The translations under genes and the position numbers were made by a program. From contig OZ037767.1 in NCBI GenBank assembly GCA_964035545.1, positions 16,089,292 through 16,153,291 on the forward strand: DNA of 64,000 bases. The letters run 5' to 3'. Shown here one piece after another: positions 1 to 64,000 of the stretch. This DNA comes from Bugula neritina (Eukaryota; Animalia; Bryozoa). Within the stretch, counting starts at the first letter, position 1. Each line of letters begins with the position of its first letter. The notes under the pieces were generated by a model. That model did not search any database. It was not told where the DNA came from and saw nothing but the letters and a program-made list of their open reading frames with translations.

Positions 1-1092
1 CCATTTTTATATTTTGGTATAATTCTCAGACTCCATCAGCAGTTGAAAAAAAATCTTTTAAGTATTTTGCCATCAGTCTTTAATAATAAAGGCGTAAACT
101 TTTCAGCTAAACAAATTAGTTTATAGTTAATTTTACAAGCCAGGAGATAAAAGGTTCAGCATTATCCTATATAGTATATACCATAATTATTATGTAATAA
201 GATCCACTTTCAAAGAACTGACACCAAGGGAAAAGCCATGTAATTACTGGTCACTCTGAGAAGATTAAAGATTGAAAAACGCAGAAAGCCAAGAATTAAA
301 GCCTGTAATAAGGTAATAGCTAAAATCTAGAGATATAATGATTACTATTTTAAGTAAAATAACCTATATAACATAATTATTATGTGTAATAAGATCTGCA
401 TTGAAAAGACTGAAACCTTTGAAAAGGTTCTGTATATAATTACTGACCAATCTCGAAGGATTGAGAAATTGAGAAATGCTCAGGGTCAGCATTTGTCCTC
501 TACCAAGATAATTATTATGTAATAAGATCTAATTTTATAAGACTCACTACTAAAGAAAAGCTGTATACTGACCAATCAGAAAGGATTAGAATTAAAAATC
601 TCAGAAAGTCAAGAATCGAAGTCTGTGATTATAAAGTTACATAACGTACTGGCACTAGCTGGTAATTACAGTCAGTTTCGGTAAGTGCTGTAAATTTGGG
701 CTGAACCTATGGAATCTCTCCTTGCTATGAAATCCCTCCTGAGTTGTTTGTACATACAACTTTGATGTGTGATTTGTTTTTATTTATAAGGTTTGTCTTG
801 AACATCAAAGAATTGTAGCCCAAACAGCTACATGGAAGCGGTTGATTCTAGCTCTATTTCCGTGAATACAGATGTGCAACTGCACCTGATACTTGTTAAA
901 CAGCTCTACCAGTATTAATATCAAACTCGATTTTGTTTTAACCAATAGATAAAACAGTAAATGAAACGTACAGGATGTGTGTTTTGACTAGTTATACTCT
1001 AAAATTGCAGCGAATTAAACTTTTCATTGATTTGCAAGTATCTCCTATCACTTGATAAATCTATTAAACTTGTTTTAAAATATTTCAAAGTT
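1..1092. repeat. Segmental duplication block L, copy 1 (runs off the window's left edge)
   Basis: Colinear, roughly 90% identical by eye to ~20914-21980. Homology ends sharply after 'ttgttttaaaatattt.aaagtt' (1092/21980). Confidence 0.9.
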
Positions 1093-2689
1093 TGATTTTA
1101 TTATGTATTAACAGCGTGGATACGACTTGTTCAAATCGAGCTTCTCGAATCCAGCCTCTGTTCTTTACCACAACTCATCGCCTTTACATCGGCCTCAACA
1201 CCAGGCTCCACAACCCTCACTAACTTCTAGTCTGTTAACTCCACCACTGAGTGAACGTAGCAGCCACTGAACTGAAACTTATAGTTCAATGGTAGCAGCA
1301 GCAGTGTAGGTGAGTTATAGGGTAGACAACTCTAGTTCTTATTTGACAACATTTGAAAATAATTGATGACTCCTATAATAAAATGATTAGCATAACATTA
1401 TATATAGTTGAAAATAGTTTTTAACAACCAGGTTTTAAATTTTGAGCTTTTAGGTATAAATAATGAAGAAAGCAATCAAATAAATAGACTAAATTATTTG
1501 AATTTATAGAAGTTACTCTCTCTTTACTGGGAAAATCTTTTGGTAGAACTACAAGCTATGCTAGATGCATATTTAATACTATTACATATATCTATTTAGC
1601 CCTGAGTATAGAAAACTTTTGGACTGCTTCTGAATTTTTGTAGGCACGATAAAATATAGGCTGTTAGTACTTGTTTTTTATGATTGCAGCTATATATATT
1701 ATTTTTGATTACAGAGTCCTCGAATGAAGGAGTTTCTTCCCCTACATCAACCAAATCGGCCATCTTGGATTTGAGAAAATCTACTGCTAAAGAAACATCA
1801 TTAAAACGAAAAACACCAAACAAAGGTAATCCTAAACTTGAATGTCTATTTTGTTAGGTTTGCTGAGTATATGCAGCGTCATAAATAATATTATTTTGAT
1901 CTAGTATCTGCAAGGTATAGTTGTTGTTTTATTTTAAATGTCTAGTCAAAATTGTGCTTTCAACATCTTTACATAACACACGTTACATTCGTAAGCATAT
2001 TTAAGCATATGTAAGCATGAATACAAGCATATATAAGCAAGTATGTGTAAACATGCTTAAACATCCTTAAACATGCATAAGTGTGCGTAAGCACATGTAT
2101 GCACGTTTCAGCATGATTAAGTAAAGACATCATAATTTCAGAAGTTGCTAATCCATCAAAGAAAAAGCGAGAAAACTCGAAGCAGAACTTGAAGCAAACT
2201 CGCAAGCTGAGCGTTACTGAGCAGTCACCTATATCTGGCATTCTGATTCGAAGAGTCACCAAGTCCCATAATTCTACACCAGATGTCAAATGTAGCTCAG
2301 AACTCTGTGGGGATATTGACTCGATGTAAGTGTTGCTAATTATTTGTTTTTATTTTTTCTTTCAGAAAAAACTGTTGGAAATTCAAATTTTCCACTGATC
2401 AAAAAAGAATTATTGCTTATACAAAAGTTATCGATTTCAACTTTTCTGTACTACATTTTGACTTTCAATGTAATTTCTTTCAAGAATTAGATTGGATGCT
2501 TGCTATTATTATATTATTGAACTATTTTTGGAAAAAATAATATTTAATTGCAAAAAATAATAAAATATTTGTTAGGGTTTTGTCTATTATAGGTTATCTA
2601 CAGACATGATAATATAAATAAATGAGTAGACTACAGCAAATCAATCTACCTTTGCCGGCTAAAGTTTTGTAAGCCATACCTGCATTGGG

Positions 2690-2930
2690 CTGTTATTTTA
2701 CCTGCATGCAGGTACCATGTAGTGGTTATCATTTCACCTGCTGCATATGGCTTAATGTTGGGCTATTTTTTACCAGCAGGTATAACAATGTTGGGCTATT
2801 ACTTTACCTGCAAGTATAACAATGTTGGGCTATTACTTTACCTGCAAGTATAACAATGTTTAAGCTACCTATTATTTTACCTGCAGGTATAACAATGTCA
2901 TAGACTATTATTCTACCTGCAGGTACAATG
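2690..2930 (+). repeat. ~40-bp tandem repeat of the splice-acceptor/exon junction inside an INSM intron
   Basis: About 5-6 diverged units of 'ttacctgca(g/a)gtataacaatgttgggctatt'. The last unit is the acceptor used in the model (ctacctgcag|gtacaatg). Confidence 0.75.
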
Positions 2931-3134
2931 TGGTGGACAAATCGGAAGAATCCAAGAGGAAGCTGATGAGCATCAAGAACGTAATTGGAGACTATATCTG
3001 TAGACTGTGTGACACCAAGTATGCAAGTGTGTACGACCTGGCTGAACACAGATGTCCGAGCATCATCTACATAGAGTACAAGTGTCCTGAGTGCTCAAAA
3101 GGTTAGAGATCATGTAATGTTAAGTTCACCCACT

Positions 3135-3210
3135 AGCAGTTGTAGTGCAAAGGTTAGGGCACTTGCTTGCAAGCTGGCGGTCTGCGGTTCAAATCCTAGT
3201 GGGGGCAAGA
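3135..3210 (+). mobile_element. tRNA-derived SINE head (Pol III A and B boxes)
   Basis: A-box-like TAGTGCAAAGG (~3143), B-box GGTTCAAATCC (~3186), anticodon-like hairpin gcttgcaagc. No clean acceptor stem, so not called a tRNA. Confidence 0.5.
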
Positions 3211-6200
3211 AGTTTAATAGGTAAAAGTCTGATTAAACTAAAATGAACAAATTTTCCCATGTAACAAATAAACTTTTATATACTTTTTGTTCAATATTCA
3301 ACTGAATTAAATAACGTAACACAGCTATAGACCTGGGTAAATGACATGTAAAATGCAGTAAATAACAATAATTGGTAACAGGCAGCAAAAATGCTTATGC
3401 TGCTGCCAATGTTTAAAAACTGTTTAACTTTTAGAAGTATAACTATAGCTAGTCATACCATGTTATGATATTAATTTAAATAAATATTTTTTTCTCTCAA
3501 ATTACCAGTAAACTATAAAAATAAGAATAGATAAATTTATAAAATACAAATTATTGAAAAAGCATATTAAAAACTTATTTACTAAAGCTTTTGGCAACCA
3601 AAACTTTAGTAAGTTAATACATATACTATATAGAGTTTTACTTTGTGGTAAATAGAGAAATTCAATTTATGTCTTTTATATGGTAATACATTTATATTAT
3701 TTATATTATATTACAAATTATTATATAATCAATATCTTTGTATCATGTTATTTGAATGTTTTATCTGTTGACTTTAATCTTTCAGTGTTCAACTGCCCAG
3801 CAAACTTGGCATCCCACAGGCGTTGGCACAAACCTAAACCTGCAGCAGACTCTCAACCCAACACTTCAAAACACAGAGAGAAAACAACTACCAAACAAAT
3901 AGTTATTGCAGCTCCGCAGCGAATACCAAACCCTGGAAGGATAACTTCTCATGATGACTAAGTTAAAATCATGTGTAAAATTCTTGTGAGACTTCCTTTG
4001 CTGAATTCTTTCGTTCATAGTAAAATATTTTAAAGAACAAACCCCCACTCCACCCACTTTCTTACTTTGTGGTTACTTATTTATATTATTTATTAGAGAC
4101 CTTTATAGCCAAAGGCTTTGTGCAATCCTATAAATATAAACATTGTTTTAGATTTTAGTGTTTTTATAGTATAAATTATATTATATATTGTTTCCTTTTC
4201 ATGGTTTAATTTAAGTTATTTATGATGTTGTCCACCATTTGAATTCCGTCCAATAAAGCTCTAACTGTCAAGTACATGTGAATACGCAATATGCTTCAAA
4301 TGGAGTGGAACAAAAGTGAAAGATAAAATCTCTACAGTATATATAGTTACATAATTCTACATCTCCAGTACTAAAGCACTTATAAGACTGGGATGTAGCT
4401 AACTCAAACAAAAAATAGCTATTTCTGTATGTTTCAGGAACTAAAGTATTAGAATTATCTTTCCAGAAAACTATAAGCCTAAAGTCTTTACTTTATAAAT
4501 ATGAATTTTTGGAAATTGAAAGATTATTTTTACTAAACTTTGTTTATCGTAAGCTTCTGCTTTTACATATTTTAAGTATTTGGAATCACTTTCGAATTTT
4601 AAAATTCTTACAATATTAAAAGAATAAAAGTTTTTAATCTTCACTGTATATATGAGTATAGAGGCAGTTTGCTTATTAATGTTTAAAACACTGTCATAGT
4701 ATTTCTTTCTTGTAGTTTTAAAATTTTCTACAGTTGCATTAAAAGTTACAAATTTTAATTATAAGGATAATATAAAAGCAGCATTTCCCTTTGCTTACAA
4801 AGCTTTACAACTATAGCTAACACTTGCATGCAGTGGAATCATTTTAGAGATCAAAAGCCTGAGATAGAATTTGCTGTTCATTTGCAGAAATTGAATTCAT
4901 TTTTCTGTTTAATGTACCATCTGAACATATTTGCTGAAAAAAACTATGAGTTGGAAAAAAAATTGAACCATTTGCTTACTTGAAATTTTGAAAACTACAT
5001 AATATAATATAAATATATAATATATATATTTTCTTGAGGAACTGTTTTCACCTGGTTAGCCTTGTTGCTAGCAAGGAATAATTTTAACACTCTACAATAT
5101 CTTTTAATTTGAAATTGTAACTGATTAACAGTTTTGGTTTACTGTTGATTATAAGATTTTATGGCAGCTCAGATTCAAACAGCTTACATGCACTATTTTA
5201 TTACCTTTTTTTCTAAAAAAAACTCTGTTTGTAAAAAAAATATAACTTATACAAATTTAAAAAAATTATGTTTTAATGGCTTTTACTAGAATTAAAATTA
5301 AAACAATATTTTTTTGGATTGAAGTATTAAAATTTGTTCAACTAAAATAAAAGGAAAATTTATGAAATTTTGTATTAAGCATTTGACTGGTTTTGTTGTA
5401 GAGTTACAGTAAAATTCTGGAGAGAATTCAGAAAAGCCACAGAAATTTCTTCCTTAACATCAAATATTAAAATTCTCAAAAATAAAGTTAGTATAGGAGA
5501 ACCTAAAGAAGTGCCACCTTTTAGTACATCTGTGACAAGAAAGTGGGTTTGGGGTCTTCCTCCACAATAAAGTGTATTAGCTACAGGCAAAGTGATGTTT
5601 ATAACAATATAAGTGTTTTACAAAAAGCATTACTGCAACTGATGTGCTCCTCTCAACTAATACTATGATTGAACAGCCCAGGTCATCTAGAGGTCAAAGA
5701 GTAGCCTCAACTCATAGTGTTCAGACTGTAAACAGCACAACTCACTAAGTGTCCATCTCTGCACAGAGCTGTGAGCTGAGTTTCTCCTGCACTGAGGTCA
5801 GGTGCTGGACAGCCTTAAGTGATGCTATACTATGCTAACAAAATTCAATTCATATTTCTGTATTTTTATGTGTGAAATTATCATATGAATGTGTGATAGT
5901 TGAATTATATACAGAGATTCAAAGTGTGCATTTTTTCTAAACATCTAACTGCCAAGCTTTATATGCTTTCAAGTTGAAATGTTTTTCAAGTTTGCAAGTT
6001 ATTTTTGATACTTCAATATATCTTAGCTATTTTCTCTACATTTAAACTTGAAATTATAACTCGTGCCAAAATAAAACAGCTCACAACATTTAGTGCAAAG
6101 TGATTTTAATTACAAATTGTTAAAAGCATTTATATATTCTTTTGCTTAAATAGTTAGAATTCTCTTACTCTAGCCGCAGTTTAAATAGTTCAAACACTTT

Positions 6201-7505
6201 CGCCGCCTACTTTCTTTCAGGAAAAAATTTTCCATTATTTCAGCATCAGCTTTCACTAATATATAATTCGTGAAATTTTCAGCTAAACAAATTAGTCTAG
6301 TTAATCTTGCAAGCCAAAAAAAGAAGATTTAGCAGTTATTCTGTACCGTTATAATTACGTAATAAGATCCACTTTTAAAAGACTCACACCTTTAAAAAGC
6401 TGTATAATTACTGACCAATCAGAGAGGATTAAAATTTGAGAAACTCGGATAGCTAAAAATCAAAAGCTGTAATGGAAGAATTACATAATAGAGTAGCTGT
6501 CATCAGCTGGTAATTACAGTCAGTTGTGGGTAATTATTGTATTTGCATGTGAGCTGTATATCCAATGGAATCAGTCAAACTTATACTAAATTTGATCCAG
6601 TAAATTTGTTTTTAAAGTTCAGGTCGTTTTTAACATCAAAGAATAATGCACCAACTATTCTTAATTATAGAAAATGAATTCCTGCAAGACTTTATTCTCT
6701 CAACCATCATTTTTAGCTTTGATTTGTCAGGTTTAATACTTAGAAATGTCATTGTAAAAGTTTTACACCTATTTTCAAACTTCCAAGTTTTATTTGAGAG
6801 AAAATATGGTTATAGAATACTATTAATAAAAATATGTTATACACACCATAAAACATACATTATACATAGTTGAACTGCTCAAAGCATACTTCAATTGAAA
6901 AACAATTTGTTTTTCAATAATATAACATATACTATATACATATAAAGCATGGATTTTATGACGTCATCATTTTAGTCTTCTTGCATATTGTGGCTTATCA
7001 TATATAACTATGAAACTTGAGCTGTTATAAACATTTTTGTTTGCTGCAAGAAGCATCAAATAAATCAAAGGATTTTCATGTTAATTATTTACACTACTTT
7101 ACTTCCTTTTTACCTTTTTTTAAGTAGAAATGGCAACACTTTTCATCGATAGGATGTTTTATTTTACTCTAAATAGTTACTTTACTATAAATGGCAGTGG
7201 GAGACAAAATTAACCAACCAGAGTTATTATATAAATCACTAAAATATAATTCATTATGGTTTCAGTTGGAATCTTGAACTTTTTCTCTAAAATGATTGGA
7301 TAAGACTATTTGCATATTTAAAGGTTCATCATCACCACTTGGAGTTTGGTTTTATAAAATATTATAAGAAGTTGGCCTAAGTTTATATATTAACCAATCA
7401 CGTGCATACGTTACTGCATTTGCTCAACCTAGTTCCTTCTGAGGTATAGGGCTCTTCCCAGGAGGTAGGGTTTTTCCCAGAGTAGTTGACCTAGTTTTAC
7501 GTTGA

Positions 7506-7571
7506 CCAATCAAATTCGAATACATTCGATTGTGACTATAAATACAGCAGTGTGTTCTGTTAAGGTTCAGT
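7506..7571 (+). promoter_or_regulatory. Core promoter of microprotein gene A: CCAAT - TATA - Inr
   Basis: CCAAT 7506, TATAAATA 7537, TCAGT initiator 7567 (about 30 bp after TATA). All three are retained in the duplicate (37482, 37513, 37543). Confidence 0.7.
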
Positions 7572-7620
7572 CTACAACTTATCTGTTTAATACATCTGAA
7601 TCTGAACTCTATTCTCCACA

Positions 7621-8580
7621 ATGAGCAGCAACAGCACATTTGGTGAGTGACTATGCATACAATACTTGTATTTTTATTCTTTAATAGGCAACATTAAAGA
7701 GAATATTCCATCTTGAAATTTTGGAACTAAATTATATCTGAGAGTAATTAAAAACATTCCCATCATTATATAGCTAAAAAACCTGTTTTAATGTTTTTCT
7801 ATTTTTAAAATGTAACTTAATAAATTTCATGTAACTTTAGTTTAGCTTGCAGAGCCTTAAAAACTTATTCTAATCTGATTCTAATCTATAACAAACTAGT
7901 AATACTGCAAACTGTTAATGTAATATTACAGCTAACTCTTTCAGTACAAGGTATTAAATTAAAAAATACTTGCTTATAATACTAAATTGCAGTGCAATAC
8001 AATAGTGTAATACATAGTTGAGTACAGAATGTGATGTATAAAATTGCATAACACTATATTTTAATTTCAGACATTAAAAAACTCCCTCCAAAGAAGAGGT
8101 ACACATTAATATGGAGGAATTTTAACATTCCTCCACCTGCACACATAGCAAGACAATATGCTGAGATAATCCAACCAGAACCATACTATGATTATAATGA
8201 GTAAGTACTGCTTTACTGCTGAGTCTTTCTGTTGTAACCAAAATTCTTAGTCAAACTGCTCTCTGATTACCAAATAAACTTTCTCCATATAATTATTTAT
8301 AGTCTAGGTCTGTCAGGTTTGTGTTTGCAAAGTTTAAATTAACAATAAAGGCATATATTTAGATATAGAAGTATTCCATGCATTCAGTAGTTCTATTAGA
8401 TGATGGTGCAATTCTAAACTTTGACTGACAGAAGAGAAACTGTTATTAGTCTTCATAATAATATCTGAATAACTATTATTTTATTATACTTTTAGAAAGA
8501 TGACAAGTTACCTCCAAGATGGCGGACTACATACATATTATGTAATAAACTCTGATACTCAGGTGAAAAGGGGGAGCTGA
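7621..8580 (+). CDS. Unknown 78-aa microprotein, 3 exons (7621-7642, 8071-8200, 8496-8580), copy A
   Basis: Strong donors (GTGAGT, GTAAGT) and acceptors (ttcag, tttag) join in phase: MSSNSTFDIKKLPPKKRYTLIWRNFNIPPPAHIARQYAEIIQPEPYYDYNEKMTSYLQDGGLHTYYVINSDTQVKRGS*. AATAAA at 8785. Frame conserved in copy B. Confidence 0.75.
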
Positions 8581-10034
8581 ATCTGTCACATGCTGAGGAA
8601 TTGAATTAGTCAGTTTTCTGTATTTTATTAACTGATCTAAACAAGTTTCTTCAAGTGTAAAGTTAGCTGAAATGTCAAACCATTATGTCAACATGATATT
8701 TCTATTTATATAACTATATAATTATATGATATTGTATATAAATATATAATGTACTATATTTTACTTGATTGTATTATTTGAACTAATAAAACTATTTTAT
8801 TATCTTGTATATACCAGGCGGGCTGAAGTATGAATGTGATTTGAATATATGTGCTTACAAATATATTTTATTGCATCTAATAATAGATTGTAAATTTTAT
8901 TGCCTGCCAAACAAGCAACTTACAGAAAATTTGAGTGAAAAAATCAAAGCTAAAAGTCTATTTCTGTAGTAGATTACATAACATTTTAAAGACTGCTGCT
9001 TTAACCATATGTAGTAACTGCTTTGAATTCAGCAGCCATCAGTCTGTATATCTGGTGTTAGCGAGGAATATTTTTAATTTGCATGTATTATTATTTTAAC
9101 ACACCCAGCTAAGACTTTCTCTACATTTAAACATGAAATCATAATTGCAGAATCAACACATGCCAATAGTGATATTCAGTATTTTAAATTTTGCTCGCTT
9201 AAATAATTATAACGCAATTCTTAGGCCAGTAAATTTTTACTGGCTTTATTCAGCTTTAACAGTACAAAAACCATATTTTGTCACTTATGCTGCCTATTTC
9301 TCCCCTAATGAACAAAGTGTTTGATTATTTTGGCGAGGGCATGTTTCTTCAATGTTAAAGGTCTTTCAGGTAAAAGAAATTTAAGAGTTCAATAGTTTAG
9401 TTTATTTACAGGCCAATGAATGAAAGTTTCGTAATTACGTATCATAATTATTATGTAATAAAATCTACTCTCAAGAGACTCACATCTTTGAAAAGCTGTA
9501 TGATTGCTGGCCAATCTGTGAGGATTAAAAATTGAGAAACTCATAAAGCTAAAAATTAAAGCCTGTAAATATAAATTTACATAATAGAGTAGCTGGTATT
9601 AGCTGGTAATTACAGTCAGCTTGGTAAGTGCTGTGCATCTGAGCTAAGTCTATGGAATCTACTCTACTTATACTAAATTTGGTCCCATAAACAAGTTTTC
9701 AGAGTTTAGGTTGTCTTCAACACAAAGAATAATTCACTAACCAATCTTAAGCAGTATGATGGCTGCAGCAAAGTCATCAGCTGAAGCCATCATATTAATA
9801 ATTTAATTTATTGCTCCTTGCTTTATACATGCATAATGTAATTATTATATAATCTTACATTTAATCAAATATAACAAAAAAATGTAGACTTGTATTGTAT
9901 ATTATGTCTATGATATATGTAAATTGCGTCTTTAGAAAGGGGGAATTTGATAGTAAACATCTATGGAAGGGGAGATGATGGTATGACAAAGGTTTGGAAT
10001 CGTTTAAGTTCTTATGGAATGAGCTGCACTTTAG

Positions 10035-10265
10035 CGTAGGCAACTTATAACTATTGTTTACATCTCGTAACTAAGTAGCTAGCCGCCACAATTAGCGATC
10101 CCTGACTCCGGCGCCCAAGGTTTTATTTGATTTAGTCAATGGACGTTTCCGTAGTTACCAGGTTACCAAGTGTCCGGCCAGTTTACAGACCGATACTATA
10201 ATAATAGAAATAAAAATATACTCTCGTGTAGTTTGAGTAATATCATTATTTCTCAAATTAATGTG
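10035..10265 (+). promoter_or_regulatory. Probable promoter and non-coding first exon of TRIM copy A
   Basis: CpG-retaining patch conserved at 48530-48632 and 50805-50905 upstream of TRIM copy B. Ends in a donor-like 'g|gtacttt'. The first coding exon has an acceptor (tttacag, 11947) upstream of the ATG. Confidence 0.45.
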
Positions 10266-10864
10266 GTACTTTATCATGTTTACTGTCTATTTATATTATA
10301 TTTATACTTACTCTTAATCTTACTCTAACAATAACAGTAACGACTAACTCTTACTCTTAGTGAATTACTATCACTCTGTAACACACTAATACTAATAGTA
10401 ATACTAATAGTAATACTAATAGTAATAATATTTGCTATTTAGTATTTAAGCGTGCCATTCTCTAAATTAAAATCATTATAATATTATTAAAAATTAAATA
10501 GTTGGTAATCTTTAACTTCAAATGTATAACAATAAATTATTGTTATAAACTCAAAGTTGAAGATTACCATATTAATCAAATGATATAAATTATTGAATAT
10601 TCTATTATATTTATTATTATATTACTTATTCAAAAAGTTATTGTTACAATAAACTTAATGATTTTAATTGACTTCAAGTTTAGGGTCAAGTTTTAATAAT
10701 GGAAAATTGATCTACTACTAGTACAAATTTTTAGATTCATGTTACACTTACTCAATTTGAATATCAGAATATCTTACCCATGGTACTAGTCAGTTAATAA
10801 GCACAATGAATAGTAATCACTGCATGCAATTACTATTTACAATCTTTCACCTTGCAAAGTCTTC

Positions 10865-11710
10865 TTACTATATTATCATGATGTATTCAATCACTGTCTG
10901 GTTTAATCCGCTTTTGTATGTATAGATCTTCTCATCAGTTTTGGTAAGGAAAGTATTAGCTAGCGCCAAATCACTACTTCTTGCATACTCTAGTATTTTC
11001 TCTCCATCATCATTCCTGACTTACCTTTATGCCATCTCTCAAAGCCCTCCAGTTAAACTGTTCAGTCATGTCCATTCCGGTCTCCTGCAAATATCAGTTG
11101 TTCTGATGCCGGGGTGAGTGTAATGGTTCCTTCCAGTTGGTTCCAGAATCGCTGCTCTTCCTGCTCTTTGCAACCCTGTCATGCAGGGCGCATATACGGT
11201 CACTATTTTGTATGTCTTCTCAGGTGTTATTAATTTCATTGCCATTATTCTTTCAGATGCTCTCTTAGTTGCTATTACTTTGTCTTGCCACTCCTCACTA
11301 AGGCATATTGCAACTCCATTTCTCGGTCTTCTACCTCCACTATAGTATAGTTTATAAACATCTCCGATGTTTCTTGTTTTTCCTCCCTCTTGTCCTTCCT
11401 CCATCGCGTGTCCTCCATGCATACTATGTGTATTTTTCTTTTATTCATCTTGTCTGTTACCTCTCTACTCTTTCTTGTTAGGGTGCCTATATTAAGGAAT
11501 GTCAACCTCAACTTTATTTGCCTCGCTTGTTTTCTTCTCACAGCGTCAATGCATAAGTGCCATTGCGCATCGCTTCCGGGGTATGCCCTATAGTGTTAGC
11601 TGTCTATATTCTGATTGCCTCTGGCATAATTGTTTGTGGGGCATGTTTCATTAAGGACTAGATGCTCTTCCTGATGTCCACCCTCTGTGTTCACCTGGGC
11701 TCGGGACCGG
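10865..11710 (-). mobile_element. RTE-clade LINE fragment (5' end and AP-endonuclease domain, frameshifted, no RT)
   Basis: Frames give LTFLNIGTLTRKSREV...IHIVCMEDTRW, YKLYYSGG..RNGVAI..SERIMAMKL..IVTVYAP and NDDGEKILEYA..DLALANTF..YTYKSG, typical RTE/BovB-type endonuclease motifs. Confidence 0.85.
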
Positions 11711-11970
11711 CTGTTTGCTCCTCTGGTTTGCTGAGCATTCAGGAAACATTCTGACTATCATGTATACCAGTGTTATTACCTGCCTTTGTTTAACATAATT
11801 TTTCATGTCTTTATATGTATAGTTGGTTATTGATGGTCTGGTTAAGACCTAGAACTTAATAGGTCAGTCTTTGGTTGGGAAAGTGAAGGACAAACCTTCA
11901 CAGATGTAGGTTAAATATTATGCTAAGAGTACGTGTATCTTTTACAGGACTTCCTTATCATATAACCAAG

Positions 11971-14900
11971 ATGGCAGAATCCAGAGTTGTGAAAAAAAGA
12001 CTAAACAACTCGTATCGCTGTGGGTACTGCTCACAGTACTTCAACAAACTTGAAGATCCCAGAACTCTGCCCTGTCTGCATGTGTACTGCATGCGATGTT
12101 TGAAGACTGACATCGGTGGTAGGAAGGATCATATTAGATGTGCTTATTGTAGGTGAGTTACAGTAAATAACACAATATATCATGTCATAGGCTTGCATAT
12201 AATTTTCTCTTTTATCATCTAGGAGTTGTCTCATCTATTTCTATGAAAAGCTAAAAATACTGTATATTCTATGTGAACTCTGGTTACTAACTTGTGGATA
12301 AGGATAGTATTTTAACTAAATATTAAAATTCAATTTAAATGCTCCCACTTTTTGTACCTTCTACTCTCTATAATTTTATATATAATTGAGTTTTGTTTAT
12401 CATTGTACTTGAAGTCAAAGTTTTGGCATCTAAAAGGGTGGCTATCATAATTATTAAGTACTTTGCTTAGTAATTAACATTAAGTCATCACTTTTATTAG
12501 CAGACAACATTTTAGCTAGCAGTATTTTTCTACTTCTCAGGTATATCTGGTGTCTTCATGGATCGATCGATCTGAGACAGTGATTGTGTAATAGCCTGTG
12601 GTCTATATAATGAATGTGTGTTGATGAGTGATGAGTATCTATTTGAGTATTTGTCAAGGACATAGCTGTGTGTGTGGATGGAGTATTTCATTACTTGAGA
12701 CATCATACTATATTATACTTCCTGGTATACTAAACAGAGATAACACACTGCAATTAATATATTGTAGGAAAGATCACTATGACATAACAGACCCCACTAC
12801 TCTACCTGTTGCAAAGCATGGAGACCCGCTGGAATATAAATCTCCACCCAAACCTGCACCCATGCCTTGCGATGTTTGTAAAGATGGAACGGAAGCTGCC
12901 ACATTCTGTGTGGAGAGTCAAAAGAGGTTGTGTCAGCAGCATCAAGAAGTGAGTCTTTCTTATATCATGTCTCAAGATTGGTTACTAAACCAGTTCTGGT
13001 TTGTGTGTAGAATATTATTGAAAAGAAATGTTGAGTCTGTGTGACTTTTTATACTAAACACACAGTTTCACAGTGCAGTGAGTCAACTATGACAGACTTG
13101 TTGGTGAAAATACAACCAACTAAACTGTTGACCTTTATTATACAGACTCACGGAGAGCTGATGGGAGATAGACATCAGTTTATTGACATTGAGGTCTACA
13201 GAGCTTTTCCCCAAAGATATACTATAACTGAATGTGAACATCATAAACAGGAACAGCTGACAGAAGTGTGTTCCAAGTGTCACCAGATATTCTGTATGAG
13301 ATGTGATATGAGGACTGGCTGTAAGGATGAGACAGGTATTTACTTGCTGTTTCTATTTCTGCAGAAAGAAACTGAGAAATATTACAAGAACCTGTTATCT
13401 ATTATTTTATCATTAAAATAAGTTATGTAACAGCAAAAGAGGATGTAGGTTTTTCAGACTGAGTTGATATGAATATTGAAACGAGATCTTGTGAAAAAAA
13501 ATTAAAAAAGACAGGCTAACGGCTAGAGGTGTTTGTCAGCATATTACGGTTTGTGTGAGACAGAAGTGGATAGTGCAGGAGTTTATATTCTCACTGTTAT
13601 GTTGAATATTTAATATATTTTATCCTTCAAGTGTCTGTTTCCTTGATAAGATGGTATAGACATAACTTTAACTCACCGGTGTCCCACCTTTTTCAAACCA
13701 TTCCGCCTTTTTATAAGTGTTTTCTATGAAGTTTCCCCCTTTTAAAAAACACTATTTTATATTTATAAAGAAAATCTGGGACAGGTTCTTTTCCCTAATA
13801 ATTCTTTGAGTGTAAGAACAGTCACTTAGTTTTTGACGACATGGAACAGTGTCTGCAACAACTTCAGTTATTAGCTTTGAAAGCATTGATGCTGCTATTA
13901 AAAGCTGTGAGTTGATGATTAAACTCATTCATTTTAGATTCAGATTTTTTAGTGGAGCAAATATATCTACTAGGTATGCAGTAAATTGTTTATAGGGATC
14001 AGTTTGACTGGCTGCAAAAAATTTCCTTTTGTTTTTTGCTTTAAAGAAACTTTTTAACCTCCATTCGTAGCAGGAGAGGTAGCAGCTAGGGTAGAGTTAA
14101 TATTAGACACATGGATGTAGAAGTAAACTTAGATTATAGAGTGTAGTGTGGATAAATAAGTGAACTAAATAAAACGAAGGTTTTATAGTTATACATATAC
14201 ATGTAACTTAGAATACAAGGGAAGCGCTTAGAGAGCTGGAAAAAACTGTGTGAATTTTTTAAAAATCAAAACCCCTTTTAAGCCCAGATTCTACACAAGG
14301 AGGAGCTCCCCTAAGGTTGGAGCTACTGCTTTAAATTTTTTAACTACATTATTCCAAGTGCAGTGAATAATGAGCTAACCATGTGACATCTTTCTAGAAT
14401 GTCCCTTTGTGTAAATTAGTGCTAGAGAAAGGTCAGCTATGATCAACTCAGATAGCAATACTTGAGACAGAGTCCAACTGTTTAGTAATTACATAGTATG
14501 TGTATAGTGATACATCATCTACCTGTAGTTACAGATAGTATAGGTGTACAATATCATATCTAAAAGTATATTACTTTTACTAATAGTGTGATTTTATGTA
14601 TACAGAAGAGACAGTAGCATTCCATGACTTGGCATCTTTGAGTGATTTGTCTTGTGAATTACGAGAAAGTCTGACTAGTGGAATAGAGACTCTGTCTGAG
14701 AAAGTTGCAAAGTTGAATGACATCTCAAAGGATGCCTGGAAAGAACTGAGTAAAATAGAAGATGAAGTGAAGAAGATGGTTGCCAGAGTAAACGCTGTAG
14801 CTGATGCTCAGGTATGCTGACATGGTGATGTCATCTAATGTATTTCTGTTTGTCTGAAATTAGATTTTGCATTTGGTCTTTCAGTTGTAATCAGAAATGA

Positions 14901-17900
14901 ATTTCATTTGTCATTAAAATTAACTGGCCATTAAAGCATTATCATTCTGTGTGCAGGTAGCAGTAGTCATTCATCACATGTAAGCCTAGGGCCACACGGT
15001 GCGTATTTTCGCATGCGAAAATTGAAATCACAAGTAGCAAAGGTGTCCACTGTACGCGTTGAGAAAACATTCGCACTTGTCGCTCAGCATTCTCAACGCA
15101 AGTGCGAATCGTCTCTGTCGTCGTCACTTAATTGGCTGGTAGTTCTTCAGGGAGCCCAATTTCTTTATTTTAGTGCTACATTCCAGTAAATTGCGTTTTA
15201 TTAAAAGTGAGTGCGATTTAAAAATGAAAGCTTCATTTATCACGCATCACTGGCGCTACAGTGGACACCTTTGCTACTTGTGATTTCAATTTTCGCATGC
15301 GAAAATACGCACTGTGTGGCCCTAGGCTTACTCAGTGCAGAGGAACCTGCATGTCAATACAGATGACTCAATCATCCTTCTGCAACTGTCATTCACTCAA
15401 ACAGGGAGGTTGGCTGTGTGAGTGATTGACAGGTGTCAGGAGGAGGAGACTAGTCACATGATGTACTAACTCTCTGCTGTGTATTATGAAGTGTCATGTG
15501 ACTGAGTCATTGTATTTTTAGTGGGTGATTTGTCACTTTCATTTCAAGTGTAGAGGTTGGGAGGTGCAGATGTGGTTATAATGTGTTACTATTTATTAGA
15601 TAGAAGAGATTAGAAAGAGAGCTACAAACCTGAGTCTAGAAATATATGGATATTTGAAGAGCTGCACACAGATAGTGGATAATTATAGAATAGATCTGGC
15701 CTTGAGTAAGACAATGGGCAGACAGTCTCTGCTGGACACAGTACAACATGCAGTTGATAAGTTCAATGATGCAGGGATTGTGAGAGACTACAAAGAGATG
15801 AGTGGGAAGATGGAAAAGGCTACAGATATTGGTGTAATAGAGAAGTGTGTACTTCCAGACAGCATCTTAGTACCAACATGTAGGTGGAGTCTACAAATAG
15901 TAACACTAACTATAAATAACTTTCTGCTTGTAATCAGTTAAATTGCTTTCATTGAATATTTGAATAGGTGAATAAAGAGAAGCCTCTGATAATTAGAAAA
16001 GTAGATAGGGTTTGTTTATTAGAGAATTGAGTTTTGTTCTACTTTCACATTATGAGACATTTCTGCAGTGTTTCAGAGTTTATGAGGTATAAGTGAGCTG
16101 CTATACTGTGTTATGCTGACTCCCTGCTGTCAGTATTAACAAAATATTCTCACTTAGACCTGTGCATCACGCAGCAACTTGTAGTAAATACAGAATGCTT
16201 GTATTTAAAACATCTTTTCATTTCAAGTTTGAAAAGCTGTTCCCCACCTCCTCAGGTGATGAGATTCTCAAGTTATAGTATTGTTATTTTGTTGTTGCAG
16301 ACAGTGAAAACAGTCTGGGACTGAAGCTGCTGCAGCCACCAGCTTCTCTTCAGTCTGATGGACTTCCTGTAGGTGGAGAGTTTAAGACAGTAAACATCTC
16401 AGCTGATGGACATGTGTTGTGTCGGACAGGAGGAGGTATAGAAATAAGAAATAGAGACTCTCTGAATACTATAATCAGCTCAGTGAAGAACACCGACACT
16501 ACAAAGTGGTTGGAGATAATCCAACCTGAAGGGGTGATGGTTGGCAGCTGGTATAACAGAGAGGAGAAAACAGTTGAAGTCTCACTCCTTGATCCGAACT
16601 CCTTTGAAAAGTCTCGCTCTGTCTACAAGCAGTCAGTAAATGAACTCACTTACTATAGAATAGCTCAGCACCTCTCACTGCTCTATATTGTAGACAGTGA
16701 AGAGAAACAGCTGGTAGTCTGTGATCTAGTTGACAATGAAATACAGAAGTTCCCACTTCCTGAGATGAAGTACCCTGTACCTGTATGCATCCTCCCAGAC
16801 TCAACTCTCCTCATAGGAGACTACGCTGCAGATGGTAAAGTAAGAAGGTATAAAGTGGAGAACACAACTCTCACTCTAATGTGGGAGTTTCCACACATCT
16901 CACGACCATCTGGTATTTCCTTTGATCCAACATCTGAACTGATTCACATCTGTACAGGGATGGGACCTCTCCTCATCCTCTCACTTGAAGGTAAATACTC
17001 TGTTTATTATAGTAAGTTTAGTTATTTTATATATAATTATGTTGCATTAAATGATATATTTTAATAATTAACAGTAAACAACTTCCACTCATAAGATTTA
17101 TTATGATAATGCTAGTAATTATCAAGTCAGTGATGTCATTTTTAGCTAAAAGTCGTGTAATACAGACCGTAACATGCTGATAGTAGATGTTATATTCTTC
17201 ATCACATGACTTGTAGCTAATAATAATATTAGTGAATAATACTGCCTCCCTGCAATAAGTTTATTTCCAGCTGCGCAGTAACATGCAGGCTGTACGTAGC
17301 ACAGGTAAAAGTGTATATTATACTGTATAGGTTTAAAGTGTATTATGTGTAGTGTGCAGTGAGCTCTTAGTAAACTTTCTATTCAGTCTTCCTTTCTAAG
17401 GGTCCACCTGGTAGTGTAGAGGATAGGGACTCCACACTGCTAAGTGAGTTGGTGCTGCAAGGGGTTCAAACCCACTTATCAGCATGTCTAGTTAGTATAC
17501 TATGGAAGTGTTTTACAGTAGTTTTAGAGGTGCTCAGTCTAACAACTGTACAGTCTGCCAGCTACACTTGAGTTATGAGTTGTAGTTTGGCTTCAGTCTA
17601 GTGCTGCTATTATGTTGGTTATCAGATAATTTAAAGATAAATAATTTAATACTTTTTGACCCGCCATTACTGAGACTATTGTAACTTGATGATGGCTGGT
17701 AGAGCAGTGTTTGCTGGTGGGACTCAGGTGGCTGTGGTTGGTTCTTGTCAAGTATTTAATATGTGATAATGTTGGAGTAGCTGCAGTAGTAGTTAGAAAT
17801 AGACATGCATGTGGGCGTGTTCTTGCTAAAGACCGCAGGCTAAGTTTTTGGGTCAAGGTCAATACAGTAGTATAATGAGACACTATTTTCTGCTCTGTTT

Positions 17901-18141
17901 GAATATTTACTCCATGCATATAACCTGCTTAGTTCCATCTTTACAGGAAGTCTGTCTGTTTCTCTCAATGCACACCAACTGATACAATATGATGCTTTTA
18001 TTTACAGGTCAACTGGTGCTTACAGTTCCCAGAAAAAGTCTTGGTGTGAGTGGCCGGGTGCTGGACATTGCTGTGTATAACAGAGACACTGTGTTTCTAG
18101 CATGTGTAGACGGACTAAGGAGATACACAATAAAATACTAA
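11971..18141 (+). CDS. TRIM/RBCC E3 ubiquitin ligase (RING, B-box, B-box, coiled coil, NHL-like beta-propeller), 620 aa, copy A
   Basis: Exons 11971-12152, 12768-12948, 13146-13335, 14606-14811, 15600-15879, 16301-16990 and 18008-18141 sum to 1863 nt, in phase and open. RING CGYC..LPCLHVYCMRC..CAYC; B-boxes CDVC..FC..LC..H and CEHH..C..C..C..C; propeller-like repeats (YPVPVCILPDSTLLIGD, RPSGISFDP). Confidence 0.9.
14984..15327. mobile_element. PIF/Harbinger-type MITE, family 1
   Basis: ~70-bp TIRs (GCCTAGGGCCACAC...), TAA/TTA flanks. Further copies at 19960 and 62772. Confidence 0.85.
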
Positions 18142-19787
18142 ACTTATCAGCTACAGTTTACTAATAATCAGCTCAGTGAGGTACTGAGAGATAAAATGGA
18201 TATTTGTCATCAACATAATTATATTCATTACAATTCAATACACACACTAATGATAGTGTCAGGTATATTATATTGTGTGTTTCATTTACACTGTAATTAT
18301 ACCTTTGTATATTATTCCATGTTCAGCAGAACTTGCACTGCTTATATGCATTATTATATTATAATTGTCATGAATTGTAGTTATTTAAGATATTTGACTG
18401 TATCCAATATTTGTTGCTATTTTACTATCTAATAAAGTTCATTTGTTAGTGAAAACATAGTTAGTTTTCATGCCTCATTAGCTTTAGTTCAGGTTAAGTT
18501 TGGTTACTAAAAAATAATCTTTACTGGAGCAGTAACTGTAAATGACTCCTCTGTGGGAAAATGCATTCACTGAATTGACACGCAGGTGCAAGTAACTCCA
18601 ACATGACTGTAGGCAAGTTTTTCCAAACATATTGAAATACAATTTATTGCTGTGTATACAACAGCATTGAGTAGCCAATCAAATTGTTTCTTGTTGTGCA
18701 TTTAGGAATCTGATAAATAATAATATATAAGGCAATCAACTAGATATAAACACTGTTTTACTCTACACATGAGCTGTCTGTGATACAGTCGCTTTGTAAA
18801 ATGTGTTTCATTTGATGAGTTTAGTTCAATTGGTTGCAGTTTAATTATGATGTGTTGCCCTATTCACCTGGTAGAAATACCATGTGTACTGACAGAGGAC
18901 AACTCCTAAGCATGTCTAAAGGCTTCCTTTTAGTAAACAAGATATCACAATGCTATCATCTGATTGGACAATTCTGTTCTCATGAAACTGCAATTAGTGC
19001 TCTTGTGTGAATTGAGACAAGTTGCCACGTTGGCTTTATAAAATGCAAATAGTGCAGGAAAAGCTGAATCTGCTGCATTTTGAGAGAGCAAAAGTATAAT
19101 ACTGTAGTAGATTACATAACACTTTAATAACTGCTGTTTTTATTCATGTTAGCTGCTTTGAAATCAGCAGCTATTAGTCTGTATACATGACGCTGTCACA
19201 TATTCTCATACTGCATATCATATTTATAAAGTAAATAATCTGCAACTAAAGCAGCATAAGCATGTTTACATAATATCAAATCATTTATTGCATATATTTT
19301 TCTTATATAGTGGGTTCACAAGTGTTGGGCTATTATGTTAACAAAATTCAATTTATCTTTCTGTATTTTCATTTGTAAAATAGACATAATTATGATTGGT
19401 GTAAATGTGTAATAGATTAATTATATGCATATAAATTCAAAGTGTGCAAACTTTTCTAAACATCAAACTGCTAATTAGTTTTATGCTCTCAAGTTTTAAA
19501 ATGTTTCTTGAGTTTGCAAGTTGTCTTAATATTTGGTATTTAAACAGCCTATAAGCTAAACTTTCTTGATTATTATTATTGTTATTATTATTCTCTCGTA
19601 TACCAGACATGCTGAAGTAACTTGAATAGGTGTGCATACAGATATCTTTTATTTTATCCAATAATTGATTGCAATCCTTATGTTGCCTACAGGTGCCTAA
19701 CAGCAAAGTTGAATGAAAAGATAAGAGAGCTAAAAATCTGATGGTGTAGTAGATTACATAACATTTTAATAACTGCTGCCTTCCTTT

Positions 19788-20430
19788 TGTAGTGAATTTA
19801 GCAATTCACTATGTTATGTGGGTCGACTTAACCAAAACTACAACACCAGGTTATTTACGTTATGATAAGTTTATTATTTACAATATACAAGAATTGAATT
19901 ACTGCTAACATGAATTGAACGATTACATAATAAAGAGCCTTTACACACAACTACTCTAAGCCTAGGGCCACACTGTGCGTATTTTCGCATGCGAAAATTA
20001 AAATCACAAGTAGCAAAGGTGTCCACTGTAGCGTCAGTGATGCGTGATAAATAAAGCTTTCATTTTTAAATCACACTCGCTTTCAATAAAACGCAATTTA
20101 CTGGAATGTAGCACTAAATAAAGAAATTGGGCTCGCTGAATAGCTACCAGCCAATTAGGTGACGACGACAGAGACGGTTCGCACTTGCGTTGAAAATGCA
20201 GAGCGACAAGTGCGAAGGTTTTCTCAACGCGCACAGTGGACACCTTTGCTACTTGTGATTTCAATTTTCGCATGCGAAAATACGCACCGTGTGGCCCTAG
20301 GCTAAGCGAAGTCCCAAGCTGCTCTGCCGGCTAGCTACTCAGCGTGCTTCCACTGCGTAGCTAGCTCTACCTGCTATCAATTACCAGTCAGTCCTGATTG
20401 GCTAGCGTTAGTGGTGGCACTGCCGACTGT
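19788..20430 (-). mobile_element. Diverged solo/partial LTR related to the Gypsy element at 51348-58865, interrupted by a MITE
   Basis: Aligns with that LTR from 'tgtagtgaattt' through 'gaagtcccaagctgctctgccggctagctactcagcg...tcctgattgg'. Confidence 0.8.
19960..20302. mobile_element. PIF/Harbinger-type MITE, family 1 (opposite orientation, nested in the solo LTR)
   Basis: Same TIRs. TAA target duplication. The empty site is visible in the intact LTRs (actactctaaatgaag). Confidence 0.9.
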
Positions 20431-20523
20431 AAGATGCTGTCAGATAACAGTCGACGAGTCGTCCCTGTCGATACTAATTAACTCCATAACCATAAGCATA
20501 ACGCTAGCATCTTCTACTATGCA

Positions 20524-20687
<164 letters not shown>

Positions 20688-20913
20688 AGTACAATTGAAG
20701 TTTACAAAATATATACAATTTAATACAATATATAGTTTTCTTGGATCAAGTTCAAACAATGTTGTGTAATTTGCTGACGTGATGTTAACAGAATTCAAAT
20801 ATCTATTGAAAATGGCTTCAACGTAGCATCATGTTTCTCTATCTTTATTTATGAAATAAATAAATTAACATTTAATACAAAGTTATGTTGATTAAAGATT
20901 TTTAAAACCAGTT

Positions 20914-21980
20914 TTATATTTTGTTTGCTAAATAGGTATAATTCTCAGACTCCATCAGCAGTTGAAAAAATCTTTTGAGCATTTTGCCATCAGCCTTTTA
21001 TAGTAAAGGTGTGAATTTTTCAGCTACACAAATTAGTTTAGTTTAAGAGATAAAAGGTTCAGCATTATGCTACATAGTATATATACCATAATTATTATGT
21101 AATAAGATCCACTTTCAAAGGACTGACACTAAGAGAAAAGCCAATCTGAGAGGATTAAAGATTGAAAACCGCAGAAAGCCAAGAATTAAAGCCTGTAATA
21201 AGGTAATAGCTAAAATCTAGAGATATAATGCTTACTATATTAAGTAAAATAACCCCTATAACATAATTATTGTGTATAATAAGATCTGCATTGAAAAGAC
21301 TGGAACCTTTGAAAAAATGCTGTATAATTACTGACCAATCTCGAAGGATTGAGAAATTGAGACATGCTCAGGGTCAGCATTTGTCCTCTACCAGGATAAT
21401 TATTATGTAATAAGATCTAATTTTATAAGACTCACTACTAAAGAAAAGCTGTATACTGACCAATCAGAAAGGATTAAATTTGAAAATCTCAGAAAGTCAA
21501 GAATCAAAGTCTGTGATTATAAAGTTACATAACGTACTGGCACTAGCTGGTAATTACAGTCAGTTTTGGTAAGCGCTGTAAATTCGGGCTGAACCTATGG
21601 AATCTCTCCTGGCTATGAAATCCCTCCTGAGTTATTTGTACATACAACTTTGATGTGTGATTCTTTTTTATTTAGAAGGTTTGTCTTCAACATCAAAGAA
21701 TTGTAGCTCAAACAGCTACATGGAAGCGGTTGATTCTAGCTCTATTTCCGTGAATACAGATATGAAACTGCACCTGATACTTGTTAAACAGCTCTACCAG
21801 TATTAATATCAAACTCAATTTTGTTTTAACCAATAGATAAAACAGTAGATGAACCGTACAGGGTGTGTGTTTTGACTAGTCACACTCTAAAATTGCAGCG
21901 AATTAAACTTTTCATGGATTTGCATGTATCTCCTATAACTTGATAAATCTATTAAACTTGTTTTAAAATATTTGAAAGTT
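20914..21980. repeat. Segmental duplication block L, copy 2
   Basis: Colinear with 1-1092. Confidence 0.9.
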
Positions 21981-23512
21981 CGCTTATTTGTTGGTGATAT
22001 TTTGAAGGGATATTGAGGAAGAGAGATGGGATTATACTCTAACAGACAAAGTGCAGAATGCTACTGGTGATCTGGTGGTAAGAGTGCTGATGATTATAGC
22101 ATATTAACATATGCATGTAACAGCAAGGTACATTTGGTTACGCCTGGATTATCAGCTAACTGTAATTACTTCTAGTTCACGAAAAACTTCAAGTAATTTG
22201 TAGTAAATTATTCATTTGATTTGATAGTTGCCTTATTGTATTAGTGTGTATGGATAAATGGCACTTTATTTAGTTGTTTTATTTGAACTAATGAGTCTTT
22301 CATCCATCTTTTACCCGACAATTATTATGTATATTCAATTTTCTTATAATAAAGAGATTTTCAGCGGAGTATTTAAGACAGTTTATATAACATGAAATAC
22401 ATATCCAAGTTCATATCTGTACTAACACTATCAAGAACAAGCATGAGAAATCTAAAGGTTTTACATAATGTTATTTATTTACATGGTGGGGAAAGAAGTT
22501 TACATTTCAGCGCATATGTTTCAGTAACATCTCAAGTAGATATCAGCGTATTGACAGGCAAAGAAATCAAGTTGCTATGTTGACCACCAAACAAACCCCA
22601 TACATAAGATAATGAGACAACTCTCACACAATGTCATATAATAGTATATGATATAAATAATAAGCAATGCAATAATCGAGAAGGTAAAACAATATTTACA
22701 ACAAGGTACAACAATTGGTAGGATGAAATATAGATTGTGATGTATTATAAAGTGTACTAGCTACAGCCATTGATGTTAATAGGTCATATTATAGATACTC
22801 GGCAATTTAATTCATTGGCTTTCTATCTTATTGATAGTTGAATGTTCCAAAACATGTTATCTGTAGCAAACATATTACCATACAAGTTGAAGAAAGAATA
22901 TCTGCAGCAAAATCTTATTTCATGATGGAGTTTATTCGTTTATACTCTTTGTTATACTCTTTCATGTTAAACTCAGCTTCAAACTTTTCCCTCCATTCGC
23001 ACACTGAAGGTATCCTGTCACATGACTCTATGTTTAGCAGCTCTGTAAACATCTCCGCCCATAATCTCGACTTGTATATTCTGGAGAGGAGAAAACTCCA
23101 TATAATAATTACATTATTCTCACTACTCCAAATGTGAATACATGTAATTATACTCTGGAGAGGAGAAAACTCCATATAATGATTACATTATTCATACTAC
23201 TCCAAATAGTATAACAGCAATGTGAATACATGTAATGCAGCTCCTCGCCATCAAACTTATTATTACAACATAAACTGCTGGTAGAACAATTCCTATTACC
23301 TAAACTGCTGCATGGTAAGGCAATTCCTAATACCAGTGAGAAAACTTGTGCCAGCTACAAGCCTACCTGTGCAAATTGAACTTGGCTGGTTGCCAAAGCT
23401 GGCCGTTGTAGGTGACAAGCATGTAGTTTTGGAAGAGTAGAGTGTACACCGTGCCCAGTATTCCAAACAGATCCGTCTGAAACATGCATGATACTGCTGT
23501 GAATACAGTGTC

Positions 23513-23810
23513 AGTAATACAGTAATACAAGCTGAGTAATACAGTAATACTAACTGAGTAATACAGTAATACTAGGTGAGTAATACAGTAACACTACCTG
23601 AGTAATACAGTAATACTAGCTGAGTAATACAGTAATACTAACTGAGTAATACAGTAATACTAGCTGAGTAATACAGTAATACTAACAGAGTAATACAGTA
23701 GTACTAGCTAAGTAATACAGTAATACTAGCTGAGTAATACAGTAATACTAGTTGAGTAATACAGTAATACTAGCTGAGTAATATAGTAATACTAGCAGAG
23801 TAATACGAGA
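23513..23810. repeat. Intronic minisatellite, ~23-bp unit (taatactagctgagtaatacag)
   Basis: About 12 tandem units. Confidence 0.9.
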
Positions 23811-23997
23811 CAGTACCTGGTAAGTCCAGGGTCTCTGTGTCTTCATCTCGATGCACATGAACCCTTCGGTCTCGTTGTTAGCGGTGAAGGTCGTTCCTCG
23901 AGGAAACTTAGACATGTCAATACCTCTGCCAAAGTCTATCAGCTTTATGCTGGATGAGGAGAACGGCTTTTCGGGAAAAACTTCGGGACTATACGGG

Positions 23998-24862
23998 GTA
24001 GAGTATATAGTGTAGAGTATACAGAGTAGAGTATACAAAGTATACAGAGTAGAGTATACAGAGTATACAGAGTAGAGTATACAGAGTATACAGAGTAGAC
24101 TATACAGAGTAGAGTATACAGAGTAGAGTATACAGAGTAGAGTATACAGAGTATACAGAGTATACAGAGTATACAGAGTATACAGAGTATACAGAGTATA
24201 CAGAGTATACAGAGTATACAGAGTATACAGAGTATACAGAGTATACAGAGTATACAGAGTATACAGAGTATACAGAGTATACAGAGTATACAGAGTATAC
24301 AGAGTATACAGAGTATACAGAGTATACAGAGTATACAGAGTATACAGAGTATACAGAGTATACAGAGTATACAGAGTATACAGAGTATACAGAGTATACA
24401 GAGTATACAGAGTATACAGAGTATACAGAGTATACAGAGTATACAGAGTATACAGAGTATACAGAGTATACAGAGTATACAGAGTATACAGAGTATACAG
24501 AGTATACAGAGTATACAGAGTATACAGAGTATACAGAGTATACAGAGTATACAGAGTATACAGAGTATACAGAGTATACAGAGTATACAGAGTATACAGA
24601 GTATACAGAGTATACAGAGTATACAGAGTATACAGAGTATACAGAGTATACAGAGTATACAGAGTATACAGAGTATACAGAGTATACAGAGTATACAGAG
24701 TATACAGAGTATACAGAGTATACAGAGTATACAGAGTATACAGAGTATACAGAGTATACAGAGTATACAGAGTATACAGAGTATACAGAGTAGAGTATAC
24801 AGAGTAGAGTATACAGAGTATAGAGAGTATAGAGAGTAGAGTATACAGAGTATACAGAGTAT
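23998..24862. repeat. Intronic 9-bp tandem repeat (agagtatac)n
   Basis: Near-perfect array filling the intron. Confidence 0.95.
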
Positions 24863-25420
24863 AAAGACACTTACAATCCGCAGAAGAGGATGTTGTCTGG
24901 CTTGATGTCTCCGTGTATGATCTTACAGCGATGCATGACCTCTACAGCATGCAGTAGCTCGATGGTGACGTACATGACTAACGACTCCGGGATCTGCAAA
25001 CAGCAGACGTAGACATGACTAAGCAGTGAGCAAAGTACAGTGCAACTCATAAACTAAACAGCCAATGAGAATACAGACACACGCCAAACAGCCAATAAGA
25101 ACGCAGCTTACTTTACAAGAGTTGGCCTTCATGCCGTTGACGAGGTTGAGAAGGGAGCCGAGGGGCACCAGTTCGTTGACCATGAGGGATCCGTCGGAGA
25201 AGAAGACGGAGTGGGTGATGTCCATCAGCTTGCTGCCGATATCTCTCTCGATGTCTTCGTCCATGCAGGATACTCGCTGCCGCAACTCCTTGCAGATGTA
25301 CAGTTCCCACGGGCAGCTCGGCTTCTGTGCCTTCACACACACATCGTCACTCTCGGAGAAAGCTGTAGAGTCAAGAGTGTTGCACATAGAGACTTTACCT
25401 GCGTAGAGAGACATACTCGT

Positions 25421-26530
25421 GTAATATAAACATATACTAGTGTAATATAAACATATGCTGGTAATACAAACATATACTAGTAATATAAAGATATACTAGT
25501 AATATAAACTTATACTGGTAATATAAACATATACTAGTAGGTAATATAAACATATGTTAGTAATATAAACTTATACTAGTAATATAAACCTATAGTAGTA
25601 GGTAATATAAACATATACTGGTAATATAAACATATGGTAGTAATATAAACATATACTAGTAATAAAACATATAGTAGTAATATAAACATATGCTGGTAAT
25701 ATAAACATATATTAGTAATATAAACATATGCTGGTAATATAAACATATAGTAGTAATATAAACATATAGTAGTAATATAAACATATACTGGTAATATAAA
25801 CATATACTAGTAATATAAACATACTAGTAGTAATATAAACATATAGTAGTAATATAAACATGTACTGGTAATATAAACATCTAGTAGTAATATAAACATA
25901 TACTAGTAATATAAACATATACTGGTAATATAAACATATAGTAGTAATATAAACATATACTGGTAATATAAACATATACTAGTAATATAACCATACTAGT
26001 AGTAATATAAACATATAGTAGTAATATAAACATATGCTGGTAATATAAACATATATTAGTAATATAAACATATGCTGGTAATATAAACATATAGTAGTAA
26101 TATAAACATATAGTAGTAATATAAACATAAACTGGTAATATAAACATATACTAGTAATATAAACATACTAGTAGTAATATAAACATATAGTAGTAATATA
26201 AACATGTACTGGTAATATAAACATCTAGTAGTAATATAAACATATACTAGTAATATAAACATATACTGGTAATATAAACATATAGTAGTAATATAAACAT
26301 ATACTGGTAATATAAACATATACTAGTAATATAACCATACTAGTAGTAATATAAACATATAGTAGTAATATAAACATATACTGGTAATATAAACATATAG
26401 TAGTAATATAAACATATACTAGTAATATAAACATATACTGGTAATATAAACATATAGTAGTAATATAAACATATAGTAGTAATATAAACATATACTGGTA
26501 ACATAAACATATACTAGTAATAAAAACATA
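25421..26530. repeat. Intronic minisatellite, ~17-20-bp unit (gtaatataaacatatacta) with ~344-bp higher-order period
   Basis: Tandem array. Variant units recur 344 bp apart, also seen as near-identical spurious ORFs at 25712/26056 and 25881/26225. Confidence 0.9.
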
Positions 26531-26656
26531 CCCAAGCTGGTGGATCTGTCGGCAGAAGTGACGATAGCCTTGTAGGCAACGGCGAAACCCCCAACACCTA
26601 CAAACACCGTGACAAGTAAATATCATATCCTGGTCTAGTCATGTGTATCTTTAGTC

Positions 26657-26885
26657 TACCTGCACAGAGAGCACCTGCACACAGAGAGAGCACCTACACA
26701 GAAAGAGCACCTGCACACAGAGAGCACCTGCACAGAGAACACCTGCAAACAGAGAGAGCACCTGCACACAGAGAGAGCACCTGCACACAGAGCACCTGCA
26801 CACACAGAGAGCACCTGCACACAGAGAGAGCACCTGCACAGAGAGAGCACCTGCACAGAGAGAGCACAGAAAGAGCACCTGCTGA
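26657..26885. repeat. Intronic minisatellite, ~18-bp unit (agagagcacctgcacac)
   Basis: Tandem array. Confidence 0.9.
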
Positions 26886-27021
26886 AGAACTCACCCAGCT
26901 TAGACACCAGCTTTACTGTGAGATTTGACACAGTCACCTGACTGCCAACTTTCAATTTGGGCATTGAATCTTTCCTGACTTCTACGTTCTCATATGACGT
27001 GATGTCAACCTATGATACGTA

Positions 27022-30000
27022 GAGTATAGTATCATAGTATTAGAATATATAGTATCATAGTATTAGAGTATATAGTATCATAGTATTAGAGTATATAGTA
27101 TCATAGTATTAGAATATATAGTATCATAGTATTAGAGTATATAGTATCATAGTATTAGAATATATAGTATCATAGTATTAGAATATATAGTATCATAGTA
27201 TTATAATATATAGTATCATAGTATTAGAGTATATAGTATCATAGTATTAGAGTATATAGTAACATAGTATTAGAATATATAGTATCATAGTATTAGAATA
27301 TATAGTATCATAGTATTAGAGTATATAGTATCATAGTATTAGAGTATAGAGTATCATAGTATTAGAATATATAGTATCATAGTATTATAATATATAGTAT
27401 CATAGTATTAGAGTATAGAGTATCATAGTATTAGAATATATAGTATCATAGTATTATAATATATAGTATCATAGTATTAGAATATAGAGTATCATAGTAT
27501 TAGAATATATAGTATCATAGTATTAGAATATATAGTATCATAGTATTAGAGTATATAGTATCATAGTATTAGAGTATAGAGTATCATAGTATTAGAATAT
27601 ATAGTATCATAGTATTATAATATATAGTATCATAGTATTAGAATATATAGTATCATAGTATTAGAATATATAGTATCATAGTATTATAATATATAGTATC
27701 ATAGTATTAGAGTATATAGTATCATAGTATTAGAGTATATAGTATCATAGTATTAGAATATATAGTATCATAGTATTAGAATATATAGTATCATAGTATT
27801 AGAGTATATAGTATCATAGTATTAGAGTATAGAGTATCATAGTATTAGAATATATAGTATCATAGTATTATAATATATAGTATCATAGTATTAGAGTATA
27901 TAGTATCATAGTATTAGAATATATAGTATCATAGTATTAGAATATAGAGTATCATAGTATTAGAGTATATAGTATCATAGTATTAGAATATATAGTATCA
28001 GAGTATTAGAGTATATAGTATCATAGTATTAGAGTATATAGTATTATAGTATTAGAATATATAGTATCATAGTATTAGAATATATAGTATCATAGTATTA
28101 GAATATATAGTATCATAGTATTAGAGTATATAGTATCATAGTATTAGAATATATAGTATCATAGTATTAGAATATATAGTATCATAGTATTAGAGTATAT
28201 AGTATCATAGTATTAGAATATAGAGTATCATAGTATTAGAGTATATAGTATCATAGTATTAGAATATAGAGTATCATAGTATTAGAAATAGAGTATCATA
28301 GTATTAGAGTATATAGTATCATAGTATTAGAATATATAGTATCATAGTATTAGAATACACAGTATCATAGTATTAGAATATATAGTATCATAGTATTAGA
28401 ATATATAGTATCATAGTATTAGAATATAGTATCATAGTATTAGAGTATATAGTATCATAGTATTAGAGTATATAGTATCATAGTATTAGAATATATAGTA
28501 TCATAGTATTAGAATATATAGTATCATAGTATTAGAATATATAGTATCATAGTATTAGAATATAGAGTATCATAGTATTAGAATATATAGTATCATAGTA
28601 TTAGAATATAGAGTATCATAGTATTAGAATATATAGTATCATAGTATTAGAGTATATAGTATCATAGTATTAGAATATATAGTATCATAGTATTAGAGTA
28701 TATAGTATCATAGTATTAGAATATATAGTATCATAGTATTAGAGTATATAGTATCATAGTATTAGAGTATATAGTATCATAGTATTAGAATATATAGTAT
28801 CATAGTATTATAATATATAGTATCATAGTATTAGAGTATATAGTATCATAGTATTAGAATATATAGTATCATAGTATTAGATTATATAGTATCATAGTAT
28901 TAGAGTATATAGTATCATAGTATTAGAGTATATAGTATCATAGTATTAGAATATAGAGTATCATAGTATTAGAATATAGAGTATCATAGTATTAGAATAT
29001 ATAGTATCATAGTATTAGAGTATATAGTATCATAGTATTAGAGTATATAGTATCATAGTATTAGAGTATAGAGTATCATAGTATTAGAATATATAGTATC
29101 ATAGTATTAGAGTATATAGTATCATAGTATTAGAGTATATAGTATCATAGTATTAGAATATATAGTATCATAGTATTAGAATATATAGTATCATAGTATT
29201 AGAGTATATAGTATCATAGTATTAGAATATATAGAGTATCATAGTATTAGAGTATATAGTATCATAGTATTAGAATATATAGTATCATAGTATTAGAATA
29301 TATAGTATCATAGTATTAGAGTATATAGTATCATAGTATTAGAGTATAGAGTATCATAGTATTAGAATATATAGTATCATAGTATTATAATATATAGTAT
29401 CATAGTATTAGAGTATATAGTATCATAGTATTAGAATATATAGTATCATAGTATTAGAATATAGAGTATCATAGTATTAGAGTATATAGTATCATAGTAT
29501 TAGAATATATAGTATCATAGTATTAGAGTATATAGTATCATAGTATTAGAATATAGAGTATCATAGTATTAGAGTATATAGTATCATAGTATTAGAATAT
29601 AGAGTATCATAGTATTAGAAATAGAGTATCATAGTATTAGAGTATATAGTATCATAGTATTAGAATATATAGTATCATAGTATTAGAATACACAGTATCA
29701 TAGTATTAGAATATATAGTATCATAGTATTAGAATATATAGTATCATAGTATTAGAATATAGTATCATAGTATTAGAGTATATAGTATCATAGTATTAGA
29801 GTATATAGTATCATAGTATTAGAATATATAGTATCATAGTATTAGAATATATAGTATCATAGTATTAGAATATATAGTATCATAGTATTAGAATATAGAG
29901 TATCATAGTATTAGAATATATAGTATCATAGTATTAGAATATAGAGTATCATAGTATTAGAATATATAGTATCATAGTATTAGAGTATATAGTATCATAG

Positions 30001-31163
30001 TATTAGAATATATAGTATCATAGTATTAGAGTATATAGTATCATAGTATTAGAATATATAGTATCATAGTATTAGAGTATATAGTATCATAGTATTAGAG
30101 TATATAGTATCATAGTATTAGAATATATAGTATCATAGTATTATAATATATAGTATCATAGTATTAGAGTATATAGTATCATAGTATTAGAATATATAGT
30201 ATCATAGTATTAGATTATATAGTATCATAGTATTAGAGTATATAGTATCATAGTATTAGAGTATATAGTATCATAGTATTAGAATATAGAGTATCATAGT
30301 ATTAGAATATAGAGTATCATAGTATTAGAATATATAGTATCATAGTATTAGAGTATATAGTATCATAGTATTAGAGTATATAGTATCATAGTATTAGAGT
30401 ATAGAGTATCATAGTATTAGAATATATAGTATCATAGTATTAGAGTATATAGTATCATAGTATTAGAGTATATAGTATCATAGTATTAGAATATATAGTA
30501 TCATAGTATTAGAATATATAGTATCATAGTATTAGAGTATATAGTATCATAGTATTAGAATATATAGAGTATCATAGTATTAGAGTATATAGTATCATAG
30601 TATTAGAATATATAGTATCATAGTATTAGAATATATAGTATCATAGTATTAGAATATATAGTATCATAGTATTAGAGTATATAGTATCATAGTATTAGAA
30701 TATATAGTATCATAGTATTAGAGTATATAGTATCATAGTATTAGAGTATATAGTATCATAGTATTAGAGTATATAGTATCATAGTATTAGAGTATATAGT
30801 ATCATAGTATTAGAATATATAGTATCATAGTATTAGAATATATAGTATCATAGTATTAGAGTATATAGTATCATAGTATTAGAGTATATAGTATCATAGT
30901 ATTAGAATATAGAGTATCATAGTATTAGAATATAGAGTATCATAGTATTAGAGTATATAGTATCATAGTATTAGAATATATAGTATCATAGTATTAGAAT
31001 ATATAGTATCATAGTATTAGAATATATAGTATCATAGTATTAGAGTATAGAGTATCATAGTATTAGAATATATAGTATCATAGTATTAGAATATATAGTA
31101 TCATAGTATTAGAATACATAGTATCATAGTATTAGAATATAGAGTATCATAGTATTAGAATAT
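27022..31163. repeat. 4.1-kb intronic satellite, 23-bp unit (tagtatcatagtattagaRtata)
   Basis: About 180 units, running almost from acceptor to donor. Confidence 0.95.
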
Positions 31164-31769
31164 CCACTAGAGTTGCCCCACCTTTCTCAACACCTTGGCC
31201 TGCAAACTCTCAGAGAAAGGGTTGCTGGGATCGATGAAGACAGTAGTGTTCAGCATAGCCTCGGTGAGCTCCGTGGGTTGATAGAACGTCGTATCCACCA
31301 CTGGCGTCATTCTCTGTAACATCAGATCTGATTTCACCATGTCATCCACTCCAGCCGCCATCTCCCCGCTCTCTTCTCTCACGATGTCTAAATCACAACA
31401 CTCATTAGTTACTATAGCTCTCCATCAGGCAGCAAAGATATGTAAACCAAGGCAATGGAAGTCAACTTCACCACTAACCAGTAGGTATAAACTAGAAACT
31501 CACCCAAATGGTGTTCACCCTGTTCGTCGGCAGCACACACAGCTGCGGCAGCGACAGACGTCTGCTGCCCGTCAACCGATGTCAGGTGCTCAGTTGGCTG
31601 ACAATCACTGCACGATCAGAGAAAACTCGAGTAGTCGCGGAGCTTGTGGCACTTTTACTGCTTCCTGTTGTGTTACGACTACTTCCTGTGAGACTACGAG
31701 TGCTGCTGGTGGCGTACGTCTCGTGACTATGTTCAGAGATGGCGCTGAGTAACAAAACAAGTATAGTAA

Positions 31770-32314
31770 TAAGAATAGCACACAGCAGACTAAGAATAGC
31801 ACACAGTAGACTAAGAATAGCACATAAAAGACTAAGAATAGCACATAGTAGACTAAGAATAGCACACAGTAGACTAAGAATAGCACACAGTAGACTAAGA
31901 ATAGCACACAGTAGACTAAGAATAGCACACAGTAGACTAAGAATAGCACACAGTAAACTAAGAATAGCACACAGTAGACTAAGAATAGCACACAGTAGAC
32001 TAAGAATAGCACACAGTAGACTAAGAATAGCAGATAGTAAACTAAGAATAGCACACAATAGACTAAGAATAGCACACAGTAGACCAAGAATAGCACACAG
32101 TAGACTAAGAATAGCACACAGTAGACTAAGAATAGCACACAGTAGACTAAGAATAGCACACAGTAAACTAAGAATAGCACACAGTAGACTAAGAATAGCA
32201 CACAGTAGACCAAGAATAGCACACAGTAGACTAAGAATAGCAGACAGTAGACTAAGCATAGCAGACAGTAGACTAAGAATAGCACACAGTAGACTAAGAA
32301 TAGCACACAGTAGA
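31770..32314. repeat. Intronic 21-bp minisatellite (aagaatagcacacagtagact)
   Basis: About 26 tandem units. Confidence 0.95.
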
Positions 32315-33163
32315 CGCTGACCTGAGATGCTGAGTCATGGCAAAGTCTACGGATGGTCTGGCTGCCGAAGTGCACTTAGGAGCAGCTGCCGTGTTCTTTA
32401 TTGAGCTGACTTCAAATTCCGACAGCGGTGCGGCATCAGAGTTAAACGGAGTGGAGGCCAGTCGGGCTTGCTGGGAGAAGTTGAACTCTGTGTGACACTC
32501 GGTCACCTCCCTGCAAGAAATGGCAGGCGTGAAGAAAACAGCACGCTGTCGACAGCACACACACAGCAGCCTCCAGAAATCTGCTGAGTTAGTGTCTTTT
32601 AATATCCAATACTGGGTGGCTTGAAGAAAAATATTATTGCCATATAGACTGGCTGAACGCCAAAAAAAGAGAGAACATTTAGAGAGAAAAAGAACATGGT
32701 TTATTTGGTGCTCAAAGCTACTGGCTTACTGCAACACTTCTCAGTAACCTCAATTAGTATATAACAAGCCAACTCACAAAAATTGACTTTAAAAAAAAAA
32801 TTTTTAGCTTATGCTTTTACAAAATAACTTGAATGTTCTAATTTAAGTGAAAAGCAGAGACGGCTGGATTAGCTTCAACTCTCTGTGCTAGTCAATGCAA
32901 GAGTGAACATGTGGTGGAGATAACATACTGTTGCAAAGTATCCGTGCTTTGTGGTGGGATTCTTGCAGGCAGATTCTCCTAAAACAGAAGGGAAATGAAG
33001 CTTTAGTTCTGTGGACTTATCTGTTGAGATGAATCATTACGAAACTCAATCTAAACCTTGACTTACAATATAAACTGCATCAGCCTAACAAGCACATGCT
33101 TATATTATACTTCTACAGACTAACATTAATCCAATATGAAAGAGTGTCTCAGGATAGCTGGCA

Positions 33164-33330
33164 GTGTCAAGTGTGACAGGTGTGTCAAGTGTGACAGGTG
33201 TGTCAAGTGTAACAGGTGCGTCAAATGTAACAGGTGTTTAAAGTGTAACAGGTGTGTCAAGTATAACAGATGTCTAAAGTGTGTCAGGGGTGGCAGGTGT
33301 GTCAGGGGTGGCAAGTGTGTCAAGCACAGC
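33164..33330. repeat. Intronic 18-bp minisatellite (gtgtcaagtgtRacaggt)
   Basis: About 9 diverged units. Confidence 0.85.
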
Positions 33331-34007
33331 ATGTGACATGTGAGTAAACTGTGTCAAATGCATCAGATGTGGCAAGTGTTTTAAGTTTAGCAGGGGTGGC
33401 AGATGCGGCAGTGACACACAACAGCCTGTACCTTATCAGAGTAGACTGAGAACGCTGAATGTCGTCCAATGCTGACTTTTGGTGAATGCTGCTCAACATC
33501 AAGTGACGTCTGCTGCGCGGAGGCTGCCTCTACCTGTTGACATCCATGTGAGGGAGAAACAAATCTCTCGAGAGGCGCAATACCCGTATTCGGCTCATCA
33601 ATATAAACTTTGAAGTTAGAAGGTTTGAGGCTTGCGCTAACAGGTTCTTGGTCATCAACATAAACCTGGAAGTTTGATAGCTTTTGAATGGCATTTGCAG
33701 GTTCTTGGAGTTTTTGGTCATCAACATAAACCTGAAAGTTTGATGGCTTTTGAATGGCAGCTGCAGGTTCTTGGAGTCCTGAGTCATCAACATAAACCTG
33801 GAAGTTTGATGGCTTTTGAATGGCAGCAGTAGTTTGCTGCTCGACATCAGCCCTTGCCAAAGCAGATAACCTACAGAGAGTATAAAACAGCTGAGAGAAG
33901 GAGACGCAAAGCCTTTCGAGTTTAAACACAAAGTTCAGTCAATCAACTCCAGTATTTGAGGAGTCAGACAATGACACAGACTAGAGCTAATGCGTCACAC
34001 ACAGCCG

Positions 34008-34296
34008 GGGTGTCACACATTACTCGGGGAGGGGGGCACACATTGCTAATGTGTCACACATAGCCCAGGTGTCACACATTACTAAGGTGTCACACATTGC
34101 TAGAGTGTCACACATTGCTAGAATGTCACACATTGCTAGAATGTCACACATTGCTAGAGTGTCACACATTGCTAGGAGGGTGTCACACATTGCTAGGATG
34201 TCACACATTACTAGAGTGTCACACGTTGCTAGGGTGTCACACTTTACTAAAGGGTCACACATTACTAATGTGTCACACATTGCGGGGGTGTCACAT
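34008..34296. repeat. Intronic 18-bp minisatellite (gtgtcacacattgctaga)
   Basis: About 15 diverged units. Confidence 0.85.
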
Positions 34297-34859
34297 CTCA
34301 TTAGCCTGTGTCTAACTCTCGGGAAGAACTCACCTAGTTGATGGTATTCTATCTATTTGAGAGTTCTGATTGGATGCACTGAATGTTTGGTTGTACAAGT
34401 CGTTCATCAGCCTGTCACAGTCTTGGGTCATTCCAAAAGGTGACATCTACAGCAGACAAAACACAAAAGTAAAATCTGCAGCAAACAAGGTGTCAGCATT
34501 GTCTCAGCTTTTTAGCAGCATCAACTAACTACAAGTCTTGCCCAACTTGAACATAGTGACAACCAGGCTCTGCACCAATATGCAACGGGGGGGGGGGGGA
34601 GGGGGGGCTGAGCAAGCTCACCTTGATGAAGGACTTCTTGGCACAAGATGTGTCTGGTGTGCGGTGTCTCTTTGAGCTCCTTACAAACGACACAGACTTG
34701 GGATCAGGAGTCCTGCAACAGAAAACATGTGTGAAACCAGACGTGAGAGCTAACTGTGAAGAGAGTAACTGAAGGTTGCTGACTAAACTTCCACGTACTT
34801 GTCATCCATCTGCTGAGAATGTGCCTCCTTGTTAGAGCCAGAGCAAGAGAGCTTGGTGT

Positions 34860-35063
34860 CAGTGGTGGATCCAGAGAGCTCAGGGCCAGTGGTGGATCCA
34901 GAGAACTTAGGACCAGTGGTGGACCCAGAGAACTTAGGACCAGTGGTAGATCCAGAGAGCTCAGGGCCAGTGGTGGATCCAGAGAGCCGGTGGCCAGTAG
35001 TGGATCCAGAGAGACTGTGGTCAGTGGTGGATCCAGAGATCCTGTGGTCAGTGGTGGATCCAG
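34860..35063 (-). repeat. Exonic 30-bp repeat encoding (SGSTTGPEL)-type decapeptides in BUB1
   Basis: Seven in-frame units of cagtggtggatccagagag... Confidence 0.85.
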
Positions 35064-35558
35064 ATGGCTTATCACTATAGAGTGCTGCCTGAGCTTTAAT
35101 GGTTTCTTCCAGTATTTGTTTCACTGTTTTAAATCTCAGTTCTACCACCTCATCTCTAAAAGACTTCATACTACAAATAAAACATGTGACACACAACGGA
35201 TAATACGGCACGATACAATTACAGCAATTTATCACACTGGCCCCACTTCCCTGCAATCATTAAATTGACCAGCACTTTGTAGAAGCCAGGAGTAAACAAC
35301 TGCTAACTCGGATATAAAAATAATAATCAATCATCAACCAATAAATGTGTCAGCTAGTAAATGTGTCAGCTAGTAAATGTTTCAACAAGTGAATGTGTCA
35401 GCTAGTAAATAAATCGGCTAAGTAACATCCCAATAACTTTGCTATATAAAAAGGTAAGCAACACATCACTTGGAATCATTGATGAGCAAAACAGTTGATA
35501 GAGTCAACAGCATAATAACAATGAAATGGAGAATTCAGACCCAAGTGGTGAAAGGAAC

Positions 35559-38500
35559 GTGTTTTACAAGAAGCATTACTGCAACTGGATGTGTTCCTCT
35601 CAACTATATTACTATGATTGAACAGCCCAGGCCAGCTAGAGGTCAAAGAGTAGCCTCAACTCATAGTGTTCAGACTATAAGCAACACAACTCACTAAGTG
35701 TCCATCTCTGCACTGAGCTGTGAGCTGAGTTTCTCCTGCACCGAGGTCAGGTGCTGGACAGCCTCAAGTGTTGCTATATTATGTTAACAAAATTCAATTC
35801 ATGTTTCTGTATTTTTATGTGTGAAATTATCATATTAATGGTGTAAGTGTGTGATAGTTGAATTATAATATACAGAAGTTCAAAGTGTACATCTTGTCTA
35901 AAAGTCAAACTGCTGTGTTTTATATGCTTTATGTGCTTTATATGCCTTCAAGTTGAAATGTTTGTTAAGTTTGCAAGTAATTTTTGGATATTTCAATATA
36001 CCTGAGCTATTTTCTCTGCATTTAAACTTGAAGTTCTAACACATGCCAATATAAAAACAGCTCACAACATTTAGTACTGAGTGATTTCAATTACAAATTG
36101 TTAAAAGCATCATTATATTCTGTTTGCCTAAATAGTTATAATTCTCCTACTTTAGCCACAGTTTAAGTAGTTCAAACACTTTCGCCGCCTACTTTCTTTT
36201 AGGAAAACAATTTCCATTATTTCAGCATCAGCTTTCAGTAATATATAATCAGTGAAATTTTCAGCTAAACAAATTAGTCTAGTTAATCTTGCAAGCCAAA
36301 AGAAAGAAAGTGTAGCAATAATTCCGTACCATAATTATTATGTAATAAGATCCACTTTCAGAAGACTCACACCCTTGAAAAGCTGTATAATTACTGACCA
36401 ATCAGAGAGGATTAAAATTTGAGAAACTCAGAAAGCCAAAAATCAAAGGCTGTAGTTAAAGAATTACATAATAGAGTAGCTGTCATCAGCTGGTAATTAC
36501 ATTCCAGTTGTGGGTAATTACTGTACTTGCATGTGAGCTGTATATCCTATGGAATCAGTCTAACTTATACTAAATTTGATCCAGTAAATTTGTTTTTAAA
36601 GTTTAAGTCGCTTTTGCCATCAAAGAATAATGCACCAACTATTTTTAGTTATAGCAAATGAATTCCTGCAAGACTTTATTCTCTCAACGATCTTTTTTAG
36701 CTTTTATTTGTCAGGTTGAAACTTTGGAAATGTTATTGTAAAAGTCTTACACCTATTTGCAAATTTCCAAGTTTTATTTTAAAGAAAACATGCATGGCTA
36801 TAAAATATTATTAATGGCAATATGTGGCACACCATAAAATATTCATTATATAGTCGGACTGATCAAAGCATACCTTAATTCCAAAACAATTTGTTTTTCA
36901 ATAATATAATATATACTATATACATATAAAGCATGTATTTTATGACCATCATTTTAGTCTTCTTGCATATTGTGGCTTCATATATAACTATGAAACTTGA
37001 ACTGTTATAAATATTTTTGTTTGCTGCAAGAAGCATCAAATAAATCAAGTAATTTTCATGTTAATTATTTGCACTGCTTTACTTTCTTTCTACCTTTCTT
37101 TAAATAGAAATATCAGCACCTTTAATAAATATGATGTTTTATTTTACTCTAAATAGTTACTTTACTAATGGCAGTGGGAGACAAAATAACCAACCAGAGT
37201 TATTATATAAATTACTAAAATATAGTTCATTATGGTTTCAGCTGGAATCTTGAACTTTTTCTCTAAAATGCTTGGATAAGACTATTTGCATATTCAAAGG
37301 TTCCTCATCACCACTTGGAGTTTGGTTTTATAAAATATTATAAGAAGTTGGCCTAAGTTTATATAATAACCAATCACATGCATCCGTTACTGCATTTGCT
37401 CAACCTGGTTACTTCTGACGTAAAGGGCTCGTCCCAGGAGGTAGGGTTCTTCCCAGAGTAGTTGACCTAGTATTATGTTGACCAATCAAATTCGAACACA
37501 TCCGATTGTAACTATAAATACAGCAGTGTGTTCTGTTAAGGTTCAGTCTATACAACTTATCTGTGTAACACATCTGAATCTGAACTCTATTCCCCACAAT
37601 GAGTAGCAACAGCACATTTGGTGAGTGGCTATGCATACAGTACTTGGATTTTTCTAATTTATCAGGCAGCATTAAAGAGAATATTCTATCTTGAAATTTG
37701 GGAACTAAATTATATCTGAGATTAATTAAAAACATTTTCATCATTATAGTTAGGAACACTTTTTTATGTTTTCCTGGTTTTAAAATGTAACTATTATTAG
37801 GTTTTAAGTAACTTTAGTTTAGCTTGCAGAGCCTTTAAAACTTATTCTAATCTGATTCTAATCTACAATCTAGTAATACTGCAAATTGATTGTAATATCA
37901 CAGCTAACTCTTTCGGTACAAAGAATTTGTTTAAATTAAAAATACTTGCTTAGTACTAAATTGCAGTGCAATACAATAGTGTAATATGTAGCGGAGTACA
38001 AAATAGGATGCATGAAATTGCATAATACTATATTTTAATTTTAGACATTAAAAAACTCCCTCCAAAGAAGAGATACACGTTAGTATGGAGGAATTTTAAC
38101 ATTCTTCCACCCGCACACATAGCAAGACAATATGTGGAGATAATCCAACCAGAACCATACTATGATTATAATGAGTAAGTACTGCTTTACTGCTGAGTCT
38201 TTTTGTTGCAACCGAAATTCTTAGTCGAACTGCTCTCTGATTACCAGATGAAATTTCTCCATATTGATATTTCTAGCCTAGATCTGTCAGGTTTGTGTTT
38301 GCAGGGCTTAAATTAACAATAAAGGCATATATTTAGATATAGAAATATTCTATGCAATCAGTAGTTCTATTAGATGATGATGTAATTCTAAACTTTGACT
38401 GGCAGAAGAGAAACTGTTATGAGTCTTCATATTAATATCTGAATAACTATTATTTCATTATACTTTTAGAAAGATGACAAGTAACCTCCAAGATGGTGGA

Positions 38501-40200
38501 CTACATACATATTATGTGATAAACTCTGATACTCAGGTGAAAAGGGAGAGCTGAATCTGCCACATGCTGAGGAATTGAATTACTCAGTTTTCTGTATTTT
38601 ATTAACTGATCTACACAAGTTTCTTCAAGTGTAAAGTTAGCTGAAATGTCAAACCAGCATGTCAACATGATATTTTTATTTATATAAATATATAATTACA
38701 TAATATTGTATACAAATATATAATGTACTATATTTTATTTTATTGTATACTATTCGAACTATTAACCTTATTTTATTATCTTGTATGCCAGGCGGGCTGA
38801 AATATAAATGTGACATTAATATATGTGCTTACAAATATATTTTATTTCATCTAATATTAGATTGTAATTTTTATTTCCTGCCAAACAAGCAACTTACGAA
38901 AAATTTGAGTGAAAAAATAAGAGCTAAAAGTCTATTTCTGTAGTAGATTACATAACATTTTAAAGACTGCTGCTTTAACCATATGTAGTAACTGCTTTGA
39001 ATTCAGCAGCCATCAGTCTGTATATATATCTAGTGTTAGCGAAGAATATTTTTAATTTGCATTTATTATTATTTTAACACACCCAGCTAAGACTTTCTCT
39101 ACATTTAACTGTGAAATTATAATTGCAGAATCAACACATGCCAATAGTAGTTATAACTGATAGTTATATTCAATATTTTATATTTTGCTTGCTTAAATAA
39201 TTATAAAGCACTTCTTAGGCCAATAATTTTTTACTGGTTTTATTCAGCAGCAATCAGTCTGTATATCTGGTGCTACCGAATATTTTTAATATGTATTTAT
39301 TATTAGTTTAACACACCCATTCAACTGTGAAATTATAATTGCAAAATCAACACATGCCAATAGTAGTTATAACCACTAGTTATATTCAATATTTTATATT
39401 TTGTTTGCTTAAATTATTATAAAGCTATTCTTTATAGGCCAGTAAATTTTTATTGGATTTATTCAGCTTTAACAGTACAAAAACCATATTTTGTCACTTA
39501 TGCTGCCTATTTCTCTTCTAATAAACAAAAGTTTTGATTATTTTGGCATGGGCATGTTTCTTCAATGTTAAAGGTCTTTCAGGTAAAAGAAATTTAAGAG
39601 TTCAACAGTTTAATTTATTTGCAGGCCAATGAATGAAAATTTCGTAATTACGTATCATAATTATTATGTAATAAAATATGCTCTCAAGAGACTCACATCT
39701 TTGAAAAGCTGTATGATTGCTGGCCAATCTGTGAGGAATAAAAATTGAGAAACTCAGAAAGCTGAAAGTTAAAGCCTGTAAATACAAAGTTACATAATAG
39801 AGTAGCTGGCATTATAGCTGGTAATTACAGTCAGCTTGGTAAGTGCTGTGCATGTGAGCTATGAAATCTGCTCTACTTATACTGAATTTAGTCTCTTGAA
39901 ATAGTTTTCAGAGTTTAGGCTGTTTTCAACACAAAGAATAATGTATTAACCAATCTTAACAGTGTGATGGCTGCAGCAAAAGTCATCAGCTGAAACCATC
40001 ATATTAATAATTGAATTGCTCCTTGCTTTATACATGCATAATATAATTATTATGTAATCTTCTATTTAATCAAATATAACAGAACAAATATAGACTTGTA
40101 TTGTATATTATGTCTATCATATATGAGGTGCGTTTTTAGAAAGGGGGAATTTAATAGTAAGCTTTATGGAAGGGGAGATGACGGTATGACAAAGGCTTGG
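35559..40200. repeat. Segmental duplication block R, copy 2
   Basis: Colinear with 5613-9997, plus an extra ~180-bp local duplication near 39245-39430. Confidence 0.9.
37599..38554 (+). CDS. Unknown 78-aa microprotein, 3 exons (37599-37620, 38045-38174, 38470-38554), copy B
   Basis: Exon lengths identical to copy A (22/130/85 nt), no indels, same start, stop and splice sites. Five amino-acid changes and at least six silent changes. Confidence 0.75.
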
Positions 40201-40732
40201 CATCACTGGGCTAGATGAACCATAAGAACTCTACCCTAGCATCACATCTCTTTGCCATCTTGATCTCAACTTGCCAGTTGGGAAAGTTCAGGACTGACCA
40301 GAGACTCAATGATGTCCTTGAAGATGCTAGTGCTAAAAAGCCCACTTTATATTGTAATGGGATTACGTAGTCTAATAATGGATTCGTCCCCTCCTGTATG
40401 GGAATACTTATAACTATGTTCTACTATCCAATCAGAAGGACCGGAAGGCAAGGTTCCGGTCAAGTGACTGTTCGCGGGTTAGCTAGCAGAAACCATGTGT
40501 TGTTGAGAGCAGGGGCTCGTAGTAGTAACATGTGTTTATAATTGATTGATGTATTGTGGTTTTGATGTAATGTTATAATTATGTTTATCGAGTTAAATAA
40601 AGGTTATCGTACGCAAGCTCTGTTAGTAGTTGCAAGTTAAATTGAAACTAAATACGCAGGCAATCCACGCTTGATAATTGTGCTAAAACTCACAACAGTG
40701 GTGGCAGCGGTGGGATCTTCGCGTATTTCAAG

Positions 40733-41662
40733 ATGACAGAAAGAGGCACAGAGCTACCCCTTCGGAGGAATGAAGGTGAGGAAGATAACAATGCTATACC
40801 TATAGAACCAGAAGTGCGAGTATATAGGGAATGTTACGAAGAGAAGTACCGGCTGAGGGTACCCACCTTCTCAGGTGAAGAGCCGGTGGAGCAATTCGTT
40901 CAGGAATTCCAAGATGTAATGGAAGTTGCACAATGGCCACCTAGAATAGCATTGCTCAAGCTCAGAATGGCGCTGTCAGACAAAGCCAAGCCATACGGAG
41001 TGGGACCAGACATTGACGGCATCTTTGCTTCCCTGCGGGCCCGTTTTGGTATCTCCGCTGTAGATGCGCGGGCCCGTCTCCAAAGACTGCGGCGTGATCC
41101 TCACACGCCGCTACAAGAGCACGCTACCACGGTAATGAGGCTGGTGCAGATCGCGTTCCGCGATCTGCCGCAAGTAAACCGTGAGAGGTATACCTATGAT
41201 GCCTTCGTGCAGTCCATCAACGACTTGGGACTCTATCACCAACTCTTGGCGAGGGGAGTCACCACGGTTGAAGGTGCGCTGGCAGAAGGGGAGGCTTACC
41301 TCCTGGCCAGCCAGCTGCACCGGAGCCGTGTGACTTCTCGTCAGGTGGACATGGAGCCCTCCGCTGCTCCTACCGCTTCTCACGCGGAAACTCCAGCGGT
41401 AGCCAAGGTGACGCAGATGACGGTGGCATCACAGGTCGCACAAATGACCGACATGCTAGCCGAACTAGCCTCCGCCTTGGAAAGCCAGCTAGGCATCACC
41501 AGTGAGCTTGACGGGCCACCGGTGCAGTCGCCTGGTAGAGGACACCCCTCCTGCTGGGGGTGCGGAAGACCAGGACACTTCCAGAAACACTGTCCCCGAC
41601 TTCAACCAGGGTTAAACTACGACGGCCCGCGGATGCCCCCACATCCGGCGGGCAGCCGTTAA
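40733..41662 (+). CDS. gag: Gag of Gypsy element 1 (309 aa, intact)
   Basis: Capsid-like PTFSGEEPVEQF...W and CCHC knuckle CWGCGRPGHFQKHC. Homologous to the ORF at 57584-58402. Confidence 0.9.
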   Translation: MTERGTELPLRRNEGEEDNNAIPIEPEVRVYRECYEEKYRLRVPTFSGEEPVEQFVQEFQDVMEVAQWPPRIALLKLRMALSDKAKPYGVGPDIDGIFASLRARFGISAVDARARLQRLRRDPHTPLQEHATTVMRLVQIAFRDLPQVNRERYTYDAFVQSINDLGLYHQLLARGVTTVEGALAEGEAYLLASQLHRSRVTSRQVDMEPSAAPTASHAETPAVAKVTQMTVASQVAQMTDMLAELASALESQLGITSELDGPPVQSPGRGHPSCWGCGRPGHFQKHCPRLQPGLNYDGPRMPPHPAGSR

Positions 41663-43974
41663 AACCCCAAGGGAGGACACAGTGGCGTCCGCCACGCCGG
41701 ACACCCGTCCGGGACCTCGCGGAACGGCCACCAGGACGGCAAGCAGGCTGTACAAGCCGCTCGCCGCCGGTGTTCTCAATGCCACCCCGCAACAGGTTTG
41801 ACAAACAACGGACCGCAGAGTCTGCGAGGAAAGGTGCCCAAACGCCGCAAGGCGCGGCACCACCCCCTCGACAGCTGGTCCCGAGTCGTCGTCAAGCACC
41901 TAACCCCTCCGCCAAGGCGAGGGAGATGAGGTCACCCAAGATACCACTACATCCCCACGAGAGCAGCCTGTTTCTACTAGGACAGATAGCCGGCAAACCT
42001 GCCAGATATCTGTTGGAAACGGGCTGTACCACCAACCTCCTGGGTCGTCGATTCTTTGACACACTCAGTGCTCCGATCCGAAGCAGGTTGGAACCGTATG
42101 AAGGCGATCATGGCACCCTGGCAGACGGGTCGTGCATTCCCTTCTACGGTATCATTGAACTCCCTGGGAGCGTCTGTAACCAGACCATCCAGGAGAGGCT
42201 CATAGTAGGACAACTCCAGGAGGACGCCATCCTTGGGATGCCATTCTTACAACGACACGGATGTCGCATTGATTTTGGTAAATCTGCGATGATTATGGGC
42301 GGCAGGGAGCTCGCATGTGTCGATAAGTTTGGCCATCCCCTAACGGGAGAAGAGCCGGTAGTACGTACCTGTACTATGCCTGGCCACTCCCGGGGCACCG
42401 TCCACCGCAAGATAGACGGTGGCCGTACCTCCAAGCCGGGAGCTGTAGAGAGCGCGCACCCGAAAGTCCCACCTGTCCGCAGCTCTAACCAGCTGACACG
42501 GAAAGGAAAGACCTAGGTGCCATGCCTCCATTCCCCCTCAGAACCAGTGAGCCTACCACCCACCTTTCCACCAAGCTGTACTCCTTCTGTTCAAGAAGAT
42601 AACAGCAGGCCATCGCGGGAAACCGCGATTAAAAGTCCTCTAGAGAACCCGCCCTTCGGGCGAAGGACTGCCTCACCCCACAGCCAGGAGACCCGTGGGA
42701 GAACATCAGACGGTTGCGTGGATGACACACAGCGCCCAGAGACGGCCACGTCACTACACAAAACCGAGGCTACACTTCACCTTGGATATCCTGACATGCC
42801 CCCAGAAGTGGCACAGGACCCCCACGCCGAAGCCGTCTCAACCGATGGCGTCAAGGAGCTAGGACACCTCCAGGAACATATTCCGGGGGTGGTAGCCGAC
42901 GTCTATCGAATGAAACGGAAAGGGCGACGACCCAGTGACAGACAACGGAAGCAGGGCTGCGCTGAGTGGCAGCTGTACTGCCGACGTTGGAACGCACTGC
43001 GGATCGGGCCGGATGGTCTACTGACTATATCTTTGGCCGATAACCACCACCAGCCAGACCAGGAGAGGACCCTCTGTCCTGCCGCCATCCGCCAAGAGTT
43101 GATAGAAGAGGTACACCAACAAGCTCACGGGGGAGCCCAACAGGTGTTCACCGAACTACAACTCTGGTGGTATTGGCCTCACATGGAGCGTGACGTACGA
43201 CGCAGAGTTGGGCAGTGCGGAGTCTGCCGGGTCAGTAAGCACGGCCCCCCTACTGACGAGGTAGGGCGGCGAAGGCAAAGTGCAGAAAGACCCGGGCAGA
43301 CGGAGACTGCTAACCTGGTCGACAAACCACCTAGGATGCAACCCAAAGCAGTGGCGAGGCAGGAAAAGCCACACCCGTTCAGGGAAGTGCGCTCACCGCC
43401 GTTAGCGTGCAAGCCGCCACCGCCACTTCCTAGGTCAGGAACCGACCTGGAAGTGCAAAAACCCCCCAAGGGAGGGGCTCCGTGCGGAGGTACTGGGAAA
43501 GCTCCATTTGTCACAAATTGGCTGGAAGCACCACCTGTGAGACGTGACCGTCCACGGGTGCGTAAACCACCATGGCTGGAGACAACACTTCCCCAGGCTC
43601 CGAACGGAGATGCTAGGAAAGCTCCATTTGTCACAAACTGGCTGGAAGCACCACCCAAGAGACGTGACCGTCCACGGGTGCGTAAACCGCCTTGGTTAGT
43701 GACGACACCTTGGAAACGGTGTCCTAAGCCAGGCCCCGCGTATCGCAAGGACTTACCACGTCCCGTTCAGGGCGCGGTCAAACGTCCGTCGAGACGCCGT
43801 CAGGGGAAGAGAGCAGAGCGTGGGAGTTGTGAGCACCACGAAAATATCAACTTTTGCCTCGGCGGAAATTCAAATAAGATTCATACGCCGGAGGTAATAA
43901 ATCATAGTCACGTTTCACAATCACGCTGCTCGCTCTTTCACCACATTAATACAGCTTTGAGTAGACGTAAGTAG
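41611..43974 (+). pseudogene. pol: Internally deleted pol of element 1 in the -1 frame: protease (DTG->ETG), integrase HHCC zinc domain, Pro/Arg-rich tail
   Basis: YLLETGCTTNLL...GTLADGSCIPFYG...DAILGMPFL and H-QQA-H...WYWPHM...CGVC align to the pol of element 2. One TAG at 42514-42516. Confidence 0.85.
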
Positions 43975-44003
43975 AATTCATAAACATACCACTCTCATCC
44001 ACA

Positions 44004-45035
44004 ATGGCTTGCCAAGAATCGAGGGGTGAGTTAGTTATGTTTTTGGTACAAGGGCTAAACTGTATTAATCAGCTTAACTATAATAGAGTAAGCTGGAGAC
44101 TCGATAATGATTTTTAGTGGTGAGAATTCACATTGACTCTAAGACTGAACAGTCTGTTACAGCAGTGTGTGTTTTCGATCAACTATTCATTAACTGAGTC
44201 TCACGAGTGTCTAATTGAGTCAAGTACCCACCAGGCGTTATACGCCGGTTGTACTCACAAATACCCTCTTACACTGTTATACTCTTGCAGATCACACTCG
44301 ATCGACCAACTCTGGGTCACAGGATCTACACTCTCTCTCCTCTTTGGATAACGGACCGGAAATGGACAACGGACTGCCCGCGGTGCTGCGTCGAAGACAC
44401 AGATGGGTGTCACGATGAACGGAGCGGCAGATTGAAGAAGCCTGGGGACCGAGTAGGTCACAACACACCTGCCACGTGTGTTACAAAGAGCTTCCCTCAC
44501 ACCAAGGACTACGGCCGCATGTGAATGCACACTTCCTGCTACGGTTCTGTCCGTGTGGATTTCACGACGTGTACCCATACCCTGTCCTGGCTCACATGAT
44601 GGACTGTTTCGCGGGCGAGGGCTATGTAGTAGATGGGGACAACTACGACCAATACCTAGAAGCGGTCAAACCAGTGGTTAAGAAGGCTTTAACCTGGGCC
44701 GCATTATCCTCCGGATTTTATACATTGCTAACATAGCCGCCCGTCAGAAGTCCCCTATGGTGAAAACGGTCGCTGCAATCATACCGCGGCTAGACAATAC
44801 CTCGATGGAAGCATCAGACTCTCCAGAAGAAGCGACGCCAACCCCAACCAGGCCTACCTAGCTAGCAACCGTCGAAGAAAGACTCCTGCGGCTGCAGGAT
44901 GAATTCACCCAGTTGGCTCCCGACTTACTCAGTACCACAATGGGCCTTAGTGAATTGAAGGGCTCAGTGGGACGCCTAAAGCGTAGGCTACGTGCACGGC
45001 AGGCACGACACCGGATCGAATCTCTACAAAAGTAG
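44004..45035 (+). pseudogene. Spliced accessory gene of Gypsy element 1: tandem zinc fingers + C-terminal coiled coil (degenerate in this copy)
   Basis: Exon 44004-44025 (ATG..G|GTGAGT), intron to ctcttgcag|44291, in phase. Gives CHVC-x12-H-x3-H then CPC-x12-H-x3-C, then LATVEERLLRLQDEFTQL..LSELKGSVGRLKRRL. TGA at 44416, frameshift near 44733, TAG at 44858. Confidence 0.65.
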
Positions 45036-45655
45036 GAGCTGACAGTTGACAATTCCACCCCGCATGTTCCCGGGGTACTACATTGTGATTATGCATATGC
45101 TCGACTGCTAATGACCTACGATCCAGGACTCTCTCTTTATAGCTGGCCAGTTGTGCGCTGGCCATCCGTTATCTTACTATGTGTTTATATATGTCATACA
45201 TTTGATATTTCTTTTCTTTCTCTTTGTGGGTTTTCTTTACTTATGTTATTTTTGCATTATTATACTATTTCTGTTTTTATCAGAAATTATGGCTTTCTGC
45301 TGGTGGGGGCGGTGTAATGGGATTACGTAGCATAATAATGCATTTGTCTCCTCCTGTTTGGGAATACTTATAACTATGTTTTACTATCCAATCAAAAGGA
45401 CCGGAAGACAAGGTTCCGGTCAAGTGACTGTTCGCGGGTTAGCTAGCAGAAACCATGTGTGTTGAGAGCAGGGGCTCGTAGTAGTAAGACGTGTTATAAT
45501 CGATTGATGTATTGTGGTTTTGACATACTGTTATAATTATGTTTATCGAAATAAATAAAGGTTATCGTACGCAAGCTCTGTTAGTAGTTGCTAGTTAAAT
45601 TGAAACTAAATACGCAGGCAATCCACGCTTGATAATTGTGCTAAAACTCACAACA

Positions 45656-47261
<1,606 letters not shown>

Positions 47262-47489
47262 GAGGTGCGTTTTTGGAAAGGGGCAATCTAATAGTAAGCA
47301 TTATGGAAGGGGAGATGACGGTATGACAAAGGCTTGGTATCACTGGGCTAGATGAACCATAAGAACTCTACCCTAGCATCACATCTCTTTGCCATCTTGA
47401 TCTCAACTTGCCAGTTGAGAAAGTTCAGGACTGACCAGAGATTCAATGATGTCCCTGAAGATGCTAGTGCTAAAAAGCCCACTTTATAT
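47262..47489. repeat. Direct duplicate of 40125-40352 (Gypsy-1 pre-insertion flank)
   Basis: 'gaggtgcgttttt...aaaaagcccactttatat' is present at both places with high identity. Confidence 0.9.
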
Positions 47490-47823
47490 GTAGTAAAAAA
47501 ATATTACTCAATAGAAGTACAAACAAATAAAATGCAAGTGGTGGCTGACACTGAAGGTTACTAATAAGAGGCAAATTTCTTGTAAAGATTCTGCTACTAC
47601 AATGGAAATTGATGTTATCAGTATATTTGTAATTTGAACATATACATGATCAAAATTAAACATTTTCAAAGCGAAAACAGCTGTCAATTTATTTTTGTTC
47701 TGGGAATGCTTTGGCTTACAGAAAAGTTTGTTGTATTTAAGATGGTTAGTAATTATGATCTTACAAAATAGCGGCAAATATAAATAAAATCATTTATATT
47801 GTTATGAAATGAGCAGCGCTTTA

Positions 47824-48508
47824 CCCCCTGTTCACACATTGCCGCACCGTACGCCGCAACAGCAAATATCCGCCATCTTTGTTAACATCCGAGCTGAATC
47901 GTACCCCGGTATACGCTGCGGCGTCGATCAAGCAGTGCTTGATTCAAAAAATCACGGCGGGCTCCTATTGGGTAGAGTTGATCTGGCACTAAAATTTAAA
48001 GAACATTTTCGCGAGTTTATTTTAATCGCTTATTTTTGATTTAATTTAACTAATTCAAAAGTTTTAAAAGATTACAAAATCTTTATCCGGCTTGTTTGAA
48101 TTAAACTCAGCTTAAAAATCTAGCTTTCGCTAATCACAAAAGCATGCAAACAAAAAACTTAAAATGATTTGGACGGCTTAAATATTCGTTATTTAAATTA
48201 GTTTGCACAATTATCTTAAAAACGAATATATTTAAAAGAAAGATTCTTTTTATGTAATTGCTTTTATTTAATAAATAGCATTTATATAACATCTTTTGAT
48301 GAAGAATGTTGCGAATAATTTGTAAATAATATCCAAAAGCGTACAAGTCACCGCAGACTAGAGTTAGTTTTATTATGATTGGTCACAGCTCATCCACATG
48401 CGTTGTACTTTTACGTCAATGTGTGAACGCCCGTTGACAAAATGTAACAGTGGCACCATTTTGTTTGTTCTGTTACGGCGTACGGTGCGGCAATGTGTGA
48501 ACAGGGGG
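47824..48508. mobile_element. PIF/Harbinger-type MITE, family 2
   Basis: TIRs CCCCCTGTTCACACATTGCCGCACCGTACGCCG (at least 33 bp) and TTA target duplication. Confidence 0.9.
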
Positions 48509-48814
48509 TTAGCGTCGGTACCGTATAATTATTGTTTACATCTCGTAACTAAGTAGCTAGCCGCCACAATTAACGATCCTTGACTCCGTCGCTAAAAAGT
48601 TTCATTTAATTTATTCAAAATACGTTTCCGTAATTTTTCGCTGCGCGAATGAAAACTCTATTTGCATGCAAATCAAGCAACATAATATTATTATTATTTT
48701 TCTCTCCTTACTATTATAGAGCCGACCTTTGTAGTTGAGTGACGCGTAATAATCCTTCTGCGCATAGAACTTCCCCGTCATTGTTGGTTTTATTTTGCTT
48801 TTCTCCGTTACTAG

Positions 48815-50791
<1,977 letters not shown>

Positions 50792-53019
50792 GTTACTAGT
50801 TGCGAAGTGTCCGACCAGTTTACTGACTGATACTAGACACTATAGACTCCCGTGAGGTGAAAACAGTCTGAGTCATATCATCATTTCTCAAATTAATCAG
50901 GTACTTTATTACTTACTATCCATAAGCATTAGATTTAATATTGCAATTGGTTTTATTACCATGTCCCGTGTCCGCTATCACTCAGCTATGACTATCATCA
51001 TCATGATCATGAGATGAGTGATCATCCTAAATTTATTTATAGTCATAAATGATAATCATAATGATAATCTACCTTACTCAATTTAAATATTAGAATATCT
51101 TACCACTGGCACTAGTCAGTTATTAATCTCAATGCATGGTAATCCGAATCGCTACATGTTATCATAATGATAATATTAATATTAATAGCAACGGCATGAC
51201 AAATAGGATCAACCTGAAAGGATTTTTGCTTAGAGTTTATTATAAATATAGCCAAACATTATTCAGGCTAGCTCTAAAAGTAAAAACATAGCTGCAGCTA
51301 TTGTAACCATCAACCAACTAAAAGTTAACCCACAGTCAACATAATATTGTAGTGAATTTTGCCAGTTCACTATTATTATGTGTGGGTCTACTTAATCAAA
51401 GCCACTGCACCAGGTTGTTTACGATAAGATACTTTATTATTTACACGAATACAAGAAGGTTATTTACTGCTAGCATGAATAGAAAACGATTACATAATTA
51501 GTGAGCTTTAATACACAACTACTCTAAATGAAGTCCCAAGCTGCTCTGCCGGCTAGCTACTCAGCGCACTGCAACTACGAGTAGCTAGCTCCACCTGCTA
51601 TCAATTAGTGTGACTGTCCTGATTGGTGGTTACTAGTGGTGCCACTGCTGTCCACAGCTACAATCCGACAGTGTCGAACTCACAAGATAATAAACAATAT
51701 AAAGTGAACCTTTTCGATTACTACAATAATAATTGCACCACTAAAATCTATCATACTCGCCACACCTATCGAAAAGTACACTCTACGATTGATGCACATA
51801 ATCTCAAAAAAATAAAAGGAAATAAAAGTAAAATAAAACAAAATATCAAAACAACCAGGAATGAGAGAACACAAAATATGTATTCAAAATGATGTCCATG
51901 TTGTAACACGATCGATCCGGGTCAGTCACAGGGTAGGGGGGGGGTCTCTCACCAAATGATGTAGGGTAGCATGAACTTAGTGAGAAGGAGATGTACTGCT
52001 TCACACTCGTCTAGTCGAAGCCAAGCGATGGGGGCCGAGAAGTCTCCAGAAGAATCAAGCGTGGCAAAGGAGTCTCTCCCAAAGGGGGGAGAGAAGGAAA
52101 AGGGGGTTGGAGAGTACGAAGGAATCTCCCCAAAGGGGGGGAGATGGAGGGGGGTTGACTGGTCTCTTCACTACCAACGTCTACCTCGTCGCCGTCGAAT
52201 TCCCAAAAGGAGGAAAGGAAAGACTCCTTCTTCTTAACTTCTATTTTTACTTTTTAACTTCATGCAGGAATCTTTAATATTACTTCTTCTGCTTATTATT
52301 ATTTTATACGGTTTTATTATTAGGATGTAGCCACAGGAGAGAAAAGAGAGGAACTACTCTGTCTATACCGGAACGTGATCACCAGAGGAGGAGAGGGAAG
52401 AACTACGTGTCAGTTGTCTCTGGCACTTCTGTTATGACGGCCATCAGTACTGCTGTCATGTCGCTACAAGAATCCAGTCAAGCAGCCAGCATCTAGCCAA
52501 AAGTTGAGATGAATGATGTGACTGCGCTATGCCATGAGAAGGAATTTGGCCCCGCCATTCCAGTCTCACCTGCAACAGAATGCCAGCGACTGTTGAAGGG
52601 GTTTGCACCTGTCAGTACGACAACTCGATTGAGTCTCGCAATCACTAACCACTGATTAATAATTAAATCATGTGGTCGACCGCCCCACTCAAGTCGTCAG
52701 TGAATCACCTGACTTGGGAAATCAACTTTATCGTTATGATAAAGCGAGACTGATTTAGGCTACCAGCTTGAATTCTACTTAAGTAATAGAATTATACTAG
52801 TAGACTTACCATAAGACAGCCCTGACTTTAGTCTGCTGCCCACTTAGGCTACGTAGTGCGCCAGCCTGCCAAGTACGTGCGTGCACGTTGGCAGTTGAAT
52901 CAGAAAAGAACGCTTTCCGCAGTGAAAGTGATTGTATAATACCCCTTTCACTAGCGAGCTGACTTCGCTCTTTTCTCACCCCCGGTGGTGTTTTGTGTCA
53001 CACCACTGGGGTAGGCAAC

Positions 53020-56000
53020 TCACAATTGCGTCTCCTTATACCTTGGAAACGCAACTCTCAATTGCTCGTCCCCCCAGATTTCTTTTATGATAGCTGATGG
53101 ATGTTTTTCCACTGCATCACACAAGAAATCTTTTAAATAAGATGGAGGCGTCCTAGTGCGTTGCCTACGCTCCAACTGCACTGGGGAATTTGCTACGACT
53201 GGTGACTCTTCCACCACGGGTGGTGTCGCCAGTACGGGGGGGTCCACCAGTACGGGTGGTCCTCCCCCAGCTGCGTCTTCCTCATGATTTTGAGGAATTT
53301 CCATCTCATCCGGGACGATGGGCCTGTCAACCGGCTCCACAGGTGGTGGGGCCGGCTCTGACAGGTCTTCAGGTGTGTCGACCTCCTCTTCCTGGGGTGG
53401 AGGAGGCTGGGGCTGGTCGGCCTACGCATCAGCCGCCCCGTCCTGGTCTGGCAGTATCTCCTCGATCTCTCGATACGCCATGGGTCGCCCCCTCATAGGA
53501 GGGCGCCTAGCTGGCTCTAAGAGAGGAGGTGCTTGACCTGCCGCATCAGGACTTGCCCAGTGAGGTTTCAGCCGTGCCTCGTTCTGGATCGACACTTGTC
53601 CAGACCGTTCCACTTTGTATGTATGGTTTGGCATTACCTCAATTACGCAGTAGGGACCTACGAACTTCGGCTGCAACTTGGCTGCCTGTCCGCGCCTGCG
53701 GCGATGACTGGTCATCCAGACCCAGTCCCCCACCTTGTATAAAGGTGGGTCGTCAGAGTCACTACTCCTGACCTGCCACTGCTGCTCACGTAGCACCTCG
53801 TGAGCCGTCCCCATGCGTTTTACGAGCTTGTCCACGTAGTCGTGGACATTGCTCTCGGGAGCCGGAACGTGATAGGTTACGTGCTCAGGAACCCTTGTTT
53901 CTCTCTCCAGCATGAGAAAATTAGGGGTCTCCAGTGTACTGGAGTGAGGGGTACTACGGTATGCTCGCATGATCTGCGGCAACACCAAGTCCCACTCTTC
54001 CTGGCTCCTACCGATAAGCAGGCTTCTCAGAGAGTCCCCTAGCATTCGGTTGTTCTGCTCCACAACCCCGTTCCCTTGCGGGTGATACGGGGTCGTCCGA
54101 CTCTGGTTTACCCCCCACACTTTACAGAGATCGCTCATAAGTTGCGACTGAAACTGGGCGCCTTGGTCAGAGTGTATCTGCTCCGGCAAGCCGAAATAGC
54201 AGAACACCTGCTGATCCAAGGCTCTGGCCACCGAGGGGGCCGACGCATCTGGAATAGCCAGTGCATCAGCCCACCGCGTGAAATGGTCAGTTAATACCAG
54301 TATCCAGTTATTACCTCTCGCTGTTGTGGGCATGGGGCCTACCAGATCGACAGCAACCACCTGCCACGGACGACCGGCATGGAGGCGACGCCTCCCTGCG
54401 GTCTCAGTGGGGCGGCCATGCTTGCTAGCTTGGCACACCTCGCACTTCCGCACCCTGAGTCGGACATCCCGGGTCATACCAGGCCAAAACCACTGGAGTT
54501 GAAGACACCTGATCACCCGGCTAGCTCCTGCGTGAGCTTGCTTATGGGTGTCCCAGATCAACTTCCGCCTCAGAGCTGACGGGCAGACTACCCTCTCTCG
54601 TTCACTGCGATTGGTGCCGGCTGCCAACGTGATCGTTAGCAGCCCATCGCTGTTGAACCTGAGGGAGTCCCAGCGGTCACAGAAGTACTTAAACTCAGTA
54701 CTCTTCACTCGCTGTTCGGCCTCACTCGGCCGCCGTCCCTCCTTCTTGGCCCGGACTAGGTCAGCTACCACTCCTGGTAGCGTAGACTGGAGCCGACATA
54801 GCTCCCTGACGTTCCGAAGCAACGTGGGGTTTGCGTGAAGGTTGTTAACAGCTTTGTTGGGCGATTCGGACAGGAGTTGCCCTTCTTCCCAGCTGTACAC
54901 ACCCGCTTTCCCCAACTGCGCTTCGACGTCCGAGCGAGGGGGTCCACCATCCCTGCGCTCGATATTCTGGCATTGCTTACACCCATCTGCCTGGCGGCGG
55001 CTGAGTCCATCTGCATTACCGGGTCGATGCTCGATCCGATAAGAAAACTCTGCCAGGATCTCTAGCCAGCGCGCCACTTGGCTTGATGGTTCTGCCCGTC
55101 GACACAGCCATATCAGGGACGCATGATCCGTCCGAAGCCGGAATGTGCGCCCATATAGATATGGTCTAAAGTGTTTGACCGCCTTGACTACTGCCAAGAG
55201 TTCCCTCCTGGTTGTACAGTAGTTCTTCTCAGGCGCCGACAGGGCCTTGCTATAGTAAGCCACCACCACCTCTCGACCATCTTGGACTTGCGACAGCACA
55301 GCCCCCACATTATGGTTACTGGCATCAGTATCCAAAATGTACTCCTTCGCAGGGTCAGGATGCGCCAAGATGGGTGCTTCCACCAGGCGATCCTTCAGGT
55401 GGTCAAATGCCTTCTGCTCAGCCTGCGTCCACTGCCATCGCACCCCCTTTGCGGTCAGCCGATTTAACGGCTGTGCAATTCCGGCGAAGTCTGGTATGTA
55501 CTGACGATAGTACCCTACCAGTCCCAGGAACGCCCGCAATTCAGAGAGGTCGACAGGAACGGCCCAGTCCCTCACAGCCCGTACCTTCTCGGGGTTGGTG
55601 GCGACCCCGTCTCGACCAACTACATGGCCCAGGTACTTGACCTCGCGTTGCAGTAATGCACACTTCGAGGGCTTTAGCCTCAGGCTAGCAGCTCGAAGTC
55701 TGTCCAACACCTCCCTGAGTCGACTGACATGTGTGTCGAAGTCGGGGGAGATGACGATGACATCATCGAGATAGATGAGCAAGGTCTTCCAGTGCAGTCC
55801 ACTCAGGACCTGCTCCATGAGTCGCTGGAAGGTGGCTGGTGCGGATGTAAGTCCGAATGGCAACACCTTCCATTTCCAGAGCACATCCCGCGTTATAAAC
55901 GCGGCCTTGTCCTGTGCTTCAGGACTCAGGGGCACCTGCCATTACCCGCTTAGCAAGTCCAACGTGCTGAAGAACTTGCTACCAGCTAAGGCATCGAGCG

Positions 56001-57558
56001 ACTCATCGATCCTCGGGAGAGGGTAAGCGTCCTGGATGGTCACGCTGTTCAGCCTGCAATAGTCAACGCAAAACCTCCAGCTACCATCCTTTTTCCGAAC
56101 CAGGACGACTGGAGAACTCCAGGCCCCATGGCCTGGCTCAATCAGGTCCCGGTTCAGAAGGTCTTGCACCTGACGGCTCACTTCTCTCTCTTTCTCAGGA
56201 CCTAACCGGCGGGTCGGCTGCCGAATCGGCGCCGTCCCCGCCGCCAGGGGTATCTCATGACAGACAGTCTTAGTCAGACCCATGTCATGGTCGCCGCAAC
56301 TAAACACGTCCTTGTACTCAGAGAGTAGCCGCGCCATCACCAGGCGTTCTCGCTTGCTCCCACAGCCATCACAGGCATCCTCGTACAACTCTGCTACGTG
56401 TTCAGGCACCGGCCCCCTGCCGTCTCTAGTGGGTACTCCCCGGGCGTCGTCCGCTGTTTCCAGCGCGGGCCCTACATCCTCCTCTTGCACGGAGTGGAAC
56501 TTCCCTACTAGAGACCCAGCCGGTAATTCTACCGGCTCCGTGAAAGGGTTTACGCACTGGACCAGGAACTCACCCCGCTCATCCAGTCTATTCAGACTGT
56601 TAGCGAGCTGGACGCCCCCCAGTGCACCTTCCACCACTCCGAGCTCGGAGATTTCCCTACAGTTCACTCTGCAGCGAACTGTAGCCCGGGAGCGCCCAGG
56701 TACAGTACAGCGCTGTACCACCTGCACTCCCCCCACCAAGGGTCGGCCAAATCGGTCGACACAGGCCAGCTCACGCCCCGCCATCACTACTGCCGACTTG
56801 CTAAAGTCTATGTAGCACCTGTGTCGTTTCAGAAATGGCATGCCCAAGATGGCATCCTCCTTGAGTTGACTGACGATGAAGGTCTCACTGATCATCTGAT
56901 CACGGACTCTACCAGTCAACTGGATTACCCCATAGAAAGGAATACACGACCCGTCCGCCAACGTGCCGTGCTCCCCTTCATATGGTTCTAGGCTAGCCCT
57001 GTCCTTGGCACTGAGAGTGTCGAAGAGACGTCGACTCAGTAGAATTGTGGTGCACCCAGTATCCAACAGGAATGTGGCAGCTTTATCAGCAATTTTGCCG
57101 GGGAGGAAATAGCTGCTTCCATATGGCTGAGCGCTCACTGAGCGATTTGTCTCTTGAGGCGACACCTCATGTGCATGGAGTTGGGGATGCACCTGTGCTT
57201 TTCGGTTGCGAGGGGGTCGTCGACGTTGCATGGGCGGGCAGGGTACGTCTCGGTCTCGCTCACACACGGGCGGCCGAGTGAATTCTCAGACTGATGCTCG
57301 TGTGGGCAACCGAGGAAAATCCCTGTTGTGCTCCGATTCGTCGTTCACTCCCTCATCAAGCAAACCTTCAAAGCGGTTTTTGAGTGCCCAAGCCGGAGGT
57401 ATTGGTGGGCCTTGCGGCCGACTCACTCTCCTTGGGGCTTGCCACTCTGGCGAAGGCGGCCTCCTCACCCGGTGGGGTGGGGGCCGTAGCCTCTGCCTTG
57501 GGGGGTTAAACTGGGGCCCACGGTAGGCGGAAGTTACCGTGGGCCGTCGCTGTTTAAC
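53020..57558 (-). pseudogene. pol: Pol polyprotein of Gypsy element 2 (protease, RT, RNase H, integrase), one frame with three nonsense codons
   Basis: FLLDTGC, WSSPVVLVRKKDGSWRFCVDY, YLDD, DTDAS..RELLAVV, HHCC, VAVDLVG..HSDQG..GVVE, GPY motif, RTPPSYLKDF tail. In-frame stops at 57286, 55942 (SG*WQ where SGYWQ is expected) and 53422. Confidence 0.92.
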
Positions 57559-57583
57559 CGCCTCCCACTGCCGCGGGGGCAAC

Positions 57584-58402
57584 TTAGAGGAAGTGCCCAC
57601 CACTACCACAGCCCCAGCATACAGGGCCGCGCCTGTCGTCGACAGCTACCGACGACCTCTTGGGTCTCTCGGCTGTCGCCTGCTGGCGCAGTTGCCTGAT
57701 CTCGGCTAGCAGTTCTCGAATCAAGCTCGTGGTTGAGCTAGATTCGTCTGCTGCTGCCGCTGCGACCTGTACATCTGTCTTCGCTGGCGACGTCGACACG
57801 TCGTCTGCCCCGACCTGCTGTACTGTCGCACCAGGTCGACTTGCACTGTCCGCTTGGAAATAGGCATTCCCAAGCCTTAGAGCTCTCTCCATAGTCTCAA
57901 CTTCGGCCACCAGCAGATGCTGTTTCAGACCGAGGTTGTTAATAGACTGGAGGAATGCATCCAGTGCTAGGCTCTGTCGACTGTCGGCAGGCAAGTCACT
58001 GTAAGCAACTTGTGCCAGTCGTTCGACTACGGTAGCGTGCTCTCGCAGATTGGTCTTAGGATTTCTCCTAAAACTCTGCAGTTGCACGCGAGCATCTCGA
58101 GCGGTTAATCCAAACCTAGCTCGTAGTGCTTCAAATATGTCACCAACATTCTGGCTTATCCCATAGGGTTTAGCCGGCCCTGTCAGACACAACCGCAGCT
58201 GGATCAGAGTAACCCTGTTCGGCCATCCGCAGATGTCCGCCACATCACTAAACTCAGTGATGAATTGCTCCACATCTTCTTCTCCTGAGAAGATGGGAGC
58301 CCGCAAGTGGTACCTGTCCATAGGCAGCGCTGGGCCGCTTATGTGATCCTCCTCTATTGCTGCTGGCTCCTGTCGGGGCGCGTCGACGACTTCGTCGGCC
58401 AT
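57584..58402 (-). CDS. gag: Gag of Gypsy element 2 (lesion inside the zinc knuckle)
   Basis: APIFSGEEDVEQF...CWGCGSGGHFL*. The knuckle's final Cys and ..RLNSDGPR* continue in a shifted frame. Confidence 0.88.
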   Translation of the reverse strand: MADEVVDAPRQEPAAIEEDHISGPALPMDRYHLRAPIFSGEEDVEQFITEFSDVADICGWPNRVTLIQLRLCLTGPAKPYGISQNVGDIFEALRARFGLTARDARVQLQSFRRNPKTNLREHATVVERLAQVAYSDLPADSRQSLALDAFLQSINNLGLKQHLLVAEVETMERALRLGNAYFQADSASRPGATVQQVGADDVSTSPAKTDVQVAAAAADESSSTTSLIRELLAEIRQLRQQATAERPKRSSVAVDDRRGPVCWGCGSGGHFL

Positions 58403-59769
58403 CTTACTCCCTGGCTAGGGGCATTCGTATTAAGTGGAATCCCACCGCTGCCACCAGTGTAGTGAATTTTGCCAGTTCACTATTATTATGTGTGGGTCTA
58501 CTTAATCAAAGCCACTGCACCAGGTTGTTTACGATAAGATACTTTATTATTTACACGAATACAAGAAGGTTATTTACTGCTAGCATGAATAGAAAACGAT
58601 TACATAATTAGTGAGCTTTAATACACAACTACTCTAAATGAAGTCCCAAGCTGCTCTGCCGGCTAGCTACTCAGCGCACTGCAACTACGAGTAGCTAGCT
58701 CCACCTGCTATCAATTAGTGTGACTGTCCTGATTGGTGGTTACTAGTGGTGCCACTGCTGTCCATAGCTACAATCCGACAGTGTCGAACTCACAAGATAA
58801 TAAACAATATAAAGTGAACCTTTTCGATTACTACAATAATAATTGCACTACTAAAATCTATCACAATATGAATGAATAGCCATCAAAATAATATGAATAT
58901 GAATATAGTTCTAAGCTCTGCATGAACAAACAAGGAAATATTATGATTAAATCTAAATAAAATCTGGGTTCTTGACACTCAAACTTCTAAATGAGAAAAT
59001 TGAATGACTTGCCTCTGACACGATAAGATAAGATAATATGTCTGGACTAAACTGTGCATCTTAACAGCTTTATGTTCTCCAAATTGTTAATACAAAAAAC
59101 TGGATAGCCAGAAGCTATATTCACATTGATATTTGTAAGAACCCCTTTGGAATGAATGCAATTGACTTCGAATTGACTTCGATGGTTAGTGATGATTGAA
59201 ATAAATTGCAAGACAATAATTGGCTAGATATGGGTGTAGAAGCTGCCAACTCATGAAATAACTACACCTGACCTAACTGAAGCACCAACATGTTAAATTA
59301 GTATGTTTCACATCACCATAGTTTCTATTAGATGATTAGAATAGAAAGCTAGCAGCTGATGGCAGTTTTCCTGGCTGATGGAAGGGTGGGTCTAAGTAAA
59401 ATTTTTAATTAATGCATCACCAACACTGCAGAAATGTTAGAATGAGTTTTGTCATTTAGATTATTAACAAAACAAAGTATTTTCAACACCCAGCACAAAA
59501 TATTTGATGAAACTATGTTTTCTCACACTACTATGGTTCCCTCCTGTTTAGTGTCTTGCTCATGTTATACACTCCTTGCTATGGAATAGTTCAAAGTACA
59601 CACTGGGAAAGAACAAAGTCTACCCTATGCTCAGGTGTGGACTCTTTCCCAGTAGTGTATCAAAATGCTCAGTTAGAAACAAATTATTATGGTGAGTTCT
59701 GGTGTAGTGTAGAATATTATGCTAAGAGCATGTGTATCTTTTACAGAATCTCCTTATCATATAACCAAG

Positions 59770-62700
59770 ATGGCAGAATCCAGAGTTGTGAAAAAAAGAC
59801 TAAACAACTCGTATCGCTGTGGGTACTGCTCGCAGTACTTCAACAAACTTGAAGACCCCAGAACTCTGCCCTGTCTGCATGTGTACTGCATGCGATGTTT
59901 GAAGACTGACATCGGTGGTAGGAAGGATCATATCAGATGTGCTTATTGTAGGTGAGTTACAGTAAATAACACAATATATCATGTCATAGACTTGCATATA
60001 ATTTTCTCACTATCATCTAGGAGTTGTCTGATCTGTGTCTATGAAAAGCTAACAATACTGTATATTCTATGTGAACTCTGGTTAAAAACTTGTGGATAAT
60101 GAATGTATTTTTGCTAATTATTTAAATCCAATTTAAATGCTCTCACTTTTTGTACCTTCTACCCTCTATAATTTTATATAATAGAGTTTTGTTAATCATT
60201 GTAATTGAAGTCAAAGTTTTGGCATCTGAAAAGGTGTCTATTATTAAGTACTTTGCTTAGTAATTAACAATAAGTTCTCACTTTTATTAGCAGACAAAGT
60301 TTTAGCGAACAGTCTTTTTCTACTTCTCAGATATATCTAGTGTCTTTTCATGGATCGATCGATCTGAGACAGTGATTGTGTGATAGCCTGTGGTCTATAT
60401 AATGAATGTGTGTTGATGAGTGATAAGTATCTATTTGAGTATTTGTCAAGGACATAGCTGTGTGTGTGGATGGAGTATTTCATTACTTGAGACATCATAT
60501 TATATCATACTTCCTGGTATACTAAACAGAGATAACACACTGATTAATATATTGTAGGAAAGATCACTATGACATAACAGACCCCACTACTCTACCTGTC
60601 GCAAAGCATGGAGACGTGCTGGAATATAAATCTCCACCCAAACCTGCACCCATGCCTTGCGATGTTTGTAAAGATGGAACAGAAGCTGCCACATTCTGTG
60701 TCGACAGTCAAAAGAGGTTGTGTCAGCAGCATCAAGAAGTGAGTCTTTCTTATATCATGTCTCAAGATTGGTTACTAAACCAGTTCTGGTTTGTGTGTAG
60801 AATATCATTGAAAGGAAATGTTGAGTCTGTGTGACTTTTTATACTAAACACACAGTTTCACAGTGCAGTGAGTCAACTATGACAGACTTGTTGGTGAAAA
60901 TACAACCAACTAAACTGTTGACCTTTATTATACAGACTCATAGAGAGCTGATGGGAGATAGACATCAGTTTATTGACATTGAGGTCTACAGAGCTTCTCC
61001 CCAAAGATATACTATAACTGAATGTGAACATCATAAACAGGAACAGCTGACAGAAGTGTGTTCCAAGTGTCACCAGATATTCTGTATGAGATGTGATATG
61101 AGGACTGGCTGTAAGGATAAGACAGGTATTTACTTGCTGTTTCTATTTTTGTAGAAAGAAACTGGGAAATATTACACGAACCTGTTATTGATTATTTTAT
61201 CATTAAAATAAGTTATGTAACAGCAAAAGAGGCCGTAGGTTTTTCAGACTGAGTTGATATGAATATTGAAACGAGATCTTGTGAAAAAAATTAAAAAAGA
61301 CACGCTAACGGCTAGAGGTGTTTGTCAGCATATTACGGTTTGTGTGAGACAGAAGTGGATAGTGCAGGAGTTTATATTCTCACTGTTATGTTGAATATTC
61401 AGTATATTTCATGCTTCAAGTGTCTGTTTCCTTGATAAGATGGTATAGACATAGCTTTAACTCACCGGTGTCCCACCTTTTTCAAACCATTCCGCCTTTT
61501 TATAAGTGTTTTCTATGAAGTTTCCCCCTTTTAAAAAACACTATTTTATATTTATAAAGAAAATCTGGGACAGGTTCTTTTCCCTAATAATTCTTTGAGT
61601 GTAAGAAAAGTCACTTAGTTTTTGACATGGACCAGTGTCTGCAACAACTTCAGTTGTTAGCTTTGAAAGCATTGATACTGCTATTAAAAGCTGTGAGTTG
61701 ATGATTATACTCATTCATTTTAGATTCAGATTTTTTAGTGGAGCAAATATATCTACTAGGTATTCAGTACATCATTTATAGAGATCAGTTCGGTACTGGC
61801 TGCAAAAAATTTCCTGTTGTTTTTTGCTTTAAAGAAACTTTTTAACCTCCATTCGTAGCAGGAGGGGTAGCAGCTAGGGTAGAGTGAATATTAGACACAT
61901 GGATGTAGAAGTAAACTTAGATTATAGAGTGTAGTGTGGATAAATAAGTGAACTACATAAAACGGAGGTTTTATAGTTATACATATACATGTAACTTAGA
62001 ATACAAGGGAAGCGCTTAAAAAGCTGGAAAAAGCTGTGTGAATTTTTTAAAAAGCAAAACCCCTTTTAAGCCCAAATTCTACGCAAGGAGGAGCTCCCCT
62101 AAGGTTGGAGCCACTGCTTTAAATTTTTTAACTACATTATTCCAAGTGCAGTGAATAATGAGCTAACCATGTGACATCTTTCTAGAATGTCCCTTTGTGT
62201 AAATTAGTGCTAGAGAAAGGTCAGCTATGATCAACTCAGATAGCAATACTTGAGACAGAGTCCAACTGTTTAGTAATTACATAGTATGTGTATAGTGATA
62301 CATCATCTACCTGTAGTCGCAGATAGTAGGTGTACAATATCATATCTAAAAGTATATTACTTTTATTAATAGTGTGGTTTTATGTATACAGAAGAGACAG
62401 TAGCATTCCATGACTTGGCATCTTTGAGTGATTTGTCTTGTGAGTTACGAGAAAGTCTGACTGGTGGAATCGAGACTCTGTCTGAGAAAGTTGCAGAGTT
62501 GAATGACATCTCAAAGGATGCTTGGAAAGAACTGAGTAAAATAGAAGATGAAGTGAAGAAGATGGTTGCCAGAGTAAACGCTGTAGCTGATGCTCAGGTA
62601 TGCTGACATATGGTGATGTCATCTAATGTATTTCTGTTTGTCTGAAATTAGGTTTTGCATTTGGTCTTTCAGTTGTAATCAGAAATGAATTTCATTTGTC

Positions 62701-63667
62701 ATTCAAATTAACTGGCCATTAAAGCATTATCATTCTGTGTGCAGGTAGCAGTAGTAATTCATCACATGTAAGCCTAGGGCTACACGGTGCGTATTTTCGC
62801 ATGCGAAAGTTGAAATCACAAGTAGCAAAGGTGTCCACTGTACGCGTTGAGAAAACATTCGCACTTGTCGCTCAGCATTCTCAACGCAAGTGCGAATCGT
62901 CTCTGTCGTCGTCACTTAATTGGCTGGTAGTTATTCAGCAGCCCAATTTCTTTATTTTAGTGCTACATTCCAGTACATTGCGTTTTATTAAAAGCGAGTG
63001 CGATTTAAAAATGAAAGCTTCATTTATCACGCACCACTGACGCTACAGTGGACACCTTTGCTACTTGTGATTTAATTTTCGCATGCGAAAATACGCACCG
63101 TGTGGCCCTAGGCTTACTCAGTGCAGAGGAACCTGCATGTCAATACAGATGACTCAATCATCCTTCTGCAACTGTCAATCAATCACTCAGAGAGAGGTTG
63201 GCTGTGTGAGTGATTGACAGGTGTCAGCAGGAGGAGACTAGTCACGTGATTTACTAGCCCTCTGCTGTGTATAATGAAGTGTCACATGACTGAGTCATTG
63301 TATTCTTAGTGGGTGGTTTGTCACTTTCATTTCAAGTGTAGAGGTTGTGAGGTTCAGAGGTGGTTATCCTGTGTTACTATTTATTAGATAGAAAAGATTA
63401 GAAAGAGAGCTACAAACCTGAGGCTAGAAATATATGGATATTTGAAGAGCTGCACACAGATAGTGGATAATTATAGAATAGAGCTGGCCTTGAGTAAGAC
63501 AATGGACAGACAGTCTCTGCTGGACACAGTACAACATGCAGTTGATAAGTTCAATGATGCAGGGATTGTGAGAGACTACAAAGAGATGAGTGGGAAGATG
63601 GAAAAGGCTACAGATCTTGGTGTAATAGAGAAGTGTGTACTTCCAGACAGCATCTTGGTACCAACAT
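59770..63667 (+). CDS. TRIM/RBCC E3 ligase copy B, exons 1-5 (continues past the window end)
   Basis: Exons 59770-59951, 60558-60738, 60936-61125, 62392-62597 and 63388-63667 match copy A in size and phase, open frame. Confidence 0.9.
62772..63113. mobile_element. PIF/Harbinger-type MITE, family 1 (same intron position as 14984)
   Basis: Same TIRs and flanks as in TRIM copy A. Confidence 0.85.
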
Positions 63668-64000
63668 GTAGGTGGAGTCTATAAATAGTAACACCAACTA
63701 TAAATAACTTTCTGCTTGTAATCAGTTAAATTGCTTTCATTGAATATTTAAATAGGAGAATAAAGAGAAGCCTCTGATAATTCGAAAAGTTGATGGAATT
63801 TATTTATTAGAGAATTGAGTTTTGTTCTACTTTCACATTATGAGACATCTCTGCAGTGTTTCAGAGTTTATGATGTATGAGTGAGTTGCTAAAGTGTGTT
63901 ATGCTGACTACGTGCTGTAGGTATTACCAAAATATTCTCACTTAGACCTGTGCATTACGCAGCAACTTGTAGTAACTACAGACTGCTTGTATTTAAAATA

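What the first reader, a model, noticed from the sequence alone, without database searches (positions are those of the whole stretch)
7506..8790. Hidden duplicated 78-aa microprotein gene with an LPPKKR motif
Seen: invisible to the ORF track, but it has CCAAT-TATA-Inr, three in-phase exons and a polyA signal (AATAAA in copy A only). Copy B keeps exon sizes and frame while the introns have indels. At least 6 silent versus 5 replacement codon changes is a silent excess relative to site counts. I recognise no known domain. Established: LP-x-KKR resembles a monopartite NLS and the TBL1/TBLR1(NCoR)-binding motif of MeCP2 (LPIKKR). Inference: a lineage-specific nuclear microprotein, possibly a corepressor decoy, co-duplicated with the TRIM gene.
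Basis: partly seen in the sequence, partly recalled or inferred. Interest (0 to 1): 0.7.

Follow-up and report, generated by a model that had tools for sequence, protein, structure and literature searches.

The report
Duplicated microprotein gene with corepressor-like motif
An invertebrate genome holds two copies of a tiny three-exon reading frame with a full promoter and few amino-acid changes between copies; it is likely a real gene, and its 78-residue product is predicted to be switched on by NF-kB and possibly to occupy the TBL1/NCoR corepressor, but expression and binding are untested.

Summary
The gene model holds. Copy A (exons 7621-7642, 8071-8200, 8496-8580) and copy B (37599-38554) are both open 78-codon frames with GT-AG introns, NF-Y/TATA/Inr spacing and no exon indels. 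Eleven codons differ, 6 silent and 5 replacement; a neutral simulation expects about 15 replacements or stops (P about 0.001). New here: two GGG-N5-CCC, NF-kB-like sites sit at -120 and -101 in both promoters. No homologue was found, but the neighbouring TRIM exon found none either, so 'lineage-specific' is weakly tested. No RNA run was available. KLPPKKR scores close to MeCP2 on the published fly PLKKR (Smrter/Ebi) matrix and is rare in nulls, yet it has Pro where every validated binder I saw has Leu/Ile, and it fails the strict TBLR1 and NLS patterns. The TRIM copies are half as diverged (3.9% vs 8.4%), so simple co-duplication is doubtful. Verdict: probably a real, selected small-protein gene (about 0.8); kB-inducible (about 0.4); TBL1/NCoR competitor or adaptor (about 0.3). 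Worth an RNA-seq check and one peptide-binding test.

The parts
7392..7400 (+). distal NF-Y/CCAAT box (-177), kept in copy B
7449..7459 (.). kB-like site 1, GGG-N5-CCC (-120); arms identical in copy B 37425-37435
7468..7478 (.). kB-like site 2 (-101); matches the Dorsal consensus GGGWDWWWCCM in A, one change in B 37444-37454
7504..7512 (+). proximal NF-Y/CCAAT box (-65)
7537..7544 (+). TATA box at -32
7567..7572 (+). initiator-like TCAGTC; predicted start 7569
7621..7642 (+). coding part of exon 1 (ATG, 22 nt)
8071..8200 (+). exon 2 (130 nt); KLPPKKR at 8079-8099, Pro/Tyr-rich segment
8112..8135 (+). 9-bp hairpin inside exon 2; the change in copy B falls at the stem as G-U
8496..8580 (+). coding part of exon 3 with TGA
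8785..8790 (+). AATAAA, copy A only; a second AATAAA lies inside exon 3 of A at 8544
37368..38776 (+). copy B of the gene, same promoter elements and exon sizes (exons 37599-37620, 38045-38174, 38470-38554)
6031..6664 (+). left member of diverged direct repeats that bound the gene (period about 3.09 kb)
9116..9750 (+). right member of the flanking direct repeats

Best explanation
Two intact copies of a three-exon, 78-codon frame with NF-Y/TATA/Inr promoter motifs differ by few amino acids; this is likely a real small-protein gene, predicted to be induced through paired NF-kB-like sites, whose probably disordered product would use its KLPPKKR motif to bind the WD40 domain of TBL1/TBLR1 (fly Ebi) and so compete with DNA-bound repressors for the NCoR/SMRT-HDAC3 complex. 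Shown: gene anatomy, duplication, replacement deficit, motif conservation, absence of a signal peptide or hydrophobic stretch. Inferred: transcription and translation (about 0.8), kB control (about 0.4), TBL1 binding (about 0.35 if translated), competition rather than bridging (no DNA-binding domain or second known corepressor motif, so competition is favoured).
For: Gene model and intact copy B. Neutral simulation expects 14.1 replacements plus 1.0 stop, 5 seen, P 0.001; silent changes 6 against 4.2 expected. The other two plus frames carry 8 and 10 stop codons. In DNA run X1 none of 9 of 9 indels and none of the 12 shown of 39 fall in coding exons. Promoter elements differ at 0 of 44 nt against 14 of 157 other nt, P 0.028. 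4 of the 7 GGG-N5-CCC matches in 64 kb are these two pairs; local shuffle P(one or more) 0.008; p50 homodimers prefer 11-bp GGG...CCC sites (PMC10527052). PLKKR domains pull down Smr/Ebi/HDAC3 (PMC9890238); KLPPKKR scores 17.55 bits, reached by 1 of 79,702 null 7-mers and by 0.012% of shuffles; xLPPKKR ties with MeCP2 in that paper's FIMO table; the tested Ash1 domain has the similar context KLPLKKRHYLL. The one change inside the motif is silent.
Against: Only 12 nucleotide differences, and the frame was chosen after seeing both copies; conditional P is 0.017. The matrix rests on 5 sites (E 0.18), has Leu in all 5 at the position where this protein has Pro, and gives Pro there the second-worst score; its rank-3 human hit is a histone H1, so it also picks up plain basic patches. 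MeCP2 Ile303 contacts TBLR1 directly. The strict pattern P[IL]KK[RW]K is not met. In fly scratch the LPPKKK stretch lies outside the best repressive tile. X1 shows one more replacement (8155) and 3 of the 6 coding changes shown are replacements. Copy B lacks AATAAA/ATTAAA. The two kB-like sites may stem from one short tandem duplication and were noticed by eye before testing.
Confidence: 0.3

Rival explanations
1. Real small protein, but the basic patch is only a nuclear or nucleolar targeting or nucleic-acid-binding segment, and function lies in the Pro/Tyr-rich middle and C-terminal part (for example a phosphotyrosine or SH3/WW-type adaptor).
For: 5 Lys/Arg in residues 10-17; 8 Tyr and 7 Pro in 78 residues; three YxxPhi stretches. 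Selection is on the whole frame, not only the motif.
Against: Classical NLS patterns, PY-NLS, PPxY and Crk-SH3 PxLPxK are not met; a 9.2-kDa protein needs no import signal to enter the nucleus (general knowledge).
Confidence: 0.28
2. Real promoter and spliced RNA, but the RNA is the product or the frame is not translated; the exon-2 hairpin and splice signals explain the conservation.
For: Exon 2 folds better than shuffles in both copies (z -3.0 and -2.7); total exon divergence is only marginally below flanks (P 0.066).
Against: Silent sites are not constrained (pS 0.155); replacements are depleted; no Rfam family over the gene; exon 3 has no unusual fold (z 0.39).
Confidence: 0.14
3. Accessory or captured gene of a mobile or repeat unit: the 3.09-kb stretch between diverged direct repeats is spread by recombination or transposition and the protein serves the element.
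For: Direct repeats at 6031-6664 and 9116-9750 bound the gene and recur 10 times in the window; X1 holds at least four versions of intron 1, one under 90% alike.
Against: No terminal inverted repeats; introns are intact, so not a retrocopy; only two copies in the window; four versions fit two diploid loci; no transposon protein match.
Confidence: 0.1
4. Copy B is an allelic haplotype wrongly assembled in tandem, or a decaying copy; the gene is real but single.
For: Divergence is uneven along the duplication (8.4% vs 3.9%); B lacks AATAAA and carries two Gypsy-type insertions downstream.
Against: 8% divergence with 31 indels in 3.4 kb is high for alleles; X1 carries A-like, B-like and further versions; B's frame and promoter elements are intact.
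Confidence: 0.1
5. Chance arrangement of signals in AT-rich DNA; no gene.
For: No homologue and no RNA; single elements such as TATA-Inr are common.
Against: Joint architecture P about 0.002, intactness P 0.016 and replacement deficit P 0.001.
Confidence: 0.08

Closest known systems
PLKKR repressive motif (fly Snail, Ash1; binds Smrter/Ebi/HDAC3) and the MeCP2/SETD5 NID (PMC9890238, PMC13385800)
   Same: K-L-P-x-K-K-R core followed by aromatic and aliphatic residues; high matrix score.
   Different: Pro at the Leu/Ile position, Tyr after Arg; known carriers are large chromatin or DNA-binding proteins, here the motif stands almost alone in 78 residues; binding untested.
Bearded-family proteins (motif-only competitors of Delta for Neuralized; PMC12678834 passages and reference titles, size and induction recalled)
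   Same: Working principle proposed: short protein with a simple promoter that carries one linear motif and competes for a shared cofactor.
   Different: No sequence relation, different motif and target; the function here is inferred.
Ataxin-1 N-terminus (CLPPKKRE, seen as an antibody peptide in PMC3420947), HIVEP1-3 (KLPPKKK), C3G (PPALPPKKR, PMC8705818)
   Same: Same LPPKK[KR] letters.
   Different: No similarity outside the motif; the Crk-SH3 rule PxLPxK is not met.
Taxonomically restricted spliced small-ORF genes of animals (general knowledge)
   Same: Short, intron-containing, TATA-driven, missed by ORF finders, no database match.
   Different: Nothing shown to differ; this is the class it is filed under.

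Membership tests
Spliced small-ORF protein gene | open frame under 100 codons with start, stop and canonical splice sites | tested here: met
Spliced small-ORF protein gene | purifying selection on the protein | tested here: met
   pN/pS 0.17; simulation P 0.001, conditional P 0.017; two copies only
Spliced small-ORF protein gene | transcribed, spliced and translated | not testable with these tools
   no RNA holder listed; X1 is contiguous across introns
Taxonomically restricted gene | no homologue outside the lineage | tested here: inconclusive
   no hits with a 50-residue exon-2 query, but the TRIM control also found none
PLKKR / NID TBL1-binding proteins | match to the published PLKKR matrix | tested here: met
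   17.55 bits vs MeCP2 18.82; 6 of 7 positions
PLKKR / NID TBL1-binding proteins | Leu/Ile after Pro and Lys after Arg/Trp, as in MeCP2 and SETD5 | tested here: not met
   Pro and Tyr instead
PLKKR / NID TBL1-binding proteins | physical binding to the TBL1/TBLR1 WD40 domain | not testable with these tools
Classical monopartite NLS | K[KR]x[KR] or [PR]xxKR[^DE][KR] (patterns recalled) | tested here: not met
Crk SH3 ligand | PxLPxK | tested here: not met
NF-kB target gene | kB-type sites near the start, conserved | tested here: met
   two 11-bp GGG-N5-CCC sites, arms kept in both copies
NF-kB target gene | binding and induction by NF-kB | not testable with these tools
   needs EMSA, reporter or challenge RNA-seq
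Transposon gene | terminal inverted repeats, LTR pair or match to a transposon protein | tested here: not met
   flanking direct repeats are only 75-93% alike

The most novel reading that the evidence does not exclude
A stand-alone PLKKR-type microprotein: an NF-kB-induced 78-residue competitor that strips the TBL1/NCoR-HDAC3 corepressor from repressors, giving an invertebrate immune response a dedicated derepression (or feedback) switch with no described counterpart.
Probability: 0.13. Interest if true: 0.75.

Novelty: new member of a known kind. Interest (0 to 1): 0.45.

Why it matters
At the least it is a gene that standard annotation would miss, with a compact promoter that predicts when it is expressed. 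If the motif binds TBL1, it would be a natural miniature inhibitor of the pocket used by MeCP2 and SETD5, a pocket for which peptide competitors are being sought (PMC9995496), and would show that Pro is tolerated there, which bears on LPPKK[KR] stretches in ataxin-1 and HIVEP proteins.

Tried and rejected
No RNA holder listed; X1 contigs run through both introns with no joints, so they say nothing on splicing; their depth was not used as copy number. No whole genome is held and the Atlas gave no answer, so copy number and look-alikes stay open. Homologue searches with the 50-residue exon-2 frame (7 residues intron-derived): 0 hits near length, 0 of 5 candidates longer, 0 in 1.84 billion representatives, 0 Pfam, 0 PDB, 0 of 37 viral stretches. 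The 1 hit of 593 metagenome stretches (L001) is the antisense strand of a bacterial enzyme gene with stops on both sides: chance. Suspected decayed paralogues near 5800 and 18600-19100: none beat shuffles clearly (one of 11 alignments scored 41 against a shuffle maximum of 39). Exon 3 derived from the flanking repeat: E 0.31, not supported. Nesting in a BUB1 intron: no BUB1 N-terminal exons recognised by eye in the minus-strand frames. Structure: pLDDT 59.6, pTM 0.31 for the fragment, too weak to search. EH1, PxDLS, WRPW, PPxY, PY-NLS patterns absent. In one search two of five TRIM exons were read in the wrong frame and were dropped; the other three gave 7 silent and 9 replacement changes. Earlier scan notes: nothing. 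Paper search was confounded by 'ncORF'.

Full report
Setting. The window is AT-rich, intron-rich animal DNA. An INSM-like zinc-finger gene ends near 3960 (exon matches INSM1, E 9e-12), a RING/B-box/coiled-coil/NHL-type TRIM gene lies at 11.9-18.1 kb and a BUB1-like kinase is on the minus strand (E 3e-5). The segment 5613-10001 recurs at 35559-40204 and the TRIM segment 11905-16210 at 59703-63998, in the same order and orientation. The lineage was not determined; the TRIM layout reminds me of lophotrochozoan expansions (recalled, not tested).

Observation. Exons of 22, 130 and 85 nt give 78 codons and TGA, with donors GTGAGT and GTAAGT and pyrimidine-rich AG acceptors; copy B has the same sizes and is open. 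TATAAATA lies at -32 from a TCAGTC initiator, with NF-Y boxes at -65 and -177; AATAAA is at 8785 in A, and B has neither AATAAA nor ATTAAA in the 745 nt after its stop. The combined promoter-plus-donor pattern occurs once in 1-23 kb and in about 2 of 1000 shuffles; I defined it after seeing the site, and TATA-Inr alone is not significant.

Selection. Eleven codons differ, 6 silent and 5 replacement (12 nt; pN/pS 0.17). Using the substitution spectrum of the 3.1 kb of aligned non-coding DNA, 50,000 neutral simulations expect 4.2 silent, 14.1 replacement and 1.0 stop codons; P(5 or fewer) is 0.001, or 0.017 when conditioned on 11 changed codons; the chance that frame, start and splice dinucleotides all survive is 0.016. 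Overall exon divergence (5.1%) is only marginally below the flanks (8.6%, P 0.066). All five other frames contain 2 to 10 stop codons; one antisense frame shares the silent excess, as expected from shared third positions. The one public run that holds the region (X1) is contiguous across introns and shows A-like, B-like and further versions; none of 9 of 9 indels and none of the 12 shown of 39 lie in coding exons; of the 40 substitutions shown (of 109), 6 are coding, 3 silent and 3 replacement, one of them new. No RNA run was listed, so expression is open.

Promoter. Two GGG-N5-CCC sites lie at -120 and -101 in both copies; they make up 4 of the 7 matches in the window, where shuffles give 2.3 on average and 0 of 100 reach 7. 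A local shuffle gives P 0.008 for one site. Their arms and the other named elements show 0 changes in 44 nt against 14 in 157 (P 0.028). p50 homodimers prefer 11-bp sites with G triplets (PMC10527052, passages); site 2 of copy A fits the Dorsal consensus (PMC2626603, passages); cnidarian NF-kB proteins bind a consensus kB site like p50 (PMC12221839, passages). Induction by NF-kB is an inference; the pair may derive from one 19-nt duplication.

Protein. 9.2 kDa, pI 9.2, no hydrophobic stretch, 8 Tyr and 7 Pro; the exon-2 fragment folds poorly (pLDDT 59.6). No homologue was found (the single hit is chance). These used exon 2 only, and a 230-residue exon of the neighbouring TRIM also found 0 of 1206 candidates, so the collections are thin for this lineage.

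The motif. Fly repressive domains with a PLKKR motif pull down Smr, Ebi and HDAC3, and the motif is needed for repression (PMC9890238, passages). On that paper's matrix (supplement) KLPPKKR scores 17.55 bits, against 18.82 for MeCP2 and 26.0 for the consensus; 1 of 79,702 null 7-mers and 0.012% of 200,000 shuffles reach it. In the paper's human table xLPPKKR ties with MeCP2, and the Ash1 bait has a similar context. Against: the matrix comes from 5 sites, all with Leu where this protein has Pro; it also ranks a histone H1 third; q-values are high; the MeCP2 and SETD5 motifs are PIKKRKT and PLKKWKS (PMC13385800, passages), and the Ile contacts TBLR1 (PMC9995496, passages and supplement legend; the array figure was not readable). 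The LPPKKK of scratch lies outside its best tile. Classical NLS patterns (recalled) and the Crk rule PxLPxK (PMC8705818, passages) are not met. So it may work like a PLKKR ligand, but it is not filed as one.

Mechanism. Best reading: an inducible gene for a small, probably disordered protein that docks on the TBL1/TBLR1 WD40 pocket and, having no DNA-binding domain, competes with repressors for NCoR/SMRT-HDAC3; the analogy is the Bearded proteins, which share Delta's Neuralized-binding motif and inhibit it (PMC12678834, one passage and reference titles). Odds: gene translated 0.8, TBL1 binding 0.35 of that, kB control 0.4. The main rival, a real protein whose basic patch is only a targeting segment, is nearly as likely.

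Duplication. The gene segment is 8.4% diverged and the TRIM segment 3.9%, so either two events or later conversion of the TRIM part. The gene also sits between older direct repeats about 3.09 kb apart, which could drive copy-number change; there are no terminal inverted repeats.

Novelty. Searches for LPPKKR (4 papers), PLKKR with corepressor (2 versions of one study) and microprotein with TBL1XR1 (4 papers, listing only) showed no stand-alone microprotein of this kind; the library lacks most subscription journals. On present evidence it is a new member of a known kind, an unannotated spliced small-ORF gene, with a testable and moderately likely corepressor-competitor hypothesis.

Noticed in passing
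window 1715-3960 (+): INSM-like zinc-finger gene split by introns; one exon matches INSM1 (E 9e-12). It ends about 3.5 kb upstream of the microgene.
   Followed up: partly
window 22000-35500 (-): BUB1-like kinase gene with long tandem repeats in introns and repeat-expanded exons (33387-33938, 34783-35256); its N-terminal exons were not recognised and it appears to stop at the edge of duplicate B.
   Followed up: partly
window 40353-45655 and 51348-58863: Two Gypsy-type LTR elements inside duplicate B, LTR pairs 94% and 99.5% alike, on opposite strands.
   Followed up: no
window 11677-11755 (-): Weak match to twister-P1 ribozyme (29.8 bits, E 0.0025, gathering 67.2) next to a LINE-like endonuclease fragment at 11066-11595.
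   Followed up: no
window 8112-8135: Perfect 9-bp hairpin in coding exon 2, z about -3 in both copies; role unknown.
   Followed up: partly
window 137-624, 6315-6468, 9409-9564, 21041-21512, 36292-36451, 39622-39777: A roughly 170-nt dispersed repeat in 10 copies, partly tandem, carrying CCAAT-like words.
   Followed up: partly
window 14980-15331, 19957-20303, 62768-63117: About 350-nt element with 75-nt terminal inverted repeats, MITE-like, in three copies.
   Followed up: no
window 6959-6966: A full CRE palindrome at -610 in copy A, absent in copy B.
   Followed up: no
window 11905-16210 vs 59703-63998: TRIM copies differ by 3.9% with 7 silent and 9 replacement changes in three exons read correctly; no homologue found for its NHL exon.
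   Followed up: partly
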